This document shows, piece after piece, positions 1 to 64,000 of a stretch of 64,000 bases of DNA. Every line of letters begins with the position of its first letter. Positions within the stretch are counted from its first letter, which is position 1. The notes beneath the pieces were generated by a model, which did not search any database, had not been told where the DNA came from, and saw nothing but the letters and a program-made list of their open reading frames with translations. The DNA is from Fidelibacterota bacterium UBA2242 (GTDB lineage: Bacteria > Fidelibacterota > UBA2242): contig DDYE01000017.1 in assembly GCA_002347855.1 (NCBI GenBank), positions 271,685 to 335,684 on the forward strand, written 5' to 3'. A program made the position numbers and the translations under genes.

Positions 1-247
1 GTTAGTCGGGGCAACTAACAATTTTGTCCGCGCTCCTTTTCTAATTGAAGGCACATTAGAAGGATTATGTGCGGCAGTAGTTGCGGTTATTTTCATTGCG
101 CTCAGTTTTTATTTTATCAATAATTACTTACAAGCATTCATTTCCTATCGAGCACTGGCGAGTTATCGTTTTTATATAGGATTGTTAGTTTTGGGCAGTC
201 TGATGGGGCTGGTAGGAAGTCTGCGGGCAATCCGCAAGTTCTTATAG
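1..247 (+). CDS. ftsX: Cell-division ABC transporter permease FtsX, C-terminal fragment (5' partial; frame 2; stop TAG at 245-247)
   Basis: Frame-2 translation reads ...NNFVRAPFLIEGTLEGLCAAVVAVIFIALSFYFINNYLQAF...LVGSLRAIRKFL*. This matches the conserved FtsX C-terminal TM helix and tail. It is absent from the ORF track because the start lies outside the window. Confidence 0.5.
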   Translation, partial: LVGATNNFVRAPFLIEGTLEGLCAAVVAVIFIALSFYFINNYLQAFISYRALASYRFYIGLLVLGSLMGLVGSLRAIRKFL

Positions 248-716
248 AGCGATACGCGCCTAATTGAATTCCAGAGGTTTTCCATCAATTCAGAAGTCAT
301 TTTCCTCTGAATAAGCACCGCAGGAAAAGTAAATTCTATTGCTTATATGTAATTATTTATTGCCCCCTGTCTCTACACTCCTGCGTCAATATAGTCTGTC
401 CACCTCTAACCAAGAATGAACGCGAATGAACAAAGTGATAAGGGATGAGTGACAAGTGACAGGGCTAAAGTTATGTTAGCGGCTTATGGCATCCTTCTGC
501 GTGAATCGTGATGATGAGTTTATTATTCTTCGCAATGCCATACCTATTACTCATATCTGATACACCCAAATTTTCAATTTTCAACCTACAATCTACAATT
601 TTCAAAATAAGAAACACTGAAACGGTCCTTGAATTCCATCAGGGCGGGACACGGCGTCTCACAAAGGAATCACGGATAACGCGGAATTAATCTTTAACCA
701 TCAATGACTATTGAGT

Positions 717-742
717 AATCCGTCAATTAGCGGATTTTTTTT
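717..742 (+). terminator. Orphan rho-independent terminator-like hairpin (aatccg-tcaattag-cggatt followed by T8) inside a 690-bp non-coding gap
   Basis: A perfect 6-bp stem and 8-nt loop are followed by an uninterrupted T-run (735-742). No annotated ORF ends upstream of it. Confidence 0.4.
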
Positions 743-961
743 CTTCTGAAATATTGGGGAAAAATCCTGGTCATTTTTGGAAAGTTTCAAGACATGGTAT
801 TCAGTTGGCAAGGATAAATTGGCTTAACGATCATCTTTTTGAGGAGTTAAAGGTTTTGATAATGAGAGTTAGGGAAGTTTAGGGGATTTGAAGTCAGGCG
901 GGATTTCTCGCGTATTTTAGATTGACTAAAATGCTGATTGACGAAAAAAAGGAGAAAGCCC

Positions 962-1686
962 ATGATTGAACTTCAGTATTATGCAGCCTATCGTCAAATG
1001 AAAAGATTTTACGATGTGCGCTATAAGATGGTAAGGTATGCCTTAGAGAATAATATAAGCCAGGCCGCCTGGCGCTTTGGGACGACGCGCCCGACTGTTC
1101 GGAAGTGGTTAACCCGCTATTTAGCCGCAGGTGAATCTGCTCTTTTAGATGAGAGTCGGCGTCCGCAGCATAGTCCCCGCAAGATTGCTGATGCTTTAGA
1201 GAAGAGGATTGTGACTTTACGAAGTCCTCAAGAAGGGCCTAATCATTCTAATTTGCGCGTAGCGCTTGTGAAGGGGCCATTATCTCTGAAGGAGGAGTAC
1301 AATTTGCCTTGCCGTGCCGCTACCATCTATCGGGTGCTCAGGCAGGATACATGATTAAAAACGAATTTTATGATATTGAAGATTATCAAAACCTCTGGGA
1401 CTTTTTGAACAAAGCCTTTACCTATAGTGTTTATTGCAACTACCAGCGTAACTTCCGCTACAAAAGAGGACGCATTCCCATTGAGATTATGAAGGAGTAT
1501 GGCTCACCGAAAATTAATCCAGATTTGCTAGGAATATTTCCACCTTTGATCTGTGATTACCCTCTCAATGTGATTACTAAGGGTGGATACCATGTCTTGA
1601 AATCAGACACTCAGGAGGATATTTATGCTTGTATAAAGGACTTAAACGAAGTAAATTTATTTGCTTTAAGTTATTTGTTGTTTATT
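962..1686 (+). pseudogene. Degraded IS481-family transposase (N-terminal HTH intact; frame breaks at 1351-1354; downstream part in-frame with ffh)
   Basis: A strong AGGAG Shine-Dalgarno sits 7 nt before ATG 962. The HTH_32-like region ISQAAWRFGTTRPTVRKWLTRYLAAGESALLDESRRPQHSP...TIYRVLRQ is typical of IS481-family Tnp N-termini (motif SRRPHRSP). This frame stops at TGA 1352-1354 while an ATG at 1351 opens an overlapping frame. That frame runs without a stop into ffh and has no recognisable DDE/rve core, so the element is truncated. Confidence 0.5.
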
Positions 1687-3012
1687 ATGTTTGAGCAATT
1701 ACAGACTGGATTTGAGAAAATAGTTCGCACCTTGCGGGGTGAAGGTAAGATTACAGAAGAAAATATTGCCGATACTCTGCGTCAGGTGCGGCGCATATTG
1801 CTCGAAGCAGATGTCAATTACAAAGTTGTCAAGAAATTCATTCAAGGCATACAGGAAAAAGCAGTTGGTGTTCCGGTGACAAAGAGTTTAACACCGGGAC
1901 AAATGGTCATTAAGATAATCCATGACCAGCTTACTTCTTTGCTTGGTCAGAATCAAGTTCAGTTAAAAGATGCCGCAATTCCACCGATGGTCATAATGCT
2001 CGTCGGATTGCAGGGTACGGGTAAGACCACGACTGCTGCCAAGTTAGGTTATTATTTACGTGCTCATCAGCGGAATCCTCTGTTGGTCCCTCTGGACTTA
2101 AAGCGTCCGGCGGCAGTGGAACAGTTACAGTATCTTGGAAAGCAGCATGATTTGTCAGTATTCGTGGAGGGCAAAGAGGTCGTTGAGCGAGCCAAAGCTG
2201 CTCTGAGTCATGCCCGACAAACGCATCGCGATGTAGTTATTCTGGATACGGCGGGACGTTTGCATCTTGATGAAGAGTTAATGGCTGAATTAGTCACACT
2301 CAAAAATGAGATTAAGCCCCATAATATTATCTTGGTCGTTGATGGTATGACTGGTCAGGATGCGGTCAATACGGCGATAAGCTTCGATCAACGCCTGGAT
2401 TTAGATGGTATGATCTTGACGAAAATGGATAGTGATTCTCGCGGTGGAGCAGCTTTATCTATCGTTAAAGTCACTGGCAAGCCAATTCAATTCATCGGAA
2501 CTGGTGAGAAAATAGCCGATTTAGAAATTTTTCACCCTGACCGGATAGCCAGTCGGATTTTAGGACTTGCGGATATTGTTTCTTTGGTAGAAAAGGTACA
2601 GTCTAATGTATCACTTGAAGAAGCCCAAAAAGTGACCCAAAATTTATATGCGCGCCAGTTTACCTTAAATGATTTTCTAAGTCAGTTACAACAGGTGAAA
2701 AAATTGGGACCACTTGAGAATATATTGGCTAATCTCCCTGGTTTCTCAAGAGCTGGGAGCAGTAAATTGCAGGTTGATAATCGCGAATTGATTAAAGCCG
2801 AAGCCATCATTCAATCTATGACCATTGCCGAACGGAATAATCCGATGATTATAAATGGCAGTAGAAGACGGCGAATTGCGTTAGGAAGTGGGACGACTCC
2901 TGCGGATGTCAATCGGTTATTGAATCAGTACTGGCAAGTTGTCAAAATGTCAAAACAATTGAGAAAGATGAAAATTCCCCGGGATTTTTCCGCACTGGGT
3001 TTAAATAAATAA
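1687..3012 (+). CDS. ffh: Signal recognition particle protein Ffh (SRP54 GTPase)
   Basis: An internal Met begins MFEQLQTGFEKIVRTLRGEGKITEENIADTLRQVRRILLEADVNYKVV, the canonical Ffh N-domain start. The G-domain motif is LVGLQGTGKTTTAAKL and the M-domain is Met-rich. The upstream in-frame 126 codons are IS-remnant-like, not Ffh. Confidence 0.9.
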   Translation: MFEQLQTGFEKIVRTLRGEGKITEENIADTLRQVRRILLEADVNYKVVKKFIQGIQEKAVGVPVTKSLTPGQMVIKIIHDQLTSLLGQNQVQLKDAAIPPMVIMLVGLQGTGKTTTAAKLGYYLRAHQRNPLLVPLDLKRPAAVEQLQYLGKQHDLSVFVEGKEVVERAKAALSHARQTHRDVVILDTAGRLHLDEELMAELVTLKNEIKPHNIILVVDGMTGQDAVNTAISFDQRLDLDGMILTKMDSDSRGGAALSIVKVTGKPIQFIGTGEKIADLEIFHPDRIASRILGLADIVSLVEKVQSNVSLEEAQKVTQNLYARQFTLNDFLSQLQQVKKLGPLENILANLPGFSRAGSSKLQVDNRELIKAEAIIQSMTIAERNNPMIINGSRRRRIALGSGTTPADVNRLLNQYWQVVKMSKQLRKMKIPRDFSALGLNK

Positions 3013-3030
3013 ATGTAAAGGAGGAAATGC

Positions 3031-3504
3031 GTGGCAGTAAAAATCAGATTATTGCGAATCGGACGGAAAAAACGACCATTTTATCGCGTGGTAGCAATTG
3101 ATTCTAGGACTCGCCGTGATGGTCGCTATCTGGAGAAACTGGGTTATTATGACCCGTTGACCAAACCAGCGACCGTGAAGCTTGAAAAGGAGAAAATTTT
3201 AGCTTGGTTAGAGAAGGGAGCTATCCCCTCTGAAACCGTTTTTAACCTTTTGCAGAAAGAGGGAATTGCCCTCGAATGGCATTTAATAAAAAATAAATTT
3301 GATGCTCAGGCGGCAAATATAGAACTGCAGAAATGGGCGATGTTGAGGAAAATGCCAGTTACCAAATTAGAAAATACGCTGCTTGAACCTGAAAAAGAGG
3401 TTGTTCTGGAAGAAGAGACTGAAGCACCCGCTGAAGAAGTTAAACCTTCCGGAGAAGAAAAACCTGTTGAGGAATCTCCTGGGGAATCGACAGAGACCAA
3501 TTAA
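3031..3504 (+). CDS. rpsP: 30S ribosomal protein S16 with acidic/Pro-rich C-terminal extension
   Basis: [43 protein letters not shown] is the bS16 signature. The C-terminal ~50 aa are Glu/Pro/Ser-rich. Confidence 0.9.
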
Positions 3505-3602
3505 ATACGTTATTTTTTGAAAAATTAGATTCTTTCTTAAATTTTAACTGCTTGGTTTTTTGAAAAAGGTATTAATCTGCAACCAGAAAGAGGAGAACAC
3601 CT

Positions 3603-3836
3603 ATGAAAGAGTTCGTCGAATTCATCGTTAAGAGATTAGTTGATCATCCTGATGAAGTAAAGGTATCCCAAATTGACAGTGAAAAGACTGTAATTTTGGA
3701 ACTGCAGGTAAAAGAAGGCGATTTAGGTAAGGTCATTGGCAAGAAGGGACGCACTGCCAAAGCCATTCGAACGCTCTTAACAGCCGCAGCCGCCAAGCAA
3801 GGACAGAAACGCGCCATTTTAGAGATTATTGAATAA
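3603..3836 (+). CDS. KH-domain RNA-binding protein (YlqC/UPF0109-like)
   Basis: The [18 protein letters not shown] motif is a KH GXXG loop. Position between rpsP and rimM is conserved. Confidence 0.7.
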
Positions 3837-3838
3837 CT

Positions 3839-4351
3839 TTGAGGATGACGAAGGTAGCACTTACCCTAATTGGGTCTATCCTCAAGGCGCGTGGTTTAAA
3901 AGGGGAGGTGCTACTGAAAGTTCATTCACAAAGTGTTGAAATTAACCAGAATCTCAAGGTGGTTTGGTTGGGTGAGGATGACGACCACCTTTATCCGTGG
4001 GAAGTAGAATACTTACGGATAAGAGAAAAATCTGCTTTTTTGAAATTGCGAGCTATTAATTCCCGGAGTGAAGCGGAGTATCTAAAAAATCTTTCTGTTT
4101 ACGTACCAGTCGATGATTTGAAAGAACCGGAATATTCAACGCTAATCGGTTTTCGTGTAAAAGCTCATGATTGGTCAGAAATTATCGGCGAAATTACAGC
4201 CTTTGATGATACAGGCAAGCAGGCTCAATTTACCGTACAAGTTGGACAAAAAAACCTGCTTTACCCGGCTGTAACCGAGCTTATTGGTGCAATTGACTGG
4301 GATAATCGGACGGTATGCTTGAATATGATTGAGGATTTGATAAATCTATGA
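3839..4351 (+). CDS. rimM: 16S rRNA processing protein RimM
   Basis: ARGLKGEVLLKVHS matches the RimM N-terminal motif, followed by a PRC-barrel-like C-terminus. Synteny is rpsP-rimM-trmD. Confidence 0.85.
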   Translation: MRMTKVALTLIGSILKARGLKGEVLLKVHSQSVEINQNLKVVWLGEDDDHLYPWEVEYLRIREKSAFLKLRAINSRSEAEYLKNLSVYVPVDDLKEPEYSTLIGFRVKAHDWSEIIGEITAFDDTGKQAQFTVQVGQKNLLYPAVTELIGAIDWDNRTVCLNMIEDLINL

Positions 4352-5070
4352 AAATATTTATTGTGACCGCCTTCCCGGGAATGATTCAAGCCTGTTTGAG
4401 TGTCAGTATGTTCCAGAAGGCAATGGAAAAAGGTTGTGTCGAATATTATGTCTGGAATTTGCGGGATTTTACCCGTGATAAACATAAGCAGATTGACGAC
4501 AAACCTTTTGGTGGCGGAGCCGGAATGGTGTTGAAGCCGGAACCATTTTTCCGAGCGTTCGACAAAATTAAAAAACTCACGAATAAGAAAAGTTTAAGGG
4601 TCATTTTTCCAACACCACAGGGCAAAATTTTTAATCACCAGTTAGCTACTGAATTAGCCACCGAACCAGAACTGGTTATTTTCTGCGGACATTATAAAGG
4701 AGTCGATGAGCGGGTAATAGAAAGTCTGGTGACCGACGAAATTAGTATTGGCGACTATGTCTTAACAGGCGGGGAATTACCAGCTTTGGTGATAATTGAT
4801 GCTGTAATTCGGCATATACCCCAGGTTCTCCACTCTTACGATTCAGCCGCCACCGATTCTTTTGCTGATTATTTACTGGAAGGACCAATCTACACTCATC
4901 CACGTCGTTACCGGCGCAAAGCGGTACCTGAAATTTTATTAAGTGGCAATCATGCCAAAATACAAATGTGGCGAGAAGAACAGCGCCTTAAACGCACCCG
5001 AGAACGCCGCATGGATTTGCTAAACCTAAGATCTAAAAAGGAAAAGGAAATTGGAGGAAAAAATGGATAA
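4348..5070 (+). CDS. trmD: tRNA (guanine37-N1)-methyltransferase TrmD
   Basis: [13 protein letters not shown]..., [17 protein letters not shown] and the SPOUT knot motifs are present. Overlaps the rimM stop by 4 nt. Confidence 0.9.
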
Positions 5071-5413
5071 ATTAACTGCAGCAGTAGCTGACCAATTAAA
5101 GACTGATATTCCTAACTTTAAACCTGGTGATACCGTAGCGGTTGAAGTCAAGACTATCGAAGGAGATAAAGAACGTATTCAGACTTTCAAGGGCGTAGTC
5201 ATAGCTCGAAGCGGGTCGAATGTCAGTGAGACTTTTACTGTGCGAAAAATTTCGAACGGTATTGGAGTAGAAAGAATTTTTCCCCTTCATTCGCCAAAGA
5301 TTACAAAGATCGAGCGCATATCCACCGGTAGGGTGCGGCGCGCCAAATTGTACTATCTACGCAATTTAAAAGGCAAAGCAGCCAAGATTAAAGAAGAAGA
5401 TCAGAAAATATAA
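5063..5413 (+). CDS. rplS: 50S ribosomal protein L19
   Basis: [37 protein letters not shown]...[21 protein letters not shown] is the bL19 signature. The start could alternatively be the ATG at 5051. Confidence 0.85.
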
Positions 5414-5426
5414 GGTTAACATTTCT

Positions 5427-6227
5427 TTAAAAATTATTGTTAGCGATAAAATCTATCCCAACGATAATTAGGAAAATACCATAAAGTCGCCTCACAGTTT
5501 TAGTCGGTAACTTTAAGGTTAAGAGGGCGCCATTAAAAGCTCCCAAAAATAAGCCAAATCCAATAAAAATAGCCGCGCGCAAGTCTAATAACCCAGCGTT
5601 ATAATAGACCGCAACACCCGGTAAACCAACTGGAAATAAGAGAGCAAGAAGAGAAGTACCGATTGCTAATTTATAAGGGAACCGGAAAAGAGTAGTCAAT
5701 AAAGGTACAATTACAATACCACCGCCAATTCCAAAAAAGCCAGCAAAAATTCCAGCCAAGATACCCACTATAAGCGCAGTAGCGACGGGATTTTTAGGAT
5801 AAGTGGGGCTATCATTTTCATTTGCCGGTGAGAAATTCGGTGTCTGTTTTTTCTTTAGAATCTTAGAGAATTCCAAAAAGTTATTGCTTATAATGAGTAG
5901 AAAAAGTCCGTAGATTTTTTTCAGGAGGTCGCTGGGAATCTGAACAGCTGAAAGTGAACCAATCAATACCCCCCCAACAATACCCGCCGCTATAATAAGA
6001 GCAGTCTTAACTTGAACTAAATTTTCGCGATAATATTTTATCACTGCAAGAATGCCGACAGGCAGTAAGAGAGCAGCCAGTGAGGTCCCATTTGCCATAG
6101 CAGGAGGGAAATGATAGAAAAGAATTAGAGCCGGAACGATGACAATACCGCCACCAATTCCAAACATACCTGACATGATGCCAGCAATAGTACCTAAAAA
6201 TAAATAGGAAAGAAAATTTGTAATCAT
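5427..6227 (-). CDS. TSUP/TauE-SafE family membrane transporter (sulfite exporter-like)
   Basis: Two internal repeats each carry a GIGGGIVIVP motif. The protein is multi-TM and is the only minus-strand gene in the first 23 kb. Confidence 0.75.
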   Translation of the reverse strand: MITNFLSYLFLGTIAGIMSGMFGIGGGIVIVPALILFYHFPPAMANGTSLAALLLPVGILAVIKYYRENLVQVKTALIIAAGIVGGVLIGSLSAVQIPSDLLKKIYGLFLLIISNNFLEFSKILKKKQTPNFSPANENDSPTYPKNPVATALIVGILAGIFAGFFGIGGGIVIVPLLTTLFRFPYKLAIGTSLLALLFPVGLPGVAVYYNAGLLDLRAAIFIGFGLFLGAFNGALLTLKLPTKTVRRLYGIFLIIVGIDFIANNNF

Positions 6228-6482
6228 AATTTCTTTAAGTAAGTTACGAAAGAAGTGGCGATGAAAAAAAGGTTGATAACGTTATGTTCACAGGAAAGGA
6301 ATTAATGGTTGCGGTTATATTAAAAATGCTTCTGCCTTTATGGCGCAAGGTAAAAGTGGCACATCATTTGTAAAACTAAAGGCGCTTTTTTGACAAGTTG
6401 TCCCGCCCAGGTGGGATTAGAAACAAAGTTAGGTTTGAATCGGGCAGTGAAAATAAAACATAAACAATGAAAGGAGAATTGT

Positions 6483-6767
6483 ATGAAGATTAAGCCTTTA
6501 GCAGATCGAGTAGTTGTGAAACCTTCTGAGGCTGAAGAGAAGACCGCAGGAGGAATCATTTTACCGGATACTGCCAAGGAAAAACCACAAGAGGGTACGG
6601 TAGTGGCTGTAGGTCCTGGCAAAGTCAGTGAGAATGGTGCCAAAATACCTATGGAGGTCAAAGTGGGTGACCGGGTATTGTATGGGAAATATTCGGGTAC
6701 CGAAGTCACGATTGATGGTGTTGAGCATCTGATTATGCGCGAAAGCGATATTTTAGCGATTTTATAA
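6483..6767 (+). CDS. groES: Co-chaperonin GroES
   Basis: [44 protein letters not shown] is the canonical Cpn10 sequence. Confidence 0.9.
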
Positions 6768-6783
6768 AAATAAGGAGACATGA

Positions 6784-8466
<1,683 letters not shown>

Positions 8467-8484
8467 GAGAATGCTTTTCGAAAA

Positions 8485-8517
8485 AGCCCCTGAATTGATT
8501 TCAGGGGCTTTTTTTTA
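8485..8517 (+). terminator. Rho-independent terminator of groESL
   Basis: Perfect 9-bp stem agcccctga/tcaggggct with a 7-nt loop, followed by T8. Confidence 0.7.
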
Positions 8518-8597
8518 TAGATAAAAAGATTTTTTCTCCTTAACTTTAATCAATAATATTTGATATATGATAAAAATTCAACAATAGAGGAGGAATT

Positions 8598-8981
8598 ATG
8601 GCAGGATTGTGGGATAATATTAAAAAGAATGTGAGTGAATTTGCGACTAAGGCTGCCGAAAAAGCAGGCGAAATTACTCGTGAAGCTGCTGATAAAGCAG
8701 AAGAACTTACTAAACTCGGGAAGGTGAAATTGGACATTTTCCAAATCAAACGTGACATCGAGAAAAAATTTACTGAATTGGGTGGCACAGTCTATGATTT
8801 AGTGAATGGTACCGAAGAAACTGATATTGCCAACCATTCCAAAGTGCAAGCAATCGTGAAAGATGTCCAGAATCTCGAAGTCCAGCTAAAAGAAAAAGAA
8901 GCTCTATACGAGAAAATTCGCGCCACCTCTAAGGAAGGTGCCAAACCAGAAACACCACCGCCGGCGGAAACTGATAAATAA
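8598..8981 (+). CDS. Hypothetical coiled-coil protein (Lys/Glu-rich, Pro-rich tail)
   Basis: ORF with good coding look and a purine-rich aggagg RBS before the ATG. No family recognised. Confidence 0.4.
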   Translation: MAGLWDNIKKNVSEFATKAAEKAGEITREAADKAEELTKLGKVKLDIFQIKRDIEKKFTELGGTVYDLVNGTEETDIANHSKVQAIVKDVQNLEVQLKEKEALYEKIRATSKEGAKPETPPPAETDK

Positions 8982-9017
8982 ACAATTACCATTACTTCTC
9001 TTCTAAGGTTTACGCTT

Positions 9018-9884
9018 ATGTTAGAAGAAGGGCCATCAAAAAAAAATCTTCCCTTCTCTGCCAGTGGTATTTTAAAACGCTACCTTGAAGAAATTAGTCG
9101 CGAACAGCTGCTGACACCAGCTGAGGAAATCGAATTAGCCATTAGAGTAAAAAATGGTGATCCAGAAGCACTGGATAAATTTTTAAGAGCGAATCTCCGC
9201 TTCGTTGTTTCCGTAGCAAAAAAATATCAGAATCACGGGCTTTCTCTGGAAGACCTAATTAACGAAGGAAATATTGGATTAATTAAAGCTGCTAAACGCT
9301 ACGATGAAACGCGTGGTTTTAAATTTATTTCGTACGCCGTCTGGTGGATCAGGCAAACCATTTTGCAGGCTATTTCTGAATATGCTCGCCTCGTTCGCTT
9401 ACCGTTAAATGTGGTTGGTAATATCAACAAAATTTCAAAAGCAAAAGCTAATTTTGAGCGCGATTTTGAACGCGAGCCAACCGAAGAAGAAATTGAAGAA
9501 ATACTGTGGAATGAAAATATTGACCTGGATTTGACGCGGCAGCTTAGTGAAAAACCACTCAGTATTGATTCTCCTCTTACTCAGGACAATAGCTGCACTT
9601 TACAAGACGTTATTCCGGGGCAAGAGGAATTTGATCCAGTTTTTCATATCAACGAAGAATCGTTTCAACTGGAAATTCAGCAAGCGTTGAATACTTTAGA
9701 GAAAAGGGAAGCCGAAGTTTTACGGCGTTATTTTGGTATCGGACAAGAATCACCTGAGTCACTTGAGCAAATCGGTGCTGCTCTCAATTTGACTCGTGAA
9801 CGTGTACGGCAGATAAAAGAAAAAGCCTTGCGCAAACTGCGACATAGTTCTCGTACATTTTATTTACGAGGTTATCTTGGATAA
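9018..9884 (+). CDS. rpoD: RNA polymerase sigma-70 family factor, short primary-sigma type (regions 1.2-4, no region 1.1)
   Basis: Region 2 reads LRFVVSVAKKYQNHGLSLEDLINEGNIGLIKAAKRYDETRGFKFISYAVWWIRQTI. Region 4 reads LTRERVRQIKEKALRKLR. Length is 288 aa, as in the Bacteroides-type sigma-A. Confidence 0.7.
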   Translation: MLEEGPSKKNLPFSASGILKRYLEEISREQLLTPAEEIELAIRVKNGDPEALDKFLRANLRFVVSVAKKYQNHGLSLEDLINEGNIGLIKAAKRYDETRGFKFISYAVWWIRQTILQAISEYARLVRLPLNVVGNINKISKAKANFERDFEREPTEEEIEEILWNENIDLDLTRQLSEKPLSIDSPLTQDNSCTLQDVIPGQEEFDPVFHINEESFQLEIQQALNTLEKREAEVLRRYFGIGQESPESLEQIGAALNLTRERVRQIKEKALRKLRHSSRTFYLRGYLG

Positions 9885-9892
9885 AAAATTGT

Positions 9893-9921
9893 TGACAAAT
9901 TCGATTTCAGTACGTAAAATA
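9893..9921 (+). promoter_or_regulatory. Candidate sigma-70-like promoter (TTGACA-17-TAAAAT) upstream of the M23 peptidase gene
   Basis: Exact -35 hexamer at 9893-9898, 17-nt spacer, and -10 TAAAAT at 9916-9921. Confidence 0.3.
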
Positions 9922-9968
9922 GCATTGCAGATGGGTCAAGTGAGAAAAGGTAGAAGATTCGAAGATAG

Positions 9969-10889
9969 ATGAAGAGCGTACCTAAGGTTCTTTTTGTTTG
10001 GCATACATCCAAAGGAGTGCGTTCCTTTTCGTTTACCATCGGAAAAATAGCGGCTGTTACTACTGGTATCGTTCTGGGATTAGCCTTACTGGTTTTCCTC
10101 AGTGCCAATGTTTTATCTCATATGGTCTATCAAAACAAGATTCACAAATTGAAAAAGAATAATAGCCGGCTCATCAATACCTTTTACGACCTTTCTAATC
10201 GCCTCCAGCGAATGGAGTCTGAGGTCAGCCTGCTTGTCGAAAAAGATAAAGCCCTGCGCACTTATGTTGATTTACCGAGCATTGATACTGACATCCGCAA
10301 GCTCGGTATCGGTGGTAAAGTAGTTTCTGAAACCGAAGAACTTGATCAACTGCTGCCGGATGGCAATTTAAAAATATCCGATTTGGCAAATAATCTTGAC
10401 CGACTCGCTCGTGAAATGAAATTCGAAAGAATCAGCTACGAAACAATTTATGACGCTTTTAAGAATCGTACCGATCAGATACAATCCACCCCGTCTATTC
10501 GACCAATTTATACTGGTTTTATCAGTGATGGATATGGCTATCGCCGTGATCCTTTTACTGGGCGGCGAGAATTTCATTATGGTATTGACATTTCAGCACC
10601 AATGGGGACTCCGGTCTTTGCAAGCGCAGATGGTGTGGTTGGTTCAACTGGTTACAAGGGCACCTACGGGAATATGGTGGAGATTAATCACGGTTTTGGC
10701 TATTCAACTGTCTATGCCCATCTTTCACGGATTTATGTCAAACCCGGTGATGTCATTAAACGTGGGCAGCGGATTGGAGAGGTCGGTAGCACCGGACGGA
10801 GCACTGGTCCCCATCTCCATTATGAGGTTTTGCAATTCAATATCAATAAAAATCCTCTCGACTATTTCTTCACGGGATACATTCACTAA
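9969..10889 (+). CDS. M23 family metallopeptidase (LytM domain; N-terminal TM and coiled coil, EnvC/NlpD-like)
   Basis: HYGIDISAPMGTPVFASADGVV...GNMVEINHGFGYSTVYAHL...GSTGRSTGPHLHYEV gives the HxxxD and HxH zinc motifs. Confidence 0.8.
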   Translation: MKSVPKVLFVWHTSKGVRSFSFTIGKIAAVTTGIVLGLALLVFLSANVLSHMVYQNKIHKLKKNNSRLINTFYDLSNRLQRMESEVSLLVEKDKALRTYVDLPSIDTDIRKLGIGGKVVSETEELDQLLPDGNLKISDLANNLDRLAREMKFERISYETIYDAFKNRTDQIQSTPSIRPIYTGFISDGYGYRRDPFTGRREFHYGIDISAPMGTPVFASADGVVGSTGYKGTYGNMVEINHGFGYSTVYAHLSRIYVKPGDVIKRGQRIGEVGSTGRSTGPHLHYEVLQFNINKNPLDYFFTGYIH

Positions 10890-10967
10890 TATCGTTAGTT
10901 AAAGATACACTCCCTTTCAGGTATAATCATAGGAAATTGATTTAATTCTCTTAAATTTTCGCGGTAT

Positions 10968-12284
10968 ATGACCCAGAGAAAATACTATATAGAGACTTAC
11001 GGTTGTCAAATGAATGCTGCGGACTCTGAGTTAGTTGCCGGTCTATTAGAAGAAATGCAATTGGTTGCTTGTTCTGATCCATCAGATGCAGATTTAATTA
11101 TCGTTAATTCGTGTAGTGTAAGGGCTGGTGCCGATGCCCGTGCCCTGGCGCGTCTATCCCAGTTTAAAAGTTTAAAAGCTCAAAACCCACGGCTGCGCTT
11201 GGGATTAATTGGATGCGTGGCGCAGCGCGACAAAGGTAAAATTATTGCCCAGAGACCCTATATTGATTTTGTCTTGGGACCTGATTCATACCGTCAAATT
11301 CCTACGATTATTAATGATTTGTCCACGCCTGTAGTACAAACCCATCTCTCTTGCATCGAAACTTATGAAGGCTTATTACCGCGGCGGCAGAAGGGAGTCA
11401 ATGCCTGGATACCAATCATGCGCGGTTGTAACAAGTTTTGTTCATTTTGCATTGTTCCCTACGTGCGTGGGCGTGAACGTAGTCGCTCAGTTGATAGCAT
11501 TCTCCAGGAAGTCAAACAGGCTGTGAGTGATGGCTTCAAGGAAGTCACTTTACTCGGGCAAAATGTAAATTCTTATCAATATGAATCTTATCGGTTTGCG
11601 GATCTTTTAGATGCGATTGCAAGAGTGGAAGGATTGTACCGAATCCGCTATACCTCGCCTCATCCTGCTGATATCAGTATCTACTTACTGGAAGTCATGC
11701 GTGCTCATAAAAACATTTGTAAGCATATTCATTTACCGCTGCAGGCAGGTTCGGATAGAATCTTGCAAGCCATGAACCGCAATTATACCCAGAATCATTA
11801 CCTACAGCTAGTCGAGACCATTAGAAAATATTTGCTTGATGTAGCTATTACGACCGATATTATCGTTGGTTTTCCGGGAGAGACGGAGAGTGACTTTTTA
11901 CAGACAGTCAAAGTAATGGAAACGGTAATTTTCGATGCAGCTTTTATGTTTCAATATTCACCGCGGCCGGGTACGAAAGCGGCACAATTGGTTGATGATG
12001 TTCCACTAGCCGAAAAGCAAAAGCGTCTTGAACAAATAATTGCCTTGCAGAAAATGCATACTTTGCAACGCAATCAAGCTCTTGTTGGGACAGTGCAGGA
12101 AATATTGATTGAGGGTAATAGTAAAAAGCGTCCTGGAGAAAAAATTGGGCGCACCGACACAAACAAAATAACCATAATTAAAAATGGCCAGGCTGAAATC
12201 GGCTCGTTAGTCGAGGTGAGAATTGACAAAGCGCTGGGCGTATCTCTTTTTGGAAGTGTTTTAAACCAAGAGAGGGCAAAATGA
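10968..12284 (+). CDS. miaB: tRNA-i6A37 methylthiotransferase MiaB
   Basis: YYIETYGCQMNAADSE is the MTTase N-domain. The radical-SAM box CNKFCSFC and a TRAM C-terminus are present. Confidence 0.9.
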   Translation: MTQRKYYIETYGCQMNAADSELVAGLLEEMQLVACSDPSDADLIIVNSCSVRAGADARALARLSQFKSLKAQNPRLRLGLIGCVAQRDKGKIIAQRPYIDFVLGPDSYRQIPTIINDLSTPVVQTHLSCIETYEGLLPRRQKGVNAWIPIMRGCNKFCSFCIVPYVRGRERSRSVDSILQEVKQAVSDGFKEVTLLGQNVNSYQYESYRFADLLDAIARVEGLYRIRYTSPHPADISIYLLEVMRAHKNICKHIHLPLQAGSDRILQAMNRNYTQNHYLQLVETIRKYLLDVAITTDIIVGFPGETESDFLQTVKVMETVIFDAAFMFQYSPRPGTKAAQLVDDVPLAEKQKRLEQIIALQKMHTLQRNQALVGTVQEILIEGNSKKRPGEKIGRTDTNKITIIKNGQAEIGSLVEVRIDKALGVSLFGSVLNQERAK

Positions 12285-12589
12285 AATTTTTAAAGTTATT
12301 GGTATTAATCATTGTGATGTTTCTTTTAATAGTTTTTGTGGCGCAGAATGATGGTCATCCGGTTCCGATTAAATTTCTCTTTAGTACAGCTACTGTTGAA
12401 ATGGATGCGGTGATTCTTATTTTTATTTCTTTTTTAATTGGCTTGCTGTTAGGTTTTTTATATAGTGGTTTTCAGATTTTAGCGGCGAAGAACCATCTCC
12501 GAGTTTTAAATAATGAGTACCAAAAGCTGAAAAAAGAGGTAGATTTATTGCGCAATCAAGGGCTTAGCGATGAAGAAATCAGTCAATAA
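12281..12589 (+). CDS. lapA: LapA-like (YciS/DUF1049) small inner-membrane protein
   Basis: 102 aa with two TM helices and a coiled-coil tail. Sits immediately upstream of a LapB-like gene. Confidence 0.55.
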   Translation: MKFLKLLVLIIVMFLLIVFVAQNDGHPVPIKFLFSTATVEMDAVILIFISFLIGLLLGFLYSGFQILAAKNHLRVLNNEYQKLKKEVDLLRNQGLSDEEISQ

Positions 12590-12606
12590 TTGTTAGTGAA
12601 AGGAAT

Positions 12607-13755
12607 ATGATGAACCTTTTCGATATTCTACTGACCCTGATTCTGGTTTTGCTTTTTGTTTTTATCATTGTTAATCTTTTGAGCAATCGTCCTAAAAAGG
12701 TAAAAAGTGCCGCCAATTTATATTCTGTTGCCCTGACTCACATGCTGCATAATGAAAATGAGGCGGCTATTAAGTGTTTCAAAGAGGTAGTTCGCAAAGA
12801 TACCGAAAATATTGATGCCTACATTAATCTTGGCATTGTACTACGCCAGACCGGTAAAATCAACAATGCCATTAGAATCCACCAGAACTTACTCTATCGT
12901 CAGGAATTGACCGCATTGCAACGCCTGGAGATACTCCGTAATTTAGCGGAGGACTATATTCAACTTAATGACAGAGTTACTGCTTTAAAATATGTCAACC
13001 AAATGTTGGACATAGACAATAACAACCTCTGGGCAATTGAAAAAACCTATATGCTCAATCGCGATTTGGGCAATTGGGAAAAGGCTTCGGAGTATCTTGA
13101 AAAAGCGTTACTACTAAAGTCCGAAACCAACAATCGTCTTTTGGCACTCTATAAAGTTCAAGAAGGGCTGGTTAAATACCGCGCAGGTGAATATCATGAT
13201 GCTCGTTTAATATTCCGTAAAGCTCTCAAAATTGACCCTGATTGCGAAGCTGCTTGCTATTATATAGCTAAATCGTATATCGAGGACAAACGCGAAATGG
13301 ATTCCGTCGAGTGGTGGGTAAAATTCGCTGACATTGCCCCTGAAAAGGCGACTTTAGTCTTTGAACATCTCCAGACTATTCTATACAATCTGGGGTATTT
13401 CGGAAACATCGAAAGTTTTTATCAAAACCTGTTGCATAAACGTCCCAATGATCCTGCTTCGCTCATTGCCCTGGCACGTTTTTATGCTAAAAAAGGTGAC
13501 ATTAAGCAAGCGACGGTCATCTTGGAAAACTTGTTGGAAAATCATCCCGATTCAATTACCGCAAATATCACTCTGTGTAAATTGCTCATTGCTCAAAACA
13601 ATCTGGCACGGGCTAACGAAATCTTAAACAATTTGGTAGAGTCAATCGAGGCAAATCCCGAATATTACTGTACCAAGTGTGGTAACCGTCTTAAAGAAAT
13701 TGTATGGATTTGTCCGGTTTGTGGCGCAGCTGATACCTATTTCCAGCAACCATGA
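12607..13755 (+). CDS. lapB: LapB/YciM-like LPS assembly regulator (N-terminal TM, TPR repeats, C-terminal rubredoxin-type zinc ribbon)
   Basis: TPR repeats run throughout. The C-terminus CTKCGNRLKEIVWICPVCGA is the Cx2C-x10-Cx2C ribbon characteristic of LapB. Confidence 0.7.
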   Translation: MMNLFDILLTLILVLLFVFIIVNLLSNRPKKVKSAANLYSVALTHMLHNENEAAIKCFKEVVRKDTENIDAYINLGIVLRQTGKINNAIRIHQNLLYRQELTALQRLEILRNLAEDYIQLNDRVTALKYVNQMLDIDNNNLWAIEKTYMLNRDLGNWEKASEYLEKALLLKSETNNRLLALYKVQEGLVKYRAGEYHDARLIFRKALKIDPDCEAACYYIAKSYIEDKREMDSVEWWVKFADIAPEKATLVFEHLQTILYNLGYFGNIESFYQNLLHKRPNDPASLIALARFYAKKGDIKQATVILENLLENHPDSITANITLCKLLIAQNNLARANEILNNLVESIEANPEYYCTKCGNRLKEIVWICPVCGAADTYFQQP

Positions 13756-14564
13756 GAACGGTCTTTACCATATTTTTTTTATTGGCGGGTTTGAGCAAAG
13801 GATTCGACTTTAATGCCCTTTTTCAGACTATTCAGAATGGCGAAGTCGAATCAATTCGTGATTCAGTGTCATTTTTAGTGCAGACCTACCCAGAAAATCC
13901 CGAGGTGCTTTTTCTTTCTGGCTTAATCGAGCCGGATGGTGACAAAGCGCTCCTTATTTATAGAAATGTACTCTCTAAATATCCCAATAGTACCGTAGCA
14001 GACAACGCCTTTCTCAAAATAATCGAATATATTTATACCAAAGGTTTATATAACAAAACCGTGAAATATTCACAGGATCTTATAAAAAATTATCCCGCCT
14101 CGGAATGTATTGCTGACGCTGGCTACTTTTTATTAGCCAGTCTGGCGGCGATGAACCAGAAAGATTCGGTGTTGTATTATCAAAAATATTTAACAATGCA
14201 TTTTCCCGATATTAATTTTGCTTTTGATAATTTTCAGAGTAGCGCTAAATACGGTCTTCAGGATATTTCTAAATCCAGTGAACGACCTGCCATAATTAAT
14301 CCCCAGAATCAACCTCAACTGCCATCGAAGGGTGAGAATTTTGTCGTGCAGGTGGGAGTATTTGCTATCCCCAATAATGCCGCAGCTTTGAAAAGTCGCC
14401 TGCAGAAGTTAGGGTATCCAGCTCGCATCGAAGATACTATTTTAAATGGGCGCAATTTATTAGCAGTGCGTGTTGGTGATTTTGCTACGCGGGCTGAGGC
14501 ACAAGCATTTGGTGAGAAATTAAAACAGGAACAGCACCTTGAATTTGTGGTGATTAAAAAGTAA
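13752..14564 (+). CDS. TPR-like / SPOR-domain protein (peptidoglycan-binding, septal)
   Basis: The C-terminus VVQVGVFAIPNNAAALKSRLQKLGYPARIE...LLAVRVGDFATRAEAQAFGEKLK is a SPOR domain. A signal peptide is present at the N-terminus. Confidence 0.6.
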   Translation: MRTVFTIFFLLAGLSKGFDFNALFQTIQNGEVESIRDSVSFLVQTYPENPEVLFLSGLIEPDGDKALLIYRNVLSKYPNSTVADNAFLKIIEYIYTKGLYNKTVKYSQDLIKNYPASECIADAGYFLLASLAAMNQKDSVLYYQKYLTMHFPDINFAFDNFQSSAKYGLQDISKSSERPAIINPQNQPQLPSKGENFVVQVGVFAIPNNAAALKSRLQKLGYPARIEDTILNGRNLLAVRVGDFATRAEAQAFGEKLKQEQHLEFVVIKK

Positions 14565-14568
14565 ACAT

Positions 14569-14660
14569 GGGAATGAATGCAACCCCGGTGGGTGCCGCGG
14601 TCTTCAAAATCGTCGTCCCGCCAATAGGCGGGAGCTGGGTTCGACTCCCAGGCGTTCCCG
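14569..14660 (+). tRNA. selC: Predicted tRNA-Sec (selC), anticodon UCA
   Basis: Hand-folded. Acceptor stem GGGAATG/CGTTCCC contains one G-U pair. The D-arm has a 6-bp stem with a 4-nt loop. Anticodon stem gcggt/atcgt encloses loop cTTCAaa. The variable arm is cccgcc-aata-ggcggg. T-arm is ctggg-ttcgact-cccag, with discriminator G and no encoded CCA. Length is 92 nt. Confidence 0.6.
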
Positions 14661-14792
14661 CAAAAATCTTGCGCTCCTTTAGCTGATTAGCGATTTGGCG
14701 GGGGAAATAGTTCAGGTTGATATCCAATCATTAAATTGGTTATTGGAAATTTGAGATAATATTGCTAAAATTTCCACGTTATTTGATTAAAT

Positions 14793-14878
14793 GAGGTCCA
14801 GGGGTGCTATCCCGGCAAATTGGGACGGCTGAGAAATTACCCTTTGAACCTGATCTGGATAATACCAGCGAAGGGAGG
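14793..14878 (+). promoter_or_regulatory. TPP (thiamine pyrophosphate, THI-box) riboswitch
   Basis: Matches the RF00059 core: GGGGUGC, a P3 hairpin, GCUGAGAAAUUACCC, then UUGAACCUGAUCUGGAUAAUACCAGCGAAGGGA. This is near-identical to the E. coli thiM aptamer core. It ends 4 nt before the receptor ATG. Confidence 0.85.
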
Positions 14879-14882
14879 TCGT

Positions 14883-17399
14883 ATGAAATGCCTTTTTTCT
14901 TTTCTTTTAATCTTTTCAATTCTTTTTTTCAGCAGCAGTGTCAACCTTTGGGGTGCTGTATCCTCTAAGCCAATTGTTATTACCGGTGAAGTAGTTTCAG
15001 CGCATAGTGCTGCTCCAATCGCCAATGTAAATATCTCGGTCGAAGGCACCCGATGGGGTTGTGCCAGTAATAAAGCTGGCATTTTTGTAATCAAGGTAGA
15101 TTCTCTTCCCGTGACCCTGTCATTCAGTCATATTGCTTTCGAGAGAAAAAATGTCAGGGTCACTCGACCTCAGGTCGGCATAATCCAGCTCGTTCCAGCG
15201 GTATTGATGGGCGAAGAAATCTTAGTCTCCGCGACTCAAGCAGTGCCCGGCAAAACACCAGTTGCCTTTACCGATTTGAACCGGATGCAAATTGAACAAC
15301 TTTATTACCATCAGGATGTACCGCTGGTTTTATCCGACCTGCCGGGTGTCTATGCTTATTCTGATGCGGGCAATGGGGTTGGTTATAGCTATCTCAAAAT
15401 CAGAGGCTTTCAGCAGAGTCAGTTAGGAGTGCTGCTTAATGGCATTCCTTTAAATGACCCTGAAGAGCACGCCGTCTATTGGGTTGACCATGGTGACATC
15501 CTTGCCTCGAGCAGCAGTATTCAGGTCCAGCGTGGGGTTGGTAACTCTCTCTATGGTACTTCTGTGTTTGGCGGTACTGTTAATGTTGTGACCAATACCA
15601 GCAGCCTACCACGGGGTACAACTTTGAATCTCGGTTATGGCAATTACATGGAAAAGGGATTGGATTTGCCATCGCAAAAAATTGCCTTCAGCTATAATGG
15701 TTCCCTACCTAAAAATCTGTCACTGTATCTACGCCTATCCCATCTGACTAGTGCTGGTTATCGTCAGAGTAGCGGTACAGACCAAAATTCATTGCATTTG
15801 AGTCTCGAACAATCGCTAAAAAACAGATTGACTCGCCTGGAAGTTCTGTTAGGAGTAGAAAATACTGGTTTTGCTTGGGAAGGTATTGCTCCAGTATACG
15901 GTTATAATCTTAAAAACCGTCAGCAGCGACGCTATAATTTTTATGCTGACCCTGAATATAATGGTGGTTTAACGAATGCTAATAAGGATGTTTTCCGGCA
16001 GGGACTCTTTTCGCTGCAACATAGTCGGATTATAAATCATGTTTTGTTGAATCTAACTCTCTATGCGGTTCAGGGTAATGGTTATTATGAACAATTCAAG
16101 GGTAAGCGTGATGTTGAGGAATACAATTTAGTCAGCCTATTCCCAGATGTAGTACATAAAGTTGATTTAATCCGACAAAAGTGGCTGCAAAACGGCTACT
16201 GGGGTACGCTTTATCAAATTACCCTTCCGCTTAAAAGTTGCCAATTGACCCTGGGCGGTGATATGCGCATTTATGAAGCAGCTCACTTTGGACGAGTTAA
16301 AAAAGTCCTCAAAGAGTACTTGCCCAATGATAGTACGATTTCGCAATCAACCTTTCCGCCTGCTAACCATAAGTATTATCAAACTGACCGAGAAAAAAAA
16401 TCAATTTCCTTTTATGTTCACAGCTATTTTGATTTAACGCCACGCTTAGGTCTGATGTTTGATGGGCGTTATTTGGGGCATCGCTATTCCTATATCCAGC
16501 GCCGCCTTGGTGTTTATACTCAGGGATACCGCTTTAAACTCAAGTACGATTTCTGGGATCCGCATATCGGCGTCAATTATCGCCTGACTGATTATTGTTC
16601 CATTTTTAGCAATATCTCCACTGCTCACCGTGAACCAACAGACGATGATATTTATAAACAAGATAGTCCGGAGGATGTGCCCAAATTGACTCATTTAGAG
16701 CGAGAGTATGCTGAGCCGCTGGTCAAACCCGAATATTTAATTGACTACGAAGCGGGACTTAAGTTTGATTTACCTGCTACTAAACTGCAAATTAATCTCT
16801 ATCGCATGGATTTTCGTGATGAATTAATCCCGGTGGAATATCGTTACTATGATGCCGACCAGGTATTTCATGCCAATATTGACCGCACAGTTCATCAGGG
16901 AGTTGAGTTGAGCTTTACTCAGCGCTGGCGATGGTTATTGTGGGATGCTAATTTGTCTTATGCTGACAACCATTTTGTGAATTTTCAGGCGGATTCCATT
17001 GGCTGGAGTGGTTGGGGACCAATTGCGGATTATAGTGGAAAAGTCATTCCCGCCTATCCCACCTGGCAAGCCAAGAGTCGCCTTAGTTTGAAATTGGCTG
17101 ATAATGAACTCTGGTTGCAGACAATCTATACTGGCAAGCAGTATATTGACTTTGCGAATACTTCCGCTGCAGCCATCAAGCCCGTTACGTTAGTGAATGT
17201 CGGGTTGAATTATCACCTACCCTTGAAGAAGTATTTCAAGGCAACACTTGCTTTCAGGATTAACAATCTATTCGACAAACTTTACGAGACTTTTGGCTAT
17301 AACTACTATGAAGACTGGGATGATCATTTACAACGCATAGACCTCTATTGGCCAGCTGCTACTCGTAACTATTATCTATCTCTGGTCGTGAATTTTTAA
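14883..17399 (+). CDS. TonB-dependent outer-membrane receptor (CarboxypepD_reg N-domain, plug, beta-barrel); putative thiamine/TPP-precursor transporter
   Basis: Signal peptide MKCLFSFLLIFSILFF. The CarboxypepD_reg region is VITGEVVSAHSAAPIANVNISVEGT. The plug region is TDLNRMQIEQ. The C-terminal residue is aromatic (F). It lies directly downstream of the TPP riboswitch. Confidence 0.8.
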   Translation: MKCLFSFLLIFSILFFSSSVNLWGAVSSKPIVITGEVVSAHSAAPIANVNISVEGTRWGCASNKAGIFVIKVDSLPVTLSFSHIAFERKNVRVTRPQVGIIQLVPAVLMGEEILVSATQAVPGKTPVAFTDLNRMQIEQLYYHQDVPLVLSDLPGVYAYSDAGNGVGYSYLKIRGFQQSQLGVLLNGIPLNDPEEHAVYWVDHGDILASSSSIQVQRGVGNSLYGTSVFGGTVNVVTNTSSLPRGTTLNLGYGNYMEKGLDLPSQKIAFSYNGSLPKNLSLYLRLSHLTSAGYRQSSGTDQNSLHLSLEQSLKNRLTRLEVLLGVENTGFAWEGIAPVYGYNLKNRQQRRYNFYADPEYNGGLTNANKDVFRQGLFSLQHSRIINHVLLNLTLYAVQGNGYYEQFKGKRDVEEYNLVSLFPDVVHKVDLIRQKWLQNGYWGTLYQITLPLKSCQLTLGGDMRIYEAAHFGRVKKVLKEYLPNDSTISQSTFPPANHKYYQTDREKKSISFYVHSYFDLTPRLGLMFDGRYLGHRYSYIQRRLGVYTQGYRFKLKYDFWDPHIGVNYRLTDYCSIFSNISTAHREPTDDDIYKQDSPEDVPKLTHLEREYAEPLVKPEYLIDYEAGLKFDLPATKLQINLYRMDFRDELIPVEYRYYDADQVFHANIDRTVHQGVELSFTQRWRWLLWDANLSYADNHFVNFQADSIGWSGWGPIADYSGKVIPAYPTWQAKSRLSLKLADNELWLQTIYTGKQYIDFANTSAAAIKPVTLVNVGLNYHLPLKKYFKATLAFRINNLFDKLYETFGYNYYEDWDDHLQRIDLYWPAATRNYYLSLVVNF

Positions 17400-17400
17400 T

Positions 17401-17423
17401 GTTCCAGCCATAAAGGCTGGAAC
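17401..17423 (+). terminator. Terminator-like hairpin after the TonB receptor gene, lacking a clear U-tract
   Basis: gttccagcc-ataaa-ggctggaac gives a 9-bp perfect stem. Confidence 0.3.
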
Positions 17424-17469
17424 ATTAAAGCGAGTACGAAAAGGTATACTTTTCGTTAGGGGAAATTGT

Positions 17470-17498
17470 TTGTCAAATTGCTGCAATATGCGTAAAAT
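17470..17498 (+). promoter_or_regulatory. Candidate promoter (TTGTCA-17-TAAAAT) upstream of polA
   Basis: Hexamers are spaced 17 nt apart and lie 16 nt upstream of the polA ATG. The -10 hexamer TAAAAT is the same as in the 9916 candidate. Confidence 0.3.
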
Positions 17499-17513
17499 TT
17501 TCACGCTTATTAT

Positions 17514-20198
17514 ATGGTTCAAAAATCTACATTATACTTAATTGATGGTTCGGCAATTGCTTACCGTTCCTATTTTGGGACGATTCGCAATCGTCTTACG
17601 ACTTCGCGTGGTGAACCAACGGGCGCTGTCTATGCTTTCGTGAACTCACTCCTTAAGATACTAAACGAATCACGACCGAATTATATTGGTATTGCCTTTG
17701 ATGCTCCTGAAAAGACCTTTCGCCATCAGGTTTATGAGGATTACAAGGCGACCCGCGAAGCGATGCCAGAGGACCTCATTAAGCAATTGCCGTATATGTT
17801 CGAGTTTATCAAAGCCCTGAATATTCCAACGATTATTATGCCCGGTTTCGAAGCTGACGATATCATTGGAACGATGGCTTATCGGGCACGTCAACATAAC
17901 CTCCTGGTCTATATTGTCACTGGCGACAAGGATTTTATGCAGTTATTAACGGATGATATTCTTATCCTTAAACCAGCAATTGCCGGAAAAGAGGTAGAGA
18001 TAATTGACGCCGAGGGTGTACTTACTAAGTGGGGTGTTAAGCCGCACCAGATTCCTGACTATCTGGGATTAATTGGTGATTCCTCTGACAACATACCAGG
18101 AGTGAAAGGTATCGGACCAGCCAAGGCACAGCCACTTTTACAGGAATTTGGCAACCTGGAAGGTGTGCTCAACAATCTTGACCGTATTGGCAATCCACGC
18201 ATTCGCGATTTGATTCGTGATGGTGCTCATCTGGCACGTTTATCGAAAGAACTAGCGACTATTAAAACCGATGTGCCCATTAATATTGATTTTGAAATGC
18301 TGAAAGTCCAGAATCCCGATGAAGAGGCTTTGCAAAACCTTTATAAACGTCTCGAATTCCATTCCTTGTTAAAACAAACTGAATCAATCGCACCGTCGCC
18401 ACGACCAATAAAAAATTACCGCACCGTTCAAAGCTTGTCTGAGATTAGACAACTCATCGCAGAAATCAAACATGGTGATGTCTTTGCTCTTGACTTGGAA
18501 ACGACCTCCATCAGTCCTATGATAGCAGAAATCGTGGGAGTGGCGCTCAGTTGGAAGCCTCATCAAGGTATCTATTTGCCTCTGCGGATGCCCGGCGGGT
18601 TATTTGGCAATGAAGAACATCTCCAGTTATTGAAAGAGTTAAAACCAATTCTCGAAGATGAAAAATTGACGAAATGCGGCCAAAATCTGAAATACGATTT
18701 ACTCATTCTCAAGCGCTACGGGTATCAGGTTAGAGGGAAAATTTTTGATACTATGATTGCGGCTTATTTAATTCAGCCCGATGCCCATAGCTACAAACTC
18801 GATAAACTTGCCCAGCAATACCTGAACTATCAGATGCAACCCATTGAAGAGTTAATTGGTAAGGGCAAAGACCAGTTGACTATGGATCAGGTGTCTGTGG
18901 AAAAAGTCACCTTTTACGCGGCAGAGGATGCTGATGTAGCTCTACAACTCCAGCCAATCTTGACTCAGAAAATGCACTCAGATCAAACCTGGGATGTTTT
19001 TCAAAATATTGAGATGCCGCTGGTGCCAGTCTTGATGACTATGGAACAGAATGGGGTTTTCCTGAATATCGAACTTTTAAAGCAAATGTCCTGCGGTCTC
19101 GATGAGCAAATTGAGCAACTCAGTCAGCAAATCTACGACCTGGCAGGTTGTCAGTTTAATATCAATTCACCTAAACAACTTGGAGAGATTCTCTTTGATA
19201 AATTAAAATTGCCTAAAATCAAAGGCTACTCCACTGATGTGACGGTTCTGGAAAAGATAAAACATCGGCATCCACTACCGGAAGCCATCCTTGAATACCG
19301 CGGCTTGGTCAAGCTGCAAAATACTTACCTTGAGACTCTGCCGCAGTTAGTCAATCCCAAGACGGGGCGTGTGCATAGTTCTTTTAATCAGACCGGTACC
19401 GCTACTGGACGATTGAGCAGTAGCGACCCCAATTTTCAAAATATTCCTATCCGTACAGAAATTGGTCGTGAAATTCGTAAGGCTTTTGTCCCGCAACGAA
19501 CTGATTGGCTCATTTTGTCGGCTGATTATTCGCAAATTGAACTAAGAATTATGGCGCATTTATCTAAGGATCCGGAGTTGCTCCGGGCGTTTAGTGAAAA
19601 TGTTGATATCCATACCCGCACTGCTGCACGTGTTTTCGGTGTCGCTGAAGAAGATGTACTGCCGGAAATGCGCCGGGTAGCCAAAGTGGTAAATTTTGGG
19701 ATAATGTACGGCGCAGGACCATTCAGGATGTCTGAAGAATTAAACATTCCGCGGGCAGAAGCTACTAAACTAATTAAACAATACTTTAATACTTACCCAG
19801 GGATAAATGCTTATATCATGAAAACTCTGGAAGAAGCGCGAGAGAAAGGCTACGTCAAAACCTTAGCGGGACGTCTGCGCTATGTCCCGGATATTAATAG
19901 CGAGAATCGTAATATCAGGGAAGCCGCGGAGAGAATTGCGATTAATATGCCCATTCAGGGTACTGCCGCCGATATGATAAAACTGGCAATGATCAAAATT
20001 CAAGCGCAAATGGAAGAGCATAAACTCCGGGCAATGATGATTTTGCAAATTCACGACGAGTTGCTTTTTGAAGTGCCATCTGATGAACTGGATATTTTAA
20101 AGACCATCGTCGTCAGAGAAATGGAATGGGCACTGCCTCTGGATGTGCCCATTCATGTTGAAGTTGGTGTAGGAAAATCTTGGTACGAGGCGCATTAG
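17514..20198 (+). CDS. polA: DNA polymerase I
   Basis: Has a 5'-3' exonuclease N-domain, a 3'-5' exo domain, and polymerase motifs (RRVAKVVNFGIMYG, ILQIHDELLFEV). Length is 894 aa. Confidence 0.95.
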   Translation: MVQKSTLYLIDGSAIAYRSYFGTIRNRLTTSRGEPTGAVYAFVNSLLKILNESRPNYIGIAFDAPEKTFRHQVYEDYKATREAMPEDLIKQLPYMFEFIKALNIPTIIMPGFEADDIIGTMAYRARQHNLLVYIVTGDKDFMQLLTDDILILKPAIAGKEVEIIDAEGVLTKWGVKPHQIPDYLGLIGDSSDNIPGVKGIGPAKAQPLLQEFGNLEGVLNNLDRIGNPRIRDLIRDGAHLARLSKELATIKTDVPINIDFEMLKVQNPDEEALQNLYKRLEFHSLLKQTESIAPSPRPIKNYRTVQSLSEIRQLIAEIKHGDVFALDLETTSISPMIAEIVGVALSWKPHQGIYLPLRMPGGLFGNEEHLQLLKELKPILEDEKLTKCGQNLKYDLLILKRYGYQVRGKIFDTMIAAYLIQPDAHSYKLDKLAQQYLNYQMQPIEELIGKGKDQLTMDQVSVEKVTFYAAEDADVALQLQPILTQKMHSDQTWDVFQNIEMPLVPVLMTMEQNGVFLNIELLKQMSCGLDEQIEQLSQQIYDLAGCQFNINSPKQLGEILFDKLKLPKIKGYSTDVTVLEKIKHRHPLPEAILEYRGLVKLQNTYLETLPQLVNPKTGRVHSSFNQTGTATGRLSSSDPNFQNIPIRTEIGREIRKAFVPQRTDWLILSADYSQIELRIMAHLSKDPELLRAFSENVDIHTRTAARVFGVAEEDVLPEMRRVAKVVNFGIMYGAGPFRMSEELNIPRAEATKLIKQYFNTYPGINAYIMKTLEEAREKGYVKTLAGRLRYVPDINSENRNIREAAERIAINMPIQGTAADMIKLAMIKIQAQMEEHKLRAMMILQIHDELLFEVPSDELDILKTIVVREMEWALPLDVPIHVEVGVGKSWYEAH

Positions 20199-21118
20199 TG
20201 GAAGCATCAATTACTCTTAAAAATGTCAGCAAGCATTTTCAAAAAACGTATCTTTTTAGCAATTTAAATCTGGGAATCGAGAAGGGCACGACCTTTGCCA
20301 TAGTTGGACGCAATGGCGCCGGAAAATCGGTTCTTCTTAAGTTACTATCTACCTGGATGACACCCGATGCCGGCTCGGTTTTTATCCTTGGCAAGGAAGT
20401 TAGTCAGGCAGTGAATGTATCCCGTTATATCGCCTATCTTCCGGATAGCGATTGCCATGACCCGTGGCAAACTGGCTGGAGTAATATCAAGTATCGGGCT
20501 GATTTAATTGGTCTGGATGAAAAAGATTTCAAAGATAAAGTTCTACCCCTCATTGAATTATTTAACCTGAACGAGAAATTAAACGACTATCCGGTCACTT
20601 ACTCGCGGGGTACGAAACGGTGTTTAAATCTGGTTTTGACTCTGATGAGTGACACTGAGATTTTGCTTTTAGATGAGCCTACCCTCGGATTGGATTACCA
20701 AAATCGCTGGGCATTACTGCAATATCTTTTGAAAATCAAAGAAGAAAAGACCATTGTCATTGCTTCCAATACTTTCACTGAGATTCATTCCATCGCCGAC
20801 CGCTGGATTGTGCTTGAAAAAGGAGTCGTCCGCTTTGATGGCACTGTTGCCAAAATGCTCAGCCAGATCGAAATTCCGTTTACTCTCGAACTCATGTTGC
20901 AAACACCAGATGAACAGGTTGCCCGGCGATTACGTCAATTGTCCAGTGTGCAGAATGTTAACGAATACGGCTTGATGGTGCGGGGTTCTGTTCGGAATAT
21001 CAATGACCTGCCGGATATTCTTAAGCAAATTGACCTTACAAATATTGCTGGTATAAATGGTCAGACCATGAGCGTCGAGGAATTTTTAAATCAATTGCTT
21101 TCTGATGAAGGAATATAA
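20180..21118 (+). CDS. ABC transporter ATP-binding protein
   Basis: Walker A is GRNGAGKS. The signature-like motif is YSRGTKRCL. Walker B is LLLDEPTLGLD. The start overlaps the polA 3' end; an alternative GTG start at 20198 is in-frame. Confidence 0.8.
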   Translation: MVRGALVEASITLKNVSKHFQKTYLFSNLNLGIEKGTTFAIVGRNGAGKSVLLKLLSTWMTPDAGSVFILGKEVSQAVNVSRYIAYLPDSDCHDPWQTGWSNIKYRADLIGLDEKDFKDKVLPLIELFNLNEKLNDYPVTYSRGTKRCLNLVLTLMSDTEILLLDEPTLGLDYQNRWALLQYLLKIKEEKTIVIASNTFTEIHSIADRWIVLEKGVVRFDGTVAKMLSQIEIPFTLELMLQTPDEQVARRLRQLSSVQNVNEYGLMVRGSVRNINDLPDILKQIDLTNIAGINGQTMSVEEFLNQLLSDEGI

Positions 21119-21121
21119 AGG

Positions 21122-21868
21122 ATGGGGGCAATTTGGTCACTGGTAAAAAATGATTTGCGTCTGAATATCAAGCAAATTATCTGGGGTATAATTATCGGAA
21201 TTTTGGGTACAGCTATTTTTTATTTAACCTTTGCTGAAGGGATGAACCTGTTATTGCCTCGCATCGAATATATTGATATCAAACTATATTTCGCTGCCAG
21301 TTTAATTATACTCACCGTCTGCGTGATGGCATTGATAGTTGCGCAAGCCGGCACTGCCCGCCAATTTTTCAGCGGGCAAATGGCAAACCTGCGTGCCGCA
21401 AATATCTCGGTGAGTAAGATATATGTCGGTAAGTCACTCGTCTATTTCTGCGAATCCCTTATCTATCTGGTTTTTATCACAGTTGAAATACTAATCATTA
21501 CAGGTATACATCTTTCTTGCGGGCGCTTACTTTTATTCTGGCTATTTTTGATTTTTGGAATTTACCTTGCCGTTCAGGTCGGGATGCTATTAGGAATGAT
21601 GACCAATTTGCGGTTTCAGTGGCTGATTCTTTTTCTGTTAATTTTGCCTTTGCTTTTTCTATCTGGTTTCATTGTCCCAACTCATTACTGGAATAGCACT
21701 CTTGCGTTCGTGATTTCCATCCTTCCCACAACCTGTTTAATTGAGAACGGAAGGTCAATTGGGGCTCGTCAACCTATTAATCCTTTCGGGTTGATTTATT
21801 TACTTACCCTCAATGTCGTCTTTGTTTTCGGTGGGGTATTTTTATTTAAAAGGAAATTGATGCGATGA
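21122..21868 (+). CDS. ABC-2 type transporter permease
   Basis: Six predicted TM segments. Translationally coupled to the upstream ATPase. Confidence 0.55.
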   Translation: MGAIWSLVKNDLRLNIKQIIWGIIIGILGTAIFYLTFAEGMNLLLPRIEYIDIKLYFAASLIILTVCVMALIVAQAGTARQFFSGQMANLRAANISVSKIYVGKSLVYFCESLIYLVFITVEILIITGIHLSCGRLLLFWLFLIFGIYLAVQVGMLLGMMTNLRFQWLILFLLILPLLFLSGFIVPTHYWNSTLAFVISILPTTCLIENGRSIGARQPINPFGLIYLLTLNVVFVFGGVFLFKRKLMR

Positions 21869-22329
21869 GAGCCTATTTAGCCGGTGCAATTGAGCATTCT
21901 CCCGACCGTGGCAAAGCCTGGCGCGATGAGATGAATTTTTTTCTGCAGGAACAGTTACACCATTCCTGTTATAATCCTCTTATTGAAGAGTCAAAATATT
22001 TGAGTTTAGAAGAGCTCGCCACTTTTCGCAGTTATAAAGCCACGGATATAGAGCTTTTCCGTTCCTTAGTGCGTCGTCTGATTGATGGGGATTTAAATGC
22101 CTTGAATTCAAATATTGATTATGTCATCTGCTACTGGGATAAATATGCTATCAAAGGCGGCGGTACTTACGGCGAATTGACTTTTGCTTATTGGAAGAAA
22201 ATCCCGGTATATATGGTCACAGACCTGCCTCTGGCGACTATCAGCAGCTGGATTTTAGGCTGCACGACGCAAATCTTTTCGACCCTGGATGATTTAAAAG
22301 ACTTTTTGTTGAAGAAATATAAAAACTGA
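21865..22329 (+). CDS. YtoQ-like / nucleoside 2-deoxyribosyltransferase-like family protein (tentative)
   Basis: The N-terminus MRAYLAGAIEHSPDRGKAWRDEM resembles the YtoQ family motif YLAGEIHSDWRE. Confidence 0.35.
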   Translation: MRAYLAGAIEHSPDRGKAWRDEMNFFLQEQLHHSCYNPLIEESKYLSLEELATFRSYKATDIELFRSLVRRLIDGDLNALNSNIDYVICYWDKYAIKGGGTYGELTFAYWKKIPVYMVTDLPLATISSWILGCTTQIFSTLDDLKDFLLKKYKN

Positions 22330-22343
22330 CCTTTTATTCCAAC

Positions 22344-23465
22344 ATGCCTACAATTCCCAATTACACTGTAGCTGAAATTAACTTAACCAATCTGCTGGAG
22401 AATTATCGCCTTATTCGTCAGCGGGTGGCGCCAGCAGAAGTGATGGCAGTTATCAAAGCCAATGCCTATGGGCACGGTGCGGTAGTGGTGGGGAAGACGC
22501 TGGCGGCAGCGGGCGCCAAATATTTTGCCGTCGCGCGTTTAAGCGAAGCGCTGGAATTAATCGAATCAGGATTAAATGGCACGATTTTGCTATTTGGTAG
22601 CCTTTTCCCCGACGAAATGGAAATTGCTCTAAAGTATGGCTGCCGCATAACGATAACCTGTCCCGAAGATATTCACCTTGTTAAGCAAATAGCCGGTCGG
22701 CTGGACATGACCGCGCAAGTGCATATTAAAGTTGATACCGGAATGGGACGGGTTGGTTTACTATGGGATTCGGCGCTGGAACACATAAAAACAGTTAGTA
22801 CTCAACCGGAACTTTTTATTGAAGGCATTTATACCCATTTTGCCACCGCTGATATGCGCGATAAAAGTTATGTGCACATCCAGCTTCAACGCTTTCAACA
22901 ATTGCTTACTGCTATCGAGCAGGCAGGCATTCGCGTCCCCTATTATCATGCTGCCAATAGTGGCGCCATTTTAGATTTACCGGAAGCCTATTTTAATATG
23001 GTACGACCAGGTATTGCGCTATATGGCCATTATCCCACGACCGATACCACCGAATCACTACCATTACGTCCGGTTATGACGCTACGTACGGTTGTCGCTC
23101 AGGTGAGGAAATTACCCGCCGGAGTGAGTATAAGTTATGGGCAGCGTTATTTTACCCGGCATGAGACAGCCATTGCCGTACTGCCCATTGGCTATGCGGA
23201 CGGCGTTTTCCGTAGTTTTAGCAACACGGGCAAGGTTATGATAAAAGGCAAATTCTATCCGATTGTCGGTACCGTGACGATGGATCAAATTATGGTGGAA
23301 ATCGGGGAAGATAATGTTCAGGTTGGAGATAAAGCATTTTTCTGGGGCGAGACTCCAGATGGAACTATCTCTGCCACGCAAGTTGCTGCTCAAATTGGGA
23401 CAATTGCATACGAACTCTGTTGTGCGGTTTCGCGCCGCGTACCGCGCATTTATCTCAATAAATAG
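22344..23465 (+). CDS. alr: Alanine racemase
   Basis: AVIKANAYGHG is the PLP-lysine motif. A C-terminal beta-domain is present. Confidence 0.9.
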   Translation: MPTIPNYTVAEINLTNLLENYRLIRQRVAPAEVMAVIKANAYGHGAVVVGKTLAAAGAKYFAVARLSEALELIESGLNGTILLFGSLFPDEMEIALKYGCRITITCPEDIHLVKQIAGRLDMTAQVHIKVDTGMGRVGLLWDSALEHIKTVSTQPELFIEGIYTHFATADMRDKSYVHIQLQRFQQLLTAIEQAGIRVPYYHAANSGAILDLPEAYFNMVRPGIALYGHYPTTDTTESLPLRPVMTLRTVVAQVRKLPAGVSISYGQRYFTRHETAIAVLPIGYADGVFRSFSNTGKVMIKGKFYPIVGTVTMDQIMVEIGEDNVQVGDKAFFWGETPDGTISATQVAAQIGTIAYELCCAVSRRVPRIYLNK

Positions 23466-23474
23466 TCAATTGGA

Positions 23475-24143
23475 TTAGCCCAGGATTTCCCGCAAATCAG
23501 CAAATTTATCAATTAAAAAATCAGGATTTAAAACAGCTAACTCGGTAGCTGTGCGCATACCATAAGAAACCAGGCAGACTGGCATTTCTATTTGGCGGGC
23601 GGCAATGAGGTCTTTTTCGCTGTCGCCGACAAACAAAGCCTGATGTGACGGACAATCAAATTGCTGCAAAATAAATTTTAGTGGTTCGGGATTAGGTTTC
23701 CGCGTCGTCAGGGAATCGCCACCGAGAATGCAATCAAAATAGGAAGTCATTTTAAAGTGGTCTAAAATGCGGCGTGTGAAGTAGTAGGCTTTATTAGAAA
23801 TAACCGAAAGCCGGTAGTCATTAAGTACCGCTAAAGTAGCGGTGACTCCGGGATAGGGATGAGTGGTGCGTAATAGATTACGGTCATAAATCGTCCGGTA
23901 CTTTTTAACAGCCTGGCTGAGCAACTGTTGGTCGCAGCTCTTTTCGCTTGAAGCATATTCAATTGCGCGCCGTACCAGTGTCTCAATGCCATCACCAATA
24001 AAGCCTGCGACAACGGTGTATTCAATTGGTTCGAACCCGAAAAAGGCTAAAGTCTGATTGGTTGAAATGACGATATCCGGAGCGGTGTTACAAAGCGTCC
24101 CGTCCAGGTCAAATAATACAGTTTTAAAATTGTATTTCATCAC
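23475..24143 (-). CDS. HAD-superfamily hydrolase (phosphoglycolate phosphatase-like)
   Basis: Motif I is VLFDLDGTL. Motif II is VISNK. Motif IV is VGDSEKD. Confidence 0.75.
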   Translation of the reverse strand: MMKYNFKTVLFDLDGTLCNTAPDIVISTNQTLAFFGFEPIEYTVVAGFIGDGIETLVRRAIEYASSEKSCDQQLLSQAVKKYRTIYDRNLLRTTHPYPGVTATLAVLNDYRLSVISNKAYYFTRRILDHFKMTSYFDCILGGDSLTTRKPNPEPLKFILQQFDCPSHQALFVGDSEKDLIAARQIEMPVCLVSYGMRTATELAVLNPDFLIDKFADLREILG

Positions 24144-24353
24144 CTAAAATATAGATGAAGCCCGGCAATATCAAAATCGTTTTTTCAGAGTTTTTGATTT
24201 ATGGCAAGGTAAAATCTTTCCCGATTGTAAAAATATTTGTAAAAATTAGTATGGCAATGCTAAACTTGGCTTGATTTGAATTGCTAAGGTTTAGCGGGAA
24301 AATAGATTTGAAAATCTTCTTTAGTAAAGTAAATTTAACGGCTTTTTGAAAGG

Positions 24354-25040
24354 ATGAAGATGGGTATCGTAATTGCAATTGATGGTCCCGCCGGTGCTGG
24401 TAAAAGTTCTACCGCCCGAGAAGTCGCACGCCGGCTTGGTTTTACTTATGTGGATACCGGGGCAATGTATCGGGCTGTGACCTACCTTGTCCTGCAAAAT
24501 AAGGTGGATGTGCGTGATGAACAGGCGGTCATTCAGTTAGCTGCTCAAGCCGATATTCAATTTCAATGGCAGGCAGGTGAACTTCATACTTATTTAAATG
24601 GCAAAGATGTTAGTCGAGAAATTCGCTCAGCAGAAGTCGCCAATCTGGTCAGTCCTATCAGTGCCATAGGGGGTGTACGGGAGATAATGGTTGAACGGCA
24701 GCGCGAAATGGGTCGCTCAAGTAATATTGTTATGGAGGGGCGTGACATTGGTACACGTGTTTTTCCTGGCGCTGAATTTAAAATATATCTCGATGCAGAT
24801 GTTGCTACACGCGCTAAACGCCGCCTGAAGGACTATGAACAAATAGGTCAAGCCATCCCGCTGGAGCAAATTATGGCCGAAATCAAGCATCGTGACGAAA
24901 TTGATTCTTCACGTCAGCATTCACCACTCAAGCAAGCCGCGGATGCCATCGTGATTGATACGAGTAATTTGAGTTTTGAAGAACAAGTTGCTAAGATAAT
25001 TGCCTTAATAAGGCAGAAATATCCCGATAATAAGGATTAA
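24354..25040 (+). CDS. cmk: Cytidylate kinase
   Basis: IAIDGPAGAGKSSTAREVARRLGFTYVDTGAMYRAV is the Cmk signature. Confidence 0.9.
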   Translation: MKMGIVIAIDGPAGAGKSSTAREVARRLGFTYVDTGAMYRAVTYLVLQNKVDVRDEQAVIQLAAQADIQFQWQAGELHTYLNGKDVSREIRSAEVANLVSPISAIGGVREIMVERQREMGRSSNIVMEGRDIGTRVFPGAEFKIYLDADVATRAKRRLKDYEQIGQAIPLEQIMAEIKHRDEIDSSRQHSPLKQAADAIVIDTSNLSFEEQVAKIIALIRQKYPDNKD

Positions 25041-25089
25041 GAGGTCTTGATCCGAGTAAACCCTAAACCCTAAACCAAAGGAAACTTGA

Positions 25090-27240
25090 ATGTTGGAAGA
25101 TGAACAGATGTTGAACCCTAAACCCTCTGAGGAGACAGAGGTTAATCCTGCTGAAAATCCCGAATCGACTTCTCCAGCCGTCGCGGATGACAGCGCTATC
25201 TCCGTCAATTTCAACACCGAAATTGTTGTCACTGGACCATTGACCGAGAGTGTCAGGGTAATTGATTTGAAAGATTTGGGCTCCTTGCCGGAGAGCCACG
25301 AGAAAGAAATTGAGGAGCAGAATCAGCTCTATCGAACAGCTTTAAAAGATGTTGCTAAGGATCAGCGTATTCTCGGCACCGTCGTCGCCATTAGTGAAAA
25401 TGAAATCATGGTTGATGTCGGTTTCAAGTCGGAAGGCGTTGTTTTGCGGGAAGAATTTGCCGAAGGAGAACTTCCCAAGATTGGTGATCAAATCGAGGTC
25501 TTTGTTGAAGTATTAGAAAATGAGAATGGACAAATGATTCTATCCAAACGCAAAGCCGACTTTATGCGCGTTTGGGAAAGAATTCGGGAGATTTATAACT
25601 CAGGGCAAATCATTGAAGGAAAAATTACTAGCCGTATCAAAGGCGGGATGGTCGTTGATGTCATGGGCATTGACGCTTTTTTACCAGGGTCACAAATTGA
25701 TATCCGACCGGTCAATGATTTCGATTCCTATGTCGGCAAAACCTTTGAATTTCGCATTGTCAAACTCAATGAGCTTCGTAAAAATATAGTCCTGAGTCGC
25801 AAGGAATTGCTGGAAGAAGCCATGAAAGGCAAACGCGACGATCTCCTCTCCCGCATTAAAGTTGGTGATGTCCTCACCGGACGGGTCAAAAATATTACTG
25901 ACTTCGGAGTATTTATCGACCTGGGCGGCTTAGACGGCTTACTCCACATTACCGATATTTCCTGGGGACGAATAAATCATCCCCGCGAGGTGGTGAGTCT
26001 TGATCAAGAACTGACGGTAAAGGTCATTGATTACGACCCGGAAAAGCAGCGCGTTTCGCTTGGTCTTAAGCAGCTCACGCCTCATCCGTGGGAAGGCATT
26101 GAGCAGAAATATCCCGTTGATTCAATTGTCAAGGGGAAGGTTGTTAACATTGCTAATTACGGCGTCTTTGTCGAATTAGAGAAAGGTGTCGAAGGGCTGA
26201 TTCATATTTCTGAAATCTCCTGGACTCAGCATATTAAACATCCTTCCGAAGTATTTTCGATTGGTGATGTCATCGAAGCCAAAGTTCTGGGCATTGATAG
26301 CACCGAAAGGAAAATTTCTTTGGGCTATAAACAGCTTGAGCCCGACCCATGGGACGCTATTGAACAGAATTTCAAAGTTGGCTCAATTCACAAAGGTGTC
26401 GTTCGCAACCTGACCTCCTATGGTGCTTTCGTTGAACTGCAGGAGGGTATCGACGGATTTGTGCATATTTCGGATATGTCTTGGACTAAGAAACTGCGCC
26501 ATCCGCGGGAGATGCTGAAGAAAGACCAGGAAGTTCAGGTCAAAGTGCTGGAAATCTCCAAAGAGAATCGCAAGATTAACCTCGGTATTAAACAAATTGA
26601 AGAAGATCCCTGGCCAATGATCGAAACTCTGTTCAGCGTCGATTCAATTGTCGAAGGTGAAGTCGTCAAGATTGCCGAAAAATTCATCGTGGTGAATCTG
26701 GAACATGACTTGGAAGGTATAGTTCCATTAGGACAAATGCCTAAGAAAGACCGCAAAGACCTCAGCAAAGCTGTCAAAGTCGGCGACAAAATGCAGCTCA
26801 AAGTGCTGGAAGTCAATCGCCATGAGAAAAAAATTGTCCTCTCGCGCGAACAAGCCATGCCCAAAGAGCCAAAGACTGAGGTTGAGGCTTTTATAATGCA
26901 GCAACCGCAACCGACCGACAAAATCGAAATTCCTACTGAGGTTATTGAAATGATTGCCCAGACGGAAACAGCCGCCCCCCCTACTGAATCCGAAACCGCT
27001 GAAGCTGCTCCGAAAAAGGCAAAGGCAAAAACTAAAAAAGCAAAAGAAGAGCCGGCACCTGAACCTGAAACTACAGAGAAACCTGCTAAGGCAACCAAAA
27101 CTACCAAGAAAAGTAGTAAAGCGACAACCGATGAAGAAAAAACCGAGAAGGCGGCTAAAACTGCTAAGAAAACTACCAGGTCTAAAACTAAAGTCGCTGA
27201 AGAATCTGCAGAATCAACTCCTGAGTCAGAACAATCTTAG
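25090..27240 (+). CDS. rpsA: 30S ribosomal protein S1 with ~100-aa Lys/Ala/Thr/Glu-rich C-terminal tail
   Basis: Six S1 domains are present, with the repeating GxV...HISE(I/M)SW pattern. Synteny is cmk-rpsA. Confidence 0.9.
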   Translation: MLEDEQMLNPKPSEETEVNPAENPESTSPAVADDSAISVNFNTEIVVTGPLTESVRVIDLKDLGSLPESHEKEIEEQNQLYRTALKDVAKDQRILGTVVAISENEIMVDVGFKSEGVVLREEFAEGELPKIGDQIEVFVEVLENENGQMILSKRKADFMRVWERIREIYNSGQIIEGKITSRIKGGMVVDVMGIDAFLPGSQIDIRPVNDFDSYVGKTFEFRIVKLNELRKNIVLSRKELLEEAMKGKRDDLLSRIKVGDVLTGRVKNITDFGVFIDLGGLDGLLHITDISWGRINHPREVVSLDQELTVKVIDYDPEKQRVSLGLKQLTPHPWEGIEQKYPVDSIVKGKVVNIANYGVFVELEKGVEGLIHISEISWTQHIKHPSEVFSIGDVIEAKVLGIDSTERKISLGYKQLEPDPWDAIEQNFKVGSIHKGVVRNLTSYGAFVELQEGIDGFVHISDMSWTKKLRHPREMLKKDQEVQVKVLEISKENRKINLGIKQIEEDPWPMIETLFSVDSIVEGEVVKIAEKFIVVNLEHDLEGIVPLGQMPKKDRKDLSKAVKVGDKMQLKVLEVNRHEKKIVLSREQAMPKEPKTEVEAFIMQQPQPTDKIEIPTEVIEMIAQTETAAPPTESETAEAAPKKAKAKTKKAKEEPAPEPETTEKPAKATKTTKKSSKATTDEEKTEKAAKTAKKTTRSKTKVAEESAESTPESEQS

Positions 27241-27269
27241 TAGGATTAGATTGAAAGCGTATTTTAAAT

Positions 27270-27308
27270 GCATGGGGTTTGTTTTTCAGCAAGCCCCATG
27301 CTTATTTT
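27270..27308 (+). terminator. Rho-independent terminator of rpsA
   Basis: 12-bp stem gcatggggtttg/caagccccatgc containing one G-U pair, an 8-nt loop, then a TTATTTT tract. Confidence 0.65.
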
Positions 27309-27317
27309 CAAAGTGTT

Positions 27318-28352
27318 ATGCCGTTCAAATTAAGTGAAAGACAGCGCGCCTACAGTAAGAATTTAAAACTCAGTATCATTTTTCGGCGCATACAACTGTG
27401 GTGTAAGACTAATACTCAGATGAAAATCTGGGTTTTCATCTTTACGATGATACTCTGGTTTTTCGTCGTGCTCAATAACCGTTACTCTTATACTTTCAAT
27501 GGAAAACTTGAAGTGCGCAATATCTCGGCAGGTAAAGTTCTTAAATCCCGCCTTCCGACGCGGGTGCAAGCCAATTTTTCCGGAAAGGGACTTGACCTTT
27601 TCATTCTATTATTTTCGCAACGCAGTGGACTGAAATTTATTGTTGACCTTGAAACCATCAAATGGCGGTATGATTTCCTGCTTGAAGATTATTTCCGTAA
27701 AAACAGTGAAAATGTCATCGTTCCGCGTGGTCTGGATGTCAGGCTGGAGCATATTGTCTGGCCAGAAAGTTTAAGGGTCGAATTGGATGTTGTGGGACAA
27801 GTTAGGTTTCCCGTTCAGGCTGATGTAGAATTGAATCTCGCCCCCGGTTATGTTTTGATAGACGCACCGGTAATAACTCCCGATAGCGTAAACGTATCTG
27901 GTCCTCAATCGGCTCTTCAGCAAATAGCAGTTATTCGCACTAAAAAAATGGCCTTTCGGAATGTTACCGCTTCAATCTCACGGGAAATAGAACTCCTTGT
28001 GCCTGAACTGGATAACTTGAAACTGGAAGTGCGCAAGATCCGTTTTCAACAAGAGGTTGACCAACTAAGTGAGCGTACCATCAATAATATCCCTGTCATA
28101 ATCACAGGCACTTCGCCAGGTATTAAAGTCGAAATAATCCCCTCGACAGTTGCGCTTACCGTGACCGGCGGACTTTCCGTTCTCAGGAAACTCAAACCGG
28201 AAGATATCAGCCTGACATTCGATATAATTAAAGACTGGAAAGGCAGCGAAGCGTTCTATACTCCTCATATCACTTTGCCTGCTGGAGTAATTTCCTATTC
28301 TCATCTAACACCCGAAAAAATCGAAGTTCGCATCATCCGCGAAAGATTTTAA
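27318..28352 (+). CDS. YbbR-like domain membrane-anchored protein (tentative; alternative start 27420)
   Basis: The N-terminal TM is IWVFIFTMILWFFVVL, followed by repeated beta-rich modules. The ORF-track start at 27279 lies inside the rpsA terminator hairpin, so an internal Met is preferred. Confidence 0.4.
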   Translation: MPFKLSERQRAYSKNLKLSIIFRRIQLWCKTNTQMKIWVFIFTMILWFFVVLNNRYSYTFNGKLEVRNISAGKVLKSRLPTRVQANFSGKGLDLFILLFSQRSGLKFIVDLETIKWRYDFLLEDYFRKNSENVIVPRGLDVRLEHIVWPESLRVELDVVGQVRFPVQADVELNLAPGYVLIDAPVITPDSVNVSGPQSALQQIAVIRTKKMAFRNVTASISREIELLVPELDNLKLEVRKIRFQQEVDQLSERTINNIPVIITGTSPGIKVEIIPSTVALTVTGGLSVLRKLKPEDISLTFDIIKDWKGSEAFYTPHITLPAGVISYSHLTPEKIEVRIIRERF

Positions 28353-28353
28353 C

Positions 28354-29367
28354 ATGTATATCCTTGGCATTGAAACCTCTTGCGATGAAACCAGTGTCGC
28401 AATTCTCCAGGATAATGAGGTCTTGACAAATCTCGTTGCTACCCAGTATTTTCATCAAAAATTCGGCGGGGTTGTGCCGGAATATGCTTCCCGGGAGCAT
28501 TTGCGCATCATTTCCGGGATGGTTGAACAAGCCCTTGTTGAAACTCATCTGAATATCCAGCTGATTGATGCCATAGCAGTAACTTACGGACCGGGATTGA
28601 TGGGAGCATTATTAGTCGGTCTTCATTTTGCCAAAGGATTAGCCTTTGCAACGGGGAAGCCACTCCTTGCCGTGAATCATGTTGAGGGGCATATAGTAGC
28701 AAATTTCCTCGAAATGCAGGGATTGCAATATCCGTTTTTGTGCCTTTTAGTCTCGGGTGGGCATACTCAGATTATCAATGTCCTCGATTTCGGGCATTAT
28801 AAGATTTATGGACGTAGTATAGACGATGCTGCCGGAGAAGCCTTTGACAAAGCTGCTCGAATTCTGGGATTATCTTTTCCCGGTGGTCCTCAGATTGATA
28901 AATTAGCTCAAAATGGTAATCCATCTTTCTATTATTTCCCCCGTGCACATGTAAGAAGTGATAGCGCGGATTTCAGTTTTAGTGGCTTGAAAACTGCCTT
29001 GCTTTATCTCGTCCGTAAACATGATACCAATTGGGTGCAAGAACATCTAACAGATTTGTGCGCATCATACCAGGAATCAATCGTCGATGTCCTCAAAACG
29101 AATACTTTTTCTGTCGCTGAGAAAATCCACGCGCGCCGATTAGTTCTGGCTGGTGGTGTGGCAGCCAATTCTCGTCTGCGAACTGTATTTCGTCAGACTG
29201 CAATGGCTTACGGTATTCAATTATTCTTTCCACCACTCAAATATTGCACCGATAATGCCGCCATGATCGCTAGAACAGGTTACGAAATGTTCCAACGCCA
29301 GATGTTTGCGCCACTTGCAGTGACCGCCGTCCCAAATCTGCGTATTCCAGAAAAAACTGATGACTAA
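28354..29367 (+). CDS. tsaD: tRNA N6-adenosine threonylcarbamoyltransferase TsaD
   Basis: ILGIETSCDETSVAIL is the Kae1/TsaD signature. Metal ligands sit in the LVSGGHT context. Confidence 0.9.
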   Translation: MYILGIETSCDETSVAILQDNEVLTNLVATQYFHQKFGGVVPEYASREHLRIISGMVEQALVETHLNIQLIDAIAVTYGPGLMGALLVGLHFAKGLAFATGKPLLAVNHVEGHIVANFLEMQGLQYPFLCLLVSGGHTQIINVLDFGHYKIYGRSIDDAAGEAFDKAARILGLSFPGGPQIDKLAQNGNPSFYYFPRAHVRSDSADFSFSGLKTALLYLVRKHDTNWVQEHLTDLCASYQESIVDVLKTNTFSVAEKIHARRLVLAGGVAANSRLRTVFRQTAMAYGIQLFFPPLKYCTDNAAMIARTGYEMFQRQMFAPLAVTAVPNLRIPEKTDD

Positions 29368-31483
29368 TTTATTTGTCCAATTTCACGGTTTTAGCATTTA
29401 TTATTTTGTTGCCTTTTTGATTGCTTTGGGGCTTTATCTCTATCTCTCTTTGAAGAACAAAAACAGTACTCCTCGAGCCATCGAACGCTGGCTGCTGATT
29501 CTGCGGACGATAACACTGACGCTGCTATTTTTTATAGCGCTGCAACCCGAAGTGCACTGGCAGAAGCAGCATAAAATTCCGCCCAAAGTCATTCTATCTC
29601 TCGATAACTCACTCAGCATCGCAGCCCAAAAGGGATTTCAGCGTGATAGCTTATTACACAATTTGGAAGTGCTCGAAGAACATCTTGCCAAAAGAAAAAT
29701 ACGAGTGGCAAAATTGGCTTTTGACGCTGAGATAAACGAAAATATCGATGATTTTAGTCGGCTGCATTTTGATGGAGTGGCGACCAATCTTTCTGCCGTC
29801 TTAAAAAGGTTTCAAGAATCGACGGATGAAGATAATTATTTAGGAGCAATTTTAATCACGGATGGCATTGCAACCCGCGGCGAAGATCCTTTGTCTTTGA
29901 ACTTCCATCCGCGCTTTCCGGTTTTTACGGTCGGTGTTGGTGACAGTACGCCTCTATTCGACCCGCGGGTAACGAATTTAGAAATGCCACTTGTAGCAAC
30001 GACTTCTGATACCGTAAAAATAATGACCGAGATAATCCCTCTGGGTAGTGGTGAACTCCTCGATGTAGTGCTGCAGTTAGACAACAAAGTCAGCCAACGG
30101 CACTCCATTGCTACTCAGAATCGAGATTTTCGTCAGGCGGATGAATTCTGCCTGGTTATCAATAAACCGGGCATCCATAAAATCAAAGTTGCCATCCAGC
30201 CCAGGAATGACATAAATCCGTATAATAACTGGTCAGAGAGCACGATTCGAATCAATACCGATAAAATCAATATCGTATTAATTGATGGCAGTGGTTCTTT
30301 CGAGGGTAAATTTCTAAAAACTACACTTGGGCGAATGCCTGTAGTGAACGTTATTAACTTAATTCAAACTCAGAAAAATTATATTCCGATACCTTTATCG
30401 GCAGTCCTACCGCGTAAATGGCAGGGCTTGGTCTTAATTGGTTATCCCACTACTAATACTGAGGTCGGTGATTTGACTAAGCTCAAGCGCAAAATTGCTG
30501 CGGAAAAAATTCCGCTCTGGTTTATCATCAATGAGCAAACCGATTTGAACAAGCTAGCAATACTGAGTGGTGAACCGATTTTGCAGGAGATTGTGATAAA
30601 TAAAAGTTCCGAGTCAGTGAATGTCAATTTCAATGAAAGCAATCGGTCACATTCACTCCTTCAAAATATCGGCCTGTATTTTGGTTCTACGCGGGACCTG
30701 GCGAACTTACCGCCATTGGGCATGCCATTTAAAAAGGTAAAACTTGACCCTGACTGGCAGGTTCTTATAAGAGCGGCACCGCCTTACGACTCGCCCATAA
30801 TCGCTTGTCGAGAAACTGGTTTGGTGCGGCAGTCTCTTTATTTAGGCAATGATTTCTGGCGCTGGCAATTCATGAGCGGGGAAGAGAGTGGCTTTTATGA
30901 TGAGTTAGTTAGAAGTACTTTAAGCTGGCTCAGCGATACTTTAAGCCAATCGAATGTACTCCTTTCTATGAATCGGGAAGTATTTTTAAAAGGTGAGGTC
31001 TTAGAAATCGGTGCGCAGGTGTTCGATTTGAAAGGCAAATCTCTTTCCCATGCTTCTGTCGTCGCTAAAATAATCGATGCTAAGGAAGATGCGGTGCTAA
31101 TTCCACTGCAATGGGATGGCTCCCGCTACCTCGGCGAATATCTCTGCGCAGCGGATGGTGAATTTAAACTGCAGCTGAACGCGACGGTTGGTAGTTTCAC
31201 TTATAAGCAGCCGGAACGAATTTTCAAGGTGACTGACCAACCTATTGAACTAATGCAATTGAGGCAAAATGCAGGAGTACTGCACTCGCTTGCCCAGCGT
31301 TCCGGTGGTGAATTAATTAATCCAGTTGGTATGATGAATCTTGCGGATCGCTTTACTTATAAGGAGAAAATCATCACCGTCCAACAAACCCTTAAGTTGT
31401 GGCGTTCAGGAGGAATGTTAATTCTGCTGATGATTTTACTGGTTGGTGAGTGGGTATTAAGACGGCGCTTTGGCTTTCAATAA
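29360..31483 (+). CDS. Membrane protein with N-terminal double-TM anchor, a vWA-like domain (MIDAS DxSxS) and a C-terminal TM (BatA-like extended)
   Basis: Two TM helices lie in the first 60 aa. The MIDAS motif is LSLDNSLSI, followed by ILITDGIATRG. A second DGSGS motif appears at IVLIDGSGSF. A C-terminal TM is present. Confidence 0.45.
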   Translation: MTNLFVQFHGFSIYYFVAFLIALGLYLYLSLKNKNSTPRAIERWLLILRTITLTLLFFIALQPEVHWQKQHKIPPKVILSLDNSLSIAAQKGFQRDSLLHNLEVLEEHLAKRKIRVAKLAFDAEINENIDDFSRLHFDGVATNLSAVLKRFQESTDEDNYLGAILITDGIATRGEDPLSLNFHPRFPVFTVGVGDSTPLFDPRVTNLEMPLVATTSDTVKIMTEIIPLGSGELLDVVLQLDNKVSQRHSIATQNRDFRQADEFCLVINKPGIHKIKVAIQPRNDINPYNNWSESTIRINTDKINIVLIDGSGSFEGKFLKTTLGRMPVVNVINLIQTQKNYIPIPLSAVLPRKWQGLVLIGYPTTNTEVGDLTKLKRKIAAEKIPLWFIINEQTDLNKLAILSGEPILQEIVINKSSESVNVNFNESNRSHSLLQNIGLYFGSTRDLANLPPLGMPFKKVKLDPDWQVLIRAAPPYDSPIIACRETGLVRQSLYLGNDFWRWQFMSGEESGFYDELVRSTLSWLSDTLSQSNVLLSMNREVFLKGEVLEIGAQVFDLKGKSLSHASVVAKIIDAKEDAVLIPLQWDGSRYLGEYLCAADGEFKLQLNATVGSFTYKQPERIFKVTDQPIELMQLRQNAGVLHSLAQRSGGELINPVGMMNLADRFTYKEKIITVQQTLKLWRSGGMLILLMILLVGEWVLRRRFGFQ

Positions 31484-31490
31484 AAAATCC

Positions 31491-31518
31491 TTGCCCTTTA
31501 TGCTGGAGTTAATATAAT
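31491..31518 (+). promoter_or_regulatory. Candidate promoter (TTGCCC-16-TATAAT) in the 160-bp gap upstream of the polysaccharide locus
   Basis: An exact TATAAT -10 hexamer at 31513-31518. Confidence 0.3.
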
Positions 31519-31643
31519 TTCAAACGTGAAAACTACATTATGGCAAAACAAGGTCGGTCAGTAGTAATATAGAGAAGTTGCTAGTAAGTAACACGCCATC
31601 AATTCAATAAAAAAAATCTCTAAACATTTTTGGGAGGCAACTT

Positions 31644-32966
31644 ATGAAGAAGATCGCAATGGTAGGGGTTGGTTATGTCGGTTTAGTATCAGGGACCGGC
31701 TTGGCAGATTTTGGTAATGAAGTTATTTGTGTGGATATTGACGAGGACAAAATTGAGCGCCTGAAAAAAGGTATAATTCCTATTTACGAGCCCGGCTTGG
31801 CAGATTTGGTCAAAAAGAATGTGGAAAAGGGTCGTCTGAGCTTTACAACTAATTTCGTCAAAGCCATCGAACAGTCGGAAGTCATTTTCTTAGCGGTGCC
31901 AACTCCCTCAGCGCCCAATGGCGAAGTCGATTTATCCTACATCTTCAACGCTGTTGATACCATTGCAAAACACTTAAGAAGTTATAAAATCATCGTAACC
32001 AAAAGCACGGTGGAAGTCGGGACGAATGACAAAATTCGTCAGTATCTCATAGAGCATGGTGTTTCTGAAGATTTATTCGATGTGGTTTCCAATCCGGAAT
32101 TTTTACGGGAGGGTTCGGCTGTCGATGATTTCATGCGTCCTGACCGCGTCGTTATTGGTACCAGTTCTCCTAAAGCACTGGAAGTCATGCGCGAGATCTA
32201 TCGCACGTTGTATTTAATCGAGACACCAATTGTTGCCACCGACATTCGAACAGCGGAAATGATAAAGTATGCCTCCAATGCTTTTCTGGCTACTAAAATT
32301 TCTTTCATCAACGAAGTTGCCAACCTGTGTGAATTAGTCGGAGCCGATGTTCAGGTTGTGGCGAAAGCAATGGGACTGGATGGTCGTATTGGGAAGAAAT
32401 TTTTACACGCTGGACCAGGATTTGGCGGTTCTTGTTTTCCCAAAGATACCCTGGCTCTAACCAAGATTGCCGAACGGGCTGGGATGCGCGCCACGATTGT
32501 CGAAGCTGTCGTTGCCGTCAATAATAAACAGAAGAAGAGAGTCGTCGAGAAATTGCTGAAATATTTGCCTGATATCAAGAATAAGACAATTGGTATTCTG
32601 GGCTTGGCATTTAAACCCAACACGGATGATGTGCGCGAATCACCGGCTCTGACGGTAATTCAGGAAATCCTGGAGCGCGGTGGCGAAATCAAAGCCTACG
32701 ACCCCGAAGCAATGCACGAAATGCGCAAACATTTTCCTCAAATAACTTATGTAGCCTCGACTGAAGATGCCGTGAAAGGGGTTGATGCTCTCATTATCTT
32801 GACCGAATGGAACGAATTCCGTAATCTCGATTTAAATTATCTGAAGAGTCTCATGAAACGACCGATCTTGATTGACGCGCGCAACATTTACAGTCCTGAA
32901 AAAGTCCTGACGCTGGGATTTATCTATGACTGCATCGGGCGAAAAATCGAAAATAAAGTACAATAA
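31644..32966 (+). CDS. ugd: UDP-glucose 6-dehydrogenase / nucleotide-sugar dehydrogenase
   Basis: MKKIAMVGVGYVGLVSGTGLADFGNEVICVDID is the Rossmann N-terminus. The catalytic Cys sits in the GFGGSCFPKD context. Confidence 0.8.
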   Translation: MKKIAMVGVGYVGLVSGTGLADFGNEVICVDIDEDKIERLKKGIIPIYEPGLADLVKKNVEKGRLSFTTNFVKAIEQSEVIFLAVPTPSAPNGEVDLSYIFNAVDTIAKHLRSYKIIVTKSTVEVGTNDKIRQYLIEHGVSEDLFDVVSNPEFLREGSAVDDFMRPDRVVIGTSSPKALEVMREIYRTLYLIETPIVATDIRTAEMIKYASNAFLATKISFINEVANLCELVGADVQVVAKAMGLDGRIGKKFLHAGPGFGGSCFPKDTLALTKIAERAGMRATIVEAVVAVNNKQKKRVVEKLLKYLPDIKNKTIGILGLAFKPNTDDVRESPALTVIQEILERGGEIKAYDPEAMHEMRKHFPQITYVASTEDAVKGVDALIILTEWNEFRNLDLNYLKSLMKRPILIDARNIYSPEKVLTLGFIYDCIGRKIENKVQ

Positions 32967-32977
32967 TAAACGGTGGG

Positions 32978-34009
32978 ATGAATATGAACCGGGAAGGGAA
33001 AATGGTCTATCTGGTTACGGGTGGGGCTGGTTTCATCGGTAGTAATTACATTCATTATCTTTTTCGGCGCTACCAGAATATCAAGGTCATTAATCTTGAT
33101 AAATTGACTTATGCTGGAAACTTAGCCAATCTGACTGACCTGGAAAGTAATCCTGACTATATTTTCGTCAAAGGTGACATCTGTGACCCAGCAGTAGTAC
33201 ACCAGATATTTCTTGATTATCGTCCTAATTATGTCGTGAATTTTGCGGCTGAAAGCCATGTTGACCGAAGCATCGGTAAGCCCGATGATTTTATCCGTAC
33301 CGATATGTTTGGAGTTTTTATTTTGCTGGAAGCAGCCAAGGAATTTGGCATTGACCGCTTTATTCAAATCAGCACTGATGAGGTGTATGGTTCGATTCTC
33401 AGCGGTTCTTTTACGGAAGAGTCAACCCTGCGACCGAGTAATCCCTATTCTGCTAGCAAAGCCGGCGGCGATCGTCTGGCATATTCATATTTTGCTACCT
33501 ATGGTTTGCCGGTAATTGTGACCCGAGCCTCAAATAATTACGGACCCTATCAATATCCTGAAAAGTTGATTCCTCTCTTTGTAACTAACGCCATCGAAGA
33601 CAAACCCTTACCGCTTTACGGTGATGGAAAAAACATTCGTGACTGGTTATTTGTCGAAGATCACTGTGACGCTATTGAATTTATCTTGCGGAATGGCAAG
33701 AATGGCGAAGTTTATAACATTGCTGGTGGTAGTGAAAAAGAAAATATCGAAATCACAAACCTCATTTTGGAGTTAGTTGGCAAACCTAAAAACTTAATCA
33801 GATATGTGCCAGACCGAATCGGACATGACCGGCGCTATTCACTGGATGCTACGAAATTAAAAAATTTAGGCTGGCAAGCGAGTCACAATTTCCGAGAAGC
33901 AATCGAATTAACAGTTAATTGGTATATCGAACATCCCGAATGGTGGAAACCACTCAAGAGCGGCGAATATCTCGAGTTTTATAAAAAACATTATAAAATG
34001 GAGCTGTGA
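32978..34009 (+). CDS. rfbB: dTDP-glucose 4,6-dehydratase (alternative start at 33002)
   Basis: The Rossmann fold is VTGGAGFIGSN. The YxxxK motif is YSASKAGGDRL. Length is 343 aa. Confidence 0.8.
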   Translation: MNMNREGKMVYLVTGGAGFIGSNYIHYLFRRYQNIKVINLDKLTYAGNLANLTDLESNPDYIFVKGDICDPAVVHQIFLDYRPNYVVNFAAESHVDRSIGKPDDFIRTDMFGVFILLEAAKEFGIDRFIQISTDEVYGSILSGSFTEESTLRPSNPYSASKAGGDRLAYSYFATYGLPVIVTRASNNYGPYQYPEKLIPLFVTNAIEDKPLPLYGDGKNIRDWLFVEDHCDAIEFILRNGKNGEVYNIAGGSEKENIEITNLILELVGKPKNLIRYVPDRIGHDRRYSLDATKLKNLGWQASHNFREAIELTVNWYIEHPEWWKPLKSGEYLEFYKKHYKMEL

Positions 34010-35652
34010 AAAAATTGATAAAAAGCCGTTTTTCAATCGCTTTGCTTTGTGTCCTGACATTTGCTAAGGCCCAAACTTATTTTCCAAGTTCTAACCTTTC
34101 CCAAATAAGCTCAAGCTTGGGGTTACGAACACAGACGACGGGGGCTTATGAACGTTTAACGCCGGGTGATTATCAATCCATCGACGAAAATGAGTATCAG
34201 ATAGACGCGGGTGATGAACTGACAGTCAAAATTGACCCACCCGGTCCTGAGATTAAGACATACTCTGTCAAAATAACGTCGGATGGCTACTTCGTTGTCC
34301 CAGACGCTCCTGGAATTTATCTGCGCGGTATGAAGTTGTGTGATGCCCGCCAAAAGGTCAGTAGTCATTTAAAAAAATATTGTCCCGATTCCGAAGTCGA
34401 ATTCTATCTGGAAAAAGTTCACCCCATTAAAATCAATCTTACTGGTGCTCTCGAAATTGTCAAGGATTGGAATCTGAATTCAGGCTATCGCTTGTTCGAT
34501 TTTTTAGAGCAACTGATTACCGTCTATCGCAACGACTCGCTCCTCAATCTAAAATTGAATCAGGCCTCTTTACGTAATGTCAGCCTCAAACAATCCGATA
34601 CCACTTATTCTTTTGATTGGTGGGCGTATCGAACTGAGTTAACCCAACAACCAAACCCCTATTTGAGAGATAACGATTTAATCAATATTCCTTATCGTGA
34701 TACAAGTTACTATTTGATAAGTATTGCCGGAGCGGTAGGCAATGAGACTAAGTTTGAATTTAAACCGGGTGATGATTTACATACTGCGTTGACTTTTGCC
34801 GGTAGCGTACTTCCATCGGCCGATTCTAATCGGATTGAAGTATACCGTTTTAAAGGAAAGAGTGACCAGTTCGATATTCTGACTCTCCAGATACCTCGGG
34901 ATTTGCATTTTTTGCTCCTTCCTGATGACAGGATTTATGTACGGACTAAACCGCTGTTTCATTCCAAGGCTTTTGTCATTATGACTGGAGAGCTCAAGTA
35001 TCCCGGAATTTATCCAATCGAAGAGGACCGCACAACTTTGTCCGAAGTGGTCCGGCAGGCAGGTGGTTTTTCACCTTATGCTTCAATTAAACACGCGCGC
35101 TTATATCGCATTTTAGGAGTACCCGGTGGGGCAGAACTGCGGAAATTGATTCAATCCATGCCCCAATCAATGTCTTTAAGCTGGATTGAAGGCAATTTCT
35201 GGCGCTCGGCTGCTAAAGAGAATCTCAGCATTGTTGCCTGCGATTTTGAAAAACTGTTTAATCAGAAGGATAAATCCCAGGAAGTGGTCTTGAAAAACCT
35301 GGATAAGATTTTTGTGCCTTCGACCCAATCATTTGTCTTTGTAACCGGTGCGGTGGTCAATCCAGGAACAGTCCCCTATGTCCCTAACTGGACTTATCGG
35401 GATTATATTCGTGCAGCTGGAGGAGCGAAAAATCGTGCCCGACTTGGACGTATCAAAGTCATAAAGCATAATACCGAGACTTGGTTGGATGTTAAACAAG
35501 CCAAGGAAATCGAACCGGGTGACCGCATTTTTATACCCCTAAAAGACGAACAAGAACCGTGGACGATTTTTATGCAAGGATTGACAGTTGTGACCCAAAT
35601 TATAACGATTATTATCGTGTTACGCAATATTAATCCAAAGGTGACCGGATGA
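34006..35652 (+). CDS. wza: Polysaccharide export outer-membrane protein (Wza-like, SLBB domains)
   Basis: Signal peptide present. Repeated soluble-ligand-binding beta-grasp modules, for example IFVPSTQSFVFVTGAVVNPGTVPY. A C-terminal TM helix is present. Confidence 0.7.
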   Translation: MKKLIKSRFSIALLCVLTFAKAQTYFPSSNLSQISSSLGLRTQTTGAYERLTPGDYQSIDENEYQIDAGDELTVKIDPPGPEIKTYSVKITSDGYFVVPDAPGIYLRGMKLCDARQKVSSHLKKYCPDSEVEFYLEKVHPIKINLTGALEIVKDWNLNSGYRLFDFLEQLITVYRNDSLLNLKLNQASLRNVSLKQSDTTYSFDWWAYRTELTQQPNPYLRDNDLINIPYRDTSYYLISIAGAVGNETKFEFKPGDDLHTALTFAGSVLPSADSNRIEVYRFKGKSDQFDILTLQIPRDLHFLLLPDDRIYVRTKPLFHSKAFVIMTGELKYPGIYPIEEDRTTLSEVVRQAGGFSPYASIKHARLYRILGVPGGAELRKLIQSMPQSMSLSWIEGNFWRSAAKENLSIVACDFEKLFNQKDKSQEVVLKNLDKIFVPSTQSFVFVTGAVVNPGTVPYVPNWTYRDYIRAAGGAKNRARLGRIKVIKHNTETWLDVKQAKEIEPGDRIFIPLKDEQEPWTIFMQGLTVVTQIITIIIVLRNINPKVTG

Positions 35653-36635
35653 ATGAACATGCAGTAAGACACCCGTTAATTTTCTTCATTTGGCGTCATT
35701 GGTTGCGCAATTTTCTAATTTATATTTTAATTTGTATAGCAATTTTTATCAAGATTTTCTTCTATACAGATAAGGAGTATACCGCCAGTTTGACGATTAT
35801 ACCCAGCGCTGCCAATTTTGCTTCTGGCATAAGTGGACAGGTCGGTGTATTAGCCGGTCTGGCGGGTATTAATCTTGCTAATATCTCCGGTCAGAGCCAG
35901 GAAATGTATAAGGGAATTTTGACTTCACGGCGGTTATTGACGACAGTGTTATTTGATTCATTTACCGTTAGTAATCCAACCTTACCGCAAAAAGCTCGCC
36001 TGATTGACTATCTTGATATAGAAGGGCGTGACGGGCGGGATTCTCTGGAAAAAGCCCTAAAAAAATGCAATGAAGAGGTACTCGGAATTGGTATCAATGC
36101 TGATAATAATATACTAAACCTATCTGTTACCCTGCGCGATCCCTTTCTTGCCGCTGCAGTTGCCAATCGTATGGTAATATTACTCGATGAGATCGTCCAG
36201 AAGCAGGTTCAGCGAGAATATCGCGAACAGTTTAATTATCTGACATCGCGTCTGGCTGAAACGGAAAGCAACCTGAAAGTTGCGGAAGAGAAATTGAAAA
36301 ATTTCCTGGAAAATGTACGTAATCCTAATTTACCTTCTAATCAGGTCGAAGAATTGCGCTTACGGCGGGAATTAGAATTACAATCGGTTATTTATGCCGA
36401 GCTGCAAAAACAGAAAGAGACACTGATTTTGCAGAATATGATAAACCTCAGCCATATCAAAATCCTCGACCATGCCATTCCACCGTACCGTAAGAGTAAA
36501 CCCAAGCGGGCTTTGATGCTAATAAGCTTAAGTTGTTTGGCTGCGGTTGGGTTGATAGGTGTTAATGGGAGCCTCTTAATTTATCGGAAACTTAAGCAGG
36601 ATTTTAATCACAGTCAGCTTGAACTTGAAAAATAA
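35649..36635 (+). CDS. wzz: Chain-length determinant protein (Wzz/PCP family)
   Basis: N- and C-terminal TM helices flank a coiled-coil periplasmic region. Confidence 0.6.
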   Translation: MNEHAVRHPLIFFIWRHWLRNFLIYILICIAIFIKIFFYTDKEYTASLTIIPSAANFASGISGQVGVLAGLAGINLANISGQSQEMYKGILTSRRLLTTVLFDSFTVSNPTLPQKARLIDYLDIEGRDGRDSLEKALKKCNEEVLGIGINADNNILNLSVTLRDPFLAAAVANRMVILLDEIVQKQVQREYREQFNYLTSRLAETESNLKVAEEKLKNFLENVRNPNLPSNQVEELRLRRELELQSVIYAELQKQKETLILQNMINLSHIKILDHAIPPYRKSKPKRALMLISLSCLAAVGLIGVNGSLLIYRKLKQDFNHSQLELEK

Positions 36636-37923
36636 CCATTTCCGGCAATATCTCAACAATCGGGAATACCGCAAATTGGCATTTAACTTTACCAATTTTG
36701 GGGTATTTCAGGTCATTAATTATATAATTCCCTTAGTAGTCATTCCATATATTGTACGCGTCATTGGAGTTGAGAAGTTTGGTATCATAAGCTTTGCTCA
36801 AGCTATTTGCTACTATCTACTGATTGTTGTTGAGTATGGTTTTACAATAACTGGTGTCCAACTAATTGCCCAAAATCGTCATAATCAAGCCAAACAGTCT
36901 GAGATATTTTCATCGATAATTATTATTCAAATATTGCTTATGATACTTGGCTTGGCTCTCATCGGGTTAGGAGCACTCCTTTTTCAAGAGGTGCGCCAAT
37001 ATTTTTTGATTTATCTTTTTTCCTATTTGTTGATTCCAGGACAAATAATGGTCGCCCTCTGGTTTTTTATCGGGGTAGAGGAGATGCAGTATCTCAATTA
37101 TGTTAATCTCATTGCCCGCTTAAGCTATATTGCCTTAGTATTTTTATTAGTTCATCACGAAAGTGACTATCCTCGGATTCCTTTGCTTAATGGCATTTCC
37201 TATATTCTGGGAGGGATTTTTAGTCTGGGATTTATCTTTCGCAAATTTAAAATCCGTTTGCAACTGGTTGGAATAGATAAACTGTGGTTTTATTTAAAAG
37301 ACGGGTGGCATCTCTTTGTATCCAATTTTGCTATTAACTTATATCGTAACTCAAATGTAGTCCTCCTCGGTCTGGTCGCCAGTAAAGAGGTTGTCGGCAT
37401 TTATAGTGCTGGTGAGAAAGTAATAAAAGTATTTCAGTCGGTATTTACTCCAATTACACAGACTCTATTTCCATATTTCTCGCGAATTAAAACATCTCAT
37501 CCTGAACGGAGTTTACGATCTATTAAGCTCTTATTAAGAGTTATGTCGCTATTTGCAGGGACGATTACTGTTCTATTAATGCTGGGAGCCAAGCCCTTGA
37601 CAATCCTCATTCTGGGTAAAAGTTTTCTATCCGCCCAGGCAATAATTAAAATCACAGCCGCGGTAGTAACTCTGGGTGTCTTGAATTACATCCTGGGCAT
37701 TATATTTATGACCAATTACGGTCTAAAGCGTGAATTTTCACGGAGTGTTCTTTTGACGGGTGTGTTCAATCTCTTTATTTGTCTCGGACTGTCCTATTTT
37801 TGTCAAGCTATAGGCGCAGCCATAGCCTTCACGGCTGCGGAATTTTTTCTCTTTACTCTTTTAGTTTATTTTATCTTGCGTAATAAATCAAAATGGATGC
37901 AGACTGATGATTTCCAAAGTTGA
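36619..37923 (+). CDS. wzx: Oligosaccharide flippase (Wzx, MOP superfamily)
   Basis: About 12 TM segments with MATE-like polysaccharide biosynthesis protein topology. Confidence 0.7.
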   Translation: MNLKNNHFRQYLNNREYRKLAFNFTNFGVFQVINYIIPLVVIPYIVRVIGVEKFGIISFAQAICYYLLIVVEYGFTITGVQLIAQNRHNQAKQSEIFSSIIIIQILLMILGLALIGLGALLFQEVRQYFLIYLFSYLLIPGQIMVALWFFIGVEEMQYLNYVNLIARLSYIALVFLLVHHESDYPRIPLLNGISYILGGIFSLGFIFRKFKIRLQLVGIDKLWFYLKDGWHLFVSNFAINLYRNSNVVLLGLVASKEVVGIYSAGEKVIKVFQSVFTPITQTLFPYFSRIKTSHPERSLRSIKLLLRVMSLFAGTITVLLMLGAKPLTILILGKSFLSAQAIIKITAAVVTLGVLNYILGIIFMTNYGLKREFSRSVLLTGVFNLFICLGLSYFCQAIGAAIAFTAAEFFLFTLLVYFILRNKSKWMQTDDFQS

Positions 37924-38971
37924 GCCACTCGTAACTATTATCATCTTAAACTGGAATAAATGGCAAGATACAGTCGAATGTCTCGCAAGCTTGAGCCATC
38001 TTACTTATCCTAATTATCGTATTGTGCTGGTCGATAATAATTCACTTAATGATTCTGTGACTCAGATAAAGGCTTTCTTAACGGGTCAGAGAGTGGAAGG
38101 CATTCAGACTCATTTCTCTCAATTGGTTGAAAGACCCGATATGACCAAACTGCAATTCATGATTCAAAAGATTGATAATTACCCATTCGATTATTCCTCT
38201 TTTCAAGATGACAGCGGGCAACATTTATGGTTGTTGCTTTCGGAAAACCTTGGTTTTGCGCGGGCAAATAACTTAGCAATTGCAATAGCTAGCCAGCTCT
38301 ATAACCCGGATTATTTCTTTTTGTTGAACAATGATACTGTCGTTGAACCTGATGCCGTGACGCATTTAGTGACGGCTATGACTTCCGACGCGACGATTGC
38401 CGCGGCGCAACCGGTCATTTACTATTATTCTAATCCCGTTCAGATTGCCAATGCGGGAGGCATAATTTTGCCCTGGGGACAGACACGCTATTATACCAAA
38501 ATTAGAGCCCATACCTGGCAGAAAATTACGTTCATCAATGGTTGTGCCCTTTTTTTACGTCGAGAAACTATCGAAAAGTTCGGCGCACTCACCGAGCGTT
38601 TCTTTTTTGCGGAAGAGGATTTTGAATATAGTCTACGCTTAAAACGGCAGCGTGCCAGGGCAATTTGTGTTGCTGATAGTAAGATATATCATAAAATCGG
38701 AGCATCAGAGATTGCACAAAATATTGAACGGAAAGTGGTTTTATTTGCCGTCAACCGGCTGGTTGACCTGAAACATTACTATGTGCCTATTATCTGGCGT
38801 TTCTGGGCAAGCCTTAGTTTGCTCTATTTCTGGGGTCTCTTGTTTTTTAAATATCGGGTTGGCTGGAAAAAGTCTGCTAATCTAATTTCTGAAGCCAGGC
38901 AATGGGTTCATCAAGTTTCTGAAGTTGATAAAGATACGGTTATGGCAATTCTCCGAAGGGGCGTTCAGTGA
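37907..38971 (+). CDS. Glycosyltransferase family 2
   Basis: VTIIILNWNKWQDTVECLASL...VLVDNNS is the GT-A N-terminus. A DxD-like motif follows. Confidence 0.75.
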   Translation: MISKVEPLVTIIILNWNKWQDTVECLASLSHLTYPNYRIVLVDNNSLNDSVTQIKAFLTGQRVEGIQTHFSQLVERPDMTKLQFMIQKIDNYPFDYSSFQDDSGQHLWLLLSENLGFARANNLAIAIASQLYNPDYFFLLNNDTVVEPDAVTHLVTAMTSDATIAAAQPVIYYYSNPVQIANAGGIILPWGQTRYYTKIRAHTWQKITFINGCALFLRRETIEKFGALTERFFFAEEDFEYSLRLKRQRARAICVADSKIYHKIGASEIAQNIERKVVLFAVNRLVDLKHYYVPIIWRFWASLSLLYFWGLLFFKYRVGWKKSANLISEARQWVHQVSEVDKDTVMAILRRGVQ

Positions 38972-40248
38972 TTTTACAACTCACCAGTTTAATGTTTGCG
39001 GGAATTGTAACCTGTCTGACAGTTTTTGATAAGCGTCGCCTTAATACTATTTTAACGCCCTTCACAGTAACTGCCTGGCCCTTTGTGATAATATCTTTGT
39101 TGGTCAATTTTGTTCTGGTTTTTCTACAATTCAAGCCAATGACTCTGCGGGTACATTTTTTTATTTTAGCGAATTTGCTCATCCTCTGGCTTAGTGGTTT
39201 TGTGCTTGCCTTTTTTGTCAATGGAGGCAACCAGAGATTAGATGAGACTCCTTTGAGCGCTATTTTCAAGGTGTTTGCATCTTACGAACTTTTTCTTGTG
39301 ACAGTTAGTTGGTTAATTATTGTTGTGACTCTCTATCGGGCTTATAGCCTGCTAAGGATTTATGGTGGATTTACCTTCTTAGGTGACTATCGTTTTGAAG
39401 AATTGATGATTGTTGGTCCCGTTGCCCATCTTGTGCAAGTTGGTAAGGTCTGTTTTCTTTTGCTCTGCTTTATTTATAAGAATTCTAAGCACAAAGTGTT
39501 AATTTGGTTGACGCTGGCTGGATTGTTCATTGCTATTGCTGCTATTCAGGTGAAATACCATCTGCTCTGGTTGTTAATCATAGCGTACTTTTTCTATTAC
39601 CTTGAGAAGCCGGTAAAACAGCAGGTCAAAAATTTACTTTTAGTTATGTTTAGTGTGATAGTAATTATGAATTTGTTCTGGATTCTGCTGACCTTAGCGT
39701 GGGGGACTTTCTCCATTTCCAGTCGAGGTATCCATGAATTTTTAATTAAACAGACCATGAATTATATTACAACCGGTCCAGTAGCCTTAGACCAGTGGTT
39801 ATCGCATGGAGACTGTAAGCCAGAGTGGACGCTTTTGCTCGTATTCCTGAATTTGAAAAATGTAATTATGGGTAATCCTCTCCGGTTAAGTGGTTTAAAC
39901 TATGTCAATCTGGGTTTTATCGAGACGGGTCCAGGTTTGAGTTCTAATGTTGGTACCGCGTACGGGGTATATTATCTCATTGGTGGCTGGGTGTTTACTC
40001 TTTTTATGACAACCATAGTTTCGCTTTTTTCATACTGGATATTTTACAAAACTCGGCAGCGGAAAAATCCTTACTTAGTATTTTTTAATCTTCTGGCATT
40101 AACCTTAGGAGTTTTGACTTTTTTCGTCCAGTATTTTACTCTCCTGTCACTTTACGAAATGACAGCAATCTATATGTTCTTAATTGCCGTTTTTCAGTTC
40201 TTGAATTATATGAAAGCCCAACAATTACCGATAGAGTTAAGCCATTGA
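38968..40248 (+). CDS. wzy: O-antigen/oligosaccharide polymerase (Wzy-like) membrane protein
   Basis: At least 10 TM helices and a large loop. Position between glycosyltransferases in a wzx-containing locus. Confidence 0.55.
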   Translation: MILQLTSLMFAGIVTCLTVFDKRRLNTILTPFTVTAWPFVIISLLVNFVLVFLQFKPMTLRVHFFILANLLILWLSGFVLAFFVNGGNQRLDETPLSAIFKVFASYELFLVTVSWLIIVVTLYRAYSLLRIYGGFTFLGDYRFEELMIVGPVAHLVQVGKVCFLLLCFIYKNSKHKVLIWLTLAGLFIAIAAIQVKYHLLWLLIIAYFFYYLEKPVKQQVKNLLLVMFSVIVIMNLFWILLTLAWGTFSISSRGIHEFLIKQTMNYITTGPVALDQWLSHGDCKPEWTLLLVFLNLKNVIMGNPLRLSGLNYVNLGFIETGPGLSSNVGTAYGVYYLIGGWVFTLFMTTIVSLFSYWIFYKTRQRKNPYLVFFNLLALTLGVLTFFVQYFTLLSLYEMTAIYMFLIAVFQFLNYMKAQQLPIELSH

Positions 40249-41351
40249 ACGACGCAATACAGAATCTACGAGTGTTATTAGTCGGAGGATATCCACCGCC
40301 CTATGGGGGTGTAACTGTGCATATTCAACGTCTGCAGCATTATTTGAATAGAGCTGGCGCTAATTGCCTCGTGCTAAATCAGTTCCGTAGTGAGGGGCAA
40401 CCATCTGGGAATATAATTAATCTTTCTGGTGGGAGGTTGGCGCAGTATTTTAAGATGCGGGCTTTGTTAACCAGGACGGACGCTCAAATTATCCATTTTC
40501 ACTTTTCTAAATTGGGTAATTTCTTAATCGGGGGGAGGCATTTAATTAAAGCGGCTGGTAAGGCTATATGTGTGGCAACCTGTCATTCAGGGCAATTAGC
40601 GGTAGAGTTTGCCCACCGCCATAAATTTTATCGGTTGGCAGCAATTGATCTTATTCGGGCATTTGATCACCTGATTGCCGTGAACCCTCAGCAGGTGGAA
40701 TTTTATACTAAAGTTATTGGGATTGAAGCGATACGCGTCAGTCTAATACCAACCTTCATTCTGCCAGAAAGTAGTCAGATTGAATTGCCTCAAGCGATGC
40801 TTAATAAGGTTACTGCCCTACGAAAATGTTGCCGTTGGATTTTGATGGTCAGCGGTTATTTATTGCCATATTATGGTTTTGATTTGTTTCTGGAGGCAGT
40901 TGCTAATTTAGAACGACTCTATCATGCCAAATTTGGGCTGATTTTTATATTTTATACTAAGGCTGATGAGAATTATCGCCAATTATTATTAGCAAAAATT
41001 GAAAAACATGGTTGTAGTCTAGTCTACGAGAATATTAAGCCAAATGACTTTCTGGGGTTATTACAGCAGAGCGATCTTTTTGTGCGTCCTACTCTGGCGG
41101 ATTCTTTCGGCGTATCAGTCGCGGAGGCTTTATATCTGGGAACACCAGTGGTAGCCAGCGATGTCTGTGCGCGACAAGAAGGGGCGGTGCTTTTCAGAAG
41201 TGGTGATGTGCAGGATTTAGTAGCCAAAATTCGGGCGGTAATTGAAAATTATGCAAATATCAAAGCCACACTTACCGAAATTAATCTTCCAAATAACGCT
41301 GAGCAATTGCTGGCTTTATACTACGAGCTTATTAAACAGGGGGAAAAATGA
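40245..41351 (+). CDS. Glycosyltransferase family 4 (GT-B)
   Basis: RPTLADSFGVSVAEALYLGTPVVASD matches the E-x7-E GT4 C-terminal motif. Confidence 0.75.
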   Translation: MNDAIQNLRVLLVGGYPPPYGGVTVHIQRLQHYLNRAGANCLVLNQFRSEGQPSGNIINLSGGRLAQYFKMRALLTRTDAQIIHFHFSKLGNFLIGGRHLIKAAGKAICVATCHSGQLAVEFAHRHKFYRLAAIDLIRAFDHLIAVNPQQVEFYTKVIGIEAIRVSLIPTFILPESSQIELPQAMLNKVTALRKCCRWILMVSGYLLPYYGFDLFLEAVANLERLYHAKFGLIFIFYTKADENYRQLLLAKIEKHGCSLVYENIKPNDFLGLLQQSDLFVRPTLADSFGVSVAEALYLGTPVVASDVCARQEGAVLFRSGDVQDLVAKIRAVIENYANIKATLTEINLPNNAEQLLALYYELIKQGEK

Positions 41352-43474
41352 AGCAGATTGTGCAACATTTAAAAAATGGAAGCATAGAGCTTGCGGAAGT
41401 ACCACGACCAATAGTTACCCGTGGTAAAGTATTAATCAAGACGCAGCTTAGTCTAATTTCGGTCGGAACTGAAAGGATGTTAGTCGAATTTGGTCGCTCA
41501 GGTTGGCTTGCTAAAGCCCAACAGCAACCAGATAAGGTACGTCAGGTTTTAGATAAAATTAAAACTGATGGTCTCATTGCGACGATTGAGGCTGTTACTG
41601 CCAAATTAGATGAACCAATGCCTTTAGGCTATTGTAATGTCGGGGAAATTGTGGAGATTGGCGAAGGTGTGACAGATTTACAAATTGGTGATCGTGTCGT
41701 TTCAAATGGTCCCCACGCCGAATTTGTAACTGTTTCTCAAAACTTGTGTGTTCGTATTCCAGACAGCGTGCCCGATGAAACGGCTGTTTTTACTGTCCTT
41801 GGTTCAATTGGTTTACAGGGGATTCGACTGGCTCAACCTAGTCTCGGAGAAACATTTGTCGTGACAGGTTTAGGTTTGATTGGTCTTCTGTCGGTTCAAA
41901 TCCTCCTGGCTAATGGTTGTAAAGTTATAGGTATTGATGTAAATCCCCAGCGAGTGGCTTTAGCGCGCCGCTTTGGAGCATACGCAATCAATGTCAGTAA
42001 AGAAGATCCTGTCGCAATCTGTGCTGCTTTGACGAATGGTAAAGGGGTGGACGGCGTACTGATTACGGCAGCCACTAAAAGTAACGAGCCGATTCACCAG
42101 GCTGCTCAAATGGCTCGTAAGCGTGGCAGAATTGTATTGGTTGGTGTAACAGGATTGGAACTCAATCGGGCAGATTTTTATGAAAAGGAACTAAGTTTTC
42201 AGGTTTCTTGTTCCTATGGTCCGGGCAGATATGATGAAAATTATGAGCAAAAGGGACAGGACTATCCTGTCGGTTATGTGCGCTGGACTGAAAGGCGCAA
42301 TTTTGAAGCAATTTTGGATTTAATGGCAACTAATAAATTAGATGTTCAACCGCTTATAAGCCATGTTTATCCATTTCAGCAAGCAGGCGAGGCTTACGAT
42401 ACCATAATGCAAAAGAGAGATGCGCTCGGTGTGATATTAGAGTACAAACCAAAAGTTCAAGATGAATCTGTGCGCATCGAGGTTAAGTCGGCAATATTAA
42501 AGACTGCTGCTCCCGCGGTCAATGTTGGCGTAATTGGAGTTGGTAACTACGCCAAACTTATGTTGCTACCGGCTCTTAAAGAAACAGGTGTAAATTTGAG
42601 CAGTGTGGCTGATATTGTGCCATTAGACGCAAGTTATGCCGCTCGTAAATTTGCTTTTCAGACTGCTACCAGTGATTATCATACTATTTTAGCTGATGAA
42701 GACATCAACACGGTATTTATTACCACCCGCCACGATTTACATGCCCGCTTAGTTTGTGAATTTCTTACTGCGGGTAAGAATGTTTTTGTCGAGAAGCCGC
42801 TGGCGTTGAATAAAGAGGAGTTAAGAAAAGTCGAAGAAATCTATCTGAAAGCCGATAGCCGCTTGATGGTCGGATATAATCGGCGCTTTGCTCCCCAGGT
42901 CATCAGAATGAAAGAATTGCTGATAGACAGAAGCGAACCTATTTGTATCAATATTCTGGTTAATGCGGGATACATACCGCCTGAACATTGGGTTCATGAT
43001 CCCCTGGTTGGTGGCGGACGAATCATTGGTGAGGGGTGCCATTTTGTGGACTTGATTGCTTTTTTATGTTGTAGTAAGGTGGTACAGGTTAGCGCTATTG
43101 GAGTTAGAGGCGATTATTTGCGTGACAAGGTCAGTATTAACCTGCGACTCGCTGATGGCTCAATCGGAACTATTCAATACTTAGCCAATGGCAATAAACA
43201 ATATCCTAAGGAAACAGTACAAGTTTTCAGTTCAGGACGAATCCTGGAACTCGTGAATTTTCGCAAATTAGTTGGTTATGGCTGGAAAGGTTTTCGAAAA
43301 TTTAATTTATGGAAACAAGATAAAGGGCATAAGGCAGAAATCAAAGCCTTTATCACGGCGATTTGCACTGGACAAGTTGCACCAATATCGTTCGAGGAAA
43401 TGAAAAACACAAGCGAAGCAACTTTTGCTATCATGGAAGCCCTGGAATCAAAACAGACCGTCGAAATAAAATGA
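41348..43474 (+). CDS. Bi-domain oxidoreductase: N-terminal Zn-dependent alcohol dehydrogenase (MDR) fused to C-terminal Gfo/Idh/MocA
   Basis: The N-half carries the GroES-like fold and GLGLIGLL. The C-half reads VGVIGVGNYAKLMLLPAL and VFVEKPLALNKEE. Total length is 708 aa. Confidence 0.75.
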   Translation: MKQIVQHLKNGSIELAEVPRPIVTRGKVLIKTQLSLISVGTERMLVEFGRSGWLAKAQQQPDKVRQVLDKIKTDGLIATIEAVTAKLDEPMPLGYCNVGEIVEIGEGVTDLQIGDRVVSNGPHAEFVTVSQNLCVRIPDSVPDETAVFTVLGSIGLQGIRLAQPSLGETFVVTGLGLIGLLSVQILLANGCKVIGIDVNPQRVALARRFGAYAINVSKEDPVAICAALTNGKGVDGVLITAATKSNEPIHQAAQMARKRGRIVLVGVTGLELNRADFYEKELSFQVSCSYGPGRYDENYEQKGQDYPVGYVRWTERRNFEAILDLMATNKLDVQPLISHVYPFQQAGEAYDTIMQKRDALGVILEYKPKVQDESVRIEVKSAILKTAAPAVNVGVIGVGNYAKLMLLPALKETGVNLSSVADIVPLDASYAARKFAFQTATSDYHTILADEDINTVFITTRHDLHARLVCEFLTAGKNVFVEKPLALNKEELRKVEEIYLKADSRLMVGYNRRFAPQVIRMKELLIDRSEPICINILVNAGYIPPEHWVHDPLVGGGRIIGEGCHFVDLIAFLCCSKVVQVSAIGVRGDYLRDKVSINLRLADGSIGTIQYLANGNKQYPKETVQVFSSGRILELVNFRKLVGYGWKGFRKFNLWKQDKGHKAEIKAFITAICTGQVAPISFEEMKNTSEATFAIMEALESKQTVEIK

Positions 43475-45477
43475 ATCTTAGCCTTCCATTTTATCTTCTC
43501 AAAGAGATGGGACCGAGATGGGTTTTCTATCGTGGTCTGTACTGGCTTTACCAGCGTACTAGGCTCCAGCAATTATTTTTTCCTGCACGCCAAATTAATT
43601 TTCAGCAGTACTCAAAACTACCGCTTGATTTTTCGAAGGAAGAGATAAAGTCATGTTTAAATTTCTGGCTTGGCAAGGTGGATGAACACGCTAATCTCAG
43701 GAGTTTTTATAACGATTATCCTGAAATTCAATCTCAAATTAAAAATCGCTATACTGCCCTGAAAGCCGGCCGCTTCACCTTTTTTTCAAAGTTAGAATTT
43801 GATTTGGGATTGCCACCGAATTGGTTTTTAAGCCCACAGACCTCCAAAACCAGTCAGGCGAATTGCCACTGGACAAAAATTCGTGACTTCGATGCAAGCC
43901 TTGGTGATATTAAATTCGTCTGGGAATTATCACGTTTTGCCTGGGTTTATGATCTTGTGCGATACTATGTATTGACGGAGGATGAAGAAGCAGTAGAACT
44001 GTTCTGGTACTTATTTGAAGATTGGATTACAAAGAATTTTCCGGAAAAAGGACCGCATTGGAAATGTGGTCAGGAAATTGCCATGCGCTCTTTAGCGGTT
44101 CTATTCGTACTCCAGCATACCTTTTATGCTAAAGCAACTACCCCGACAAGAATACGTCTGGCTGGGGGCTTCTTACGGTATAATGCCCAACATATTAAGC
44201 GCAACTTTTGGTATGCTAATCGCTCAATTAAAAATAATCATACGATTAGTGAAGCTGCCGGTTTATATCTCATCGGTAATTTCCTAAAGTATCTGAAGGA
44301 ATCTGCTCAATGGAGAAAAATCGGCAAGCGTACTTTAGAACGGGAAATTCAGCGTCAGGTTTATATTGACGGAACTTATTTGCAGCATTCGTTTAATTAC
44401 GAGCGTTTAGTTGTCCAGTGGCTATGTGTGTGTCTTACCGCAAATAAATGGGGTGCAGATGAATTTTCAAGAGAAATTACCCAACGGCTAAGAAGCATGG
44501 CCGAAACGCTTTATCAACTCCAGGATGAGCATAGTGGGCAACTGCCCAATTATGGTGCAAATGATGGAACGCTTTTGCAGCCGCTAACATCCTGCGACTA
44601 TTTAGATTACCGACCACAGCTGCAAGCTGCCTACTTTTTGACCACGCGACGCCGTCTATATGTACCGGGCATCTGGGACGAATTATTAATCTGGTTGCAG
44701 GGAGTGGTTCCGGAAGAAACTGCCCGTGATAAAATTCAGCGCATCACCTCTGCTTTTGAAATTGGAGGCTACTATATTCTACGATTAACTGAAGATGAAC
44801 CTCATTTTATGTTGCGGTGTGCTAATTATCATCACCGCCCTGGGCATGCTGACATGCTTCACCTGGATTTTTGGTACGGCGGAGTAAATGTCCTCACTGA
44901 CTCTGGTACCTTTTCTTACTTTCCAGCGGATGAGGCAAAAATGGGCTTTGTCGAGACTAAAGCCCATAACACCGTCTGGGTCGATGGACGCAGTCAGATG
45001 GATCACTGGGGTGCGTTTCTTTGGACAAAATGGACTAAATCCAAACTGGTGCGTTTTGTCAAAGAAACAGAGCAAATCAAATGGGAAGGCGAGGTTTATG
45101 ACCATCAAGGAATAATCCACAATCGCAGCCTAATTCTGCGAAATGGTTTATGTATTGTCCGTGATCGAATCGTCGGCAATTTTAATTTTGCTGAGATTAA
45201 TTGGAACGTTAATGCTCTCATTTTATCCCAAAATGATTATTGGCAAATTCAGATTGGCGATAGGTCGCTTTACATTCTTACTAATTATCAGTTAGAAGCC
45301 ATCCCAGGTGAAATTTCCCGCTATTATGGTCATCTGGAAAAAATCACTCGTTTGCATAGTAGACAAAAATCAAACCAAGAGAAGGTAATTTGGGTAACAT
45401 TATTAGCGTGGAGTAATGCGGAATCACCCTTAGAAATTGATAAATTAAGACGACAATATTTATTTCGTGAAAATTGA
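43471..45477 (+). CDS. Heparinase II/III family protein
   Basis: HPGHADMLHLDFWYGGVNVLTDSGT is a Hepar_II_III-like motif. The start overlaps the previous stop in an ATGA arrangement. The ORF-track start at 43363 is disfavoured. Confidence 0.65.
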   Translation: MNLSLPFYLLKEMGPRWVFYRGLYWLYQRTRLQQLFFPARQINFQQYSKLPLDFSKEEIKSCLNFWLGKVDEHANLRSFYNDYPEIQSQIKNRYTALKAGRFTFFSKLEFDLGLPPNWFLSPQTSKTSQANCHWTKIRDFDASLGDIKFVWELSRFAWVYDLVRYYVLTEDEEAVELFWYLFEDWITKNFPEKGPHWKCGQEIAMRSLAVLFVLQHTFYAKATTPTRIRLAGGFLRYNAQHIKRNFWYANRSIKNNHTISEAAGLYLIGNFLKYLKESAQWRKIGKRTLEREIQRQVYIDGTYLQHSFNYERLVVQWLCVCLTANKWGADEFSREITQRLRSMAETLYQLQDEHSGQLPNYGANDGTLLQPLTSCDYLDYRPQLQAAYFLTTRRRLYVPGIWDELLIWLQGVVPEETARDKIQRITSAFEIGGYYILRLTEDEPHFMLRCANYHHRPGHADMLHLDFWYGGVNVLTDSGTFSYFPADEAKMGFVETKAHNTVWVDGRSQMDHWGAFLWTKWTKSKLVRFVKETEQIKWEGEVYDHQGIIHNRSLILRNGLCIVRDRIVGNFNFAEINWNVNALILSQNDYWQIQIGDRSLYILTNYQLEAIPGEISRYYGHLEKITRLHSRQKSNQEKVIWVTLLAWSNAESPLEIDKLRRQYLFREN

Positions 45478-46709
45478 TTATGCGTGTTCTTTATATCCAC
45501 CAATATTTTAATACTCATCGTGAAGCCGGTGGGTCGCGCTCATATTCCTTAGCCAGAGCCCTCATAGCAAAAGGACATCAGGTTGTGATGTTAACTTCGA
45601 ATCGCAATAATCCTGACCTACCAGCGGTCTACTCCTGTCAGATTGATGGGATTGAAGTCGTATATGTTAAGAATCGCTATTCGAACAAGATGGGTTTTCT
45701 GCGGCGGATTTTATCCTTCTTACATTTTATGTTCATGTCTATTTTGGTGGCCTCACGAGTGCGCAATATTGATCTGGTTTTTGCTACTTCGACGCCCTTA
45801 ACAGTCGGTATACCAGGGATAATTTTTAAAAGGCTTTATAAGGTTCCTTTTGTCTTTGAAGTTCGTGATTTATGGCCTGAGTTAGCAATTGCCATGGGAA
45901 TAATTAAAAATCGAATAGTTATTAATGTAACCAGCTGGTTGGAAGCAAAAATTTATCAGGAATCTGACCATATTATCAGTTTAGCGCCGGGAATCACCAA
46001 GGGCATAATTGCTAAAAGCGTTCCGGCAGAAAAGGTGACTATGATTTCCAACGGCTGCGACCTGAATTTATTTAGAGCAGAGGTACACTCACAACCATCT
46101 AACTGGCAATTTCAGGAAGAAGATTTAGTTCTGGTTTATGCTGGCACTCATGGATTGGCGAATGGTTTACAATGGGTGATAGAGGTAGCCAAAGAAGCCA
46201 AACTGCGTCGCCAAATACGCATAAAATTTGTTTTGATTGGTGATGGTATGACTAAGCCTGATCTGATTAGACAAAAAGAGCAATTTGAATTAGACAATGT
46301 ATTTTTTCTCGATCCAATGCCTAAGCAACAATTAGTCGATTATTTAGCAGCAGCAGATATGGGTATGCAATTATTGGCAAATGTGCCTTCTTTTTATTAT
46401 GGTACATCACCCAATAAATTTTTTGATTATCTGGCGGCAGGAAAACCGGTTTTAAATAATTATCCCGGTTGGGTGGCAGACTTAATTCGTCAATGGCAAT
46501 GTGGGATTGTTGTCAGATCTGATGACTATGATGATTTTTTCAGGCAAATTGAGCCGTTAATTACTAATCGCCAATTATTGAAAGCGATGGGGGAGAGAGC
46601 GCGGAATTTGGCTTCTGCTCATTTTAGACGAGATGAGCTTGCTACGCGTTTTGTCCAGACTCTGGAGTGTACTTGTCGTGAATATCAGGAGAGGAGGACA
46701 GCTATTTAA
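45474..46709 (+). CDS. Glycosyltransferase family 4 (WbuB-like)
   Basis: The N-terminus is RVLYIHQYFNTHREAGGSRSY. GT-B C-terminal motifs are present. Confidence 0.75.
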   Translation: MIMRVLYIHQYFNTHREAGGSRSYSLARALIAKGHQVVMLTSNRNNPDLPAVYSCQIDGIEVVYVKNRYSNKMGFLRRILSFLHFMFMSILVASRVRNIDLVFATSTPLTVGIPGIIFKRLYKVPFVFEVRDLWPELAIAMGIIKNRIVINVTSWLEAKIYQESDHIISLAPGITKGIIAKSVPAEKVTMISNGCDLNLFRAEVHSQPSNWQFQEEDLVLVYAGTHGLANGLQWVIEVAKEAKLRRQIRIKFVLIGDGMTKPDLIRQKEQFELDNVFFLDPMPKQQLVDYLAAADMGMQLLANVPSFYYGTSPNKFFDYLAAGKPVLNNYPGWVADLIRQWQCGIVVRSDDYDDFFRQIEPLITNRQLLKAMGERARNLASAHFRRDELATRFVQTLECTCREYQERRTAI

Positions 46710-47374
46710 TGGCTTCCTTAAAAGACATTGTTATTGTTGGGGCTGGGGGACATGCCAAAGAAATTGCTTATTTAATCGAAGCGATCAATCTTGAAAAACC
46801 GACCTGGAATCTTTTAGGAATGATAGAACGGGATGCGCAGAACATCGGGAAACCATGCGGTAAATATAGTGTTATTGGCGATGACACCTTTTTCCAAAAG
46901 CGTTATGCTAACCTTAATGTAGTAGTCGCAATTGGGCAACCGCAGCGAGTCAAACAAATTTATACCAGTTTGCAGAATGAATATCCGGAATTGCTCTTCC
47001 CGAATTTAATATTTCCTACCGTCCAGCCTGGTTTGCGAGAGGTAGCGATGGGAATTGGTAACATCATTTGCGAAGGAAACATTTTTACGACGGATATTCA
47101 ACTTGGCTCATTTAATTGTCTTAATCGCGGGAATAATATCAGTCATGATGTTAAAATTGGGGATTTTGTGACGATAAATCCAGGAGTTAACATTTCCGGT
47201 GGGGTAGTAATTGAGTCGGAATGCCTGATTGGTACGGGCGCAACGATTTTGCAATATTTAACAATTGGGAGAGGAGCGGTCGTCGGTGCAGGGGCAGTCG
47301 TTACGAAAAATGTTTCCCCATCTACGACTGTAATTGGAGTTCCTGCTCAACCATTAAAGAGAAAAATTGTTTAA
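46709..47374 (+). CDS. NeuD/PglD-family sugar N-acetyltransferase (left-handed beta-helix)
   Basis: IVIVGAGGHAKEIAYLIEAIN is a Rossmann-like N-terminus. Hexapeptide repeats run through the C-terminus. Confidence 0.7.
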   Translation: MASLKDIVIVGAGGHAKEIAYLIEAINLEKPTWNLLGMIERDAQNIGKPCGKYSVIGDDTFFQKRYANLNVVVAIGQPQRVKQIYTSLQNEYPELLFPNLIFPTVQPGLREVAMGIGNIICEGNIFTTDIQLGSFNCLNRGNNISHDVKIGDFVTINPGVNISGGVVIESECLIGTGATILQYLTIGRGAVVGAGAVVTKNVSPSTTVIGVPAQPLKRKIV

Positions 47375-48364
47375 ATGGAGGTAGTATTGCGAGTCTTAAT
47401 TACGGGAGGTGCTGGGTATATAGGTTCAGTTTTGACCCGGCAACTTTTAGAAAAAGGATATCAAGTCCGTGTCTTGGATTGTCTGAATTATGGAGGCGAG
47501 TCAATCCTCGGTGTTTTAAGCAATCCGAATTTTGAGTTTTTACGGGGAGATATTCGCAGAAAAGCTGATGTCGCAGAAGCACTTCAGGATGTTGATGCGG
47601 TAGTGCATTTAGCGGCTATTGTGGGCGATCCGGCTTGTGCCAAACAACCACAATTAGCGCGTGAGACTAATCTTAATGCCTCACTGATGTTATATGAACT
47701 TTGCCAGAATCAATCAAGCGTGAAGCGTTTCGTTTTTGCATCCACTTGCAGTAATTATGGCAAGATGGAGGGTAGCGATTATATTGATGAGACAGCGCCG
47801 CTTAAACCGATTTCGCTTTATGCCGAATTGAAAGTAGCTTTTGAGCAGCATCTACTGAGTTCAAAAACTCGTGGCGATTTTATCCCGACCGCCTTGCGGT
47901 TTGCTACCGTTTACGGGATTTCGCCAAGGATGCGCTTTGACTTGACCGTGAATGAATTCACACGCGATGCCGCTCTGGGACGCGAGTTGGTGATTTACGG
48001 TGAGCAATTCTGGCGTCCTTATTGTCATGTAGAAGACCTGGCACGGGCGTGTGCTTTAATTCTGGAATCTCCTTGCGATAAAGTAGATCATGAGGTTTTT
48101 GGTGTCGGTGATAAATCGGAAAATTATCAGAAAAAGATGCTTGCCGAAGAAATTAAACGCATTTTACCGGAAACAAAAGTCAAGTATGTCCACAAAGATG
48201 AAGATCCGCGTGATTATCGAGTAGACTTTACCAAAATAAAAAAGCAATTAGGATTCTCAATAACCAAAACCGTTCCACAGGGAATTCGCGAAATTGTCTT
48301 TGTTATTCAGAATGGTATTTTGCACGATCCCTTCAATAAAATTTATTCAAATATCTCGGAGTAA
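47375..48364 (+). CDS. NAD-dependent sugar epimerase/dehydratase (SDR)
   Basis: LITGGAGYIGS is the Rossmann motif. The YxxxK motif reads YAELK. Confidence 0.75.
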   Translation: MEVVLRVLITGGAGYIGSVLTRQLLEKGYQVRVLDCLNYGGESILGVLSNPNFEFLRGDIRRKADVAEALQDVDAVVHLAAIVGDPACAKQPQLARETNLNASLMLYELCQNQSSVKRFVFASTCSNYGKMEGSDYIDETAPLKPISLYAELKVAFEQHLLSSKTRGDFIPTALRFATVYGISPRMRFDLTVNEFTRDAALGRELVIYGEQFWRPYCHVEDLARACALILESPCDKVDHEVFGVGDKSENYQKKMLAEEIKRILPETKVKYVHKDEDPRDYRVDFTKIKKQLGFSITKTVPQGIREIVFVIQNGILHDPFNKIYSNISE

Positions 48365-48366
48365 GT

Positions 48367-49527
48367 ATGATTCCACTTTCTGTCCCGCACATAGCTGGTA
48401 ACGAATGGCAGTATATCAAAGAATGCCTGGATACTGAATGGGTCTCTTCAGCCGGTAAATATGTCGATTTATTTGAACAACAGGTTGCTAAACTGGCCGG
48501 TTCCAAATTTGCGATCGCTTGCGTGAATGGCACTGCTGCTTTGCAAGTTGCTTTAGAAGTTGCCGGTCTAAAACCTGACGAAGAGGTAATAGTCCCAACT
48601 CTTACCTTCATCGCTTCCGTGAATGCAGTGCGTTATAACCGAGCTGAACCAATTTTTTTTGATTGCGATGACTATTACTGTCTTAATATTGATAAAATAA
48701 TCGAGTTCATTCGACAGGAAACTATTTTTAAACATGGTGCGAGTTTTAACCGTAAGACTGGTAAGCGGATAAGAGCCTTGGTAGCAGTCCACGTTTTTGG
48801 AAATGCGGTTAATCTGGAACCACTGTTGGAGCTTTGTCACGAGCGGGGCATCCTTGTAGTCGAAGATGCAGCTGAAAGTATTGGTACAGTTTATCGCGGG
48901 GGAAAGCTGGACGGCAAAGCCACTGGTGTCGTCGGTGACATTGGTTTTTATAGTTTCAATGGCAATAAAATTATCACGACTGGAGGCGGCGGGATGATTG
49001 TTACAAATAATTCCGAGTATGCCGAACGAGCCCGTTACCTGACGACTCAAGCCAAAGATGATGAGGTTCGCTATATTCACCATAACATTGGCTACAATTA
49101 TCGTTTGACCAATATCCAGGCGGCCTTAGGCGTTGCCCAACTCGAAAAATTAGGAGAGTATATCGAAAGAAAGCGCACGAATTATCAATATTTTAAACAG
49201 GCTATTGATCAAATTCCCGGTCTCCATCTGGCTGAAGTTCCACCCTATTGTGAACCCAATTATTGGTTCTATAATTTGCAAATTGATAAGGACATCTACG
49301 GGCGGGATAGAGAAGAATTATTGGCACTTTTTACCGCAGAAAAAATTCAGGTGCGACCAGTCTGGTATTTAAATCACTGGCAAAAGCCTTATGTAAAAAA
49401 TCAAACCTATAAAATCGAAAAAGCCATCCAACTATTCGAAAAAACTTTGAATATTCCCTGTTCCGTCAATTTAACCACAGAGCAACGCACTAAGGTTATT
49501 GAGGTGCTAAAAAATGGTCAACGCTAA
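48367..49527 (+). CDS. DegT/DnrJ/EryC1/StrS-family PLP-dependent sugar aminotransferase (PglE-like)
   Basis: Fold-type I aminotransferase. The PLP-lysine sits in the FYSFNGNKIITTGGGGMIV context. Confidence 0.85.
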   Translation: MIPLSVPHIAGNEWQYIKECLDTEWVSSAGKYVDLFEQQVAKLAGSKFAIACVNGTAALQVALEVAGLKPDEEVIVPTLTFIASVNAVRYNRAEPIFFDCDDYYCLNIDKIIEFIRQETIFKHGASFNRKTGKRIRALVAVHVFGNAVNLEPLLELCHERGILVVEDAAESIGTVYRGGKLDGKATGVVGDIGFYSFNGNKIITTGGGGMIVTNNSEYAERARYLTTQAKDDEVRYIHHNIGYNYRLTNIQAALGVAQLEKLGEYIERKRTNYQYFKQAIDQIPGLHLAEVPPYCEPNYWFYNLQIDKDIYGRDREELLALFTAEKIQVRPVWYLNHWQKPYVKNQTYKIEKAIQLFEKTLNIPCSVNLTTEQRTKVIEVLKNGQR

Positions 49528-50206
49528 TCGTTATCTGCAACGGTTAATTAAATATTCCCTGGATAAACTATTATCTATACTGGGTTTATTAATCACCTCT
49601 CCAATCTTTGTTTTTGTTGCTCTCATTCTAAAACTAAAGGGGCAAGATGTTTTTTTTAAGCAAGCAAGAGTGGGAGAGGATGGCAAAGACTTTTGGGTTT
49701 TCAAGTTCACTACAATGCCCAAAGGTTCCGAAAAATTAGGTTTAATAACGACTAGCAACGACAGCAGACCATTTGCGTTTGGGAAATTTCTACGGAAGAC
49801 TAAAATCAATGAATTACCACAATTACTGAATGTTCTCAATGGCAGTATGAGTCTAGTCGGACCACGCCCACTGGTTCGTGAACAAATAGAAGAAGGACTG
49901 ACAGCTGCTGAGATTAAAGCCTTCTATCGGATGCGGCCTGGGATTACTGGCGCAGGCTCGCTCTATTTTCACCACGAAGACCGTTTATTAGCCAACGTTG
50001 CTGAACCGCATCGGTATTATCGAGAAGTGATTCTACCTCAAAAAAAATCCATCGAACAAGCCTACGCTGAGCATTGGAATCTCTGGCTTGATATAAAACT
50101 ATTGTGGTTGACGATATGGGTTGTAATTTTAGATTGGATTGGTAAAGAGGTGACCGATGTTCAATTGGATCTTTTTAAAGATATTAGGAAAGCAGATGAA
50201 AATTAG
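49514..50206 (+). CDS. Small monotopic phosphoglycosyltransferase (PglC/WbaP catalytic-domain type, bacterial sugar transferase)
   Basis: A re-entrant helix at the N-terminus, then KFTTMPKGSEKLG...KINELPQLLNVLNGSMSLVGPRP. Confidence 0.8.
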   Translation: MVNANRYLQRLIKYSLDKLLSILGLLITSPIFVFVALILKLKGQDVFFKQARVGEDGKDFWVFKFTTMPKGSEKLGLITTSNDSRPFAFGKFLRKTKINELPQLLNVLNGSMSLVGPRPLVREQIEEGLTAAEIKAFYRMRPGITGAGSLYFHHEDRLLANVAEPHRYYREVILPQKKSIEQAYAEHWNLWLDIKLLWLTIWVVILDWIGKEVTDVQLDLFKDIRKADEN

Positions 50207-50229
50207 CTATTTAGTATCTTAAGGTATAT

Positions 50230-51228
50230 ATGGGTTTCAAATTCCCCAAAATAATTGTATTAATAAGTCTTGTCGGACTTTCTGATTGCAATTTTAATCT
50301 ACCAACTAATCATAGTAACGGCAATTTTGACCTCCAGACTCTACCTCAGGAAATGCTTTTATATATCCCAACTTATGATGGTTCTAATCAAGCTACTCAT
50401 CCCGATGTCCTTTTTTTCCCAGAAGGGAGGAACGGTATTTACTTTTATTTAGTCATGACACCTTACCCCTGGAGCAATAACCGCTATGAGAATCCAAGCC
50501 TGTTATTCAGTCGCAATGGAGTGAATTTTTACGAACCAGTAACAGGTCTAAACCCTTTGGTGCCCCAGCCAACTTATGACCATAACAATGATCCCGACCT
50601 TATTTTCAATCCGCTTACCGAGGCATTCAATATTTTTTATCTCGAAACAATGCGTCCCGATTCGCAAAACACGGTTCTATTAACCAGTCCCGATGGTATT
50701 AAATGGAGAAAAAAAACCGCTGTCCATTATGATTTGAAAGCTGGTGACCCTTTTATTTTGTCCCCTGCTGTAATATTTGTCGATAGTTGTTTCTATATGT
50801 TTTATGTAAAAGCCCAGAGCACAACTCAAACTGAAATCAATTATATTACCAGCCCTGACGGTGAAAAATGGGAAAAAGATAGTGTTAATAGGGTATCGAC
50901 CAATTTTTCCGCCCAATTTGCACCCTGGCATCTGGATGTTTTTCGGGATGAAAATTATTTCTATATGTTATGTTGTGGACCCTATAAAGATTTGAATCTC
51001 TATTTAGGACAGTCAACCGATTTACAGAATTGGAAATTTTTAGAAGAGCCAATTATCAGAAGGTCAAAGAATTTTTACGACAGTGAAAGAATATACCGCA
51101 GTTCTGGTATTGTCCAGGATAATCTTTTGGTGGTTTATTTTTCACTCCGTACAAATTTGGGACAATGGAGAATCGGTTTGAAGAAATTTTCTTTGATGGA
51201 ACTTTTTAAAAATGATTTGCACCAATAA
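50230..51228 (+). CDS. Hypothetical secreted/lipoprotein-like protein (possible beta-propeller glycoside-hydrolase-like fold) inside the polysaccharide locus
   Basis: A signal peptide with Cys at 20. Aromatic- and Asn-rich with Trp/Tyr periodicity. No confident family assignment. Confidence 0.35.
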   Translation: MGFKFPKIIVLISLVGLSDCNFNLPTNHSNGNFDLQTLPQEMLLYIPTYDGSNQATHPDVLFFPEGRNGIYFYLVMTPYPWSNNRYENPSLLFSRNGVNFYEPVTGLNPLVPQPTYDHNNDPDLIFNPLTEAFNIFYLETMRPDSQNTVLLTSPDGIKWRKKTAVHYDLKAGDPFILSPAVIFVDSCFYMFYVKAQSTTQTEINYITSPDGEKWEKDSVNRVSTNFSAQFAPWHLDVFRDENYFYMLCCGPYKDLNLYLGQSTDLQNWKFLEEPIIRRSKNFYDSERIYRSSGIVQDNLLVVYFSLRTNLGQWRIGLKKFSLMELFKNDLHQ

Positions 51229-51393
51229 AAAGACTTGCAGTATAATCATAAAGCTTGTATATTAAATTAGTATGTGGAAAGATAGAGGTAAATAAAACGC
51301 ATTGATAGCCGTCATATCTATCTGAATTCACTTTACTGACATTACTTCCCAGATAACTAAAGCAGAGTGAATAACTAACAAGATCGCATAATC

Positions 51394-53979
51394 TTGGCAA
51401 AAAGTGTCATTTTAGCTGGAGGAATTATTGTGCTTAGTTGGCTGATTATGATTTTATTGATTACCTTTTTAGCGGCACTCTTTTTCACCCGAGTTGCCCG
51501 CTCGATTGCGCTCAAATATCACATCGGTGATATGCCCAATGCCCGCAAAGTGCATAAAACCTTTATGCCCTATCTAGGAGGAGCAGCCATACTCCTGGCG
51601 ATAATTCTCGGGACGATTTTGTCGGTATATATCTTACCTGACGTTGCTGGTCCTGTGCCAAGGCGTTACTATTTCTTAGGAATAACTGCGGTAGCTATTG
51701 CCTTGGTTGGGCTTTATGATGATTTAAAAAAATTACGCTTCACGACAAAATTTTACTGCCAGTTTATCGCTGCCATGGTAGTGATCGCGGGTGGTTTGCG
51801 CTTTACCTCTATTTATATTCCGTATATCGGTGATATTTACCTGGGGTGGAGCGGGTACATATTTACCCTGCTTTGGATAATATTTATTACCAATGCCATG
51901 AATTTATTGGATGGCTTGGACGGCTTGGCAGCTGGTGTCTCATCGATTATTTTTCTGACTTTTGCTATCATTGCGTTGCATAGTGGGCGAACACTGGTAG
52001 CGCTTGTCAATTTATTACTGATTGCTGCTAACTTAGGATTTTTGAAATATAACTACCATCCGGCTACTATTTTTATGGGAGACACGGGTTCCCTCTTCCT
52101 GGGATTTGCCACGGCGATTATTTCGCTGGAAATAGGACGCATTGGAGAAAGTGACCATCTGAATGTCATTCTTCCTTTGACTGTGATGGCGATGCCAGTA
52201 TTAGATACAACTATTGCTTTTTTCAGACGAGCCAGTAAACGCATGCATCCTTTTAAAGCCGATAAAGAGCATATTCATCATCGTCTAATGTCGATAGGAT
52301 TTTCGCATAAAAATGCTGTCAAGGTCATCTATTTTATTAGTGCCTGTACTGGTCTGATGGGACTTTCTTTCATCTTTTTGGACCGAAAGGGAATCATCAC
52401 TGCACTTTTCTGCGGATTGGTCTTCACGATGATACTAATACGTCGGCTGGGATATTTTGAAATTGAGAAGAATTTAATTGTCGTGCCCAATAGCAATGGT
52501 AATGGGAACAGTTCCACTAATGGATTATTAAATGGCAATGGTCACAAAGAGCAAAAATTTATTCCTTTCGATACTTCGCAATTTGTTCAGGCGGCGCTCT
52601 TTTTCTTGAGCGATGCAATCTTCTGTTGTTTAACCTTTCTACTGGTCTATTTCTATGAAATCAAGGTAATGCTGCCCTCTAACAGTGCTCTTGCGCCTTA
52701 TGATTTAAGCTTATGGATGGTTTGGTCGGTTTTGTACTGGAGCATTTTGCTTGGTTTAAATAATCTCTATCATATTGAATGGGACACCTCGCGCATTGAT
52801 GAAATCTTCTCAGTTTTTAAAATAGTCTTTTTCGGTACGGTAGTCCTCTTTTTCCTGAGTTTTGAAATAAAAATTCCCTTTCTCGTCTCTCGCCGCGTAT
52901 TTCTGCCTTATGGTATTCTATTAACGATTGGTCTCGGCCTCGGACGTATCCTGCTGATTTCCTTTTTAAAATCCAGAGAGATTTTAGAGTTCAAGAAAAG
53001 ACCGACTATTATTATTGGACTCTCCAATTCTGCTATGAATGTCGTTAAAAAAATCAACAATATGCCCGTTCTCAAATTTCAATTGGTTGGTTTTATTGAT
53101 GATAAAAACAATGGCAATGTCGGGCAGGTAATTCAAAATCTTCCCGTATTGGGCAATTACGCCGATATTCCGCAAGTGATTAAAAAATACAAAATCAAGG
53201 AAGTCATAATTGCTATTGATGACAACGACATCAATAAAGTCATGGATTTGATTGCCTGGTTCTGTCAATACAATGTTTCGATTAAATTAGTGCCAGATTT
53301 TTACAACCTGCTGACTGGTTTTAAAACTGCTCATATTTATGGTATTTCGCTGATAAAATTTTTTGACTCCAATATGAAAACCTGGGAATGGGTGCTCAAG
53401 CGTCTAATCGACATCATCATTTCCCTCATTGTGTTAATCGTATTTGCACCGTTCTGGCTGATTATCAGCATCATTATCAAACTGGATTCGCCTGGACCCG
53501 TCTTTTATCGTCAGAAACGGGTAGGCAAGAATCGTCAGGAATATGAATTAATCAAATTTCGCTCCATGGTTCAAAATGCTGAGGAATTGACCGGACCAAA
53601 ATGGGCGGAGAAAGATGATCCGCGGGTGACCCGTTTTGGGCGCTTTTTGCGTAAATATGGCTTGGATGAAATTCCGCAATTTTTCAATGTTCTGATTGGT
53701 GATATGAGCATTGTTGGTCCTCGTCCAGAGCGTCCCTTTTTCGTCAATGAGCTGGAGCATTCGATTCAATTTTATTCACGCCGCTTGATTGTCAAGCCTG
53801 GTATTACGGGTTGGGCTCAGATTAAATATAAGTACGATGAGACCATCGAAGATGTGCGTGAGAAATTACGCTATGATTTATATTATATTGAGAATATGTC
53901 GGTGCTGCTCGATTTAAAAATAATTGTTCGAACTCTATTGGTCGGTCTGCGCAAAAAGCATCATATTGCTTACGTCTAA
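51394..53979 (+). CDS. Fused phosphoglycosyltransferase: N-terminal WecA/MraY-family (polytopic) joined to a full WbaP-type (TM region, CoA-binding-like domain, monotopic catalytic domain)
   Basis: The N-half carries YDDLKK (DDxxD), [21 protein letters not shown] and HIHHR, all MraY/WecA motifs. The C-half carries TIIIGLSN...LVGFIDD and [17 protein letters not shown]...[35 protein letters not shown]. Total length is 861 aa. Confidence 0.75.
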
Positions 53980-54025
53980 TATTCTCTAAGGGTTTCGCAT
54001 AAAAATTCCTCACGTGATGGTAAAA

Positions 54026-54076
54026 TTTTTCGGAAGGCTATTTATTATCCTATTTTGATTCCGAAAAAATTTTTAT
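54026..54076 (+). terminator. Terminator-like long hairpin (10-bp stem tttttcggaa/ttccgaaaaa, 23-nt loop, T-rich tail) at the end of the polysaccharide locus
   Basis: Inverted repeat seen directly. The T-tract TTTTTATTTTA follows. Confidence 0.35.
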
Positions 54077-54102
54077 TTTATGCCGTCAATCTTGGAGAAT
54101 TC

Positions 54103-55380
54103 ATGTTAGACTTGAAAGCTATACGTTCTGAACCTGAAAAATTCCTGCGGTTATTAGAAGCCAAAGGCGCTGCTGAGAACTTGAACCGGCTCCTCGACCT
54201 GGATTACCAGCGGCGTCAGTTAGTGACAAAAACCGATGAGTTAAAAAGTCTGCGCAATCGCGTAAGCGACGAGATAGCCCGGTTAAAAAGAGCGGGAGCA
54301 GCAGCTGAAGATAAAATTAAAGAAATGAAATCCGTCAGCCTGCAGATAAAAGAGCAGGATGAGCAAATCCGCTCACTTGAAGAGCAAATTCACCAGATAT
54401 TAATCACACTCCCCAATATACCCCACGCTTCTGTTAAAATAGGACGAAGCGCGGCTGACAACGAGGTGGTAAAAATCTGGGGAGAGGTGCCGACTTACGA
54501 TTTTCCACTTAAAGATCATCTCGATTTAGCGGAGAATCTTGGTATTATTGATTTCAAGCGGGCGGCGAAAATTTCGGGAACTGGTTTCCCGCTTTATGTC
54601 GGAGACGGGGCAGTTTTGGAGCGGGCGCTAGTAAATTTCATGCTGGATTTTCATCGTAAAAAACACGGCTACCGTGAAGTTTTTCCACCATTTCTGGTCA
54701 ATCGTGATTCTGCCTTCAGTACCGGTCAATTGCCTAAACTCGAAGAAGATATGTACTTGACCAGTGAAGATGACTTATTCTTAATTCCAACTGCCGAGGT
54801 TCCGGTCACCAATATTCATCGCGACGAAATCATACCTGAAAACAAGTTGCCAATCAAATATGTCGCCTATTCCGGCTGTTTCCGTCGGGAAGCTGGTTCT
54901 TATGGCAAAGAGACGCGCGGTCTTTCTCGGGTGCATCAATTTAATAAAGTCGAATTGGTCTGGTTCACGATCCCGGAAACATCCTATGACGTTCATGAGA
55001 AGTTACTGCAAGATGCTGAGGAAATTTTACAAGCATTAAATTTACACTATCGAGTTGTCTCACTGTGCTCGGGTGATTTGAGTTTTGCGGCAGCAAAATG
55101 CTATGATATTGAAGTCTGGGCGCCTGGGACAGGTAAATATTTTGAGGTTTCAAGCGTTAGTAACTTTGAGGATTTTCAGGCTCGACGGGCAAATATTCGT
55201 TACCGCCGCTCGGGCGATAATAGAGTTGGTTATGTGCATACCCTGAATGGTTCCGGAGTAGCAACACCCCGACTGATGATTGCCCTTTTGGAGACCTATC
55301 AGACTGACGAGGGAACAATCGTAGTTCCGGAAGCTCTGCAACCTTATACTGGTTTTAGTTTGATTAAAACTACGGTTTGA
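54103..55380 (+). CDS. serS: Seryl-tRNA synthetase
   Basis: MLDLKAIRSEPE is the canonical start, followed by a coiled-coil arm. Class II motifs include FRREAGS and GSGVATPRL. Confidence 0.9.
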   Translation: MLDLKAIRSEPEKFLRLLEAKGAAENLNRLLDLDYQRRQLVTKTDELKSLRNRVSDEIARLKRAGAAAEDKIKEMKSVSLQIKEQDEQIRSLEEQIHQILITLPNIPHASVKIGRSAADNEVVKIWGEVPTYDFPLKDHLDLAENLGIIDFKRAAKISGTGFPLYVGDGAVLERALVNFMLDFHRKKHGYREVFPPFLVNRDSAFSTGQLPKLEEDMYLTSEDDLFLIPTAEVPVTNIHRDEIIPENKLPIKYVAYSGCFRREAGSYGKETRGLSRVHQFNKVELVWFTIPETSYDVHEKLLQDAEEILQALNLHYRVVSLCSGDLSFAAAKCYDIEVWAPGTGKYFEVSSVSNFEDFQARRANIRYRRSGDNRVGYVHTLNGSGVATPRLMIALLETYQTDEGTIVVPEALQPYTGFSLIKTTV

Positions 55381-56039
55381 TGTCAATTCGCAATCAAAGG
55401 CAAATTCTTTGTGAGTATGGACATAAGATCTATGCTCATGGTTTTGTAGCGGCTAACGATGGTAACCTGAGTGTGCGACTTGACGACAAACGTATTTTGA
55501 TAACGCCGACCCTGCTCTCAAAGAGTGATTTACGACCGCGTGATTTGATCGTACTTGATTACGAAGGTAAGATAATTCGAGGCAAGGCACCCTCTTCCGA
55601 ATATCGTTTGCATCTGGCTATTTATCGTCAGCGTTCGGATGTTGGAGCGATAATTCATACTCATCCACCTTATGCAACAGCTTTTGCGGTCAGTGGAATG
55701 GAATTGCGAGAGTTATTTTTGCCGGAGATGATAGTGACGATTGGCAAGATTCCCCTGGTACCGTATGCGCCACCTTCCAGCCAGCAATTGGCGGATGCTG
55801 CCGCGCAATATATGATAGATTACGATGTCGTTCTGCTCCAGAACCATGGTTTGGTCGCAGTTGGCTCTAATCTTTCGGAAGCTTATGCTCGTACCGAGAG
55901 AAGTGAGCATTGCTTACAGATTTACTTTATAGCGCGAATAATGGGAAATATAAGGCAACTGACTGATGACGAGGTTGAGGAACTCTTAAATTTATATTCC
56001 GTTAATCCTCGGATTAGAAATCTTATACAGAAGAGGTAA
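55377..56039 (+). CDS. Class II aldolase/adducin-family protein
   Basis: IHTHPPYATAFAV matches the zinc-binding His motif of the fuculose-1-P aldolase / MTRu-1-P dehydratase fold. Confidence 0.75.
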   Translation: MMSIRNQRQILCEYGHKIYAHGFVAANDGNLSVRLDDKRILITPTLLSKSDLRPRDLIVLDYEGKIIRGKAPSSEYRLHLAIYRQRSDVGAIIHTHPPYATAFAVSGMELRELFLPEMIVTIGKIPLVPYAPPSSQQLADAAAQYMIDYDVVLLQNHGLVAVGSNLSEAYARTERSEHCLQIYFIARIMGNIRQLTDDEVEELLNLYSVNPRIRNLIQKR

Positions 56040-56041
56040 GC

Positions 56042-56752
56042 ATGATTCGTAAATCCTGGGCTGTACTTGCTCTGGGCTCAACTGTGGCGCTTTATGGTGG
56101 AGTTAGTATTGCCTATCCTCCCGCTTATGACTATTTAGCACCGCGCTGGGCACGCCTATTATTAAAAATCTTACGAATTAAACTGCATATCCATGGACTT
56201 GAGTATCTCAAAGGTAATACGCCGGCTATTTTTGTGATGAATCACGAAAGTGCGCTTGATCCAGTTGCCGTTATGGCAGCACTGCCCGTCAGACATCGCT
56301 CCCTGGCAAAAAAGGAACTGTTCAATTTGCCAATCTTAGGATGGATAATGACTCTCGTGCGTCATATTCCAGTTGATCGCCAGAATCCGCGCCGGGCGGT
56401 AGATGTCATTAATCGGATAACTCACGAGGTCATTCAACGAAAAATAAGTTTGGTAGTAAGTCCAGAAGGTACACGCAGCCGTGATGGTCAGCTGGGACAG
56501 TTTAAAAAGGGTGCTTTTCGTCTGGCAGAACGCTATAATTTGCCCTTAATTCCGATTACAATTTTGGGCGCCGGTGAGTGTCTCCCAACCAAAACTCTGG
56601 AATTAAGACCGGGAATTATCGAGGTTTATCTCGGACAACCGATACATTTAAGTGACTTTCCCAGTATGACCGATTGTATCGAGTATATTCGTCAAAAAAT
56701 GATTGCCGCTAAGGCACATCATCTTGCAAGAAAGGGCGAGAAGGATGTTTAA
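56042..56752 (+). CDS. plsC: 1-acyl-sn-glycerol-3-phosphate acyltransferase
   Basis: FVMNHESALDP is the HX4D motif. Also VSPEGTRS. Confidence 0.8.
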   Translation: MIRKSWAVLALGSTVALYGGVSIAYPPAYDYLAPRWARLLLKILRIKLHIHGLEYLKGNTPAIFVMNHESALDPVAVMAALPVRHRSLAKKELFNLPILGWIMTLVRHIPVDRQNPRRAVDVINRITHEVIQRKISLVVSPEGTRSRDGQLGQFKKGAFRLAERYNLPLIPITILGAGECLPTKTLELRPGIIEVYLGQPIHLSDFPSMTDCIEYIRQKMIAAKAHHLARKGEKDV

Positions 56753-58097
56753 TTGCTATCTCTATCGGCTGGAAGAACCGGCTCCCCGCTTGAGACGTCC
56801 CGAGAAATTGCTCTATCTAAACTGGCTAAATCAAAATTTTCCGCAGAATAATCTAAAAACGACTAAAGGAATAGCCTTGAGCATTATCGCTCCCGGCAAG
56901 CGCAATGAACTCGAAGGTCCCGATTTTAAAGATGCTATGATTCTTTTGGGGGGTGAGATTTGCAAAGGTGATATTGAGATTCACTGGAAAAGCTCGGATT
57001 GGTACGCTCACGGTCACAGTCAGGATGACCTTTATAATAATGTAATTCTGCATGTCGTTGCTAACCATGATACTTCAGACATCAGGACGAAGAGTGGTAA
57101 AATATTGCCCACTTTTATCCTAACCCAGCTGGTCGAAATCCCGAGAAGCGAGCCACCCTGTCTAACCTGGCAAAATATTGCCGAGACAGAGGTCCACAAC
57201 GTCATCCAGAATTTGAATCGCCTACGCTGGCAACGCAAAAGTCAGAACTGGCAAAATGCCATCGAATGTAACGGCGCGGAAGAGGCTTTCTATCAAGGTT
57301 GGGTGGATGTCCTGGGTTATAGTCAAAATCGGCAAGCTTTTCGGCAATTCGCGCGGATTCTTCCCCTTGAAAAAATCTATTACCTGCTTGGAAGCACCAA
57401 CCGTGACCCTATCCCGCTGCTGGAAGCCGTTTTTTTTGGAACAGCCGGTTTCCTTGATGATAAACTGCCACCTAATCTCAACTGCGATTCGCTATATTTT
57501 CAAACCCTCACTAAGGATTGGCATCACTTTCAATCAGAATATGGATTACGATGCGCCCAGGATTTACCCTGGCATTTTGCCGGAACACGCCCGGCTAATT
57601 ATCCGCACAAACGCCTGGCAGCCTTAGCCCAATGCCTTGTCAAACTATTTCCAGCTTATCCCGGTCAGACGTTCATCAGCCAGATTAAAATGGCGCCAAA
57701 TTATCAACGCTTTTATGAGTGGACGGTCGATTTATTACAGCAACCGGAAGGGTTATGGAAGAATCATCCTCTATTTATTCACCAGCGCAGTCAGGTTCTG
57801 ATGGGTACGGAGAGATTGAACGATTTCTTGACAAACCTCGTTTTACCATATTGCCGAGCTATCGCCATTCTGGAAAAAGATTCCGCCCTCATGGAAAAGG
57901 CAGTCCTCTTTTCAGAACAGGTGGCGCTGGGAGAGTTACCGCAGACAATTCGCACTTTTTACACTCGACTGAAGATAGATCTGGCTTCTACTAAATGCAA
58001 CTGGATGGTTCAGGGTGCAATTGAATTCAATCAACGTTTCTGTGAATTAAATTTATGCAATTTATGTCCATTGGAAGCTTATGTTACCCACCAATAA
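56745..58097 (+). CDS. DUF2851-family protein
   Basis: EIHWKSSDWYAHGHSQDDLYNNVILHVV matches the DUF2851 signature as recalled. Start chosen at the internal Met overlapping the plsC stop. Confidence 0.5.
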   Translation: MFNCYLYRLEEPAPRLRRPEKLLYLNWLNQNFPQNNLKTTKGIALSIIAPGKRNELEGPDFKDAMILLGGEICKGDIEIHWKSSDWYAHGHSQDDLYNNVILHVVANHDTSDIRTKSGKILPTFILTQLVEIPRSEPPCLTWQNIAETEVHNVIQNLNRLRWQRKSQNWQNAIECNGAEEAFYQGWVDVLGYSQNRQAFRQFARILPLEKIYYLLGSTNRDPIPLLEAVFFGTAGFLDDKLPPNLNCDSLYFQTLTKDWHHFQSEYGLRCAQDLPWHFAGTRPANYPHKRLAALAQCLVKLFPAYPGQTFISQIKMAPNYQRFYEWTVDLLQQPEGLWKNHPLFIHQRSQVLMGTERLNDFLTNLVLPYCRAIAILEKDSALMEKAVLFSEQVALGELPQTIRTFYTRLKIDLASTKCNWMVQGAIEFNQRFCELNLCNLCPLEAYVTHQ

Positions 58098-58563
58098 AAT
58101 AATTTCAAGAGAAGAAGCCCACCAGATTGCTGAACAGCTACATGAGGCAAAGCAGCCTATCGTATTTACTAATGGCTGCTTTGATTTATTACATCGTGGT
58201 CATATCGAATTGTTGCACTTTGCCAAAGAGCAGGGCAAGGTCTTATTCGTCGGGCTCAACTCAGATTCTTCGGTGCAGCGCTTAAAAGGCACCAGGCGTC
58301 CGATCAATTCTCAAGACGATCGTGCAGCAATTTTAGCAGCTATAGAATATGTTGACTATGTCGTCATTTTTTATGAAGATACACCTTTTGAACTAATTGC
58401 CGTTATCCAGCCTGATGTTTTAGTTAAAGGTGGTGATTATGAGCCGCATGAGATTGTAGGGCGCGATATAGTCGAAGGTCGTGGCGGTAAAGTCTTAGTT
58501 TTTCCCTTAATAAATGGTTTCTCTTCCACCCAGCTTTTAAAAAAATTAATGAATAATTTCTAA
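58081..58563 (+). CDS. rfaE2: D-glycero-beta-D-manno-heptose-1-phosphate adenylyltransferase-like (RfaE domain II / cytidylyltransferase fold)
   Basis: VFTNGCFDLLHRGHIELLHFAKEQGKVLFVGLNSDSSVQRLKG gives the HxGH nucleotidyltransferase motif. Confidence 0.7.
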   Translation: MLPTNKIISREEAHQIAEQLHEAKQPIVFTNGCFDLLHRGHIELLHFAKEQGKVLFVGLNSDSSVQRLKGTRRPINSQDDRAAILAAIEYVDYVVIFYEDTPFELIAVIQPDVLVKGGDYEPHEIVGRDIVEGRGGKVLVFPLINGFSSTQLLKKLMNNF

Positions 58564-58629
58564 AAACGCCTTGATTTTGTCGTCCAGAAAAGCTAATTTT
58601 AAAGACGAAAACCTTAGATTAGGAGTAGC

Positions 58630-60444
58630 ATGAAAATCTTGAAAATGACAAAATATCCTGCCATCTTTTGTTGCCTGATAATGATTGCAAATTATTCCTA
58701 CAGCCAGGTAAAGCCTACCTTAGATCTATCACCTCGAACAGCGCTTGCTAATGACAACAAAGAAGAAAATGGTAATGGCAATCAAGATATTTTTGATTTA
58801 CTCATCAGTGAAGCCAAAACTTTTTACGTGGATGCACTAATTTCTGCCTATTTTAAAGATACTTCCGAAGCAAAGTATTGCTTCGATCGCGTTTTTGAAA
58901 TTATTGCCGAAATTAGTGATTTAGATACATTGACATTGTTACAGCAGGATGATTTTAATCGCTTTTACGAAAAAGTCTCCAGCGATTTTCAGCAAAATTA
59001 CGCTTATTTGAATAGCGATTCGGGCACCTACGGCGCGGAACTGCTGCGGGAAGAGATTTTCGAGACGGTAATTGATTCCGTGGAAATTGGTAATGATACT
59101 TTGATTGTCTTAGATGACCGACCAGGGCATATCCCCCTGGTGCGCTCCCGCAAAATCGACCGTATTACCGATTTCATCTGCGGACGCGAATCGTGGCGTT
59201 TTCAGCAATACTTAGATAATAGCGGTTATTATCGGGATCATATTATGCCGATATTGGCACAGTACGGTTTGCCGGAGGAATTGTTTTACCTGCCGCTTAT
59301 TGAGAGCGGCTTTAATCCTAATGCCTATTCTTACGCCCATGCCGCCGGAATGTGGCAATTTATTGCGGGCACTGGAGCGCGTTATGGGTTAAAGCGTAAC
59401 TGGTGGATTGATGAAAGACGTGATCCTATCAAATCTACCCATGCGGCTGCCAAATATTTGAAAAAATTATACGAAGAATTCAATGACTGGTTTTTAGCTC
59501 TGGCGGCTTACAATGCAGGCGAACTTAGAATCTGGCGAGCAATTAAGCGCGAAGGAACACGGGATTACTGGAAATTGAAATCCTTGCCGCAACAAACGCG
59601 TGATTATGTTCCGACTTTCATGGCGAGTATGCTGGTTGCCAAAAATCCAGAAAAATATGGTTTTACTAATTCACCCAAAGATAAATGGGAGTGGGACGAG
59701 GTACCGGTTAGCAGTTCTTATGAATTTGACGCTATTGCCCGTGCCTGTGGGGTCAGCGTCGAGGAAATCCGACGCCTCAATCCGGAGCTACGCCGCTGGG
59801 TCACACCTCCCAATGAACCAAACTATATTCTGCGCGTCCCGGTCGGTAAGGGCGATAGCCTGATCGCAAAATTAAAGCAGCTTCCGCCTGCCATTGCGGA
59901 AAAGAGAACGGAATGGCTGACCCATAAGGTAAAAAAAGGGCAAACCCTTCACAGTATCTCCAATAAATATGGGGTCACTATATCGGCAATTGTAGCTGCC
60001 AATCACATTAAACGTCCCAGTCAGTTGCGAGTTGGTCAGATGCTTGTTATCCCCACCGATCGCTATTATGCTGCTCCCCGTACGAGTAGCGAAGATGTCG
60101 TTTTTACTCATACTGTCCAAAAGGGAGAATCACTCAGCTTAATTGCCAAAAAATATAATACCAGTGTTACCAAGATTCGTTCTCTCAACAATTTACAAGA
60201 TGATATTATCCAACCAGGGACTATCTTAAAAGTCAGGGGGACGAAGGCAGCCATCGAAGCCACTGCCTCGACCTCAAACGAGACGAAAAAAATAATCCAC
60301 ATTGTAGCAAAGGGGGAGACGCTTGGGGAGATTGCTGCTAAATACAATGTCAGTGTTAGTAATATACGGGCCTGGAATAATTTAGAAGGGCATATTATCT
60401 ACCCGAAACAAAAAATTATCATCTATCGTCCTGAATCTAGCTAA
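58630..60444 (+). CDS. mltD: Membrane-bound lytic murein transglycosylase D-like (SLT domain plus three LysM repeats)
   Basis: Signal peptide present. The SLT core is ESGFNPNAYSYAHAAGMWQF. Three LysM repeats follow (HKVKKGQTLHSIS..., HTVQKGESLSLIA..., HIVAKGETLGEIA...). Confidence 0.8.
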   Translation: MKILKMTKYPAIFCCLIMIANYSYSQVKPTLDLSPRTALANDNKEENGNGNQDIFDLLISEAKTFYVDALISAYFKDTSEAKYCFDRVFEIIAEISDLDTLTLLQQDDFNRFYEKVSSDFQQNYAYLNSDSGTYGAELLREEIFETVIDSVEIGNDTLIVLDDRPGHIPLVRSRKIDRITDFICGRESWRFQQYLDNSGYYRDHIMPILAQYGLPEELFYLPLIESGFNPNAYSYAHAAGMWQFIAGTGARYGLKRNWWIDERRDPIKSTHAAAKYLKKLYEEFNDWFLALAAYNAGELRIWRAIKREGTRDYWKLKSLPQQTRDYVPTFMASMLVAKNPEKYGFTNSPKDKWEWDEVPVSSSYEFDAIARACGVSVEEIRRLNPELRRWVTPPNEPNYILRVPVGKGDSLIAKLKQLPPAIAEKRTEWLTHKVKKGQTLHSISNKYGVTISAIVAANHIKRPSQLRVGQMLVIPTDRYYAAPRTSSEDVVFTHTVQKGESLSLIAKKYNTSVTKIRSLNNLQDDIIQPGTILKVRGTKAAIEATASTSNETKKIIHIVAKGETLGEIAAKYNVSVSNIRAWNNLEGHIIYPKQKIIIYRPESS

Positions 60445-60825
60445 TCGGCTGTTGTGAAAAATAAATCGCGGCAATATATGAATGACTAAGAATATCTACA
60501 GTTGGATTAATTCAGCAGATAACCGGCAATGAAGAAAATTGTTGGTGAAAGACGAATTAAAGTTTTGGATAAAAAATAGTTGTTAAAAATTACTAAAGGA
60601 TGTATTTTTAGTTAAGATAAGTTTTTCGATATCAGTTGAAAAAGATTTGCACGTGCTGGAAGGAGACCAGACGGAATAATTGAAGTAGAGATGGTTGATT
60701 GAAAAAGGATGCAGCGATCAATAACTATGATTCGGAGCACCTGCGTTGCTAATTGTGAAGAAGGTATTCATGATCCCAAGAGGATGTCTTCGACATAAAA
60801 TCTGCTTATTAAAAGGAGAAAAACT

Positions 60826-61125
60826 GTGACGAAAGCCGATATAGTCGATATTGTTTCGCGTGCTACAGGTTTGACTAAGGTTGATACAGAAGCGGCTCTG
60901 GAAGGATTCATTACGACGATTATCGAGGCATTACAGCGTGGTGAACGCGTTGATTTTCGAGGATTTGGTAGTTTTTATTTGAAAGTGCGTAAGCCTAAAA
61001 AAGCCCGTAATCTCGGAACCGGTGTGGAAATATGCTTACCAGAACGAACTGTGCCGGTTTTTAAACCTTCGAAACTCTTAAAAGCCAGTATTAATCAGGA
61101 AATTACTTATAGTCAGTCACTTTAA
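60826..61125 (+). CDS. hup: HU/IHF-family DNA-binding protein (GTG start)
   Basis: MTKADIVDIVSRATGLTKVDTEAALEGFITTIIEAL...GFGSFYLKVRKPKKARN is the HU fold. Confidence 0.85.
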   Translation: MTKADIVDIVSRATGLTKVDTEAALEGFITTIIEALQRGERVDFRGFGSFYLKVRKPKKARNLGTGVEICLPERTVPVFKPSKLLKASINQEITYSQSL

Positions 61126-61152
61126 TATTTACCGAAGAAGGAGTATTAATTT

Positions 61153-61248
61153 ATGCCTTGTGGAAAGAAGCGTAAAAGAAGAAAGATTGCGACTCATAAA
61201 CGCAAAAAAAGGCTCAGGAGAGACCGTCATAAAAAGAAAATCAGATAG
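61153..61248 (+). CDS. Small basic protein, bS22-like (DUF1713/mS38-related) putative ribosomal protein; below the ORF-track size cutoff
   Basis: The 31-aa peptide is MPCGKKRKRRKIATHKRKKRLRRDRHKKKIR. It resembles the mycobacterial/Bacteroidota bS22 pattern KKRRKRM.KKKHRKLLKR.R. An AAGGAG RBS lies 7 nt upstream. It is followed by a strong terminator. Confidence 0.5.
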   Translation: MPCGKKRKRRKIATHKRKKRLRRDRHKKKIR

Positions 61249-61264
61249 TTAAAACTTCCAGAGG

Positions 61265-61304
61265 GGGGTGGTGATGACAACCAGTCTTCACCACCTCTTT
61301 TTTT
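61265..61304 (+). terminator. Rho-independent terminator after hup/bS22-like genes
   Basis: Stem ggtggtga/tcaccacc is extended by G-U and G-C pairs. The loop is 13 nt. T7 abuts the xseA ATG. Confidence 0.6.
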
Positions 61305-62540
61305 ATGGACGAGCATATATTTACAGTTTCTGAAATTGCCCAGGAAGTCAGGCGGGTCATTGAGCGATTCATTGCGCCGGTCTGGATAAAGGGTGAGGTG
61401 TCGAATTTTAGCGTCAGTCGGTCAGGGCATATCTATTTTTCCCTTAAGGACCAGCAAGCGCTAATCAATTGCGTCATCTGGCGCAATATCGCTTGTTCAA
61501 TTCCTTTCCAAATCAATAATGGCATGCAATTGTTGGTCTTCGGCGCTGTTACGACTTATGCCCCTCAATCACAGTATCAGGTTAATGTTCAGAAAGTGCG
61601 TCCGGCTGGTTTAGGTGACCTCCACTTGGCTTTTGAAGCGCTGAAGAAAAAATTAGCTGCAGAAGGACTTTTTGCCCAGGAACGAAAACGCCCTATCCCA
61701 GCTTTTCCTGAAAGAGTTGGCTTAATTACCAGTCCGAGTGGCGCGGCGGTCAATGATTTCTTAAAAATCAGCGAACGACGCAATCCTTCCATTGCGATTT
61801 ACATCTATCCGGCTCAGGTGCAGGGTGAGGGTGCCGCCGAGACAATTATCAAGGGAATTGAGTACTTTAATGCTAATAGGGCAGTGGATTTTATTGTACT
61901 GGCACGGGGCGGTGGTTCATTGGAAGATTTGTGGGCATTCAATGAAGAAAAATTAGTGCGGGCGATTGCCGCTTCTGCGCTTCCCGTAGTTAGTGCCGTA
62001 GGACACGAAGTTGATTTCAATTTATCCGATTTTGTAGCAGATTTACGGGCACCAACGCCCTCCGCAGCCGCGGAATTAGTCATTCCAGACCGGGTACAAA
62101 TTATTACCCGTATTGGATTGTTGAAGAACGCTTTTTGTAAAGTAGTTACGGAGCGATTGACAAACCAGCAGACTCTCCGCCTGCATTATTTAAAAAGATT
62201 GCAGCTTTACCGTCCTTTAAGTTTATTGCAACAGCGTCGTCAACGACTGGATGAATTGGAAATTCGCCTCCTGCAAGCAGTAAAGAATCTGCTTGCCAGT
62301 CGAGCAGCTCAATTGGAAGGGTTCATCCATACTTTTGCTGCTTTAGACCCACGAGCAATCCTGAAAAGGGGATACGCTATTGTCTATCATCTGCCCGAAG
62401 AAGAAATGATTAAGACTGTGCAGGCTGTAAAACCTCAAAGTTCAGTTGCGGTTGAGCTTTTTGATGGAAAGTTTTCCGCGCTGGTTGAAAAAATAATGCA
62501 AAAAAATCAAAAGAATAAAAGGAGTCCTCGCAATGGCTAA
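61305..62540 (+). CDS. xseA: Exodeoxyribonuclease VII large subunit
   Basis: An N-terminal OB fold (FTVSEIAQEVRRVIERFIAPVWIKGEVSNF) and catalytic core. Overlaps xseB. Confidence 0.9.
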   Translation: MDEHIFTVSEIAQEVRRVIERFIAPVWIKGEVSNFSVSRSGHIYFSLKDQQALINCVIWRNIACSIPFQINNGMQLLVFGAVTTYAPQSQYQVNVQKVRPAGLGDLHLAFEALKKKLAAEGLFAQERKRPIPAFPERVGLITSPSGAAVNDFLKISERRNPSIAIYIYPAQVQGEGAAETIIKGIEYFNANRAVDFIVLARGGGSLEDLWAFNEEKLVRAIAASALPVVSAVGHEVDFNLSDFVADLRAPTPSAAAELVIPDRVQIITRIGLLKNAFCKVVTERLTNQQTLRLHYLKRLQLYRPLSLLQQRRQRLDELEIRLLQAVKNLLASRAAQLEGFIHTFAALDPRAILKRGYAIVYHLPEEEMIKTVQAVKPQSSVAVELFDGKFSALVEKIMQKNQKNKRSPRNG

Positions 62541-62760
62541 AAAAACCTTTGCTTTAGAAAAAGCCTTACAGCGGATGGAGGAAATCTTACGCGTTTTAGA
62601 GTCGGGCGAGAAGGATCTGGATGAGTCTATCCGTCTTTTTGAAGAAGGAATGCGGCTGGCAAATGAGTGTCAGGTTCATTTACAAGCCCTGGAGCAACGC
62701 GTAAAAATCATCAGCGAGCAAGAGAATAGTGCCTTTGCCACTGAAGTAGCCAAGGAGTAA
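62533..62760 (+). CDS. xseB: Exodeoxyribonuclease VII small subunit
   Basis: FEKALQRMEEILRVLESGEKDLDESIRLFEEGMRL is the XseB helical-hairpin signature. Confidence 0.8.
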   Translation: MAKKTFALEKALQRMEEILRVLESGEKDLDESIRLFEEGMRLANECQVHLQALEQRVKIISEQENSAFATEVAKE

Positions 62761-62766
62761 AGCCAA

Positions 62767-63636
62767 ATGAGAATTGGTTTGTGGTTAACTCCGCGACATG
62801 ATGCACTTACTGAGATTTTGCCGGACATTATTCAATTTTTAGAGAAAAATCATCAGGAAATTATCCTGAACGATGTCACCTGGCGAAATGTCTTTTCGGG
62901 GGAATCAATCAAGTTTGTAACGACTGCCGATTTACCGCAGCAAATAGATGCGCTCTTTAGCATAGGTGGGGACGGTACTTTTTTAAGCGCATCGCGTCTA
63001 ATGGCGCGGAGCGGCAAGCCTGTTCTTGGCATTCACCTCGGTGGCTTAGGCTTTCTGGCTGATGTTTCCTTTGAAAATTACACCGAACGACTCGCAGCTT
63101 TTTTAAGAGGTGAATATTCGATCGAAGAGCGTAATGTTTTGGCAGTACGAACTATTTTCCCCGAAAAAGTGCTGGCGAATTTTGCCTTTAATGATATCGT
63201 GATAGATAGAGGACGGGTCTCGACGACGATAAAAATTCGTACTTTTGTCAACGGGGATTTTTTAAACACTTATCGAGCGGATGGAATCATCATCGCTTCT
63301 CCTACAGGATCTACGGCTTATTCTCTTTCTGCCGGCGGTCCGATTATCTCGCCTGAATTAAATGTTTTCGTCATCAGTCCGATTTGTCCCCATAGTCTTT
63401 CGGTTAGACCTGTAGTAATATCGGCTGATAGTGTCGTAAGTATCGATTGCAGTGAATTGGCGCCCGATGTTAGCCTGGTTATGGACGGACAGGAGCGTCA
63501 GGTTTTAGAAAGAGCAGAGCGGGTAGAAATTCAAAAAGCTGACTTTACCTTGCCGGTCGTGCGTTTTCCCGGCGACTCCTTTTTCCATACCTTACGCACC
63601 AAGTTGAATTGGGGCAGGGATATTCGTGGGAATTGA
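62767..63636 (+). CDS. nadK: NAD kinase
   Basis: Carries the GGDGT motif and NDIVIDRG. ASPTGSTAYSLSAGGPI is the NE/DGS motif region. Confidence 0.85.
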   Translation: MRIGLWLTPRHDALTEILPDIIQFLEKNHQEIILNDVTWRNVFSGESIKFVTTADLPQQIDALFSIGGDGTFLSASRLMARSGKPVLGIHLGGLGFLADVSFENYTERLAAFLRGEYSIEERNVLAVRTIFPEKVLANFAFNDIVIDRGRVSTTIKIRTFVNGDFLNTYRADGIIIASPTGSTAYSLSAGGPIISPELNVFVISPICPHSLSVRPVVISADSVVSIDCSELAPDVSLVMDGQERQVLERAERVEIQKADFTLPVVRFPGDSFFHTLRTKLNWGRDIRGN

Positions 63637-63675
63637 ATTGCAACGCGTCATTAAATCTAAACAATTGAGGAAAGC

Positions 63676-64000
63676 ATGGAAACCAATAATCAAACTGAAG
63701 GAATTTACCCAAAAAATATCGCCCTGGTAGCTCATGATAATAAAAAGGATGACCTTTTAGAGTGGGTTAAATTCAATGTTGGGACTCTGAAAAAACATCA
63801 CCTGATTGCGACGGGCACTACCGGTCGTCTTCTCGAAAAAACTTTGCAGTTGAAAATTCAAAAGCTGCAAAGTGGTCCGCTGGGGGGTGATTTGCAATTA
63901 GGAGCATATATTGCCCAACAAAAGATTGATTTGCTGATTTTTTTCTGGGATCCTCTGGAAGCTCAACCTCATGACCCCGATATCAAAGCCCTGCTCAGAA
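63676..64000 (+). CDS. mgsA: Methylglyoxal synthase (3' partial, runs off window)
   Basis: [39 protein letters not shown] is the MgsA signature. Confidence 0.75.

Follow-up and report, generated by a model that had tools for sequence, protein, structure and literature searches.

The window (the whole 64-kb stretch of DNA analysed here) contains a single match to RF00059, the Rfam model of the TPP riboswitch, at positions 14790–14893 of the forward strand. It immediately precedes and slightly overlaps the gene for an 838-aa TonB-dependent transporter (TBDT) on the same strand (14883–17399). The match covers the full model (positions 1–105) with a score of 66.5 bits (E = 7.2e-11), above the Rfam gathering score of 54.3 bits, as expected in a preliminary description of this DNA. 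The model extends into the flanking sequence, by 5 nt on the 5' side and 12 nt on the 3' side, and the optional P3a hairpin is the only part of the model that is deleted. A family-specific model, R1, scores the same aptamer at 92.9 bits.

In the Rfam alignment, the aptamer consists of the P1 5' strand GGUCC (14795–14799), the P2/P3 arm with the J3-2 motif CUGAGA, i.e., the pyrimidine-sensor arm (14800–14843), the P4/P5 or pyrophosphate-sensor arm CCUGAUCUGGAUAAUACCAGCGAAGG (14849–14874), and the P1 3' strand GGUCG (14877–14881), separated from the start codon by 1 nt; all lie on the forward strand. The THI-box elements named in the preliminary description (GGGGUGC, a P3 hairpin, GCUGAGAAAUUACCC, and UUGAACCUGAUCUGGAUAAUACCAGCGAAGGGA) are all found in the sequence. 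The core motifs of both sensor arms, GGGGUGC...CUGAGA and GAACCUGAU...GG.UAAU.CC.GCG.AGGGA, fall in columns that are invariant in 13 aligned aptamers of the receptor family. GGGGUG, CUGAGA, and the P4 pairs do not vary at all in this set, while the P5 pairs covary (CG/UA/AU), and double changes in the aptamers of relatives preserve pairing in 5 of 13 consensus pairs (in P2, P3, and P5). P1 of the window forms three of five standard pairs, with U.U and G.G mismatches. The aptamer is therefore a real member of the ordinary RF00059 class and, judging by its sequence, is expected to bind TPP.

The receptor gene begins with a putative signal peptide of about 24 residues (14883–14954), predicted from the sequence MKCLFSFLLIFSILFFSSSVNLWG. 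It is followed by three domains that all exceed their Pfam cut-offs: CarbopepD_reg_2 (aa 33–98, 14979–15176; 45 bits), Plug (aa 124–232, 15252–15578; 43.6 bits, cut-off 23.9), and TonB_dep_Rec_b-barrel (aa 346–796, 15918–17270; 115.5 bits, cut-off 27). Gene calls on NCBI, JGI, Logan, and ENA contigs give an identical 838-aa protein. The AlphaFold (AF2) model has the canonical plug-in-barrel fold of TBDTs (pLDDT 86.2, pTM 0.84). Its comparison with the PDB gave 358 matches at E ≤ 0.001, and the best 50 of the 358 are all TBDTs, with target TM-scores up to 0.83; the matches include PqqU, YncD, FyuA, FecA, and BtuB, with PqqU (9c4o) at the top (E 2.8e-39, TM 0.80 on the target). Domains and fold together bear out the identification of this reading frame as a TonB-dependent receptor. 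A search of the PDB by sequence found no close relative, the best match (E 1e-6) being confined to the plug region.

On the 5' side, a consensus scan found a promoter-like site, TTGGAA-17 nt-(TG)TAAAAT (14743–14771, forward strand; 9 of 12 matches, extended TG). If it is used, the transcript would begin close to 14778 and carry about 15 nt ahead of P1, and the consensus applied may not be that of this phylum. Aligned counterparts of the site, TTGGGA-17-TAATTT, occur in two Fidelibacterota loci, L105 and L106. Directly 5' of P1 lies the element CGTTATTTGA (14777–14786, forward strand), which is invariant in the window, L105, and L106 while its flanking bases vary; it could be an alternative promoter element of the −10/−7 type or the start of the transcript. 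On the 3' side, folding revealed a perfect 13-bp hairpin overlapping the receptor stop codon (17397–17427) and, after it, a second hairpin (17436–17456), both on the forward strand. The region 17395–17515 folds at −39.9 kcal/mol (z = −6.0; 0 of 200 shuffles equally stable). The stop-codon hairpin is not called by the terminator scan because it has no U-tract; the two hairpins probably form the 3' end or an insulator of a monocistronic transcript. Another promoter-like site, TTGTCA-17-TAAAAT (17470–17498, forward strand; consensus scan), precedes polA.

Conservation of the Aptamer–Receptor Pairing

We examined 106 loci encoding relatives of the receptor. A full TPP aptamer lies upstream of the gene on the same strand in 88 of them, and one more aptamer is cut by a contig end. 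In the other 17 loci the DNA that would decide the matter is missing: either fewer than 260 nt precede the gene, or the symporter gene upstream continues past the contig end. Hence the set contains no counter-examples. The aptamers of four Flavobacteriales loci (L016–L019) were missed at the Rfam gathering threshold and score 46–47 bits with the family-specific model. Thus, the pairing of riboswitch and TBDT is a property of the whole receptor family across the FCB group and high-GC lineages rather than a speciality of Bacteroidota, and therefore the aptamer can serve as a reliable annotation marker for the family.

Genes adjacent to the receptor point to thiamine. In about eight loci (L014, L067, L070, L081, L086, L087, L088, and L098), genes for PnuT and thiamine pyrophosphokinase (TPK) are located downstream, and these aptamer-TBDT-PnuT-TPK operons are the published OMthi operon (OMthi-pnuT-tnr3; PMC5613172). 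In 25 loci, L107 included, the neighbour is a sodium:solute (SSF) symporter, whereas homologues of PnuT, TPK, and SSF are absent from the Fidelibacterota loci L105, L106, and L108–L110. The family thus shows three recurrent solutions for the inner membrane: PnuT with TPK, an SSF symporter, or none nearby. In the Prevotella locus L081, the receptor gene is followed by genes for PnuT (PF04973) and TPK (PF04263/PF21275), and the window receptor aligns with the L081 receptor from the plug to the C-terminus (residues 111–838; 28% identity, E 3e-80). Our comparison with OMthi runs via Prevotella; a homology search starting from the L081 receptor yielded only proteins of this genus, of at least 82% identity. 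Beyond the Fidelibacterota-like clade, relatives are 25–34% identical to the window receptor. The proposed link to thiamine uptake, drawn in the preliminary description from the riboswitch, is upheld by these comparisons, and a receptor that databases call an "iron complex receptor" now has a likely class of cargo, namely thiamine or something closely related to it.

The precedent invoked in that description, riboswitch-gated thiamine TBDTs of Bacteroidota, is also sound: the OMthi-pnuT-tnr3 operon has been tested genetically in B. thetaiotaomicron, where a biosynthesis mutant needed about 10 times as much thiamine once OMthi was deleted (PMC5613172). The relatives of PolA and the synteny of the TBDT gene with polA place the host of the window in Fidelibacterota (Marinimicrobia), not in Bacteroidota. 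Searches with Pfam and NCBIfam, in which about 55 of the 58 ORFs that are 110 aa or longer were covered, detected no thi gene, inner-membrane thiamine transporter, or kinase in the 64 kb, and no homologue of PnuT, TPK, or SSF was found in the window by tblastn with proteins of related loci or by Pfam. The suggestion of "thiamine auxotrophy or salvage" holds as far as a capacity for uptake is concerned; auxotrophy does not follow, since B. thetaiotaomicron, a prototroph, has the same riboswitch-gated receptor (PMC5613172). Our literature search found nothing specific on thiamine in Fidelibacterota or Marinimicrobia, the mentions of Marinimicrobia being incidental.

Geometry of the Translation Start and Its Predicted Control

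The Shine-Dalgarno sequence (SD) of the receptor gene, GGAGG (14874–14878, forward strand), is part of the aptamer: its first base (G14874) ends P4, the next two (14875–14876) are the junction GA, and the final GG (14877–14878) opens the 3' strand of P1. Thus, the 3' aptamer strand does overlap the purine-rich segment in front of the start codon, as previously noticed. The segment GCGAAGGGAGG ends at 14878, and the distance of 4 nt (UCGU) from there to the ATG was given correctly, while the start codon itself occupies 14883–14885 and does not begin at 14884; a frame read from 14884 contains 46 stop codons. This GGAGG gives the strongest anti-SD duplex (−12.5 kcal/mol) of the 48 ORF starts compared across the window. 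The genome makes use of SDs, with 18 of the 48 starts at or below −6 kcal/mol as against 10% of random sites.

This arrangement is shared by the closest relatives. In all 12 close-clade leaders the AUG follows the conserved CGNAGGGA (AGGGA) by 3–8 nt, and in 10 of the 12, those parsed by the fold script, a GGAGG supplied by the core of the aptamer lies 4–9 nt before the AUG; the GGAGG of the other two (L026 and L027) was read from the sequences. Hence, in the window and in 12 of 12 clade leaders the ribosome-binding site (RBS) is embedded in the aptamer or adjoins it, with no separate expression platform. In contrast, all family members of at most 34% identity have spacers of 15–160 nt or an intervening gene between the aptamer and the receptor gene. 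P1 strength is not clearly different between the platform-less clade and the platform-bearing family members: in the fixed Rfam register the two groups average 2.67 and 2.65 pairs and their duplex energies differ at P = 0.045, but registers vary between loci. The number of standard P1 pairs in that register is 1–5 among clade members, and no register is common to all.

We propose, with a probability of about 0.8, that a TPP riboswitch lacking a separate platform is fused to the translation start of an OMthi-type TBDT, that TPP represses translation, and that the receptor imports thiamine or a close relative. At high TPP, the ligand would bridge the P2/P3 and P4/P5 arms and close the junction and P1. 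As the SD is formed by the end of P4, the junction, and the start of P1, and the AUG lies 1 nt past P1, the folded aptamer would sit on the 30S binding site and block translation of the receptor by direct occlusion. At low TPP, the weak P1 and the junction would open, leaving GAGGU free for the 16S anti-SD. The receptor would then be made and, powered by TonB, would bring thiamine or a closely related compound through the outer membrane. The geometry seen in the sequence is best read as translational control through sequestration of the RBS. On balance, we also lean towards the view that, in Fidelibacterota and their closest relatives, with CGNAGGGA plus GG doubling as the SD and P1 running into the AUG, the TPP riboswitch has collapsed to a minimal direct-occlusion device.

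Two observations count against the proposal: P1 is poor in the Rfam register, and thermodynamic folding does not discriminate between the two states. Whether the ensemble is free or has the aptamer enforced, the SD is predicted to be paired (probability of being unpaired 0.01 and 0.04, respectively; ViennaRNA), the lack of contrast being due to the fact that nearest-neighbor models miss the ligand-stabilised junction. Folding the leader with and without the aptamer, as the preliminary description had suggested in search of an anti-RBS alternative, yielded one candidate: in the unconstrained minimum free energy (MFE) structure, 14870–14878 pairs with 14891–14899, i.e., GAAGGGAGG with CCUUUUUUC, and encloses the AUG. 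It could be argued that this pyrimidine tract in codons 4–6 is a dedicated anti-SD competing with the aptamer for GGAGG, which would make a three-state switch, and CU-rich tracts do occur early in the coding regions of several relatives. We consider this very improbable. Compared with 1000 synonymous-codon resamples per locus, the hairpin was never the stronger one in any of 12 loci (P = 0.14–1.0) and was weaker than the resample mean in nine; the tract encodes the Phe/Leu/Ser core of the signal peptide, and the fold of the whole leader is not significant (z = −1.46). Being never stronger than the resamples, the hairpin is best regarded as a by-product of signal-peptide codons. The same structure, which is followed by U-rich sequence, might be taken for an unconventional terminator over the first codons, one of the ways, along with Rho-dependent termination and faster decay of the untranslated message, in which TPP could lower the mRNA level instead of acting mainly on translation initiation. 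There is precedent for such an output, as translational TPP switches of E. coli also cut transcript levels and the OMthi operon of B. uniformis responds at the mRNA level (10.1101/867226). Nevertheless, it is unlikely to be the main output here. The gap between P1 and the AUG is only 1 nt, so that there is no room for a terminator, and the scan called no terminator-like site there. Moreover, a hairpin that forms without the aptamer would make TPP activate an importer, which is the wrong way round, and secondary effects on mRNA would follow from translational occlusion and not compete with it as an explanation.

Two further explanations concern the cargo. The control may operate as described while the receptor imports a precursor or congener of thiamine (HMP, a thiazole moiety, TMP/TPP, or a degradation product), as often happens in the thiamine cycling of aquatic habitats. 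TPP, the end product, is all that the riboswitch reports; in Bacteroidota, neighbouring TPK and PnuT speak for intact thiamine, and the loci of this lineage have no such neighbours; and the receptor is both divergent from relatives outside its clade and equipped with an additional N-terminal CarbopepD_reg domain. Such a cargo is possible but doubtful, given the end-to-end homology to receptors in TPK-containing operons, with conserved plug motifs, and given that no sequence feature indicates another substrate; it would in any case alter the cargo and not the mechanism. That the juxtaposition is due to chance or decay, the receptor being an ordinary iron or siderophore transporter, is the least credible explanation of all. 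Its basis is the names given to homologues at JGI ("iron complex outermembrane receptor protein") and the best NCBIfam hits, which are partial matches to models of siderophore, haem, and B12 receptors. None of these models comes near its cut-off (the best scores 95 bits against 223), and the solved receptors among the best 50 of the 358 fold matches are at most 18% identical in sequence. Above all, a full-length, above-threshold aptamer conserved upstream of every informative relative contradicts it.

Relation to Known Systems and Biological Meaning

The closest characterised counterpart of the proposed system is OMthi (BT2390) with BtTPP2 of B. thetaiotaomicron, where, as in the window, a TPP aptamer lies directly upstream of a TBDT gene and abuts its start codon. 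In this bacterium, fewer than 5 nt separate the riboswitches of transport genes from the start codon, and what they repress is translation rather than the mRNA level; for OMthi, the mRNA is unchanged and a translational fusion is repressed from 100 nM thiamine (10.1101/867226). The same logic, repression of translation by TPP, would apply to the window. The differences lie in the host (Bacteroidota versus Fidelibacterota/Marinimicrobia), in the protein (about 741–755 aa versus 838 aa with the extra N-terminal CarbopepD_reg domain), and in the canonical GGAGG SD located inside the aptamer core in the lineage of the window. Also, the gene of the window is probably monocistronic, stands next to polA, and has no pnuT or tnr3 nearby, in contrast to OMthi-pnuT-tnr3 operons. 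This absence is not strictly defining, because B. thetaiotaomicron has a split arrangement too, and pnuT/tnr3 clustering is found in most but not all Bacteroidetes (PMC5613172).

Among outer-membrane receptors of other cofactors, PqqU/YncD (PQQ) and the riboswitch-controlled BtuB (cobalamin) share the 22-strand barrel and plug fold with the window receptor, as well as the common theme of an outer-membrane vitamin importer under the control of a cofactor riboswitch. Their structures are only 13–18% identical to it, bind different ligands, and have no N-terminal CarbopepD_reg domain.

With respect to the switch itself, thiM and thiC of E. coli, the textbook cases of translational control by TPP, have an aptamer of the same class and the same outcome, an SD that is inaccessible with TPP bound. 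In thiM, this is achieved by a separate expression platform, where an anti-SD strand swaps partners. In contrast to thiM, the leader in the window has no platform, and its SD and AUG lie within or directly against the aptamer. A review treats the TPP class as the paradigm of the "strand exchange" group, while its direct-occlusion riboswitches are SAM-II/V, SAM-III, SAM-SAH, and some preQ1-I/II, with TPP not listed (PMC10907184). The direct-occlusion classes are mostly H-type pseudoknots with other ligands, whereas the aptamer of the window is a TPP three-way junction. Therefore, a platform-less TPP clade in an SD-using phylum would, if true, be a distinct mechanistic variant.

The pairing of a TPP aptamer with a TBDT has already been documented in gut Bacteroides, and the present case is well supported but ordinary. 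Its platform-less leader neatly illustrates how, in nature, an SD can be recruited from the conserved core of an aptamer; beyond this, the case confirms the known picture rather than opening a new question. The host phylum, Marinimicrobia/Fidelibacterota, is mostly uncultured and abundant in dark-ocean and subsurface communities, where the exchange of vitamin B1 is ecologically important. If the proposed mechanism is true, the leader would provide a compact model, of about 95 nt, of a three-way-junction aptamer competing with the ribosome.

The TPP aptamer and its receptor gene

A whole-window Rfam scan returned two matches in total, a TPP riboswitch (RF00059) at 14790–14893 on the plus strand and a selenocysteine tRNA; no second TPP aptamer was found in the 64 kb. 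The riboswitch aligns to the full model with 66.5 bits (gathering score 54.3; E 7.2e-11), the optional P3a hairpin being the sole missing part, and every aptamer motif quoted in the preliminary description is present in the sequence. In the Rfam alignment (plus strand), helix P1 is formed by 14795–14799 and 14877–14881, the P2/P3 arm spans 14800–14843, the P4/P5 arm 14849–14874, and the junction GA lies at 14875–14876. P1 is short and contains mismatches, as it does in the platform-bearing relatives.

The receptor gene starts at the ATG 14883–14885 (+), in frame with an 838-aa product called identically by four public sources. The preliminary description gave the correct product length, but 14884, its start position, does not lie in this frame. 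A TTG at 14820, the start of the longest ORF, falls within the aptamer and was rejected as an artefact. HMM search confirmed a TonB-dependent transporter (TBDT): the CarbopepD_reg_2, Plug, and TonB_dep_Rec_b-barrel domains all exceed Pfam thresholds, and no NCBIfam equivalog is near its cut-off. Both checks that the preliminary description named as able to refute it, the RF00059 score and the HMM search, thus came out in its favour. The AlphaFold model (pLDDT 86.2, pTM 0.84; 35 homologues as input) resembles the solved TBDTs PqqU, YncD, FyuA, FecA, and BtuB, at an identity of just 13–18%.

Lineage and flanking elements

The receptor is found in identical form on contigs of up to 1.67 Mb, and its nearest non-identical relatives share only 63–64% identity with it. 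Named relatives at 48–52% belong to Marinimicrobia, Fidelibacterota, Zhuqueibacterota or Calditrichaeota, and one at 45% is labelled Lentisphaeria; named relatives of the adjacent PolA (52–68%) are nearly all Marinimicrobia, Neomarinimicrobiota or Fidelibacterota. The related locus L105 exactly repeats the window order miaB-lapA-lapB-SPOR-tRNA-Sec-aptamer-TBDT-polA-ABC, and the TBDT-polA neighbourhood also occurs in two complete Fidelibacterota chromosomes. These relatives and the shared gene order place the locus in a divergent Fidelibacterota lineage, not in Bacteroidota. The receptor-polA adjacency is kept in the window (polA, 17514–20198), L105, L108, and L110, and in L109 with an insertion; a functional link is not apparent. 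Among Bacteroidota, eight metagenome-assembled genomes with differing labels, including Prolixibacteraceae, Odoribacter, and Chitinophaga pinensis (L005, L007–L010, L012, L015, L020), carry near-identical riboswitch leaders and receptor N-termini, which suggests mis-binning, contamination or recent transfer.

A promoter-like TTGGAA-17-TAAAAT (14743–14771, +) has aligned counterparts in L105 and L106, and comparison with these loci also revealed a conserved CGTTATTTGA directly 5' of P1 (+). Downstream, a 13-bp perfect hairpin, UUAAUGUUCCAGCC-AUAAA-GGCUGGAACAUUAA (17397–17427, +; z = -6.0), overlaps the stop codon and is followed by a second hairpin of 8 bp. Neither has a U-tract, and the pair (17397–17456) may serve as a terminator lacking one or as a 3' structure that stabilises the mRNA. 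Given the stop-codon hairpin and a promoter-like site upstream of polA, the receptor gene looks monocistronic.

The tRNA-Sec (anticodon TCA; 14569–14661, +, with the Rfam match at 14569–14659; 58.7 bits against a threshold of 47, ARAGORN agreeing) is separated from the aptamer downstream by 130 nt. L105 keeps the order tRNA-Sec, aptamer, TBDT (tRNA-Sec at 3759–3851), and the sequence of L106 includes the tRNA 3' end. The spacers of these two loci can otherwise be aligned with that of the window, which has an insertion of ~70 nt (14663–14735) between the tRNA and the promoter-like region. No selA, selB or selD was found in the window; serS is at 54055–55380. A JGI 47-aa ORF over the tRNA (L022, 2685–2872) is a spurious call. 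Elsewhere, a large polysaccharide-biosynthesis cluster (about 31.6–54 kb) includes an 861-aa ORF (51394–53979, +) with Glycos_transf_4 (WecA-like), CoA_binding_3, and Bac_transf (WbaP-like) domains, i.e., two differing types of initiating phosphoglycosyl-transferase in a single protein.

Riboswitch-receptor pairing and the probable substrate

We collected 106 related loci: 20 from species-representative genomes, 80 metagenomic loci gathered with a profile of the close clade, and 6 found by exact protein look-up. At the Rfam curated threshold, an upstream aptamer is present in 16 of the 20 species-representative loci. A family-specific covariance model, trained on 13 aptamers from these loci, recovers it in four Flavobacteriales loci missed by Rfam and in nearly all metagenomic loci. 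Overall, the aptamer is full-length in 88/106 loci and cut by the contig end in one. Ten loci have less than 260 nt of DNA upstream of the match, and in seven an upstream sodium:solute symporter (SSF) gene runs off the contig, a layout (aptamer-SSF-TBDT) that is intact in nine others (L030, L034, L037, L042, L044, L046, L047, L059, L066). Among the collected loci with enough upstream DNA, none lacks an aptamer, and the pairing persists to 25% protein identity across Bacteroidota, Fidelibacterota-like, and high-GC lineages. Two tandem TPP aptamers precede the receptor in L107 from Zhuqueibacterota (3334–3424 and 3644–3734), and tandem aptamers also occur in metagenomic L082, L065, and L068.

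In L081 (Prevotella), the aptamer is followed by the TBDT, a PnuT-family transporter (PF04973), and thiamine pyrophosphokinase (TPK), and eight further loci have these partners. From gut Bacteroidetes this gene set is known as the OMthi-pnuT-tnr3 operon, OMthi being the outer-membrane thiamine TBDT; without OMthi (BT2390), the thiamine requirement of biosynthesis-deficient B. thetaiotaomicron rises about ten-fold (PMC5613172). The window and L081 receptors align at 28% identity (E 3e-80) over everything from the plug domain to the C-terminus and have the plug motifs SDAGNGxGY and NGIPxND in common. In 25 loci the receptor is partnered by an SSF symporter, often with TPK too; the TBDT-SSF layout is found in L028, L031–L033, L040, L045, L048, L051, and L107. 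This symporter (PF00474) is the recurring partner in high-GC lineages, occupying the place of PnuT in Bacteroidota, and is likely an inner-membrane thiamine-family transporter.

The best available argument for thiamine as the cargo is the linkage to a kinase acting on thiamine itself. A thiamine precursor or congener is possible in the window's own lineage, as no partner gene adjoins the receptor there; nor were genes of thiamine biosynthesis, salvage or inner-membrane transport found in the 64-kb window by Pfam/NCBIfam scans covering about 55 of its 58 ORFs of 110 aa or more and by tblastn with PnuT, TPK, and SSF from related loci. Taken together, the family-wide pairing and the operon partners support the initially proposed TPP riboswitch on a thiamine-type TBDT, making the locus a putative Fidelibacterota case of the already known OMthi type. 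The accompanying suggestion of thiamine auxotrophy or salvage holds as far as uptake capacity is concerned, but a riboswitch-gated importer does not imply inability to synthesise thiamine: B. thetaiotaomicron has both importer and synthesis and grows without thiamine (PMC5613172). We found no literature on thiamine in Fidelibacterota/Marinimicrobia.

Shine-Dalgarno geometry and proposed mode of control

The Shine-Dalgarno (SD) sequence GGAGG (14874–14878, +) starts at the final base of P4, runs through the junction, and takes in the first two bases of the P1 3' strand; 4 nt separate it from the receptor AUG, which follows P1 after one base. This genome uses SD sites: 18 of 48 ORF starts in the window have an anti-SD duplex of -6 kcal/mol or stronger, vs 10% of random positions, AGGAGG-type sites precede rpsP, ffh, and groEL, and the receptor SD is the window's strongest (-12.5 kcal/mol). 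In all 12 close-clade leaders (at least 43% identity), the AUG lies 3–8 nt downstream of a conserved CGNAGGGA, from which a GGAGG is drawn 4–9 nt before the AUG (10 leaders parsed by the fold script, L026 and L027 read from the sequences); the 3' strand of P1 takes in start-codon bases in L002, L026, L027, and L110. With AUG and SD directly against or inside the aptamer, there is no expression platform. This platform-less leader, with the SD as part of the aptamer core, is a clade-specific trait: family members at 34% identity or less have a spacer of 15–160 nt (mostly 42–160 nt) or an intervening gene.

From this geometry we infer that the folded aptamer would cover the ribosome-binding site, so that TPP binding would directly block initiation and stop receptor translation. 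The B. thetaiotaomicron OMthi riboswitch similarly abuts its start codon (<5 nt); thiamine from 100 nM represses a NanoLuc translational fusion while the mRNA level is unchanged (10.1101/867226). An unconstrained fold offered another anti-SD, within the coding region, where GAAGGGAGG pairs with CCUUUUUUC (codons 4–6) and encloses the AUG. We rejected it because the pairing beats synonymous-codon resamples in 0/12 loci (P 0.14–1.0) and the tract is simply the coding sequence for the signal peptide's Phe/Leu/Ser core. ViennaRNA accessibilities gave no contrast between bound and unbound states.

Some Bacteroidota-type leaders (L010, 5869; L080, 2033; L086, 2913) have a core AGGGA that, with a following UGG, makes an in-frame ATG, the frame being open to the true signal-peptide start ~57–63 nt downstream. 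Gene callers may put the start codon inside the riboswitch in such leaders, which would bias annotation-based surveys of distance to the start codon.

A recent review makes the TPP class the paradigm of "strand exchange" and assigns SAM-II/V, SAM-III, SAM-SAH, and some preQ1 switches to "direct occlusion" (PMC10907184). The close-clade aptamers, in contrast to that paradigm, have direct-occlusion geometry, a less-described mode for TPP aptamers, the principle itself not being new. The locus should hold no surprise for a specialist, but it can help annotation and offers a compact natural case of apparent direct occlusion by a TPP aptamer.

What the first reader, a model, noticed from the sequence alone, without database searches (positions are those of the whole stretch)
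51394..53979. Single polypeptide fusing a complete polytopic (WecA/MraY-type) and a complete monotopic (WbaP-type) phosphoglycosyltransferase
The 861-aa ORF carries two distinct sets of motifs. The N-half has every MraY/WecA-superfamily catalytic motif: DDxxD (YDDLKK), [21 protein letters not shown] and HIHH. The C-half has the TM bundle, the CoA-binding-like Rossmann region, and the monotopic PGT catalytic domain (GLDEIPQ ... GPRP) of large WbaP-type enzymes.

The two superfamilies are evolutionarily unrelated and use different membrane topologies. Each alone is sufficient to prime Und-P. Both halves look catalytically intact, which suggests dual priming (for example HexNAc-1-P and hexose-1-P) or a regulatory pairing. 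A third, separate PglC-type PGT sits 1.2 kb upstream (49514-50206), so the locus encodes three initiating-enzyme domains.

I am not aware of a characterised WecA-WbaP fusion.
Basis: partly seen in the sequence, partly recalled or inferred. Interest (0 to 1): 0.7.

Follow-up and report, generated by a model that had tools for sequence, protein, structure and literature searches.

The report
Two unrelated sugar-priming enzymes fused
One real 849-residue membrane protein joins two evolutionarily unrelated enzymes that each start cell-surface sugar chains on the same lipid carrier; both catalytic centres look intact here, but the fusion is widespread and only uncharacterised, not new.

Summary

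Its parts, in order:
- an 11-helix WecA/MraY-type polytopic phosphoglycosyl transferase (PGT)
- a disordered linker
- the four-helix bundle and nucleotide-binding domain (DUF) of large monotopic PGTs
- a monotopic PGT catalytic domain

Every catalytic motif of both superfamilies is present, and both active sites should face the cytoplasm.

It is not an assembly artefact. The identical protein occurs on at least 18 contigs read in the look-up, from several sequencing runs. More than 100 sequence clusters share the architecture (Marinimicrobia, Ignavibacteriae/Bacteroidota, Calditrichota), usually beside serS.

Relatives show reciprocal decay. Calditrichota-like clades have lost the monotopic Lys and Asp-Glu residues. 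A Marinimicrobia subclade has lost all polytopic motifs. Another group has no monotopic domain at all. The scaffold therefore persists without either activity.

Dual priming is the best reading for this protein but is untested. The upstream small PGT carries a conserved Asn-Glu in place of the Asp-Glu dyad. From memory, such fusions were noted in a 2021 network analysis, without biochemistry.

The parts
51418..51423 (+). Ribosome-binding site GGAGGA, six nt before the GTG start
   Evidence: Sequence read directly. Database copies of the protein start at this GTG.
51430..53979 (+). Fusion gene, 849 codons plus stop.
   Evidence: ORF list and translation. P0001 is a 100% identical 849-aa protein on at least 18 contigs read.
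51430..52449 (+). Polytopic PGT half (residues 1-340): 11 predicted transmembrane helices, WecA/MraY-type
   Evidence: PF00953 at 139 bits. TIGR02380 WecA model at 146 bits, below its cut-off of 326. Alignment to MraY structures. Hydropathy gives 11 segments. Foldseek to MraY gives target-normalised TM-scores of about 0.66-0.80.
51718..51723 (+). Asp97-Asp98 (DDxxK motif) of the polytopic PGT
   Evidence: Invariant in 104 of 104 aligned fusions. Aligns to the DD of the MraY 'gfvDD' / 'gfwDD' stretch.
51892..51927 (+). [12 protein letters not shown] motif of the polytopic PGT
   Evidence: N155, N158, D161 and D164 are invariant in 104 of 104. Aligns to NAVNLTDGLDGL of MraY.
52075..52092 (+). 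MGDTGS motif (Asp218) of the polytopic PGT
   Evidence: M-G-D and G220 are invariant in 104 of 104. Aligns to FMGDVGS of MraY.
52270..52281 (+). HIHH motif in the last cytoplasmic loop of the polytopic PGT
   Evidence: H281, H283 and H284 are invariant in 104 of 104. Aligns to the HHH of MraY.
52453..52560 (+). Disordered cytoplasmic linker (residues 342-377). It is Asn/Gly-rich in this clade only.
   Evidence: AlphaFold2 pLDDT below 50 over residues 342-377. The insertion is present only in Marinimicrobia-like sequences.
52573..52977 (+). Four-helix transmembrane bundle of large monotopic PGTs (residues 382-516)
   Evidence: Model helices at 382-414, 423-443, 455-479 and 488-516. Hydropathy. 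TIGR03025 covers residues 406-855 of the 861-aa form.
52987..53364 (+). Cytoplasmic Rossmann-like domain ('DUF', Pfam CoA_binding_3), residues about 520-645
   Evidence: PF13727 at 64 bits. Alternating strand-helix pattern in the model. Foldseek match to 3nkl. In WbaP this domain makes the dimer and binds uridine nucleotides (PMC10942596).
53365..53976 (+). Monotopic PGT catalytic domain with re-entrant helix (residues 646-849)
   Evidence: PF02397 at 235 bits. Alignments to WbaP structures and matches to PglC chains. Foldseek to PglC gives a target-normalised TM-score of about 0.82. The model helix breaks at Pro674 (651-671 / 673-686).
53554..53556 (+). Lys709 (KFRSM) of the monotopic PGT
   Evidence: Lys in 83 of 104 aligned fusions; lost in all 21 Calditrichota-like sequences. 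Aligns to kfrsm of WbaP.
53665..53670 (+). Asp746-Glu747 catalytic dyad of the monotopic PGT
   Evidence: Aligns to LDELPQ of WbaP. D-E in 83 of 104 fusions; Y-K in the seven listed variants from the other 21.
53719..53727 (+). Pro-Arg-Pro motif (GPRPE) of the monotopic PGT
   Evidence: GPRPE in 102 of 104. Aligns to vGPRP of WbaP.
49514..50206 (+). Separate small monotopic-PGT-like gene at the 3' end of the Wzx-type polysaccharide locus; Asn-Glu in place of the Asp-Glu dyad
   Evidence: PF02397 at 171 bits. KINELPQ aligns to slDELPQ of PglC 8g1n. N-E in 120 of 120 best homologues.
54055..55380 (+). serS, first gene of the housekeeping block that follows the fusion in Marinimicrobia-like and Calditrichota genomes
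   Evidence: Pfam. Synteny in L081, L085, L088, L090 and L091.

Best explanation
The gene encodes a bifunctional initiating enzyme.

**N-terminal half.** It is an 11-helix WecA-like polytopic PGT. It should transfer a sugar-1-phosphate, most likely a HexNAc-1-phosphate, from a UDP-sugar to undecaprenyl phosphate.

**C-terminal half.** It is a complete large monotopic PGT: a four-helix bundle, a uridine-nucleotide-binding dimerisation domain, and a re-entrant-helix catalytic domain with the Lys / Asp-Glu / Pro-Arg-Pro set. It is closest to exopolysaccharide and WcaJ-type hexose-1-phosphate transferases.

**How the two fit together.**
- Both active sites lie on the cytoplasmic face. A flexible linker of about 35 residues joins the halves.
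- Each half uses the same scarce lipid carrier and releases UMP.
- I infer that the central four-helix/nucleotide-binding module serves both halves as a dimer scaffold and a UMP-sensing brake. One polypeptide would then apportion the carrier between two glycan pathways.
- One of those pathways may be the adjacent Wzx-type locus.

**Shown:** the architecture, the intact motifs, the two folds, the membrane topology, conservation across phyla, and reciprocal decay in relatives.

**Inferred:** that both halves are active in vivo, the sugar specificities, and shared regulation through the central module.
For: **Architecture and folds**
- Domain order and scores.
- Motif-by-motif alignment to MraY and WbaP structures. 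PglC chains also match and PglC matches by fold.
- AlphaFold2 model with mean pLDDT 78.6 and pTM 0.75; only the linker is disordered.
- Foldseek recovers MraY, WbaP and PglC from the single model.
- Hydropathy gives 11 + 4 helices plus a re-entrant helix. This puts the end of the polytopic half and the start of the monotopic half on the same, cytoplasmic, side.

**Constraint on both catalytic centres**
- In 83 of 104 aligned fusions spanning 39-96% identity, every catalytic residue of both halves is kept.
- The 21 sequences that lost the monotopic residues show what relaxed constraint looks like.
- In this protein's clade the monotopic domain is the more conserved half: 81% against 67% mean identity.

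**Conservation of the gene**
- The fusion sits beside serS / class II aldolase / acyltransferase in two Marinimicrobia-like loci and one Calditrichota genome.
- A fourth locus shows serS and the acyltransferase.

**Role of the central module**
- Published work: the WbaP nucleotide-binding domain makes the homodimer, binds uridine nucleotides, and UMP inhibits the enzyme. The authors call this a 'one-size-fits-all' control (PMC10942596).
- Dimerisation controls activity of a large monotopic PGT (PMC12802240).
- 23 representative proteins consist of the polytopic PGT plus the four-helix bundle plus the nucleotide-binding domain, with no monotopic domain. Two checked examples are complete genes. 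That module therefore also accompanies polytopic PGTs on its own.
Against: - There is no biochemical evidence for either activity.
- Among 50%-identity representatives with the four-part architecture, only about 3 of 18 keep both centres. Thirteen have a decayed monotopic centre.
- A Marinimicrobia subclade has a decayed polytopic centre. The fusion plainly survives with one activity.
- Motif conservation does not prove that both halves work here.
- The N-terminal half scores below the WecA model cut-off, and the C-terminal half scores just below the WcaJ cut-off. The sugar specificities are therefore guesses.
- The idea of shared regulation is extrapolated from WbaP.
- I could not inspect interdomain contacts, because neither model coordinates nor predicted aligned error were available.
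Confidence: 0.6

Rival explanations
1. Only one half is catalytically relevant in this organism. The other half, although its motifs are intact, serves as a membrane scaffold, a dimerisation partner or a carrier-lipid-binding module, as it evidently does in relatives.
For: - 21 of 104 close homologues, and 13 of about 18 four-part representatives, have lost the monotopic Lys and Asp-Glu residues but keep the whole domain.
- P0132, P0403, P0404 and P0405 have lost all polytopic motifs. The three full-length ones keep the complete polytopic-like N-terminal half; P0405 is N-terminally truncated.
- In clades B and C a neighbouring gene fuses a family-2 glycosyltransferase to a four-helix/nucleotide-binding module with a gutted monotopic domain.
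- The module is therefore widely used non-catalytically.
Against: - In this protein and 82 aligned relatives down to 39% identity, every catalytic residue of both halves is retained.
- Lineages that lose function lose many motif residues at once. A silent, inactive-but-intact half is therefore unlikely to persist over such divergence.
Confidence: 0.27
2. The two halves act in sequence on one glycan rather than starting two. For example, the polytopic half makes the lipid-linked HexNAc and the monotopic-type domain adds a sugar-1-phosphate to a later intermediate, giving a phosphodiester-linked polymer.
For: - The only support is the physical coupling of the two domains and the presence of a separate small PGT-like gene in the adjacent locus.
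- No direct evidence was found.
Against: - The monotopic half keeps the re-entrant helix and the full residue set used for transfer to polyprenyl phosphate.
- Either half can be lost independently in relatives. That fits parallel rather than obligately sequential roles.
- I know of no monotopic PGT with a sugar acceptor (own knowledge).
Confidence: 0.05
3. The long ORF is an artefact: two adjacent genes joined by a sequencing or assembly error.
For: None found.
Against: - The identical 849-aa product is called on at least 18 contigs read, from several independent sequencing runs.
- More than 100 clusters at 35-96% identity have the same continuous architecture.
- The linker varies in length yet stays in frame.
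Confidence: 0.01

Closest known systems
WecA / MraY polytopic phosphoglycosyl transferases (Pfam PF00953; structures 4J72, 5JNQ, 9ZNO)
   Same: - It has the same motif set: DD, NxxNxxDGxDGL, MGDxGS and the His-rich loop.
- It has the same fold, with target-normalised TM-scores of about 0.66-0.80.
- The 11 predicted helices and the HIHH loop resemble WecA (11 helices, from memory) rather than MraY (10 helices).
   Different: - It scores below the curated WecA and MraY model cut-offs, so it is not an orthologue of either.
- About 500 further residues follow it in the same chain.
Large monotopic PGTs: S. enterica WbaP (8T53), E. coli WcaJ, exopolysaccharide sugar transferases (TIGR03025)
   Same: - It has the four-helix bundle, the nucleotide-binding domain, the re-entrant helix and the Lys / Asp-Glu / Pro-Arg-Pro residues.
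- It passes the TIGR03025 cut-off, 438 bits against 295.
   Different: - It fails the WbaP model (229 against 403) and narrowly the WcaJ model (401 against 410.75).
- Its N-terminus is not free; it continues from a polytopic PGT.
Polytopic-monotopic PGT fusions noted in the monotopic PGT sequence-similarity-network study (O'Toole, Imperiali and Allen, PNAS 2021; cited as reference 18 in PMC11626204)
   Same: As I recall the abstract, it reports 'unexpected fusions' of monotopic PGTs with members of the polytopic superfamily. This protein would be one of them.
   Different: - I could not open the paper, so I cannot say which clades or features it covered.
- Full-text searches found no open-access paper describing such a fusion's biochemistry, its reciprocal decay or its synteny.
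Bifunctional monotopic PGTs (a monotopic core fused to an acetyltransferase or glycosyltransferase)
   Same: The logic is the same: pathway enzymes are co-localised on one membrane-bound chain (class described in PMC11626204).
   Different: In those fusions the partner performs a different step. Here the partner catalyses the same kind of reaction by an unrelated fold and mechanism.
PglF-like sugar dehydratases that carry the same four-helix/nucleotide-binding module
   Same: They show that this module is portable and attaches to unrelated catalytic domains (PMC10942596). I find it attached to polytopic PGTs too.
   Different: They have a different catalytic partner, and the module sits at the N-terminus rather than between two catalytic domains.

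Membership tests
Polytopic PGT superfamily (MraY/WecA, PF00953) | Match to the family profile above the curated threshold | tested here: met
   PF00953 at 139 bits against a cut-off of 27.
Polytopic PGT superfamily (MraY/WecA, PF00953) | Catalytic motifs: DD, NxxNxxDGxDGL, MGDxGS and the His-rich loop | tested here: met
   All are present and align to MraY structures. They are invariant in 104 of 104 fusions.
Polytopic PGT superfamily (MraY/WecA, PF00953) | Ten- or eleven-helix membrane fold | tested here: met
   Hydropathy gives 11 segments. The model matches MraY with target-normalised TM-scores of about 0.66-0.80.
Polytopic PGT superfamily (MraY/WecA, PF00953) | UDP-sugar:polyprenyl-phosphate transferase activity, inhibited by tunicamycin | not testable with these tools
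   This needs an enzyme assay.
WecA proper (TIGR02380, GlcNAc-1-phosphate transferase) | Score above the curated model cut-off | tested here: not met
   146 bits against a cut-off of 326. The half is WecA-like, not a WecA orthologue.
Large monotopic PGT (Lg-PGT; PF02397 with PF13727) | Bac_transf catalytic domain plus the N-terminal four-helix bundle and nucleotide-binding domain | tested here: met
   PF02397 at 235 bits and PF13727 at 64 bits. TIGR03025 at 438 bits against 295. The model shows four helices and a Rossmann-like domain.
Large monotopic PGT (Lg-PGT; PF02397 with PF13727) | Asp-Glu dyad, conserved Lys, Pro-Arg-Pro, and a re-entrant helix with a Pro break | tested here: met
   K709, D746-E747 and P764-R765-P766 align to WbaP. 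The helix breaks next to Pro674.
Large monotopic PGT (Lg-PGT; PF02397 with PF13727) | Functional homodimer through the nucleotide-binding domain | not testable with these tools
   Only single-chain prediction is offered. The dimer is known for WbaP (PMC10942596).
WbaP (TIGR03022) / WcaJ (TIGR03023) orthologues | Score above the curated model cut-off | tested here: not met
   WbaP model 229 against 403; WcaJ model 401 against 410.75.
Polytopic-monotopic PGT fusion class | Both catalytic domains in one uninterrupted chain, conserved in homologues | tested here: met
   One ORF. More than 100 clusters carry PF00953 + PF13727 + PF02397. Independent assemblies agree.
Polytopic-monotopic PGT fusion class | Prior description in the literature | tested here: inconclusive
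   I recall it from the abstract of the 2021 PNAS paper. Neither that paper nor the related review is held. No open-access text describing the fusion was found.

The most novel reading that the evidence does not exclude
The fusion may be a carrier-lipid allocation hub. One dimeric, UMP-sensing four-helix/nucleotide-binding module would sit between two mechanistically unrelated PGT catalytic domains and couple them. Flux into two glycan pathways would then be cross-regulated at the first committed step.

Reciprocal pseudo-enzyme formation in sister lineages indicates that the architecture itself is under selection, not only its catalysis. Those lineages have a dead polytopic half, a dead monotopic half, or no monotopic half at all.
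Probability: 0.3. Interest if true: 0.7.

Novelty: new member of a known kind. Interest (0 to 1): 0.45.

Why it matters

- **A natural comparison system.** This chain holds one enzyme from each of the two unrelated superfamilies. The two mechanisms, their inhibitor sensitivities (tunicamycin acts on the polytopic class only) and their regulation can be compared in one protein.
- **A test of shared control.** It allows a test of whether the nucleotide-binding domain of large monotopic PGTs is a general UMP-feedback and dimerisation module.
- **Natural controls.** Relatives provide three kinds: variants with a dead polytopic half, variants with a dead monotopic half, and variants lacking the monotopic half.
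- **Annotation.** Public annotation currently names these proteins after one half only, which hides a second probable activity.

Tried and rejected
1. **Genome-collection scan.** I ran it with the fusion alignment. Only stand-alone large monotopic PGTs came back (matches from about residue 340 onward, mostly from 370 onward).
2. **Literature.**
   - The 2021 PNAS network paper and the 2021 Biochem Soc Trans review are not held.
   - Eight full-text searches found no open-access description of such a fusion.
3. **AlphaFold-database fold search.** The library was unavailable.
4. **Model coordinates and predicted aligned error.** They are not exposed. I could not measure the distance between the active sites or the contacts between the halves.
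5. **Promoter and terminator scan of 50100-54200.** It found no more sites than shuffled sequence. Whether the gene is transcribed with the polysaccharide locus remains open.
6. **Search for a partner gene.** I looked in the window and in two Marinimicrobia-like loci for the gene that pairs with the fusion in clades B and C: a family-2 glycosyltransferase joined to a four-helix/nucleotide-binding module. None was found.
7. **Gene fission.** I considered whether the 600-700-aa polytopic-plus-module proteins are fusions split from a downstream monotopic gene. I rejected this: no such downstream gene exists in the two loci checked.
8. **Neighbour-joining tree of the polytopic domain.** It is star-like. 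I used it only to place P0132 beside the window's clade, not to order the loss events.
Full report
**1.

The + strand is open from 51394 to 53979.
- Glycos_transf_4, E = 1.6e-40
- CoA_binding_3, E = 2.1e-17
- Bac_transf, E = 4e-70

All three are above their gathering scores.

NCBIfam places the C-terminal 450 residues in the exopolysaccharide polyprenyl glycosylphosphotransferase model. The score is 438 bits for TIGR03025 against a cut-off of 295. The N-terminal 320 residues score best against WecA, at 146 bits for TIGR02380, below its cut-off of 326.

The likely start is GTG 51430. GGAGGA lies six bases upstream, and database copies of the protein begin there. The protein is therefore 849 aa, and residue numbers below use that start.

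**2. It is one real gene**

- The identical 849-aa product is called on at least 18 contigs read, from several independent sequencing runs, always with the same neighbours.
- More than 100 clusters at 35-96% identity carry PF00953 + PF13727 + PF02397 in one chain of 800-860 aa.
- The linker differs in length between clades but stays in frame.

The mis-join alternative is excluded.

**3. Anatomy**

Hydropathy gives:
- 11 membrane segments in residues 1-340
- a hydrophilic linker
- four segments in residues 388-513
- one very hydrophobic segment at residues 662-680

An AlphaFold2 model built on 104 homologues has mean pLDDT 78.6 and pTM 0.75. Only residues 342-377 are disordered.

Foldseek against the PDB recovers both folds from this single model:
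- MraY chains, target-normalised TM-scores of about 0.66-0.80
- WbaP (8T53)
- PglC, about 0.82

Sequence alignments to solved structures place these residues on the catalytic residues of MraY:
- Asp97-Asp98
- Asn155/Asn158/Asp161/Asp164
- Asp218
- His281/283/284

Lys709, Asp746-Glu747 and Pro764-Arg765-Pro766 fall on the corresponding residues of WbaP; PglC chains match the same region.

Eleven helices bring the end of the polytopic half into the cytoplasm. That is where the four-helix bundle of a large monotopic PGT begins. The topology is self-consistent, and both active sites should face the cytoplasm. This last point follows from the known topologies of the two families.

**4. Conservation, and what relatives reveal**

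I aligned 104 full-length fusions.
- The polytopic motifs are invariant in all 104.
- The monotopic Lys and Asp-Glu are kept in 83.
- They are lost together in the 21 Calditrichota-like sequences. The listed variants read Tyr-Lys at the dyad, and GPRPE is retained.

Mean identity to the window protein, by clade:

| Clade | Polytopic half | Monotopic catalytic domain |
|---|---|---|
| Marinimicrobia-like (n = 32) | 67% | 81% |
| Ignavibacteriae/Bacteroidota-like (n = 50) | 40% | 58% |
| Calditrichota-like (n = 21) | 41% | 38% |

In the first two clades the monotopic domain is the more constrained half. In the third it has relaxed.

I then searched 1.84 billion cluster representatives with the profile and scored the motifs. 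Among about 18 four-part representatives:
- Three keep both centres.
- Thirteen have a decayed monotopic centre.
- One, P0132, has the reverse: all polytopic motifs are gone but the monotopic set is intact.

P0132 is 45% identical to the window protein and is also followed by serS. A follow-up search shows it is not a one-off. P0403, P0404 (named Candidatus Marinimicrobia) and P0405 share the decay.

A further 23 representatives consist of the polytopic PGT plus the four-helix bundle plus the nucleotide-binding domain, with no monotopic domain. In the two loci checked these are complete genes with no split-off monotopic gene downstream.

**5. Genomic setting**

Window 31644-51228 is a Wzx-type polysaccharide locus. 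Its predicted products are:
- sugar dehydrogenases and epimerases
- a Wza-like exporter
- a chain-length regulator
- a flippase
- glycosyltransferases
- a PglD-like acetyltransferase
- a DegT aminotransferase
- a small monotopic PGT

The fusion follows after an unassigned 332-aa ORF and a 200-bp gap. After the fusion come serS, a class II aldolase and an acyltransferase.

The block formed by the fusion and serS recurs elsewhere:
- In a Marinimicrobia genome with no polysaccharide locus upstream, the gene before the fusion encodes an rRNA adenine dimethylase-family protein (Pfam RrnaAD).
- In another Marinimicrobia-like contig, a different polysaccharide locus lies upstream.
- In a Calditrichota genome, one extra gene lies between the fusion and serS.

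The fusion therefore behaves as a conserved core gene beside a variable locus.

In the Ignavibacteriae/Bacteroidota-like and Calditrichota clades a nearby gene fuses a family-2 glycosyltransferase to a four-helix/nucleotide-binding module. In the two examples I aligned, the monotopic domain is gutted. No such gene lies in the window.

**6. Mechanism**

The best-supported reading is dual initiation. Two different lipid-linked sugar primers would be made by one chain. The polytopic half probably makes a HexNAc-phosphate primer and the monotopic half a hexose-phosphate primer. The specificities are inferred only from the best-scoring models.

Published work on WbaP shows three things about its nucleotide-binding domain (PMC10942596):
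- It forms the homodimer.
- It binds uridine nucleotides.
- UMP inhibits the enzyme.

The same module also heads PglF-like dehydratases. Dimer formation controls another large monotopic PGT (PMC12802240).

UMP is the by-product of both PGT classes. The module also accompanies polytopic PGTs without any monotopic domain. I therefore infer that it serves both halves here, and that it links two pathways drawing on one carrier-lipid pool. This step is inference.

The main rival is that one half is a structural passenger, as in many relatives. Against this, both motif sets are strictly retained across 83 sequences down to 39% identity.

**7. Comparison with what is known**

Each half is a clear member of its superfamily, but neither is an orthologue of WecA, MraY, WbaP or WcaJ.

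As I recall the abstract, the monotopic PGT network study of 2021 reported 'unexpected fusions' with polytopic PGTs. I could not open that paper, and I found no open-access account of the fusion's biochemistry.

I therefore file this as a new member of a catalogued but uncharacterised class. I cannot tell whether three observations made here are already published:
- the reciprocal decay of the two halves
- the synteny with serS
- the polytopic-plus-module proteins

**8. The 'third PGT'**

The small protein at 49514-50206 is a true Bac_transf family member. It has Asn where PglC has the first residue of the Asp-Glu dyad. All 120 best homologues share Asn-Glu.

This is a conserved subfamily, not a lesion. 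The published covalent-intermediate mechanism uses that Asp (from memory), so its activity is uncertain.

If the small protein is not a conventional initiator, the neighbouring fusion becomes a candidate initiator for the locus.

**9. Verdict**

- The structural interpretation is correct.
- The functional interpretation (dual priming) is plausible, at about 0.6, and untested.
- The novelty claim is overstated, because the architecture is widespread and probably already noted.

Interest is moderate. The protein is a good experimental handle on two open questions: how the two PGT classes differ in mechanism, and how they are regulated.

Noticed in passing
window 49514-50206 (+): The small monotopic-PGT-like protein has Asn-Glu where the family's catalytic Asp-Glu dyad lies (KINELPQ). 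All 120 best homologues (41-100% identity) share Asn-Glu while keeping the Lys; this protein also keeps Pro-Arg-Pro. It is a conserved variant subfamily of unknown chemistry.
   Followed up: partly
L086 14445-16496; L087 12469-14553; L089 12342-14348; L090 10450-12534: In Ignavibacteriae/Bacteroidota-like and Calditrichota loci the fusion has a neighbour that joins a family-2 glycosyltransferase to a four-helix/nucleotide-binding module. In L086 and L087, which I aligned, the monotopic domain lacks the dyad-containing core. This may be a docking partner. No such gene is present in the window.
   Followed up: partly
P0132 (L091 58-2523), P0403, P0404, P0405: This Marinimicrobia subclade of the fusion has lost every catalytic motif of the polytopic half. 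P0132, P0403 and P0404 keep the full-length N-terminal half; P0405 is N-terminally truncated. The monotopic half is intact. It is the reverse of the Calditrichota case.
   Followed up: yes
P0134, P0168, P0182, P0194 (L092 6001-8010), P0270 (L093 6001-8103) and 18 more representatives: These 600-700-aa proteins consist of an intact polytopic PGT plus the four-helix bundle and nucleotide-binding domain of large monotopic PGTs, with no monotopic catalytic domain. One is from Candidatus Tectomicrobia. I know of no description of this architecture.
   Followed up: partly
window 41348-46709 (+); L087 1-7584: A three-gene cassette recurs in the window and in a Calditrichota locus next to the fusion. 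It comprises a fused zinc-type alcohol dehydrogenase / Gfo-Idh-MocA oxidoreductase (708 aa), a heparinase II/III-like protein and a family-4 glycosyltransferase. In L087 three short ORFs lie between the oxidoreductase and the heparinase-like gene.
   Followed up: no
window 52489-52542 (+): The interdomain linker carries an Asn/Gly-rich low-complexity insert ([18 protein letters not shown]). It is found only in the Marinimicrobia-like clade.
   Followed up: no
window 29360-31483 (+): This 707-aa ORF has no Pfam match. It lies between a tsaD-like gene and the first gene of the polysaccharide locus.
   Followed up: no
window 50230-51228 (+): This 332-aa ORF lies between the small PGT and the fusion. 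Its only match is a sub-threshold hit to the glycoside hydrolase family 32 N-terminal domain. It is present in all four assemblies shown for this genome.
   Followed up: no
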